Shown in pieces: positions 1 through 32,104 of a DNA stretch of 32,104 bases; positions within the stretch are counted from its first letter, which is position 1, and each line of letters begins with the position of its first letter. Below the pieces are notes generated by a model. It searched no databases. It was not told the DNA's origin and was given only the letters and a program-made list of their open reading frames with translations. A program made the translations under genes and the position numbers. Origin of the DNA: Candidatus Eiseniibacteriota bacterium (GTDB taxonomy: Bacteria > Eisenbacteria > RBG-16-71-46); assembly GCA_031364845.1 (NCBI GenBank), contig JANLWX010000051.1, positions 1 through 32,104 on the forward strand, given 5' to 3'.

Positions 1-317
1 GTCCCGATTGCGACGTTGGGACTTAAAGGGTTAAACAGATCCTGTAGCATATTATAACAATAATAGATTTATATAGATAATTATCTTTTTATTCTCTTAT
101 CAAAATTTGATAGGCAAAAATCTAAAAGTTGATAGCCTAAAGGCTATAGCCTAACAAAAGCATATTTTTATTGCACACACTGAATGCAGATGCCCTTTCA
201 TTCCATTATTTTAATAAATAATAATAATTATTATCATTATTTTATGCGGTGATTCTTTAATTAAATCGTCGACGAAAACACTCAAAATGGAAATTTTACA
301 AAAACACCCAAAATTAT

Positions 318-471
318 CTGACGCTTGCCATGAGCATTTATCGTATATGCATAATCACTGGAATATTTTACCATGCACGATAAAACCACGGAAATTCACA
401 ATATTCCCGTGGTTGTAACGCTCATGGTAAAAATTCGAATGGTTATGCTATGATGGTCATTACGAAGTCAG
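318..471. repeat. Long imperfect inverted repeat (fold-back element)
   Basis: Nested complementary blocks: CTGAC 318-322/GTCAG 467-471; GCATAATCA 349-357/TGGTTATGC 440-448; TTTTACCATG 366-375/CATGGTAAAA 423-432; AACCACGG 384-391/CCGTGGTT 407-414. Confidence 0.7.
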
Positions 472-653
472 CAGCTGTTTTCAAAACAGTTACAAATGGT
501 TAGACCTAGGCTTGTTTGGTGAATCAGCTGTTCGCACAGTAAATCAGCTGATGATCAGCTGTTGTCTGCTATTTATACACCCATAACTTCGACCTTTCTT
601 TCTACTATAGAAGATCACAAATAACACAAAAGGCTAAAGTCATAATTACACAG

Positions 654-811
654 CAATATAACAGATATAACAATATAACAGATATAACAATATAACAGAT
701 ATAACAATATAACAATTATAATAAAAATATATTATAATAATATAACAATAATATAATAATAACAATATAACAGATATAACGATAAAACAGGTATAGCAAT
801 ATATAATACAA
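654..811 (+). repeat. 17-bp tandem minisatellite with degenerate extension
   Basis: Three exact copies of AACAGATATAACAATAT at 660-676, 677-693 and 694-710, then degenerate A/T-rich copies (e.g. 761-790). Confidence 0.9.
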
Positions 812-820
812 CAGCTGTCG

Positions 821-1801
821 TTGCGGCTCGAGAAGGAGTTTGGCGCCGGGTACAGCGCGACGAATTTGAAGCTGTTTCGACAGTTCTTCCTTGGGTACCC
901 AAACCTTCTCCAGCAGGCAATCGGTCACCCAGCGGGTGACCGATCTCTCGTGCGCGCGCCAATCACAAATGAGCTGACCCGCGCGTCGGCAATTGGTCAC
1001 GCAGTGGGTGACCAATTCTGGAGCCCTGGCCGACTTCACCCGAACCTGTCCTGGTCGCTGTACCGGCAACTGATGCAGGTCGAGTCCGAGATCGCCCGTG
1101 CGTTCTACGAAACTGAAGCTGTCCAGAATCATTGGACAAGGCGCGAACTGGAGCGTCAGATCAACAGCCTGCTCTTCGAGCGTCTCGCCAGAAGTCGTGA
1201 CAAGGCTGGCCTGATGCGCCTCGCCCGCAAGGGGCAAGAAGTTGAGGGACCCGCGGACGTCTTCAAAGATCCGATGGTAATCGAATTTCTGGGGCTACCG
1301 GAGTCCCCACGGCTGGTCGAAACCGACATCGAACGGGCGCTACTGCAGAACCTGCAGGCCTTCCTGCTCGAGCTGGGTAAGGGCTTCGCGTTCGTCGCGC
1401 GCCAACAGCGGATCACGCTCGATGGAGATCACTTCTACATCGATCTCGTCTTCTATCACACGATCCTGAAGTGCTTCGTGTTGATCGATCTAAAGGTTGG
1501 AAAGCTCACGCACCAGGATCTCGGGCAGCTCCAGCTCTACGTCAATTACTTCGACCGGGAGCGAAGAACTGTCGGCGATCAACCGTCGCTTGGCTTGATC
1601 CTTTGCACGGACAAGAATGATGCGGTCGTGCGCTACACACTCGGGGTCGATCAACAGCGCAAGATCTTCGCAAGCCGATACAAGCTGCACGTCCCGACAG
1701 AGGCCGAGCTGAAGGCGGAGCTCCGCCGTGAACTCCATGACCTGGTGGTGAGGCCAGCCACTAAGCGTCGCGCAGCCGTCCCCCGACGGAAGCCTCGATG
1801 A
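821..1801 (+). CDS. YhcG/DUF1016-family PD-(D/E)xK nuclease domain protein, 5'-truncated
   Basis: Family motifs EFGxGYSxxNL, LSWSxYRxL, RAFYExEA, WTRRELERQI, KDP..EFLGL, FLLELGKGFAFVARQ, YIDLVFYH..LKCFVLIDLK, DLGQLQLYVNYFD, GLILC. The usual N-terminal part is absent. The frame reads QLSLRLEKEFG from about 812, so TTG 821 is probably not the true start. Confidence 0.9.
   Translation: MRLEKEFGAGYSATNLKLFRQFFLGYPNLLQQAIGHPAGDRSLVRAPITNELTRASAIGHAVGDQFWSPGRLHPNLSWSLYRQLMQVESEIARAFYETEAVQNHWTRRELERQINSLLFERLARSRDKAGLMRLARKGQEVEGPADVFKDPMVIEFLGLPESPRLVETDIERALLQNLQAFLLELGKGFAFVARQQRITLDGDHFYIDLVFYHTILKCFVLIDLKVGKLTHQDLGQLQLYVNYFDRERRTVGDQPSLGLILCTDKNDAVVRYTLGVDQQRKIFASRYKLHVPTEAELKAELRRELHDLVVRPATKRRAAVPRRKPR
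916..1018. repeat. Two related in-frame palindromes inside the YhcG gene
   Basis: ATCGGTCACCC-AGC-GGGTGACCGAT (920-944) and AATTGGTCAC-GCAGTGG-GTGACCAATT (991-1017), 72 bp apart, encoding AIGHPAGDR and AIGHAVGDQ. Confidence 0.85.
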
Positions 1802-4488
1802 ATCGCCACGTCAACACGATTGCCGGGCGACTGAGCCTGCGCCCCCCGCAGCGCCAGTCCCTCGAGATACTCGATCGCATCGTCGAGATTGTGCCGCCCA
1901 GGAAGGGCGCCGATATCGAGGTCGCTCTGGCAGCGGTCCGCAGTGAGTTCCCGAGCGTCACGGACTTCGAGCGGGAGTTCCCGTCGGTGTGTTTCGCTCT
2001 GGCAACCGGAGTCGGCAAGACGCGGTTGATGGGTGCCTTCATCAGCTACCTGCACATGGCGCATGGACACAATAATTTCTTCGTTCTAGCGCCCAACCTC
2101 ACGATCTACAACAAATTGATCGCCGATTTCACCCCGAACACTCCCAAGTATGTGTTCAAAGGCATTGCGGAATTTGCGACCGATGCGCCTGAGATCATCA
2201 CGGGCGACAACTACGAGAGCCGCGCAGGCACCCTGTTCGACGAACTGATCCGCTGCAAGGTGAACATCTTCAACATATCGAAGATCAACTCAGAGGTCCG
2301 CGGGGGCAAGGCCCCACGCATCAAGCGGCTTTCGGAGTACATCGGCGAGAGCTACTTCGACTATCTGGCTGGACTGCCCGACCTCGTGCTCATCATGGAC
2401 GAGTCGCACCGGTATCGCGCCTCGTCCGGCGTGCGCGCGATCAACGAACTGAAGCCCGTAATGGGCCTCGAGCTGACGGCAACGCCGTTCGTGGAGTCGA
2501 ACAAGGGACCGGTGCCGTTCAAGAACGTGGTGCTCGACTACCCGCTCGGCCGGGCGATGACCGATGGTTTCGTGAAGGAACCCGCCGTGGTCACGCGCAA
2601 GGACTTCAACCCGGCGGGCATGTCTCCCGAGGAGATCGAACGGCTCAAGCTCGAAGACGGCGTTCGGCTCCACGAGAGCGTCAAAGTCGAGTTGGAGACC
2701 TATGCTCGAGAAACCGGCAACAACGTCGTCAAACCCTTCGTGCTGGTGATTGCCCGCGACACGACACATGCCGGCGAGTTGATGAAGCTGATCGAGTCCG
2801 ATCATTTCTTCGAAGGCCGCTACTCAGGACGCGTGCTTCAAGTGGACTCGAGCCGAACCGGCGCCGAAGAGGACGCGATGGTCGAGAAGCTCCTCAAGGT
2901 GGAGCACGCGGACGAGCCAACCGAAATTGTGATCCACGTGAACATGCTGAAGGAAGGCTGGGACGTGACGAATCTGTACACAATCGTCCCGCTACGCGCT
3001 GCCAATGCGCGCACTCTGATCGAACAGTCGATCGGACGCGGCCTGCGGCTACCTTACGGCAAGCGCACTGGCGTCATCGCCGTGGATCGGCTCAACATCG
3101 TCGCTCACGACCGGTTCCAGGACATCGTCGACGAGGCGAATCGCCCGGACTCAGTGGTGCGCCTGCAGCAGGTGGTGCTGGATGGGGAGCAGCTCGAGAA
3201 GAAGTTGGTGACGATCGTCTCGGAGCCGATGCTGGCGGCGCGTCTTGGGCTGGCGGCGAATTCCGCGCCAGGCGTCGGAGCTGCGCGTGCTAGTACGCCA
3301 CCAGTTTTCTCTAACCCCGAGGAGCAAAGAGTCGCGCAGCTCGCGTATGAAGTAATCCGCAAGTTCGAGTTTCAGCCAGAAGTTGTCCCCGGTGTGGCGA
3401 GTCTCGCGCAGCCCCAAGTCCAAGCCGAGATCGCGCGCGAAGTTGCGAGGCAGTACCTTCCGCCGCAACTTGAAATGGAAGGCGTGACTCCAGTGGTTGA
3501 CGTGGCCGCCGTCGTGGCCCGAACCACCGAGGCGGTGGTTCAACAGACCATCGACATTCCGCGGATTGTCGTGGTTCCCACGGGTGTCGTGCGATCAGGT
3601 TTTCGCCCCTTCACGCTCGATTTAGCGGCGCTCAGGTATGCCGCGGTGTCTGAAGATCTGTGGATTCAGCACTTGCGCACCGAGCAACGGGACGTGCTCA
3701 CGGCAGGAAAAGGTGGAATCGAAGAGCTTCGGCTCGAAGATTACATTGTGAGCGGCCTCGTCGACTTCGACGACGTGTCCTACGACGATCATTCTGAGCT
3801 TCTCTACGATCTGGCTCGCCAGGCGGTGGAGCACCTGAACCGGTACCTGCCAGCGGACGACACGCGCCGCGTTCTCCAGTGCTACCAGCGAGACATCGCC
3901 CGCTTCATTCATGCACAGATGCAGGCGCACCACTGGGAAGAAGCTGCCGGATACGAGGTCAAGATCAGCAAGGGGTTCAGCGAACTGAAGCCCAGCGCCT
4001 ACACGACTTCGGCCAGCGATCCAGTCCTCGACTTTCGCCGCTCGCCGGCTGACAAGAGCAACATGCCAAAATATCTCTTCGGTGGCTTCTCGCGTTGCCT
4101 CTACGCCACGCAGAAGTTTGATTCCGATCCCGAGCGGAAACTAGCCGTGATCCTCGATCGTGACTCAATCAAGTGGTTTCGTCCCGCCAAGGGGCAGTTT
4201 CAGATTTACTACGCTCTCGGTATAGAACATCCGGAGTACCAGCCCGACTTTGTCGCCGAAACCGAGTCAGGCATCCTCATGCTCGAAGTGAAGGCTCGCA
4301 ACGAACTGGACTCGCCCGAAGTCCTTGCCAAAGGTGAAGCCGCTACCCAGTGGTGCCAGCGTGCCAGCGACCATGCCGCCACCCATGCCGCGGGCAAGCC
4401 GTGGACTTATGCCCTTGTGCCGCACGATGTGATTGCGGACAACATGACATTGACGGGCTTGGCCGGGCTGGTTGCGAGCCGCAAGTGA
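1798..4488 (+). CDS. res: Type III restriction-modification system restriction (Res) subunit, SF2 helicase plus PD-(D/E)xK nuclease
   Basis: Walker A ALATGVGKT, DExH box LIMDESH, motif III LTAT, MLKEGWD, QSIGRGLR, and C-terminal YQPDFVAE...LEVK. ATGA overlap with the YhcG stop. Confidence 0.9.
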   Translation: MNRHVNTIAGRLSLRPPQRQSLEILDRIVEIVPPRKGADIEVALAAVRSEFPSVTDFEREFPSVCFALATGVGKTRLMGAFISYLHMAHGHNNFFVLAPNLTIYNKLIADFTPNTPKYVFKGIAEFATDAPEIITGDNYESRAGTLFDELIRCKVNIFNISKINSEVRGGKAPRIKRLSEYIGESYFDYLAGLPDLVLIMDESHRYRASSGVRAINELKPVMGLELTATPFVESNKGPVPFKNVVLDYPLGRAMTDGFVKEPAVVTRKDFNPAGMSPEEIERLKLEDGVRLHESVKVELETYARETGNNVVKPFVLVIARDTTHAGELMKLIESDHFFEGRYSGRVLQVDSSRTGAEEDAMVEKLLKVEHADEPTEIVIHVNMLKEGWDVTNLYTIVPLRAANARTLIEQSIGRGLRLPYGKRTGVIAVDRLNIVAHDRFQDIVDEANRPDSVVRLQQVVLDGEQLEKKLVTIVSEPMLAARLGLAANSAPGVGAARASTPPVFSNPEEQRVAQLAYEVIRKFEFQPEVVPGVASLAQPQVQAEIAREVARQYLPPQLEMEGVTPVVDVAAVVARTTEAVVQQTIDIPRIVVVPTGVVRSGFRPFTLDLAALRYAAVSEDLWIQHLRTEQRDVLTAGKGGIEELRLEDYIVSGLVDFDDVSYDDHSELLYDLARQAVEHLNRYLPADDTRRVLQCYQRDIARFIHAQMQAHHWEEAAGYEVKISKGFSELKPSAYTTSASDPVLDFRRSPADKSNMPKYLFGGFSRCLYATQKFDSDPERKLAVILDRDSIKWFRPAKGQFQIYYALGIEHPEYQPDFVAETESGILMLEVKARNELDSPEVLAKGEAATQWCQRASDHAATHAAGKPWTYALVPHDVIADNMTLTGLAGLVASRK

Positions 4489-7400
4489 AGCTATTTCGAG
4501 CATGGGTGGGGGCATGGCCGGCGGCCGCCTACGCCGTGGTCCTGATCATAGCGGCCGCATTCGCGCTCCCCGCGCGCGCCGAGACGATCTACCCCGACGT
4601 GCCCGCATGGTCTTCGCCGGTCGAGAATACGCGCGGCGTGGCGCTCGGCGACATCGACGGCGACGGTGACCTCGATCTGGTTCGCGGCGGCTTCGGATCC
4701 GCCACCACCCTCATGCTGAACACCGGCGGTGTGTTCGCCGCCGCTCCCGCCTGGACCGGCCCGGTCGAGGTCACACGCTGCGTGGTGCTCGGCGATGTGG
4801 ACGGCGATGGCGATCTCGACCTCGTGCGCGGCAACAACGCGGGTGGCGCGTCGCTGTACCTCAATACGGGTGGCATATTCGCAAACACTCCGGTCTGGAG
4901 GGGCCTTGACGAGCAGACCCGTGCGATCACGCTCGCGGACATCGATCGTGACGGCGACCTGGATCTGATCTCTGCCAATCTCGTCCCGGGCTCGACCGTG
5001 TATCGCAACATCGGCGGCACTTTCGAGGCTGCACCGGTGTGGACGAGCCCGGTCGCTCTGAGCAACGGTCTCGCCGTGGGCGACGTGAACGGCGATGGGT
5101 GGCTCGACGTCGTGCTCGGCAACCTCAACGATCGTTCCACGCTGTTCCTCAATTCCGCGGGCGCACTGTCGCTCACCGCGAACTGGTCGGGGCCGATCGA
5201 GCAGACGCGCGCGGTGGCGCTCGGCGATGTGGACCGCGACGGCGATCTCGATCTGGTGCGTGGCAATCTGAACGCGGGCTCGACGCTTACGCTGAACACC
5301 GGAGGAACGTTCGAGGCTTCGCCCGCGTGGACGGGGCCGGTCGAGCAGACTTACGCGGTCGCGCTCGGCGATGTCGACGACGATGGCGGGTTGGATCTCA
5401 TCCGCGGAAACAACGGACCGGCAACGCTGACCCTCAATGTGGGCGCTACGTTCGGCGGAGTTCCACATTGGGTCGGCCCGGTGGAGGACAGCCGCTGTCT
5501 CGCGCTCGGTGACCTTGACGGCGACGGCGATCTCGATCTGGCGCGCGGCAATTTCGATCAGGCCAGCACTCTCTATCTCAACCTTTCGAGTCCGCTGTCC
5601 GTGTCGCCTGTCTGGAGCCGCGCGTCCGAGGACACGCGATCGGTGGCTTTCAGCGACATCGACGGCGATGGCGATCTCGACGTGGTGCGCGGAAATCTCG
5701 ACCAGGGAGCCACACTCGTCCGCAGTGTTGCCGGCGTGCTGGACCTGCTCCCGAGTTGGACGGGACCAGCGGAGAACACGCTGGCCGTGGCGCTCGGCGA
5801 CGTCGATCGCGATGGAGATCTCGATCTGGTGCGCGGGAATTTCAGTCAAGGGTCGACGCTCTATTTGAATGTCGCCGGCATCTTCACGACGGTTCCCGCG
5901 TGGACCGGGCCCGTGGACGACGTGCGCGCGGTCGCTCTTCATGATTTGGATCGCGATGGCGACCTCGATCTGATCACCGGCAGCACCACGCACGGTGCCA
6001 GGGTTTATCGCAACACGGACGGCTCGTTCAGTGCCGAGCCGGTGTGGAGCGGGCCGGTCGAGAGCACCCGCGCGATCGCACTCGACGATGTCGATGGAGA
6101 CGGCGAAACAGATCTCGTGTGCGGCAATCAGACCGGGACGACGCTGCACTTCGGTGTGGACGGAGTGTTCACGGACCTGCCCGTGTGGACGGGGCCGCTC
6201 GAGTTCACGAGCAGCGTCGCGCTGGCCGACATCGATGGCGACGGCGATGCCGACCTGGTGCGCGGCAACGAGAACAGCGGTTCGACTCTCTATCTCAATT
6301 CGGGCGCGGTGTTCTCCGCAACGCCCGCATGGATCGGTCCCACGGAGTCGACGCTCAGCGTCGCGATCGGCGATCTCGACGGCGACGGAGACCTCGATCT
6401 GATCCGCGGCAATCTCGACGGGCCGGCCACGGTGACGCTGAACCACGGCGGCGTCTTCGATCCGCTGCCCGCTGCAACGATCGCGGTCGACAGCACGTGG
6501 TCCATCGCGCTCGCGGATCTCGACGCCGACGGCGATCTCGACGCCATGCTGGGAAACTCGGTTCTGTATTCCAATCGCAGCCCGTGGATCTCGAGTAGCG
6601 GCGGCGTGACGCGGTTGCTGCCGAACAATGCGGCGCACCTGCGCCGCCTGAGCGCGATGAACTCGGCGGACAATCGCGTGACGCTCGGCTTCGAGGCGGT
6701 GGACGCGGAGTCGGATCCACTCTCGATCGTCGGCGACTATCAGTTTCGGGGTGATGTGACATGGCACCCGATGGACCTGGGAGCGGGCAGCGCCTCCGCG
6801 GGACCGTTCTCGAGTTCGCCCGCGGGCATCACGCATGCGCTCGACTGGGATGTGACACGCGTTCCGTTCGATCGCCGCGACGTCGTCGTGAGACTGCGCG
6901 CGAACTCGCCGCCGCGACGCGCGGGCGACATCGCCTTCGAGCCCACCTACGTGAAGGAAGTCGGGCGCGTCGAGCCGGTGCGGCCTTCGCTCGCCGCCAC
7001 TCCGGCGACGCTCACGTTTCCCACTGTCACGGTCGGCGACACCGTGAACGTGACGCTGCGAATCGCGAATGCCGGCAACCGCAATCTGATCATCGGATCC
7101 ATCGCGGCGTCGGCGCCCGAGATCACGATCGACTTCGCCTCCGGCGACACGATTCTGGCTGGGCAGGATAGGAATGTGATCGTGCACCTCGCGCCGCGCG
7201 CGCTGCTGCCGTTCGAGCCTTCGATTCACATCACCGGCAACGATCCGACGCGGCCGGCGCTCGACGTCGCCATCGAGACCGACGTGCGCGATCTCACGTT
7301 CCAGACGCAGTTGCTCGCGGTGGCGCCGCAACTTCCGCTGGGTCAGGCGGCGACGGTGGTCGTCACGCCGGGGCCGCAGGTGCAGATCGAGAGCGGGTGG

Positions 7401-9365
7401 GTGTTGTACCGGCCGCATGGCGCCATCGCGTTCGCCGACAGTTCGCCGCTCGTGCGCCAGGGCAGCAACTTCATTGCGCTGGTGCCGAGCCGGGGTGTGA
7501 CGGAGGCGGGGCTCGACTATTACGTGCGCGTCGAGAATAGCGGCGTCGTGCGCTCCGATCCGCCGGACGCTCCCGCGAATGTCGTCTACTATCCGGTCGC
7601 TCCGCCCGACACGGTGATCGCGAGCGCGAGCCCCGATGCGCGCGACGCATTTCCTGCCTCACGCGAAACACCGGTGGTGGTGTCGTTACCGGCGGGATCA
7701 CAGTTCGTCGAGGGCTCGCTCTACTTTCGCGCCGGAGGTTCGGCGGTATTCGACAGCGTGGCGTTGCAGACGCGCGAGGTATCGCCCGGCATCTCCGCAC
7801 CGCTCGCTGTGATTCCCGCCGGGTCGGTGGGGCCGCGCGGCATCGAGTTCTGGGTGCGCGCGCACACGCTCACGAACACGCTGACCGATCCCTCCGATGC
7901 GCCCGCGACGGTCAAGACGGTTCGCGTCACCGTCGATCGCCTCGCCGAGCCCGCGACGCATGCCGGCCGGCGCTATCGGCTCGTCACCGTGCCCCTCGAA
8001 CTCGACCTGCCGGTCGGCGCATCGATCGAAGCGCTGCTCTCGGATCAGCAGGAGTTCGGTCCGCCCGACATCACGCGCTGGCGCGCGTTCCGCTACGACC
8101 CAACGGCAAGCCACTATCTCGAAGTCGGCGCTTCGTCGGCCAACCCGAAACTCCATCCGGAACCCGGCCGGGCGTTCTGGCTGATCGCCGCCGACGCGAA
8201 CGCTATCGACTCGGCTCCGGTGCCGGGACGCTCGACGCCGACCGGGGCCGCGTTTCGCATCGCGCTCGAACCCGGATGGAATCAGATCGGCGATCCGTTT
8301 GTGTTCCCGGTCGCATGGAGCGCGGTGCGCGCTGAAGGCAGTTCGGGCGCGGTCGCGATCGACCCACCGGTCGCGTGGAACGAATCGCTTCAGCGTTATT
8401 CGGATACGGACGTCGAAACGCTCGCGCCGTTCGAAGGCTACTGGGTGTCGAATCCGACGACGGCGGTGATCGATCTCATCGTGCCGGCGGTGGAAGCGCC
8501 CGCGCTGCTCGAAGCGTCGCGCGTGGCCGCCGCGGCGGAACACGCGAAGAAGCCCGCCGCGACGCCGGGCGATGTCGCCGCATGGAACATCCGGATCGAA
8601 GTCGCCTCCGGGAATCATGCGGACACACGCAATATCGCCGGCGTCGATCCGCGGGCACTCGCGGGCCGCGACGCGCTCGATCGCACCGAGCCGCCGGGAT
8701 CACCCGGCGGAGGCGTGTCGCTCTACTTCCTCGACCCATCCGGCGCAGATCCCGCGCGTCGCACGGTCGACATGCGCGCGCCGATCACCGGCACCACAGA
8801 TCCCACGACGCGCGGACAGCGCTGGGCGTTCGACGTCGTGCGCTTTGGCGATCCGGAGTCATCGTCCGAAGCGCGCCTGACGTTCGCCGGCCTCGAAGGA
8901 ATTCCGGCGGAGCACGAGTTGCGGCTGGTCGACCACGCACTCGGACGCGTGATCGATCTGCGCGCCGTGAACGATTATCCTTTCGTCTCGACGCGCCGCG
9001 CGGCGGTCGCGAAGGCCGGCGATGCGCGCTTCGAGTTGCTCGCCGGGGCGCCCGAATTCGTCGCATCGGGACTTGCCGCGCGACCGCTCGAGACGCGACT
9101 CTTGCCGAGCTTTCCGAGCCCGATGACCTCCACGACGACGATCCGATTCGAGCTGGCGCAGCGGGGTCGCGTGGAGATCGATGTGTTCGATGTCGCTGGA
9201 CGCCGGGTGCGCGGACTGGTGCGCGACGAACGTGCCGCGGGCATTCAGGAGCTGTCGTGGAATGGCGCGGACGACGGCGGACAGTCGCTGGCGCCCGGCA
9301 TCTATCTGGTTCGCATGGTCACACCCGGAACCACCCAGGAGCGACGCGTGGTGAAGATCCGATGA
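4485..9365 (+). CDS. Large secreted FG-GAP/VCBS-repeat protein with Ig-like domains and a C-terminal FlgD-Ig/T9SS-type domain
   Basis: Likely GTG start at 4485 overlaps the res stop and gives the signal peptide VKLFRAW...FALPARA|E. There are 14 DxDxDGDxD Ca-binding repeats, an ASH/choice-of-anchor-D-like Ig domain (LTFPTVTVGDT..LRIANAGNRNLII..I), a LEPGWNQI motif, and a C-terminal FPSP..TTIRF..VFDVAGRRVR..WNG.D..G..LAPGIYLVR. Confidence 0.88.
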   Translation: MKLFRAWVGAWPAAAYAVVLIIAAAFALPARAETIYPDVPAWSSPVENTRGVALGDIDGDGDLDLVRGGFGSATTLMLNTGGVFAAAPAWTGPVEVTRCVVLGDVDGDGDLDLVRGNNAGGASLYLNTGGIFANTPVWRGLDEQTRAITLADIDRDGDLDLISANLVPGSTVYRNIGGTFEAAPVWTSPVALSNGLAVGDVNGDGWLDVVLGNLNDRSTLFLNSAGALSLTANWSGPIEQTRAVALGDVDRDGDLDLVRGNLNAGSTLTLNTGGTFEASPAWTGPVEQTYAVALGDVDDDGGLDLIRGNNGPATLTLNVGATFGGVPHWVGPVEDSRCLALGDLDGDGDLDLARGNFDQASTLYLNLSSPLSVSPVWSRASEDTRSVAFSDIDGDGDLDVVRGNLDQGATLVRSVAGVLDLLPSWTGPAENTLAVALGDVDRDGDLDLVRGNFSQGSTLYLNVAGIFTTVPAWTGPVDDVRAVALHDLDRDGDLDLITGSTTHGARVYRNTDGSFSAEPVWSGPVESTRAIALDDVDGDGETDLVCGNQTGTTLHFGVDGVFTDLPVWTGPLEFTSSVALADIDGDGDADLVRGNENSGSTLYLNSGAVFSATPAWIGPTESTLSVAIGDLDGDGDLDLIRGNLDGPATVTLNHGGVFDPLPAATIAVDSTWSIALADLDADGDLDAMLGNSVLYSNRSPWISSSGGVTRLLPNNAAHLRRLSAMNSADNRVTLGFEAVDAESDPLSIVGDYQFRGDVTWHPMDLGAGSASAGPFSSSPAGITHALDWDVTRVPFDRRDVVVRLRANSPPRRAGDIAFEPTYVKEVGRVEPVRPSLAATPATLTFPTVTVGDTVNVTLRIANAGNRNLIIGSIAASAPEITIDFASGDTILAGQDRNVIVHLAPRALLPFEPSIHITGNDPTRPALDVAIETDVRDLTFQTQLLAVAPQLPLGQAATVVVTPGPQVQIESGWVLYRPHGAIAFADSSPLVRQGSNFIALVPSRGVTEAGLDYYVRVENSGVVRSDPPDAPANVVYYPVAPPDTVIASASPDARDAFPASRETPVVVSLPAGSQFVEGSLYFRAGGSAVFDSVALQTREVSPGISAPLAVIPAGSVGPRGIEFWVRAHTLTNTLTDPSDAPATVKTVRVTVDRLAEPATHAGRRYRLVTVPLELDLPVGASIEALLSDQQEFGPPDITRWRAFRYDPTASHYLEVGASSANPKLHPEPGRAFWLIAADANAIDSAPVPGRSTPTGAAFRIALEPGWNQIGDPFVFPVAWSAVRAEGSSGAVAIDPPVAWNESLQRYSDTDVETLAPFEGYWVSNPTTAVIDLIVPAVEAPALLEASRVAAAAEHAKKPAATPGDVAAWNIRIEVASGNHADTRNIAGVDPRALAGRDALDRTEPPGSPGGGVSLYFLDPSGADPARRTVDMRAPITGTTDPTTRGQRWAFDVVRFGDPESSSEARLTFAGLEGIPAEHELRLVDHALGRVIDLRAVNDYPFVSTRRAAVAKAGDARFELLAGAPEFVASGLAARPLETRLLPSFPSPMTSTTTIRFELAQRGRVEIDVFDVAGRRVRGLVRDERAAGIQELSWNGADDGGQSLAPGIYLVRMVTPGTTQERRVVKIR

Positions 9366-10240
9366 AGAACGCCCGCGTGATGCGTGTGCTCTCGGCGCTG
9401 CTGCTCTGTGTTCAGACCGCGGGCAGCGTGATTCCCGCGCGTGCTCAGGCGCCTGCCGCGGCGACCGATTCCACGATCGTCGCGCCGACAGACACGACGT
9501 CTCTCGTGACGCCGCTGGCGAGCGTCGCGGATTCCACGGCCGCCCATGCCGCGGCCCTCGAGCGCGCGCGAGAGATGCTGCGTGACGGCGACTACGACCG
9601 CTCGATCGAAGTGCTGAAGGGCGCGCTCGAGCGCGCGGGCTCCGATCCCGAGCGTTTGCGCGAGACGTATCTGCTGCTGATCAAGACCTACGTGTTCCTC
9701 GGCAACGATCTCAAGTTCAAGCCGCAAGGCCGCGAAGCCTCGAACCTGAACTATCAGGAGGCGCGCCGTCTGATCGCCGAGTGCCTCGGACGCCGCGAGC
9801 TGCGGCACATGTATCCCGAGCCCGCGTCTCAGTACCCGCCCGAGATGGTCACGTTCTTCGCCGAGACGCGCCGCAACATCTTCGGCGCGTTCCGCGTGCA
9901 GGAAGTCGTACCCGCGACCGCACTCGTGCTGCTCGACGGCGACACGCTGCGCACGCTGCCCGGCGAAACGCAGATGGGCGACGTCGACATCGCGACCGGC
10001 GAGCACGTGGTCGTGGTGAGCGCGCCCGGTTTCAAGGAGACGACCGATCGCATCACGATCGCTCCCGACGTCACGCTCGAACGCAGCTACCGCCTGGTCA
10101 AGCGCAAGGGCGGCATGTGGTACGCGACGCGCGGCGCGGGGGCGCTGGGCCTCGTGGGCGGCGTGATCGCCGCGATCGCGAGCCGCGGCGGCACCGGGCC
10201 GACGGCGGCTCCGCTGCCAAGCGCACCCGACCCGCCGTAG
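9362..10240 (+). CDS. Exported TPR-like/PEGA-domain protein with C-terminal Gly-rich hydrophobic helix
   Basis: ATG 9362 overlaps the upstream stop (ATGA). Signal peptide ending PARA|Q, helical TPR-like segment (ALERAREMLRDGDYDRSIEVL), PEGA-like ALVLLDG...GEHVVVVSAPGF, then GAGALGLVGGVIAAIA and a Pro-rich tail. Confidence 0.8.
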   Translation: MKNARVMRVLSALLLCVQTAGSVIPARAQAPAAATDSTIVAPTDTTSLVTPLASVADSTAAHAAALERAREMLRDGDYDRSIEVLKGALERAGSDPERLRETYLLLIKTYVFLGNDLKFKPQGREASNLNYQEARRLIAECLGRRELRHMYPEPASQYPPEMVTFFAETRRNIFGAFRVQEVVPATALVLLDGDTLRTLPGETQMGDVDIATGEHVVVVSAPGFKETTDRITIAPDVTLERSYRLVKRKGGMWYATRGAGALGLVGGVIAAIASRGGTGPTAAPLPSAPDPP

Positions 10241-10244
10241 ACGT

Positions 10245-12185
10245 TCAGTTCTTCTTGCCGAACAGGCGCTGCAGCAGCGGCTGCTTCACGCTCGCGCCCG
10301 CTTCGAGCCGCACGAACTCGTCGAACGCCGAAGCGAACAACTTCGAGCGCCCGCCTTCGGTCTCGGCGAGATTGCGGCTCTCGAGTTCGGACAGCACGTG
10401 GCGCAGCGCATCGGGCAGGCTCTTGCCGGTGGCGACGCGCAGCACCGTGCTGCGCTCGTGCTCGTCGAATCCTTCCCAGATGTAACGGAAGTGGAGCCGC
10501 GCCTCCTCGTAAAACCTCCGGCGCACTTCCTTGAAATCGGGCTCGCTCGTTTCCGGATGCTCGTCGAGATATTCGATCGCGTGCGAGCACGCCATCTGGA
10601 TGAAGAACGGAAACCGCCCGGCCATGTCGATGATCGTGTCGGCATACGCGCCGAGCGGTTTGCCGACGCGCTCCGACGGCACCTTGATCAGCGTCTCCGC
10701 TTCGTCGCGCTTGAATACCGAAACCTGAAGCGCCGAGAAAATGTTGAAGAACGGCGAGTCGGAGATCTCCTTGGTGTGGCACAGCTGCTGAAGATCGCGC
10801 TCGGAGGACGTGAGGTAGGCCACGTTGAAGTGGTTCGCGAGATAGCGCAGGAACGAGAAGAACTCGAGCGTGAAGTTGGCGTTGGTGGTCACGGTCTCGA
10901 ATTCGTCGAGCACCAGCACCAGCCGGAAACCTCCGCTGTCGAGCCGCTGCACCAGGTCGCGCACGCCATCGAGGTTGTGCGCACAGCCGGTCAGATCGAT
11001 GCGACCGCGCAACTCGAGTTCGGCGATGCCGATCAGCGTGCGCACGAACGTCTCCATCGACATGCCGGTGTCGCGCTGCAGATCGAGGAACACCATCACC
11101 ATCTTGTCGGGGTGCTCGAGGAACTTCTGGCGATTCGCGCGGCTGTAGACGTAGTTGAGCAGCGACGACTTGCCGATCTTGCGCTGGCCGACGACCGAGA
11201 TCGATCCCGGCGGAGTGGCGTTGAAGCGCGCGTAGATGCGCTTCACTTCCTGGCTGCGGCCGAAGAAGTCGTCGGGGTGCTTGATCATGGTGCGGTTGAG
11301 GAACGGATTGCGCGGCGTCTCGCGCGGCCCGAGCTGCGGGGTGCCGATCGGCCCCGACGCCTTCTGGACGTCGGGCCGCGAGACGAGTTCCGCGAGCGCG
11401 CGCTCGACTTCGTTCATCGACGCGGGCCGTTGCGCGGCCTCCTTCGAGAGGCAGCGGGTGACGAGTTGGACGAGCGGCGCCGGGCAATCCGGAAGATAGT
11501 CGGTCAGCGGTTCCGGAGTGCGCTGGGCGATGTTGTACATCATCGACATCGGATGCTCGGCGCGGAACGGATGCACGCCGGTCAGCGCCTCGTACAGGAT
11601 GACGCCGATCACGAACACTTCTGAAGAGGGCGAAGCCTCGCCGTGGTTCAGTTGCTCGGGCGACAGGTACGCCATCGTGCCGACCAGCATGCCGGCGGAA
11701 TCCATCGATGGCATCGCGCCGATCGTTTTCGCGAGCCCGAGATCGAGGATCTTGGCGACGCCGTCTTCGAGCACCATGATGTTGTTGGGCGACAGATCAC
11801 GATGCAGCATGCCCATGCCGTGGATCGCACCGAGCCCCGCGGCCACCTGGCGCATGATCTCGACGATCCGCAAAGCCGGCGGGCGTTCGGCTTCGACCAC
11901 CGCACGCAGCGTGCGGCCGAGCACGAACTCCATCGCGATGTAGGGACCATTGGCACTGCTGCCGAGCCGGTAGATGTGGACGACGTTCGGATGATTCAGG
12001 CTCGCGAGGCTCTTGCCTTCGGCCATGAAGCGGCGCATGTCGCGTTCGGCGATCGGCCCCTGGCGCAGCATCTTGAGCGCGACCGTGCGGTCGAGGTCCA
12101 GTTCGGTGCACCGATACACCACGCCGAACCCGCCCTCGCCGAGCACGCCGTCGATCCGGTAGCCATCGATGACGGTACCGATCAT
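10245..12185 (-). CDS. Hanks-type Ser/Thr kinase fused to a STAND/AAA-like P-loop ATPase
   Basis: Kinase motifs GEGGFG, VALK, HRDLSPNN, DLG, YLSPE. ATPase motifs NPF...FFGRSQE, Walker A GQRKIGKSS, Walker B LVLVLDEFE, AGRFP (GxP-like), and a helical C-terminus. Confidence 0.9.
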   Translation of the reverse strand: MIGTVIDGYRIDGVLGEGGFGVVYRCTELDLDRTVALKMLRQGPIAERDMRRFMAEGKSLASLNHPNVVHIYRLGSSANGPYIAMEFVLGRTLRAVVEAERPPALRIVEIMRQVAAGLGAIHGMGMLHRDLSPNNIMVLEDGVAKILDLGLAKTIGAMPSMDSAGMLVGTMAYLSPEQLNHGEASPSSEVFVIGVILYEALTGVHPFRAEHPMSMMYNIAQRTPEPLTDYLPDCPAPLVQLVTRCLSKEAAQRPASMNEVERALAELVSRPDVQKASGPIGTPQLGPRETPRNPFLNRTMIKHPDDFFGRSQEVKRIYARFNATPPGSISVVGQRKIGKSSLLNYVYSRANRQKFLEHPDKMVMVFLDLQRDTGMSMETFVRTLIGIAELELRGRIDLTGCAHNLDGVRDLVQRLDSGGFRLVLVLDEFETVTTNANFTLEFFSFLRYLANHFNVAYLTSSERDLQQLCHTKEISDSPFFNIFSALQVSVFKRDEAETLIKVPSERVGKPLGAYADTIIDMAGRFPFFIQMACSHAIEYLDEHPETSEPDFKEVRRRFYEEARLHFRYIWEGFDEHERSTVLRVATGKSLPDALRHVLSELESRNLAETEGGRSKLFASAFDEFVRLEAGASVKQPLLQRLFGKKN

Positions 12186-12188
12186 TTC

Positions 12189-14363
12189 TTATCGCCCTCC
12201 TTCGGGTCTGCGCGTGATGGCGTTCTTCGAGAAATCATACGTCGCGCGCTCGCCCGAGCGTACCGCGACCGTGTGATCGATCGTCTCACCCGAGACGAGG
12301 ATCACACGCACGGCGTGGCTGCCGGGCGGCAGTGACCGCGGCCCTGAATTCTGCACGTTTTCGACGACGAGTGCGCCATCGACATAGATCTGAGCGGGAA
12401 GATCGCCGAGCACGACCAGCACACCCGGAGCCTCGCGGTTCAGCGTGAGATGCAACTGGCGCGTCGCGTCGGTGACGACGAGCGTGGTTTCGGCGTCGTT
12501 GTAGCCGTCGCGCGCCGCGCGGAACACGTGGCGTCCGAGCGGGAGCGAGGCCGTCACCGGTGCGGTGCCGCGCGCGGTTCCGTCGACGCGGATCTCGCCG
12601 CCACCGGGTTCGGTCGTGACCAGCATCGAAGCGGTTCCCATCTCGAGCACGAGCGCCGAGGTCGTCACGGTGTTGGCGGCGACCGACACGTCGGCACGCG
12701 CGACTCCGTAGCCGTCGCGCGAGGCTTCGACGCGATGGGTGCCTCTGACCGCGAGCCCGCGCACGGTGAGCGGACTCTTGCCCGCGACTTTGCCATCGAT
12801 CCGCACCTCGGCGCCGGGCGGTGTCGTTTCGACCCGCACGTCTCCGATCAGCGACCTCAGTGCCACGCGCACCGTCACCGTGTCGCCCTCGGCGATCTGC
12901 GTGCTGATCACGGTGTCGGCGAAGCCGGTGGCGGAGAACTCGAGCTTGTGACTACCGGCGGCAATTCGATCGGCGAGTGCGCCCAGCCCGACGCGTGTTC
13001 CGTCCATGCGCAGGACCGCATCGTCAGGCTCGACCGCGAGGATCAAGAACCCGCCGGCGCCGGGCGCGAGCACGGCAGGAGTGCTCTGCGGCGCGCGCAT
13101 CAGCCTCGGCACGATGATCAGCGCAGATGCTCCCATCAGGCCGACTGCGACCGGAAGAATCTTGCGCCATCGCGCGGCCGGCTTGCGGATCGCGAGCCCT
13201 TCTTCGCGCATGACCTGCCACACCGAATGCTGGCGGCGGATCCACAGCCGCCACAGGTCCATGCGAAACGCGTAGGCCGGCGTCGTCTCGGCGTCGCTGC
13301 GCAGCAGCATCTCGCTCTTGTAGAGCTTCTCGAGCGTGGTCGCGGTGCGCGCGACGTCGAGCTCGAGCGGATACTTCTGCTTCTTGAGATGCCGCAGCAG
13401 CGCGTCGACGCTCGCGTATCCTTCACCGTTCTCGACGCACTCGGCGAGCAGCGACAGCACGAGCTTGTCGTCGCGCTCGAGCCCGTCCCACAGAAAGATC
13501 ATCTGCGGCAGCGGATTGTTGATGATGCCGTCGACCACTTCCGCGATCTGCGCGATGTCGGCCACGCGCGCGTGCCGGTCGTTCAGATGATCGACCAGAC
13601 TCTGGCAGATCGCCTGCGTGTAGAACGGCTGACCCGCGGTCATGCGAATGATCGCTTCGACCGCGGCGTCTTCGTAGTCGAGCCGGCCCGCGACCGGCTG
13701 GCGGATCAGGTTGAGCGCATCATCGTGCTCGAGATAGCTGACCGTCTTGTAGCCCGACTTGCCGAGGATGCTCCAGTAGTCGCGGCGCCGCTGCTCGAGA
13801 TGCTGCGAGCCGGTGAACACCATGAACACCGAGGCGTTCTCCATCAGCGCGGCGAGGATGTTGAGCACGTCCTCCGACAACAGGCCGGCGTCGATCTTGT
13901 TCTCGAACAGCTCGTACTCATCGAACAACAGAATCAGCTTGCGCCCGGGCTGCGCGCGCAGGCACTGCTGCACGAAGCGCGCGAATATCGTCGAGCGGGA
14001 CGATTCGCCGCTGAAGTCCGGCGATGCGATGCCTTCGACGCCGGTTCCGATGGCCGTGAGGATCTCTTCGGAGACGCGCATCAGGAATTCGGCTTCACTG
14101 CCGACCGCCATCGACTGCATGTCGATCAGCACCGGGATGAACGCGGGTCCGAGACGGTGGTCCAGGATCTGGAACAGGATCGATGTTTTGCCGCTGCGCC
14201 GTTCGCCGCAGAACACGAGCAGGCCGCCGTGCTCCGAATGCTCGAAACGCTTGCGGATCAGGTTGAACTCCGCCTCGCGCCCGAAGAACATCGCCCGTCC
14301 CCGCACCGGATTGCCCACGATGTAGGGGTTGGGACTGATCGGAGTGAAGGCAGCGTCGTTCAT
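12189..14363 (-). CDS. STAND/AAA-like ATPase - transmembrane helix - four PEGA-like domains
   Basis: NPYIVGNPV..FFGREAE, Walker A GERRSGKTS, Walker B LILLFDEYE, TAGQPF. TM segment ILPVAVGLMGASALIIVP follows the basic RWRK. PEGA repeats include TTPPGAEVRIDG..GKSP and TEPGGGEIRVDG..GTAP. Confidence 0.9.
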   Translation of the reverse strand: MNDAAFTPISPNPYIVGNPVRGRAMFFGREAEFNLIRKRFEHSEHGGLLVFCGERRSGKTSILFQILDHRLGPAFIPVLIDMQSMAVGSEAEFLMRVSEEILTAIGTGVEGIASPDFSGESSRSTIFARFVQQCLRAQPGRKLILLFDEYELFENKIDAGLLSEDVLNILAALMENASVFMVFTGSQHLEQRRRDYWSILGKSGYKTVSYLEHDDALNLIRQPVAGRLDYEDAAVEAIIRMTAGQPFYTQAICQSLVDHLNDRHARVADIAQIAEVVDGIINNPLPQMIFLWDGLERDDKLVLSLLAECVENGEGYASVDALLRHLKKQKYPLELDVARTATTLEKLYKSEMLLRSDAETTPAYAFRMDLWRLWIRRQHSVWQVMREEGLAIRKPAARWRKILPVAVGLMGASALIIVPRLMRAPQSTPAVLAPGAGGFLILAVEPDDAVLRMDGTRVGLGALADRIAAGSHKLEFSATGFADTVISTQIAEGDTVTVRVALRSLIGDVRVETTPPGAEVRIDGKVAGKSPLTVRGLAVRGTHRVEASRDGYGVARADVSVAANTVTTSALVLEMGTASMLVTTEPGGGEIRVDGTARGTAPVTASLPLGRHVFRAARDGYNDAETTLVVTDATRQLHLTLNREAPGVLVVLGDLPAQIYVDGALVVENVQNSGPRSLPPGSHAVRVILVSGETIDHTVAVRSGERATYDFSKNAITRRPEGGR

Positions 14364-14471
14364 CGGGGTCTGGGGCTCCTGAGGCGCGGGAGGGGATTGA
14401 GCGCCACAGTATCGGATCCGGATGCGGCAAGCTCAAGGTGGCGGTCCCGACCTGCCGATAGACCAGACATC

Positions 14472-15686
14472 ATGTCCGACATCTACCTCGCCCGTCAGCC
14501 GATCTTCGACCGCACCGAGGCCGTGATCGGCTATGAACTCCTGCATCGCTCGGGCCCCGAGAACGTCTTCGCGCGCATCGACAGCGATGTCGCATCGAGC
14601 CAGACCGTGGACCGGGCGGCGATGGGGGTGGGGCTCGATGAGCTGACCGACGGGCGCCTCGCGTTCGTCAACGTCTCGCGACGGGTGCTGGTCGAGGAGA
14701 TCTACACGCTGCTGCCCACGCAGCGCACGATCATCGAACTGCTCGAGAACGTGGCCCCCGATCCCGAGGTCTTGAAAGCCTGCTATCGGCTCAAGGCTTA
14801 CGGATACAAGCTCGCGCTCGACGATTTCGTCGGCGATCCGCGCTACATCGAAATGCTCGCCCTCGCCGACATCGTGAAGATCGATGTGCTCGACGAGTCG
14901 GCGCCGCGCGTGCTCAAGATGGTGGCACCGATGCGCGAACGCGGATTGCGGCTGGTGGCCGAGAAGGTCGAGACGCACGAAATGCATCGCGCCGCGATCG
15001 ACAGCGGCTACGACCTGTTCCAGGGCTACTTCTTCTGCCGGCCGCAGATGGTGCAGACGAAGGACGTGTCGCCCACCAAGCTCAACGCCATGCGCTTCCT
15101 GAGCGAAGTGGTCCGCGAGGACGCGTCGTTCGAGCGGCTCGAAGAGATCTTCCGCCAGGAAGTCTCGCTGTCGACGCGGCTGCTGCGCTATCTGAACTCG
15201 GCGGGCCTCGGCTGGACCAGCGAAATCACGTCGCTCAATCACGCGCTGCGCCTGGTGGGTCTCAAGCAGCTCCAGAAGTGGGGTGCGATGATGTGCGTGG
15301 TGACTCTCGCGGCCGACCAGCCGCAGGAGCTGGCGTCGGCAGCGCTCGCGCGTGCGCGCTTCTCCGAGCAGCTCAGCGGCGTGATGGGGCAGGCCGGTCA
15401 CGAGCTCGACCTGTTTCTCACCGGGCTCCTGTCGCTGATGGATGCGATGGTGGGGCGGCCGCTCGCGGAAGTCCTCTCGAGCATGACGATCTCCGATCAC
15501 GTGCGCACCGCGCTGGTCCAGGGCGGCACGCCGCTCGCCAACGTGCTGACGCTGGTGACCGCGTACGAGCGCAGCGACTGGCAGCAGGTGCAGGGCATTC
15601 TCGACGCCGGCGATCTCGAAGCGCGCCGCGTGCACGACGTCTACACCGAGTCTCTGCGCTGGGCGCGTGAGGCAGCGGCGTTCTAG
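14472..15686 (+). CDS. EAL and HDOD domain protein (putative c-di-GMP phosphodiesterase, YuxH/CdgJ-like)
   Basis: True start is probably ATG 14472 (MSDIYLARQPIFD). EAL motifs YELLHR, FVN, IIELLE, ALDDF, IVKID, AEKVET, FQGYFF, followed by HDOD motifs LLRYLNSA and LFLTGLLSLMDA. Confidence 0.9.
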   Translation: MSDIYLARQPIFDRTEAVIGYELLHRSGPENVFARIDSDVASSQTVDRAAMGVGLDELTDGRLAFVNVSRRVLVEEIYTLLPTQRTIIELLENVAPDPEVLKACYRLKAYGYKLALDDFVGDPRYIEMLALADIVKIDVLDESAPRVLKMVAPMRERGLRLVAEKVETHEMHRAAIDSGYDLFQGYFFCRPQMVQTKDVSPTKLNAMRFLSEVVREDASFERLEEIFRQEVSLSTRLLRYLNSAGLGWTSEITSLNHALRLVGLKQLQKWGAMMCVVTLAADQPQELASAALARARFSEQLSGVMGQAGHELDLFLTGLLSLMDAMVGRPLAEVLSSMTISDHVRTALVQGGTPLANVLTLVTAYERSDWQQVQGILDAGDLEARRVHDVYTESLRWAREAAAF

Positions 15687-15759
15687 AGCGGGTGCCGGCG
15701 AATCGCGAGCGATTTGGCCGCAATCTTGTAATTCCCCGATCGCGCCCATAAGCTCGCCG

Positions 15760-16911
15760 ATGACCTTTTCCGAACTCGGCGTCGCACCCGACCTCATCGC
15801 CGCCCTGGCGAAGCAGCAGATCACCGAACCCACCGCCATTCAGATCGCGGCCATTCCAGTGCTGCTCGAGGGCAAGAACGCCTATCTCCACGCCGAAACC
15901 GGCACCGGCAAGACGCTCGCCTATCTGCTGCCGCTATTCACGAAGCTCGAGGTGAACCGCCCGACTCAGGTCGTCGTCGTGGCGCCCACGCACGAACTCG
16001 CGATCCAGATCCAGCGCCAGTGCACCGATCTCGCACAGCATTCCGGATTGCCGATCCGCGTGCTGCTGCTGATCGGTGGCACGTCGATGGACCGTCAGAT
16101 GGACAAGCTCAAGAAGAAGCCGCACGTCGTGGTCGGCTCACCGGGGCGCATCCGCGAGCTGATGACCATGGGCAAGCTCAAGACGGAGGCGATCGCGAGC
16201 GTCGTCATCGATGAGGCCGACCAGCTGCTCGGCAAGGAACAGCTCCCGACGATCCGCGCGATCATCCAGGCCGTGCCGCGCGGGCGGCAGCTGATCTTCG
16301 CCTCGGCCACACAGCAGCCCGAGAGCGCCGAAGCGATCGCGCGTTTTGCGCCGGAGCTGGTCATGCTGCAGACCGGTGCTGCGCCGGTGAACGAGAACAT
16401 CGAGCATTTCTATGTGATCTGCGAAGAGCGCGAGAAGCCCGACGTGCTGCGCAAGCTGCTGCACGCGCTGCGGCCCGAGCGCGCGATGGTGTTCGTCCAT
16501 CGGAACGAAACCGCCGAAACCGTCGCCGCGAAGCTCACGCACCACAAGATCCCGGTCGCGGATCTACATGCCGCGTTCGACAAGATCGGCCGCAAGCAGG
16601 CGATGGACGACTTCCGCAGCGCGCGCGTGCAGGTGCTGATCGCATCCGACGTCGGCGCGCGGGGACTCGACATCGCGGGCGTCTCGCACATCTTCAATCT
16701 CGACGTGCCGACCCAGAGCAAGGCGTATCTGCATCGCGTCGGGCGCACGGCACGCGCGGGGGCTTCCGGAGTCGCGATCACTTTGATGACCGCCGGGGAA
16801 GCGCGGCTGGTGCGCCGCTACGAGAGCGAGCTGGGGATCGCGATGAAGCAGGTGCGGTTGAGGGAGGGGCGGTTGGTGGAGGTACGGACAACTGTCCCCG
16901 GGGACAGTTGA
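15760..16911 (+). CDS. DEAD-box RNA helicase (core only, no C-terminal extension)
   Basis: Start is probably ATG 15760 (MTFSELG). Q motif PTAIQ, AETGTGKT, PTHELA, SPGR, DEAD, SAT, ARGLD, HRVGRTAR. Confidence 0.92.
   Translation: MTFSELGVAPDLIAALAKQQITEPTAIQIAAIPVLLEGKNAYLHAETGTGKTLAYLLPLFTKLEVNRPTQVVVVAPTHELAIQIQRQCTDLAQHSGLPIRVLLLIGGTSMDRQMDKLKKKPHVVVGSPGRIRELMTMGKLKTEAIASVVIDEADQLLGKEQLPTIRAIIQAVPRGRQLIFASATQQPESAEAIARFAPELVMLQTGAAPVNENIEHFYVICEEREKPDVLRKLLHALRPERAMVFVHRNETAETVAAKLTHHKIPVADLHAAFDKIGRKQAMDDFRSARVQVLIASDVGARGLDIAGVSHIFNLDVPTQSKAYLHRVGRTARAGASGVAITLMTAGEARLVRRYESELGIAMKQVRLREGRLVEVRTTVPGDS
16889..16910. repeat. 22-bp perfect palindrome, copy A (REP-like)
   Basis: CAACTGTCCCCGGGGACAGTTG. 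It overlaps the last codons and the stop of the helicase gene. Confidence 0.9.
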
Positions 16912-16996
16912 ATGGCCGATCGACTAACCAGCCTGCGCTTAGCAGAGTCAACGTCTCCATGACGCTGAGCGAGTTACGCTCGCAAGGGATACCGTC

Positions 16997-17890
16997 TTGC
17001 TACCCACACGAAGTCTGAGTCGCCAGTTAGTTACACAAGTACTGCTAGGCATTACTGCGTTTGCCGTGGTTGTATTGGCCAGTTGCTCGCAACCAGTCCG
17101 CGCTCCCGGTATCGATCAGGGATTCGACTACTCGCCGGCGTGGTCGCCAGACGGGAACTCCATAGCGTACGTCCATTCTCCGGCAAGGTCAGAATCCGCC
17201 GAGAAGCAGGGAATTTATGTAGTGCGCCTTGATTCATTGCGGCGCACCCAGATTTCAACACGGTTTGTCCGAAGCGTCGACTGGTCGCCGGACGGGCGCT
17301 CAATACTTTTCGATGCGCCTGATGGCCTATACCGAATGGCTGCGAATGGCGACTCAGCACGCAGGATATTTGACGGAACGGCATACTTCCCCGAGTGGTG
17401 TCCCGCGGCGGACACAATCGTCTTTGACGACATAAGCGACATCTGGCTCATCCATGCGGACGGTGGTATCCCACGCAAACTCGGGCACATTCGTGGTCGT
17501 GATCCCTCATGGTCTCCCGATGGAGAGAGACTCGTGCTATTGAGTGCCTATCCCGATGCATCGGGCGAGGAACTCAGCATTGTCGGCGTCCGCGATACAT
17601 CAGTGCGGCGCCTGACACACAATGATCACGAGGATCGTTCCCCATCCTGGTCGCCAACCGGAAACGAAATAGCCTGGAACAAATGGCCTCGCAGCAACGG
17701 CAGTGTCCGACCAGAAGTCTGGCTCATTGACACCGCCGGCGTCGCTGAGCAGAAGGTCCTTGTTGCCGAAACTGACATCAGTTGGTCGCCCGACGGACAG
17801 AGCATCACATTCGTCAAGACAACAAGCTCAGGGCCACGAGTATTCACGGCGAGCCGGACCGGTTCTCAGCTACGTCAAATCACATTCTAG
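16997..17890 (+). CDS. TolB-like PD40 beta-propeller lipoprotein
   Basis: Hydrophobic signal ending in lipobox LAS|C. Repeats PAWSPDG, VDWSPDG, PEWCPAA, PSWSPDG, PSWSPTG, ISWSPDG. Start codon uncertain (TTG). GC is lower than in the neighbouring genes. Confidence 0.85.
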   Translation: MLPTRSLSRQLVTQVLLGITAFAVVVLASCSQPVRAPGIDQGFDYSPAWSPDGNSIAYVHSPARSESAEKQGIYVVRLDSLRRTQISTRFVRSVDWSPDGRSILFDAPDGLYRMAANGDSARRIFDGTAYFPEWCPAADTIVFDDISDIWLIHADGGIPRKLGHIRGRDPSWSPDGERLVLLSAYPDASGEELSIVGVRDTSVRRLTHNDHEDRSPSWSPTGNEIAWNKWPRSNGSVRPEVWLIDTAGVAEQKVLVAETDISWSPDGQSITFVKTTSSGPRVFTASRTGSQLRQITF

Positions 17891-17942
17891 CGATTGTCCG
17901 TGCGGCCTAGCTCAACTCCACCGAATCGTCGAGTCTCGGCTA

Positions 17943-17964
17943 CAGCTGTCCCCGGGGACAGTTG
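17943..17964. repeat. 22-bp palindrome, copy B
   Basis: CAGCTGTCCCCGGGGACAGTTG. 17942-17969 matches 16888-16915 at 27 of 28 positions, including the trailing AATGG. Confidence 0.9.
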
Positions 17965-18251
17965 AATGGGTTGCCCCCGTGACCGCGGAAATTTTTGGAT
18001 TTCAGTAAGAGCATGCTTGACGGCTCCGCGAGGGCGTTCTTCCGAAACCCGGCACTCCCTTTCGGAACGCGTCACTGAGCCCCAGGATTCGCCGCTCGCG
18101 TGGCTCGACTCCCTCGCCCAAAAGAACTTTCGCAACATGTCTCGCAACGCTATCTCTGCGGCTCACCGTGCGCTGAAAATGCGTGCGTTAGAATCAATGC
18201 GTGTTCATCGCCCCCGCGACCGGATGCATCGTCATCATGCGCGGAGGGGTC

Positions 18252-19385
18252 ATGAAGAACTCACTTTCCCATCTCACCCATCAAGTCGTGCTGCAGGGCC
18301 TCGTGACGCTCGTCGCTCGAGGCTGCACGCACACGGCCGAACTCATCGCCTACATTGGTGAAGTCGACGCCCGCAAGCTCTTCCTGCCGGCGGGCCATCC
18401 TTCGATGTTCTCCTACTGCGTGAACGTGCTGCACTTCTCCGAGCAGGCGGCGTACAAACGCATCCGCGTGGCTCGCATGGCGCGCCGGTTCCCTGCGATC
18501 TTCGACGCTCTTGCGGAAGGGCGTGTGCACTTGAGCGGTCTCTTCCTGCTGAAAGCTTTCATGACCCGGCGGAATGCGGACGAGCTACTCGCTGCCGTGA
18601 CTCACAAGAGTTGTCGTGAGATCGAGAAGGTCCTGGCGGAGCGATATCCCCAGGCTGACGTGCCGACGAGGGTGCGGGCGCTGCCGAAGGCGCGGGGAGT
18701 CGCGTGGCCCCCGATCGTCGAGACGAGTGCGATTACTCCCGCGGACACGAGTGGTCAACTGTCCGTGCGGACAGTTGCCGCTTCGCTCGCCAAAGGCGAG
18801 CGAAGCACTTCCATCCTGCGGACCGCAGAAGTGACGCAGAACGTTGAGCCACCCGCCAAACCTGCAAAAGTCGCGCCGCTGGCGCCGAAGCGCTACGCGC
18901 TTCAGTTGACCATGAGCCAGGAGATGCACGATAAGCTGCGCCATGCGCAGGCCCTTCTTTCGCACGCCCTACCTTCGGGCGACGTGGCAGCCGTTCTGGA
19001 GCGCGCACTCGACGAGTTCATCGCGAAGCTCGAGAAGGCGAAGTACGCGGCGGCCGAGAAGCCGCGTGCGATCAAAGCGAATACGAGCGCGAATCCTCGG
19101 CAAATTCCTGCACACGTGAAAAGAGAAGTTCGCGAACGCGACGGGTTTCAATGCACGTTTGTCAGCGAGTCAGGTCAGCGCTGTCCTGAGCGCCACTTCC
19201 TGGAGTTCGATCACATCGATCCGGTCTCCCGCGGTGGCAAGGCCACCGCGGAGCGGATGCGCCTGCGTTGTCGCGCGCACAATCAATACGAAGCGGAGCA
19301 ATCATTCGGCCACGCCTTCATGCAGCGCAAACTGTATGAAGCGCGGGAGGGGCGGGAAGGGAACGCATGTACGCGAATCCCGTAA
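18252..19385 (+). CDS. HNH endonuclease with DUF222-like helical N-terminal region
   Basis: ATG 18252 follows GGAGGGG. N-terminal IGEVDARKLF..GHPSMFSYC..LHFSE..AYKRI..AR.ARRFP; C-terminal IPAHVKREVRERDGFQC..RC..LEFDHIDP..GG..T..LRCRAHN (Zn-binding HNH). Confidence 0.88.
   Translation: MKNSLSHLTHQVVLQGLVTLVARGCTHTAELIAYIGEVDARKLFLPAGHPSMFSYCVNVLHFSEQAAYKRIRVARMARRFPAIFDALAEGRVHLSGLFLLKAFMTRRNADELLAAVTHKSCREIEKVLAERYPQADVPTRVRALPKARGVAWPPIVETSAITPADTSGQLSVRTVAASLAKGERSTSILRTAEVTQNVEPPAKPAKVAPLAPKRYALQLTMSQEMHDKLRHAQALLSHALPSGDVAAVLERALDEFIAKLEKAKYAAAEKPRAIKANTSANPRQIPAHVKREVRERDGFQCTFVSESGQRCPERHFLEFDHIDPVSRGGKATAERMRLRCRAHNQYEAEQSFGHAFMQRKLYEAREGREGNACTRIP
18756..18777. repeat. 22-bp palindrome, copy C, in frame within the HNH gene
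   Basis: CAACTGTCCG-TG-CGGACAGTTG has the same 9-bp arms and length as copy A and encodes QLSVRTV. Confidence 0.85.
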
Positions 19386-19478
19386 CAGCGCGTATCGCTT
19401 CACAGTGAACGCATAGAGCCGGGCGAGGTCGAGCGTGTCGCGTGCAGGGTCAGAGGCGGCTCGACTGGCCGTCCCGCC

Positions 19479-21671
<2,193 letters not shown>

Positions 21672-21772
21672 CCCGCATTTCTAACCGATGACGGGGACGG
21701 TGGCCAATGAAGGCGCCATCGCGGACGTGCTAATCTGCGCGTTCCCTAAGGACATCGTTTCCGGAGGTCGCC

Positions 21773-21898
21773 ATGTTGTCGTCCCGTAATTCCCGACCGA
21801 TTCTGTTCGTGCTCGTGACCATGGTCGCGCCCGAGGGTCTCCAGATCCGCTTCAGCGTCGGATTCGGCTTCGACTTCATGCGCCGGATCGGTGACTGA
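21773..21898 (+). CDS. Putative 41-aa small protein
   Basis: GGAGG at 21763-21767 precedes ATG. Translation: MLSSRNSRPILFVLVTMVAPEGLQIRFSVGFGFDFMRRIGD. It fills the tex-engB gap and is below the ORF-track cutoff. Confidence 0.45.
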   Translation: MLSSRNSRPILFVLVTMVAPEGLQIRFSVGFGFDFMRRIGD

Positions 21899-21937
21899 TC
21901 TGCGCGCGCGGCGCGCGCGCGTTGCCGGAGGATCGCA

Positions 21938-22537
21938 TTGAAGATCGATTCGGTCGGATTCGTGCTGAGCGCCGGCAATGCGGCGGAGTGTCCCCAAGGT
22001 CCGCTCGCCGAGATCGCAGTGTCGGGCCGCTCCAACGTCGGCAAGTCTTCGCTGCTGAACTCGCTGCTCGGCCGCAAGAGCATCGCGCTCGTCTCGGGCA
22101 CTCCGGGAAAGACCCAGCGGTTGAACTATTTCATCGTCAACCAGCAGTTCCACATCGTCGATCTGCCCGGCTACGGCTACGCTCGGGCTCCCGATGCCGT
22201 GCGCAATCAATGGCGCACGATGATGCAGGAGTATCTGCGCACACGCCGCCAGATGGTCGCGGTCATGCAGCTCGTCGACTCTCGTCATCTGCCATCGCGC
22301 GAGGACCGCGAAATGGTCCAGTGGTTGCGCGACGAGGACATGCCGTTCTGCCTGGTGGCGACCAAGATGGACAAGCTGCGCCAGAGCGAGCGGAGCAAAG
22401 CGCTGAAGGCGATCGCCCTCGCGTTGGAGCTTCCAGGAACACAGCCGTTCATTCCTTATTCGAGCCATACGGGCGAAGGAAAGCCCGCGCTGCTCGCGTG
22501 GATCTCGCTGGCGCTCGAGAGCGGGACTGAGCGCTGA
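21938..22537 (+). CDS. engB: Ribosome biogenesis GTP-binding protein EngB/YihA/YsxC
   Basis: G1 GRSNVGKSS, G2 TPGKT, G3 DLPGYG, G4 TKMD. GGAGGA precedes the TTG start. Confidence 0.95.
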   Translation: MKIDSVGFVLSAGNAAECPQGPLAEIAVSGRSNVGKSSLLNSLLGRKSIALVSGTPGKTQRLNYFIVNQQFHIVDLPGYGYARAPDAVRNQWRTMMQEYLRTRRQMVAVMQLVDSRHLPSREDREMVQWLRDEDMPFCLVATKMDKLRQSERSKALKAIALALELPGTQPFIPYSSHTGEGKPALLAWISLALESGTER

Positions 22538-22552
22538 ACCGCGAAGATTGCA

Positions 22553-22581
22553 GCGGCGGCCGGGTCCAGCCCGACCGCCGC
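22553..22581. terminator. GC-rich hairpin between convergent genes, possible terminator
   Basis: GCGGCGGCCGGG-TCCAG-CCCGACCGCCGC (one mismatch). No clear U-tract. Confidence 0.4.
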
Positions 22582-22594
22582 GGCGAAATGCCCC

Positions 22595-23104
22595 CTACGG
22601 GTTCATCTTGAGCTCGTGCATCTCCCCGATGTCCGGCTCACTCCCCGTGAGCCAGCCCTTCACGAGCTCGAACAGAACCACCGGCTGCGGTTTGTCGAGC
22701 TCGAAGAACACCGCCGTATGGATGTCGACGCCGACCAGGACCAGGCGCGGGTCGTCCGCAGTGCCGTGACGCGGATCGCCCTCGTCGGGGAAGTACATCT
22801 TCCAGTCGGACGCGTAGAGCTGCCGAATCGTTTCCTTGTCCCTTGATAGCTTCGCGAGGCCCGCGATCGAGATCCACTCGCGCTTGCTGCTGTCGAAGAA
22901 CGTCAGGTTCACGTGCGGATCGTGCTCGATCTCATCGACCTTGGCGGTGCCGACCGAAGTGACGAACCACAGATCGGCGCCCGGCGCGTCCTTCTGCTGG
23001 GCCATGGCGCGCGACACCAGATGGCCGTCGGGCCGCCGCGTCACCATCATGCCGGTGTGCATCTTGTTCAACATCTTGCGCAGTTTATCGAGTTCGCTGG
23101 TCAT
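22595..23104 (-). CDS. Pyridoxamine 5'-phosphate oxidase-like / general stress protein (FMN-binding split barrel)
   Basis: GMMVT..DGHLVSRAM..Q, LWFVT....KVDEIEHDPHVNLTF, WISIAG.A, WKMYFP..DDPRLVL. Confidence 0.85.
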   Translation of the reverse strand: MTSELDKLRKMLNKMHTGMMVTRRPDGHLVSRAMAQQKDAPGADLWFVTSVGTAKVDEIEHDPHVNLTFFDSSKREWISIAGLAKLSRDKETIRQLYASDWKMYFPDEGDPRHGTADDPRLVLVGVDIHTAVFFELDKPQPVVLFELVKGWLTGSEPDIGEMHELKMNP

Positions 23105-23225
23105 TCTTTCGCTCCAGAGGCCGGCCGGTGGGGCACAATGCGCGGCGCAGCCGCGCTAGACAGGTGCGGGAACGCGAGATAGGCAATTCGACTTCCCGAT
23201 TGCGCCCCGGTCCAATGCACGGACG

Positions 23226-24542
<1,317 letters not shown>

Positions 24543-24591
24543 GCGCGCTCGCGATCAACTCCGAACTCGGGATGAATCCGGGGAGTGAAGC

Positions 24592-24948
24592 ATGAAGCTC
24601 ATCATCGCCATCATCCGTCCCGAGCGTCTCGACGCCGTCCAGGCTGCCTTGCAGGCGGCGCTCGACGAAGGCGACAACTACCGCATCACTGTGCAGACCG
24701 TGGACGGTCACGGGCGCCAGACCGGCGAAATCGAGTACTTTCGCGGCCAGCAGGTCCGCCAGCGCATGGTGCAGAAGACTCAGATCACGGTCGGCGTGAA
24801 CGACCAATACGTCGAGCCCGCGATTCAGGCAATTCTGAAAGCGGCTCGCACCAGCGAAGGTGAGATCGGCGACGGCAAGATCTTCGTGATGCCGCTCGAC
24901 GACTGCGTGCGCATCCGCACCGGTGAGCGCGGGGGCAAGGCGATCTGA
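24592..24948 (+). CDS. glnK: P-II family nitrogen regulator (GlnK-like by amtB linkage)
   Basis: MKLIIAIIRP, GHGRQ, B-loop ART..GEIGDGKIFV, C-loop VRIRTGERG..AI. Confidence 0.92.
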   Translation: MKLIIAIIRPERLDAVQAALQAALDEGDNYRITVQTVDGHGRQTGEIEYFRGQQVRQRMVQKTQITVGVNDQYVEPAIQAILKAARTSEGEIGDGKIFVMPLDDCVRIRTGERGGKAI

Positions 24949-24984
24949 AGTCCGGCTCCGCGAGGAGCACGAGCGGCAACTTCC

Positions 24985-26043
24985 ATGACCGAACCCGACG
25001 ACCCGCCGCCGGCACACCGGCGGCGTCCGCGCTATCGCGGGACCCATCCGCGGCGCTTCGAAGAGAAGTACAAGGAACTGGCTCCCGATTCGTATCCGGA
25101 GCTGGTCGCGCATGTGCTCGCGCGCGGAAAGACTCCGGCGGGCCATCACGTTCCGATCCTGGTCGAGGAAGTCCTCGCGGTTCTCGATCCGCGCCCGGGT
25201 GAGCGCGGAGTCGATGCGACGCTCGGCTGGGGCGGACATGCGCGGCGCCTGCTCGAAAAGCTCGCCCTCGGTGGCGCGCTGCTCGGGCTCGATGCGGATC
25301 CGATCGAGCTGCCGCGCACCGAGGCGCGCCTGCGCGCGATCGCGCCCGCCGAGGTCACGCTGCTCGTCCGCCGCACGAACTTCGCCGGCCTGCGCGCCGC
25401 GATCGACGAAGCCGGCTGGCACGACGGCGCCGACTTCATCCTCGCAGATCTCGGCGTGTCGTCGATGCAGATCGACGATCCCGCGCGCGGTTTCTCGATC
25501 AAGCTCGACGGCCCGCTCGACATGCGCATGAATCCCAACCGCGGGCTCTCGGCTGCGCAATGGTTGGAGCGCGCGACGGTCGAGAAGTTGACGGCCGTGC
25601 TGCGCGATCACGCCGACGAGCCGCGCGCGCTGCGCATCGCCGAAGCGCTCGTCGCGCGCCGGAGCGAACTGAAGACCACGCAGGCGCTCGCCGCCGCGGT
25701 GCGCGACGCGCACGGGCGCCGCGTGCGCGAGGACGACGTCGACCGCAGCGTGCGGCGCGTGTTCCAGGCGCTGCGCATCGAGGTCAACGACGAGTTCGGC
25801 GCGCTCGACGCGCTGCTGCGCCAGCTCCCGTTCTGCCTGCGGCCCGGTGGCCGCGTCGCGGTGATCACGTTCCACTCGGGCGAGGATCGCCGCGTGAAGC
25901 GCGCGTTCGCCGAAGGTTTGCAGGACGGGCATTACGAAGCCGCGGCCGAGGAGGTCGTCCGGCCATCGGCCGAAGAACGCCGCGCGAACCCGCGTTCGAG
26001 CGCGGCAAAGTTGCGCTGGGCGCGGGTCCGCCGCGAGCCCTGA
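24985..26043 (+). CDS. rsmH: RsmH/MraW-family 16S rRNA m4C methyltransferase homologue with N-terminal extension
   Basis: HVPILVEEV, DATLGWGGHA, ADLGVSSMQID, GPLDMRM, FQALRIEVNDE, ITFHSGEDRRVK, NPRSSAAKLR. Confidence 0.92.
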   Translation: MTEPDDPPPAHRRRPRYRGTHPRRFEEKYKELAPDSYPELVAHVLARGKTPAGHHVPILVEEVLAVLDPRPGERGVDATLGWGGHARRLLEKLALGGALLGLDADPIELPRTEARLRAIAPAEVTLLVRRTNFAGLRAAIDEAGWHDGADFILADLGVSSMQIDDPARGFSIKLDGPLDMRMNPNRGLSAAQWLERATVEKLTAVLRDHADEPRALRIAEALVARRSELKTTQALAAAVRDAHGRRVREDDVDRSVRRVFQALRIEVNDEFGALDALLRQLPFCLRPGGRVAVITFHSGEDRRVKRAFAEGLQDGHYEAAAEEVVRPSAEERRANPRSSAAKLRWARVRREP

Positions 26044-26090
26044 ACGCACCTTTGTCTCGCAGTCGCCGGGCCGCTCATGCATGATGACTC

Positions 26091-27239
26091 ATGCCTGAGA
26101 ACTCACGCTTCGCCAGCACCCGCCATCTCCTCGAGCTGTGCGTCGGCTACTACCTCTCGTACGTCCTGACCGGCATCGCCGTGAAAGTCTTCACCGGCGG
26201 CATCCGCGAACCGCGCATGACCGACATGGCGTTCCTGTTCAACAACACGATCGGCGGAAACGGCTTCGCGCTCGGCGCCGTGATCGCACTGGGCTGGCTC
26301 GGGCTTAAAGGCGCGCGGACCATCCGCTTCGCCGGCCTGACGCTGCCCGCGGAAACCGCCTACATCATCCCGTCGGGCATCTGCACCGCGATTATCATCC
26401 CCGGCACCACGCTGCTCTACACGCTGCCGATCTCGGTGATGGTCGCGATGGTGATCATGCGCGCGAGCGTGATCGTGATCAGCCGCGCCGTGGACGCGAT
26501 CCAGATCCGTCAGGGACTACTGCGCCGGCAGGTGCTGCCCGAAGAGAACTGGGCCGTGGTGTTCGCGCTGCTGGCGCTCGGGACCAACCTGATGCTGATT
26601 CCGATCGTCGACATGCTCGACGCGCGCGGCGTTCCGGTGAGCCAGGCGTTCGGGATCAAACCGGGCGCGCTGCGCGGAGGCTTCGAGTTCATCCACTCGC
26701 CGCTCGCGATGACCGTCCTGACCGCCTACATCATCGCGTACGCGGTACGGCTCTACATCATGAACTACTTCAAGAACACGCGAAGCTCCGCGGCCACGCT
26801 CGACAATCGCGGGTTCTTCGCGATCGAGCAGGTCGCGGCGTCCCTCACGATTCTCGCATTCGGACTGATCGCCTACTTCGGGCGCGATGCGTTCGGCTGG
26901 AGCGCTCCGGCCGTGCTGGCGTTCCACGAAGGCGCGCAACACTTCGACTGGGCCGCGATTCTGTCGGGCATTCCCTACGGCCTGGTCGCGTTCTTCTCGG
27001 TGTTCCTGTTCATGTTCCAGGGCCGCACCGCGACGTTCGCCGGAGTCGTGAATCGCCTCACCTCATTGCTCGCCGGCACCACGGCGACGCTGCTGCTCGC
27101 CTGGATCTGGAAGCAGAAGCCACCGACGCTTCAAGACTGGGCATCGCTCGCATTCATCCTGGTTGCGGTGGGGTTCCTGACGCGGGCGGAGAGGCGGCGG
27201 GCCGCGGAAGCAGCGAAGGCCAAGCCGGCGACGATCTGA
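26091..27239 (+). CDS. Polytopic membrane protein of unknown function (possibly DMT-like)
   Basis: 382 aa with about 9-10 hydrophobic segments and host-like codon usage. No family motif recognised with confidence. Confidence 0.75.
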   Translation: MPENSRFASTRHLLELCVGYYLSYVLTGIAVKVFTGGIREPRMTDMAFLFNNTIGGNGFALGAVIALGWLGLKGARTIRFAGLTLPAETAYIIPSGICTAIIIPGTTLLYTLPISVMVAMVIMRASVIVISRAVDAIQIRQGLLRRQVLPEENWAVVFALLALGTNLMLIPIVDMLDARGVPVSQAFGIKPGALRGGFEFIHSPLAMTVLTAYIIAYAVRLYIMNYFKNTRSSAATLDNRGFFAIEQVAASLTILAFGLIAYFGRDAFGWSAPAVLAFHEGAQHFDWAAILSGIPYGLVAFFSVFLFMFQGRTATFAGVVNRLTSLLAGTTATLLLAWIWKQKPPTLQDWASLAFILVAVGFLTRAERRRAAEAAKAKPATI

Positions 27240-27404
27240 GGTCGGGCCGCTCAGGGGCAATCAATCAGGAGCAAACGGAACCGTCAATGCACTGCCAATA
27301 CCCTTCGGGCCTGCCCTGAAAATCCAGCGGTAGCCGCTGAGATTTCGTGGTAGACCCGATCGGAGACAGCAAGCCTCGAGTGGCGAAGGGCATTGGTTCG
27401 AGAC

Positions 27405-27620
27405 TCAATACTTCCCGACCATCTTGATGACGAGCAACGCGATCGCACCAACACAAAAGAACAGCGCCAACATACGGCGCGCCCCGGGTTGTTCCGTCTG
27501 GAGAAGCATGAAGGCGCCGAAGCTCAGGTAGGCGCCGCTGCTGATGTAGGCCCGGCTGAATAGGTCGAAGATTCCAGCACCCATCAACACGATCCCCACC
27601 ACCATCCTCCAACGATTCAC
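27405..27620 (-). CDS. Small membrane protein (71 aa)
   Basis: GGAGG lies 4 nt before the GTG start. Three short hydrophobic segments. Confidence 0.7.
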   Translation of the reverse strand: MNRWRMVVGIVLMGAGIFDLFSRAYISSGAYLSFGAFMLLQTEQPGARRMLALFFCVGAIALLVIKMVGKY

Positions 27621-27669
27621 GGTTCCTCCGTCGACCTAGGAAACGATTGACAGCCCCTGACCATCCACT

Positions 27670-28290
27670 TCACTTCCCGATCGACCCTTCGTCGATCATC
27701 CCCGCGAGACGCGCGATGGCCCGTTTCACCATCATGCGGGCGGCGCCGCTGGTCGCGAGCCCTAGGTGTTCGGCAATCCGCGCGTAGCTGAACCCCAACT
27801 CCACTCTCATGACCACGGCCTCACGCTGAGCGTCCGGAAGTTGGGCCAGTGCCATTTGATAGGCCGTGATGGTCTCGATCTCGACTATCTGATCGAGCGG
27901 TGAGTCATCGTTTCCCGCAACGGTCTCGTCGAGTTCTTCGACCTCGGGCAGCCGCCCTGCCCGCCGGCCTTCGTCCCGCAGGTAGTTGAACAGGATCTGC
28001 CGCAGATAGGCGAGCCACGCGTTCTCCCAGCGGGCTTCGAAATTCTTGAGCCCGCGCATTGCGCGCAACAACGTGATCTGGACCACGTCGTCGGTATCCT
28101 TGTCGCGGCGCGCCCGATCCGACAGTCGACGGTGGGCGAGACGCCGGAGGATCGGATAATGGCGGCGAAACAACTCGTCGAGCGACTGGGCGTCTCCGTC
28201 CTTGGCGCGCCCGACAAGTTCGGTAAGTGAGCGCGACGGCGCTTCTGAGCCTGCGGGGGTGTTCGTCGACTCGTGCGTCGGGGCCTCGGG
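27670..28290 (-). CDS. ECF-type RNA polymerase sigma factor (start codon unresolved)
   Basis: Sigma2 region LTELVGRAKDGDAQSLDELFRRH..LRRLAHRRL..DTDDVVQ..WLAYLRQILFNYLRD and sigma4 region ALAQLP..QREAVVMR..GFSYARIA..ARMMVKRA. Homology extends upstream of the TTG at 28173, but no ATG/GTG/TTG occurs before the in-frame stop at 28297-28299. Confidence 0.85.
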   Translation of the reverse strand, partial: PEAPTHESTNTPAGSEAPSRSLTELVGRAKDGDAQSLDELFRRHYPILRRLAHRRLSDRARRDKDTDDVVQITLLRAMRGLKNFEARWENAWLAYLRQILFNYLRDEGRRAGRLPEVEELDETVAGNDDSPLDQIVEIETITAYQMALAQLPDAQREAVVMRVELGFSYARIAEHLGLATSGAARMMVKRAIARLAGMIDEGSIGK

Positions 28291-28396
28291 ATGTGCTTAA
28301 AGAGATCTGCGCGGACAGCTTCGATGCGCCCCGAGAGTAGCAAAGCATGATAGCTTCGCGCGACCCCAAAGGCCTGCGCGGCCCGTCCTGGAGACT

Positions 28397-30766
28397 ATGA
28401 TCGGCACGACGCTCTCACACTATCGCATCATTGATCGTCTGGGAGCGGGGGGTATGGGAGTGGTGTTCCGCGCTCGAGACGAGCGGCTCGACCGCGACGT
28501 CGCCGTGAAGGTGCTGCATGCCGGCGCCGTCGCCGATCCCGAGGCTCGCCGCCGATTCCGGCGCGAGGCGACTGCGCTGTCGCGCCTCAATCATCCCGGC
28601 ATCGCGTCGATCTACGAATTCGACACCCAGGATGGTGTGGACTTCCTGGTCATGGAGTATCTGGTCGGGCATTCGCTCGAGGCCCACCTGCGCAACGGTC
28701 CGCTCCCCGAACCCGAGATCGTCACGTTCGCGAAGTCGATCGCCGAGGCGCTCCAGGCCGCGCACGAACAACAGGTGGTGCATCGCGACCTCAAGCCCGG
28801 CAATGTCATGCTGACCGCCTCTGGTCTCAAGGTGCTGGACTTCGGACTCGCGAAACTCGAGTCCACCCGCAGCCAGGCGCTCAGCGAGCGGCTCAGTTCC
28901 ATGAGTCCCGCCGGAGGCACGCTGCAGTACATGGCCCCCGAACAGATCCTGGGAAGCGAGGTGGACCGGCGCGCGGATCTGTATTCGCTCGGGGTTGTCC
29001 TCTATCAAATGGCGACCGGACGCGTGCCATTCGAGTCCGAAGCTCCAGCGGCTCTGTGCATGCAGATCCTGAAACAGCGTCCGCGTCCTCCGCGCGCGCT
29101 CAACCCGGGACTCTCGCCGCGTCTCGAGTGGGTGATCTGGAAACTGCTGAACAAGGAGCCCGCGCAACGCTACAGTGATGCGGGCGCTCTGCTGGCTGAG
29201 TTGAATCGGATGGATGAACCGATGCGCGCCGTGCAGCGGGCGCAACTCGCGATCGAACTGCGGCGACCGGGATGGCGTGCACTCGCAGTGGGGTCCGCGG
29301 CTGCGCTCGCCGTGGTCGCGCTGGGGATCACGAACGCTGGCGACTGGCGCGGGCGGATCTCCGGACGCCCTCCGATACGCTCGTTGGCAGTACTTCCGTT
29401 CAAGAACCTGTTCGCCGATTCGACCCAGGACTTTCTCGCCGACGGACTCACTGAGGAGTTGATCGCGAATCTGGCGCAGATTCCATCGCTGCGCGTGATC
29501 TCGCGCACTTCGACGATGGGCTACAAACTGGCTCCCAAACCTATGCCGGTGATCGGCCGCGAACTCAACGTGGATGCCGTCATTCAAGGCTCGATTGGAC
29601 GCGTGGACGATCATTTTCGGGTGACGACTCAACTCATCCGCGCCTCCACCGATGAGCACATTTGGGCGCGTTCATACGATAGATCCTCTTCCAATCTATC
29701 CACCCTCCGCACCGAAGTGGCGCTGGCGATTATGGATGAAATCCAGGCCCAGATCTCTCCTGGCAAGCGCGCACAGATGACCCGGACTCCGTCCATCGAT
29801 CCTGTCGCCTACGATAGCTTCCTCAAGGGCCGGTACTATCGCGACCACGTTCAACTCGCTGATGTTCGCAAAGCGATCGAGTACTTCGAAGACGCGATCC
29901 GCCGGCAGCCCGACTTTGCGCGCGCCTACGCAGACCAGGCCGACTGCTACCTCCACCTCGGCCTGTTCAACGCGATGCCCGTGAGCGCAGCCTATGATCG
30001 CGCCAAACAACTGGCGCGCCGCGCTATTGCGATCGATTCCACCTCCGCGGAAGCACACGTCATGCTGGGCCGCCTGCTGATGATCGCGGATTGGAAGTTT
30101 TCTGAAGCGAAATCTCATTTTCGGTCGGCGCTGAGACTCAAGCCGGGCGATGCCGGAGCGCACCGCGCGATGTCCACGTACTTGAGCGTCATGGGACACG
30201 ACGAGGATGCGCTGGCTCACTCGCAGCGTGCCCGCGAGATCGACCCGCTCTCGATCCGCACCAACCAGGGGCTTACCCAGTTGCTGATCAACACCGGCCG
30301 CTATGACGACGGCATACGGCAGGCCTTCCGTACGCTGGAGCTCGACTCGACCTGGATGGACGTACACTTCTCGCTGATAAGTGCATATCACGCGAAAGGC
30401 ATGAATCGGGAGACGATCCAGCATCAGTTGCTCGTATACGATTATCTCTCGAGCATCAAGTTCATCAGTGCCGAACCCGAGAAGATTGCTCGGCTGCGCG
30501 CCGCCTACGCGCGCGGAGGCGCCGAGGCATTTTGGCGGGCGGACATCGAACGCATGCGTGATGGCTACGGCCAGGAGAATCCGTGCGCGATCGCAAGCCT
30601 GTACTGCTATCTGGGAGAGGCCGATAGTGCGATGGTCTGGTTGGAAAAGGCCTACGCCAAACGCTACCAGGCCCTGCTCTACGTGAGGTCCGACCCGGAC
30701 TTCGCAAGGTTGCGATCCGACCCGCGCTTTCAGGATCTGATGCGGCGCATGGGAGTGGCCTCCTAG
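28397..30766 (+). CDS. Ser/Thr kinase - TM - TolB-N/FlgO-like domain - TPR repeats
   Basis: GAGGMG, VAVK, HRDLKPGN, DFG, YMAPE, DLYSLG. TM segment ALAVGSAAALAVVALGI. Then SLAVLPFKNL..LADGLTEELI..L, TPR helices, and C-terminal DPDFARLRSDPRFQDL. Confidence 0.93.
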   Translation: MIGTTLSHYRIIDRLGAGGMGVVFRARDERLDRDVAVKVLHAGAVADPEARRRFRREATALSRLNHPGIASIYEFDTQDGVDFLVMEYLVGHSLEAHLRNGPLPEPEIVTFAKSIAEALQAAHEQQVVHRDLKPGNVMLTASGLKVLDFGLAKLESTRSQALSERLSSMSPAGGTLQYMAPEQILGSEVDRRADLYSLGVVLYQMATGRVPFESEAPAALCMQILKQRPRPPRALNPGLSPRLEWVIWKLLNKEPAQRYSDAGALLAELNRMDEPMRAVQRAQLAIELRRPGWRALAVGSAAALAVVALGITNAGDWRGRISGRPPIRSLAVLPFKNLFADSTQDFLADGLTEELIANLAQIPSLRVISRTSTMGYKLAPKPMPVIGRELNVDAVIQGSIGRVDDHFRVTTQLIRASTDEHIWARSYDRSSSNLSTLRTEVALAIMDEIQAQISPGKRAQMTRTPSIDPVAYDSFLKGRYYRDHVQLADVRKAIEYFEDAIRRQPDFARAYADQADCYLHLGLFNAMPVSAAYDRAKQLARRAIAIDSTSAEAHVMLGRLLMIADWKFSEAKSHFRSALRLKPGDAGAHRAMSTYLSVMGHDEDALAHSQRAREIDPLSIRTNQGLTQLLINTGRYDDGIRQAFRTLELDSTWMDVHFSLISAYHAKGMNRETIQHQLLVYDYLSSIKFISAEPEKIARLRAAYARGGAEAFWRADIERMRDGYGQENPCAIASLYCYLGEADSAMVWLEKAYAKRYQALLYVRSDPDFARLRSDPRFQDLMRRMGVAS

Positions 30767-30966
30767 CTTCACGAGCGCTTGTGCGCCGCACCCATCGGAC
30801 CAGTCCCCGGTATTCGTGTGCGTTTTCCCCCACCCGATCGTTCTACCTAGTGCTCGACAGGGGCATCTGTCGCTGCGTTCCGCGGATCGGTTGGGCCCGG
30901 AACGTCACGGCAAGCGACCCTGCGCCTCGTCGGGTCGAGTGTTCTGGCAACCGTCATCGCTTAACA

Positions 30967-31008
30967 GGCGGGCGCCGCCAGGGGGCCGCACCCCAGGCGG
31001 CGCCCGTC
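30967..31008. other. Strong intergenic hairpin
   Basis: GGCGGGCGCCGCC-A-GGGG-GCCGCA-CCCC-A-GGCGGCGCCCGTC. No U-tract. Confidence 0.55.
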
Positions 31009-31094
31009 GAGTGTGCGAACCATCAAAGCATTCAAGTCGGAGCATAGGCCGACAGGCGACGTCACACAGTAACCCAACCTCCGTGGAGGGCCGC

Positions 31095-31475
31095 ATGAGT
31101 TGGAGCATTTCCCACCGAATACAACCACGACTGGTGTTCCCATATCTTCTGCTGTGCGCAAGTCTGGGAGGCGCACCCGGAGTCCCCGATCCATGCACGC
31201 CCCCCGCAAACATGAGCGCGTGGTGGCCGGCGGAGAACAGCGGCAGCGATGTCGTCGGAAGCAACCCGCTGACCCCCCAGAACGGCGCCGGCTATGGGGC
31301 GGGCTTTGTCGGCCAGGCCTTTGCTCTTGACGGGGTTGATGACTACTTGAGCGCACCGGATGCGCCAGCGTTGAGGTCGGTCAATTTCACGGTCGAAGGA
31401 TGGTTCAACTTCGCATCTACCAGCGGTATTCGCATGCTGTTTGCCAAATCGGTCGGTTCCGGCAGCGGCGAATAG
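31095..31475 (+). pseudogene. Truncated secreted LamG-like (concanavalin A jelly-roll) protein
   Basis: GGAGGG precedes ATG 31095. Hydrophobic leader, then AWWPAE..SDVVGSN..G.VGQAFALDGVDDY..FTVEGWF. The ORF stops about one third of the way into the domain. Confidence 0.65.
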
Positions 31476-31526
31476 CTTTGACAATTGGGTGTAACAAAGA
31501 CAGGAACGTTGGTAGAGGAGGCTGCC

Positions 31527-32104
31527 ATGTACGACCGTAAAGTACAATTTGTGTCCGTAGTCTTGCTCCTGAGCATGTCCGTGGGCGTGCGGCCAGCCGC
31601 CGCCGCCTGGCCAGTCGACGGCCGCGCCTTATGCACCGCCTCAAATGACCAAGTCATCCCAGAAGACTATGACATCCCAAAGATCGCCTCGGACGGCGCG
31701 GGCGGCGCGATCGTCACTTGGAACGACTACCGTAGTGGAACGAACAGCGACATCTACGTCCAGCACGTCCTGGCCACTGGGGATGTTGATCCCGCGTGGC
31801 CCGTTGACGGCCGGGCCTTGTGCACCGCCACCAACGACCAACTCGATCCTGCTATCGTCTCGGATGGGGCGGGTGGGGCGCTGGTCACGTGGTCGGATCT
31901 GCGCAACGGTACCGCGAGCATTTATGACATCTACGCCCAGCACGTTCTGGCCTCGGGGGCGGTGGATCCCGCTTGGCCCGCCGAAGGCCGTGCCTTGTGC
32001 GTAGCTCTCGGCGCCCAAAATCTTCCCACCATCGTCTCTGACGGGGCTGGCGGGGCGATAGTCACTTGGCAAGACGCCCGCAGCGGGGACTCTGACATTT
32101 ACGC
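31527..32104 (+). CDS. Secreted repeat protein (SDGAGG-W-DIYAQ repeats, probable beta-propeller), 3'-partial
   Basis: AGAGGAGG precedes ATG 31527. Signal peptide MYDRKVQFVSVVLLLSMSVGVRPAAAA|W, then three ~60-aa repeats WPxDGRALC...SDGAGGAxVTWxDxR...DIYxQ. The frame is open to the window end and is absent from the ORF track. Confidence 0.88.
   Translation, partial: MYDRKVQFVSVVLLLSMSVGVRPAAAAWPVDGRALCTASNDQVIPEDYDIPKIASDGAGGAIVTWNDYRSGTNSDIYVQHVLATGDVDPAWPVDGRALCTATNDQLDPAIVSDGAGGALVTWSDLRNGTASIYDIYAQHVLASGAVDPAWPAEGRALCVALGAQNLPTIVSDGAGGAIVTWQDARSGDSDIY

Follow-up and report, generated by a model that had tools for sequence, protein, structure and literature searches.

Bacterial STAND ATPases have so far been seen mainly as cytoplasmic immune sensors or as one-chain regulators. 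The nearest described system to the locus analyzed here is, from the portions of the source considered, the soluble nSTAND2 two-gene operon (Kaur, Iyer, Burroughs and Aravind, 2021, eLife, PMC8195603). Other points of reference are PpkA–RtkS of Serratia and PpkA–TagR of Pseudomonas, presented in the relevant parts of their source as single-chain Hanks receptor kinases whose activator acts from the periplasm (PMC6082577). Here, we describe a four-gene set that likely represents a little-described way to pass an outside signal into the cell. It lies in a contig of a Candidatus Eiseniibacteriota bacterium (GCA_031364845.1, JANLWX010000051.1), of which the 32,104-nucleotide stretch from position 1 is referred to as the window.

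The four-gene locus and its two ATPases

With regard to the layout of the four genes, termed F, P, R and K, the original prediction was confirmed throughout: all four ORFs were found at the positions predicted, F and P (plus strand) overlap as ATGA, K and R (both minus strand) are separated by 3 nt, and the stops of P and K converge with 4 nt between them. The ribosome-binding site of K does overlap the upstream gene, as an SD-like GGAGGG within the 3′ end of R (12,195–12,200, minus strand), through which translation of K is probably coupled to that of R. A sigma70 promoter and a junction terminator were looked for at the locus, and none was found. Window positions 2943–9718 were bridged without differences by one contig of run X1, which may itself be the source.

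R (12,189–14,363, minus strand; 724 aa) is predicted to comprise a STAND-type ATPase with a helical lid and a winged helix (residues 10–390), a transmembrane segment (about 401–420, the hydrophobic helix being at 401–419) and an arm of PEGA-type sandwiches. The proposed count of four PEGA domains agrees with the AlphaFold2 model (mean pLDDT 86), in which four beta-sandwiches occupy residues 437–720, two of them scored as PEGA by Pfam. K (10,245–12,185, minus strand; 646 aa) has no transmembrane segment and combines an N-terminal Hanks-type Ser/Thr kinase (1–270), as had been proposed, with an nSTAND2-family ATPase carrying a winged helix (293–640). Its kinase motifs are K38, E56, HRDLSPNN and DLG, and K38, E56, H128-R129-D130, N135, D148 and G150 were invariant across 23 aligned sequences; having the Gly loop, catalytic Lys/Glu, HRD..N and D[FL]G of the Hanks type, K is a predicted kinase.

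The ATPase of K belongs to Pfam nSTAND2 (PF20702; 156 bits, cut-off 24), while that of R matched AAA_22 and gave no match to PF20702 at E 0.01. The postulated homology of the two was upheld (22% identity, E 2e-10; profile-profile probability 99.2%), and both share an NP..FFGR..E motif, with GERRSGKT and GQRKIGKS as Walker A and LLFDEYE and LVLDEFE as Walker B. Residues G244/P246 of R and G523/P526 of K were kept in 98–100% of homologs. The P-loop core, the helical domain with GxP and the winged helix, recognized in sequences and models, assign R and K to the STAND-class NTPases. For the arginine finger described in both proteins of the nSTAND2 operon, the candidates here are R192 (94/101 R) and R447 (122/122 K), which occupy non-equivalent positions. 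Elsewhere in the genome of the window, contig C178 encodes another PEGA protein, without a kinase, and contig C204 a STAND protein that is an outgroup.

Inheritance, inputs and outputs of the R–K pair

Strong matches to R and to K were found in the same 10 of 172 genomes of the phylum, with matching copy numbers (2:2 in G136 and G073), and in a single-contig genome (G013) both were kept though 0.9 Mb apart. The family collection comprised 730 proteins and the best 80 of 85 plus the best 80 of 227 genome stretches. K was present in the locus for 93 of 111 R, most misses being contig ends; in one genome (G065) K was present and R not found, and in another (G068) the reverse applied. R and K fall into separate clades (support 0.98 and 0.95); their tree distances agree with r = 0.78 over 81 pairs and the K tree reproduces 37 of the 48 R splits that have support, values to which both shared descent and linkage contribute. 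In a genome with two systems (L006 and L008), each clusters with partners from other genomes. The STAND-type ATPases of R and K form a strictly co-inherited pair. The match at another locus, L097, is ambiguous, since its genome carries a second system, and L167, being a K locus, does not count as a test of pairing.

The division into a membrane-bound and a soluble ATPase held across the family, a hydrophobic helix adjoining the ATPase in 94 of 101 full-length R and in 0 of 122 K. The ATPase stood first in 79 R and last in 19, beside the helix in each orientation. Walker A was kept in all R (101/101) and all K (122/122), as it was in sets chosen without these motifs (22/22 R, 48/48 K). Walker B kept its DE in every R (101/101) and in 96/97 fused K, DD being confined to short stand-alone K (23 of 25).

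Outside sensors on R homologs were PEGA, periplasmic binding protein, Reg_prop/Y_Y_Y, Kelch, TPR or HAMP, with CHASE2 as the input in one case (P0013). Outputs on the 122 K were a kinase (67), a class III cyclase (18), both (10), a sigma54 activator (1) and SpoIIE, a PP2C phosphatase (1), the other 25 K being short. The idea of a split receptor kinase is supported as to the membrane/soluble split, whereas the kinase and PEGA are only one of several outputs and inputs, respectively. At locus L079, judged by eye, the pair precedes pilin/GspF/GspE-like genes.

An immunity or envelope-surveillance role had originally been suggested from the neighboring type III restriction gene. Under this explanation, F, P and R would sense the adsorption of phages or an attack on the envelope; the R–K oligomer would activate a toxic kinase, leading to abortive infection or dormancy, in line with what has been suggested for nSTAND2 operons. 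A type III Res gene and a YhcG gene do abut the unit in the window; however, homologs of both were absent from all 190 fetched loci, in which the divergent EAL-HDOD gene was likewise not conserved, and the suggestion lost its basis. Of the 137 proteins flanking 19 loci, 5 matched PADLOC models (1e-20), a raw count without a background control whose partial hits were read as generic domains. R itself matched no PADLOC model, and the listed matches of K were restricted to its kinase domain. K does belong to nSTAND2, a family proposed as counter-invader in the portions of PMC8195603 considered here, and both the patchy distribution (10/172), as seen for accessory or defence systems, and the variable head of F would suit such a role. 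Moreover, a soluble sister pair in G109 joins a 3xGAF-STAND protein to a STAND-CAP12/Pycsar TIR protein, which adds an immune-type effector to the outputs driven by the R/K duo. On the other hand, domain scans found HEPN, GT4, TIR or nuclease on 0 of 122 K, periplasmic binding proteins of the amino-acid type and Reg_prop/Y_Y_Y sensors are among the inputs, and 72,556 plasmids yielded only weak distant matches and no close homolog. Taken together, we consider immunity unlikely.

The predicted outside partners F and P

F (4485–9365, plus strand; 1626 aa) is predicted to be secreted and carries a signal peptide, 14 FG-GAP repeats at a spacing of 47–48 aa, which likely form two seven-bladed propellers, an Ig-like/ASH segment, a conserved FGc stalk of about 570 aa (aa ~960–1530) and an FlgD/T9SS-type C-terminal domain (26.5 bits against TIGR04183, cut-off 23). 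The earlier view of F as a secreted FG-GAP double propeller is retained as a prediction, with the sorting domain as an addition. In F homologs, stalk and tail were constant, and the head was replaced by Kelch, RCC1, DUF5122/Rax2 or InhA-MAM. P (9362–10,240, plus strand; 292 aa) has a signal peptide, a TPR-like helical bundle (52–173), one PEGA sandwich (174–244) and a C-terminal helix (251–274) followed by a conserved LP.PP.PP proline-rich tail. It had been taken for a second PEGA membrane protein; the PEGA domain was found, but a classical inner-membrane anchor was not established because the helix is weakly hydrophobic and the basic residues before it fit poorly. P is a predicted periplasm/envelope adaptor.

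Synteny and co-occurrence showed the four genes to be a conserved unit: among 37 PEGA-type receptors, K was in the locus of 34, P of 29 and F of 19, and among the 16 whose flanks each span 6 kb or more, these values were 15, 15 and 13. In a comparison by receptor type, P lay beside 20 and FGc beside 18 of 24 PEGA-type receptors, which contrasted with the 44 other receptors, where each lay beside only 2. The genes for P and F track the PEGA branch of the receptors.

One related genome, G017, gave no STAND match, and in it two kinase-TM-PEGA genes flank a homolog of P (probability 98%, E 3e-14), with an FGc-FlgD gene also present. This one-piece receptor with the same outside partners, a single case, fits a split receptor kinase; a profile search found no kinase-TM-PEGA copy in the genome of the window. 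Separately, the Kelch ectodomain of receptor L014 (34–37% to the Kelch heads of F homologs) was considered as a head-to-receptor fusion and rejected as unspecific, because 21 unrelated ORFs of the window's genome match at 27–41%.

F and P might also be mere neighbors in cargo-rich regions, with only the R–K pair being real. FlgD-tail genes are very common (238 ORFs in the genome of the window), the order and orientation of F differ among loci, and a 74% complete genome (G025) holds a full F with no R, K or P found. However, only 2 of the window genome's ORFs carry the FGc stalk, P was limited to the same 4 of 61 relatives that hold R and K, and the two genes follow PEGA-type receptors and not others, besides recurring at the unsplit kinase-PEGA locus. 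We regard this as the least probable of the explanations considered.

ExeA/GspA proteins have an ATPase-TM-periplasmic domain layout. By analogy, an R–K ATPase assembly could power or regulate the export, anchoring or remodeling of F via P, with the kinase in a regulatory role, and the layout of R with its AAA_22 match, the T9SS-type tail of F, two PorV-family matches above cut-off in the genome and the pilin/GspF/GspE-like genes of L079 would agree with this. Yet NCBIfam and Pfam scans returned no ExeA/GspA-type match (ExeA ATPase plus peptidoglycan-binding domain), the genome has one R against 238 FlgD-tail ORFs, most non-PEGA receptors bear ligand-binding sensors without F or P, and cyclase, phosphatase and sigma54 outputs are sensible only as downstream signals. 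Such an inside-out machine appears very unlikely.

A proposed transmembrane relay and its relation to known systems

The best reading of these sequences is a receptor kinase with a STAND–STAND relay inserted between membrane and kinase. We give a probability of roughly 0.6 to the four genes forming a trans-envelope chain, in which the predicted surface propeller protein F and the predicted periplasmic adaptor P would act, through contacts among F, P and R, on the PEGA arm of R; the cytoplasmic STAND ATPase of this predicted inner-membrane receptor would then co-assemble with that of K into an ATP-dependent hetero-oligomer, which would switch the kinase on by induced proximity. Hanks kinases, class III cyclases and sigma54 activators are turned on by dimerisation or oligomerisation, and activation by induced proximity would fit because the outputs of the family are enzymes of this kind. 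The swappable propeller head of F suggests that the signal is an outside macromolecule or a cell surface.

Whether the locus is a branch of a general prokaryotic transmembrane class, with at least six phyla, freely swapped sensors and outputs, and a STAND–STAND hetero-oligomer in place of the His–Asp relay, to which the version in the window adds an F–TPR-PEGA adaptor–R chain older than the ATPase insertion, we judge to be an even bet. If the relay is as proposed, a membrane-receptor STAND that recruits a STAND fused to interchangeable outputs would be a separate route across the bacterial membrane and a bacterial parallel to receptor-plus-NLR signalosomes. In uncultured FCB-type lineages, it would give a role to PEGA, TPR-PEGA and FlgD-tailed proteins that otherwise lack annotation. 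A ligand-in, cAMP-out assay would suit members whose input is a periplasmic binding domain and those whose output is a cyclase.

The architecture had originally been matched to no named system, and this holds in part. In the literature searched, mostly outside subscription papers, no description of the R–K/PEGA system was found; R and K may already have a place in a 2026 bioRxiv STAND survey (589 clades). What has been described is a related soluble operon with two STANDs, and as far as the consulted portions of PMC8195603 go, the nSTAND2 operon likewise consists of two adjacent STAND plus wHTH genes with a predicted hetero-multimer, with K being a PF20702 member. One row of its source data (RMG61681.1, Calditrichaeota: barrel, STAND, then Pkinase plus cNMP cyclase) resembles the Calditrichota branch of the R/K family. 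In those same portions, however, one STAND of the operon is inactive, with eroded NTP-binding motifs, whereas R and K both keep Walker A and B; its effectors are GT4 or HEPN instead of kinase, cyclase, SpoIIE or sigma54 activator; and it is presented without a membrane receptor, while R is a single-pass receptor to which P and F are added. The term PEGA has 0 occurrences in the main text and in Figure 6-source data 1.

The PpkA systems, in the parts of PMC6082577 considered, also have an exported partner that binds a periplasmic domain and switches a membrane kinase, but there, kinase and sensor share one chain and serve type VI secretion, whereas here a STAND pair stands between membrane and kinase. 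The model of P weakly matched two chains of about 77 aa in the RtkS–PpkA entry 9k1u (E ~1e-3, target TM 0.61–0.67); as this involves a common small beta-sandwich, it may serve only as a lead. The bacterial NLR-like STANDs Avs and bNACHT, and SWACOS (bioRxiv 10.64898/2026.01.04.697583), resemble R/K in using a STAND ATPase switch whose oligomerisation activates a fused effector; they are described as one-chain tripartite proteins of the cytoplasm that sense through TPR/WD40 repeats. Neither R nor K combines effector, STAND and repeat sensor in a single cytoplasmic protein. The sensing and effector parts are divided between R and K, each of which has its own kind of STAND, and the sensing part is extracytoplasmic.

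The archaeal MNS-type STANDs (SSO1545, PDB 2fna; PABY2304, 2qen) and Cdc6/Orc1 have the AAA+ core, lid and winged helix in common with R and K. The sole sequence-level PDB match of K was 2fna (E 7e-6), and the best target TM-scores of R were 0.62 (2qen), 0.57 (1w5t) and 0.55 (2fna). These proteins differ in being soluble, without receptor, kinase or partner, and identity is 12–16%.

Two-component systems join a membrane sensor to a separate soluble output. Several R/K inputs (periplasmic binding protein, Reg_prop/Y_Y_Y, HAMP, CHASE2) and outputs (cyclase, PP2C, sigma54 activator) are also theirs. The R–K pair has no histidine kinase or receiver and uses an ATPase pair as the link; it is alike in logic but not a member.

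Gene content and conservation of the four-gene unit

Re-reading of the ORFs and of the sequence bore out the original description of the four genes, their junctions and their motifs. On the plus strand, F (4485–9365) encodes a predicted secreted protein with 14 FG-GAP repeats and a FlgD/T9SS-type tail, and P (9362–10240) encodes a small protein with a signal peptide, a TPR-like bundle, one PEGA domain, a C-terminal helix and a Pro-rich tail. On the minus strand, the product of K (10245–12185) joins a Hanks kinase to an ATPase of the Pfam family nSTAND2, and that of R (12189–14363) is a receptor-type STAND ATPase with lid and winged helix, followed by a single hydrophobic helix and by four beta-sandwiches. 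These sandwiches were present in the structure model of R (pLDDT 86), for which a fold search returned Orc1/Cdc6 and archaeal STAND-type ATPases as the closest folds. The ATPases of R and K were alignable across about 300 columns by sequence and profile comparison.

The window is one entire contig of a 4.6-Mb genome with 66% GC. Its first part (1–4488), with a YhcG/DUF1016 nuclease and a type III Res gene, is of lower GC (35% in the first kb, then 59–62%), and the stop codon of Res overlaps the GTG start codon of F, which looks as though an island had inserted up against the 5′ end of F. The EAL-HDOD gene divergent from R (14511–15686) is not a conserved neighbour of R, and further along (28397–30766) there is a separate kinase-TPR gene. 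The nearest full-length named relatives carry the label Candidatus Eisenbacteria, and a 4.6-kb contig, 84% identical, that of Deltaproteobacteria; such assembly labels may be wrong.

The unit is real and conserved, and both the synteny and the co-occurrence expected from the original prediction were found. A search of the genome collection with R gave 28 loci, and wider searches raised the PEGA-type receptors to 37 distinct ones, including that of the window. The same locus harbored K in 34, P in 29 and an F-type gene in 19 of these 37; with at least 6 kb on either side (16 loci), the respective values were 15, 15 and 13. In the PEGA-type loci, R-K gene order was fixed, with frequent stop/start overlap, while P and F varied in position: many loci read P-R-K-F on one strand, and in others R-K converges on F-P, which is the arrangement in the window. 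The same four of 61 relatives yielded full-length R, the ATPase of K and P; the conserved F stalk (about 570 aa, between propeller head and tail) matched strongly in these four and in G025, and weakly in five more. Across 172 genomes of the phylum, strong R and K matches fell in the same 10, although in both counts the genomes are kin and do not represent independent trials. Two genomes (G136 and G073) carry two copies each of R and K, another (G109) gave one weaker R-like match and no K match at that threshold, and G013 retained both genes though 0.9 Mb of a single contig separates them.

The ATPase pair as a modular family

When only the ATPase domains were used as profile queries, the best 80 of 85 and the best 80 of 227 confirmed stretches were obtained; among the matches listed, record labels comprised Eisenbacteria, Krumholzibacteriota, Latescibacterota, Calditrichota, KSB1, Acidobacteriota, Spirochaetota and others. 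All loci together provided at least 111 distinct R and at least 133 distinct K domains, or 101 and 122 once fragments shorter than 290 aa were left out. A hydrophobic helix flanked the ATPase in 94 of the 101 R and in none of the 122 K, the seven remaining R being two truncations, one HAMP-linked receptor and four cases slightly below the threshold. Since R occurs in both orientations (ATPase-TM-ectodomain, 79; ectodomain-TM-ATPase, 19; truncated, 3), the ATPase does not change sides of the membrane as the rest of the protein is rebuilt. Ectodomains in the 40 R scanned were PEGA, periplasmic binding protein 6/ANF, Reg_prop/Y_Y_Y propellers, Kelch or TPR, with the remainder HAMP-linked or devoid of a Pfam match. 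A single database protein (P0013, 1178 aa) bears CHASE2 and TM segments ahead of an R-type STAND-TM-PEGA arrangement; this could be a genuine receptor with two inputs or the result of a read-through.

Of the 122 K, 67 had a kinase as output, placed N- or C-terminally, 18 a class III cyclase, 10 a kinase plus a cyclase, 1 a sigma54 activator and 1 a SpoIIE phosphatase; the other 25 were short K, stand-alone adaptors that possibly include some broken ORFs. Walker A and B were retained in R and fused K, likewise in subsets not selected by motif, and Walker B DD replaced DE in 23 of the 25 short K. Stand-alone DD-type K lie between receptor and output gene in several loci (L075, L083, L087, L113 and others). 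At L174:3485-11782, one PEGA receptor is accompanied by three K-type partners (sigma54 activator, stand-alone, SpoIIE phosphatase), and at L079:91-13057 a Reg_prop receptor and a stand-alone K are followed by a pilin/GspF/GspE-like block (judged by eye) and then by a K-cyclase.

R and K formed separate supported clades. Their trees correlated over 81 pairs (r = 0.78, unequalled in 999 shuffles) and had in common 37 of 48 supported splits and the nearest neighbours of 48 of 81 pairs, much of which would be obtainable from linkage alone. K was present in the locus of 93 of 111 R, and R in that of 115 of 133 K, with misses mostly at contig ends. R was found elsewhere in four of five genomes tested for K-only loci, and K in three of four tested for R-only loci, one of the three being ambiguous.

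Putative extracytoplasmic partners and proposed mechanism

Of the PEGA-type receptors flanked by at least 12 kb, 24 in all, 20 had P and 18 the F stalk nearby, while each accompanied only 2 of 44 non-PEGA receptors; that F and P are bystanders is considered very improbable. In F homologs, stalk and FlgD tail are constant and the head is swapped (FG-GAP, Kelch, RCC1, DUF5122/Rax2 or InhA-MAM). P resembles myxobacterial TPR-PEGA proteins in language-model features. R has a different neighbour in spirochaete, KSB1-type and Calditrichota loci: an exported protein whose C-terminal part was judged by eye to be an outer-membrane barrel, with or without TPR-like helices. This suggests that the accessory gene beside R provides a link to the outer membrane. 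Across the window's genome, 238 ORFs matched the FlgD-type tail profile and 21 matched one Kelch propeller family, and contig C21 encodes a second stalk-FlgD protein that has no propeller head and is flanked by two kinases.

The original reading of a split receptor kinase found its best support in a single locus, silent on the direction of change, of G017, a genome of the window's family in which no STAND match was found. This locus (L218:4475-13313) encodes a kinase-TM-PEGA protein, a P homolog, a 350-aa ORF, a stalk-FlgD protein and a second kinase-TM-PEGA protein, with an FHA protein upstream. The P homolog matches in its TPR part (probability 98%) and has the same Gly/Pro tail, with a Pro/Thr linker in place of PEGA, and the ectodomain of the second kinase matches that of R (99%). 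As judged from these sequences, R and K together may be equivalent to a receptor kinase into which a pair of ATPases has been inserted.

Oligomerisation is the way in which STANDs signal, and association is the switch for Hanks kinases, class III cyclases and sigma54 activators. Based on this knowledge, and on the topology, the strict R-K pairing, the intact motifs and the conserved arginines, which occupy different positions in R and K, we infer with a probability of roughly 0.6 that F and P would relay an outside signal by altering the clustering or conformation of R, whose ATPase would nucleate a mixed oligomer with that of K; the kinase domains would thereby be brought together and autophosphorylation triggered. 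An ExeA-like inside-out machine is an improbable alternative to such inward signalling.

Defence context and relation to known systems

The hint of an immunity role, drawn from the type III restriction neighbour, did not hold up, as neither Res nor YhcG had a homolog in 190 loci (2.8 Mb, overlaps included). Moreover, when 137 flanking genes (19 loci) of 224 predicted (26 loci) were scanned with PADLOC at 1e-20, the five that matched (RtcR-type twice, MAD3, QatD and PDC-M37B/DolB) were read as probably generic domain matches. Both results speak against envelope-surveillance immunity, which seems unlikely even though the R/K system is patchy within its phylum and G109 holds a sister pair (L217:6069-11218) with an immune-type effector. 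This soluble, two-gene pair consists of a 3xGAF-STAND protein followed by a STAND-CAP12/Pycsar TIR protein, whose STANDs are sisters of the R and K clades in the tree; the two-STAND switch thus appears to serve a soluble, immune-type effector too, and the pair is a candidate defence system sharing that switch.

A literature search, with most subscription journals outside its scope, returned no account of a membrane-receptor STAND pair. In the text available, Kaur et al. 2020 mention TM plus PEGA for iSTAND and GAP1-N2 systems only (PMC7159879), and a 2026 survey of STANDs concerns cytoplasmic sensors (bioRxiv 10.64898/2026.01.04.697583). The accessible part of Kaur et al. 2021 describes a mobile operon of two STAND genes, in which one STAND is inactive and the effectors are GT4/HEPN, and a table row there shows a Calditrichaeota barrel-STAND-kinase+cyclase locus with no comment on a receptor (PMC8195603). 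K belongs to the same Pfam family and the window follows the same two-STAND logic; however, it has neither an inactive STAND nor a GT4/HEPN effector and, with these two defining features failing, is not assigned to that operon as there described (PMC8195603). PpkA-RtkS offers a precedent for a membrane kinase switched by an exported partner (PMC6082577). The unit is a paired-STAND variant that looks repurposed for transmembrane signalling, and to this the window adds a four-part PEGA branch, a predicted surface protein with a swappable head and a one-piece counterpart.
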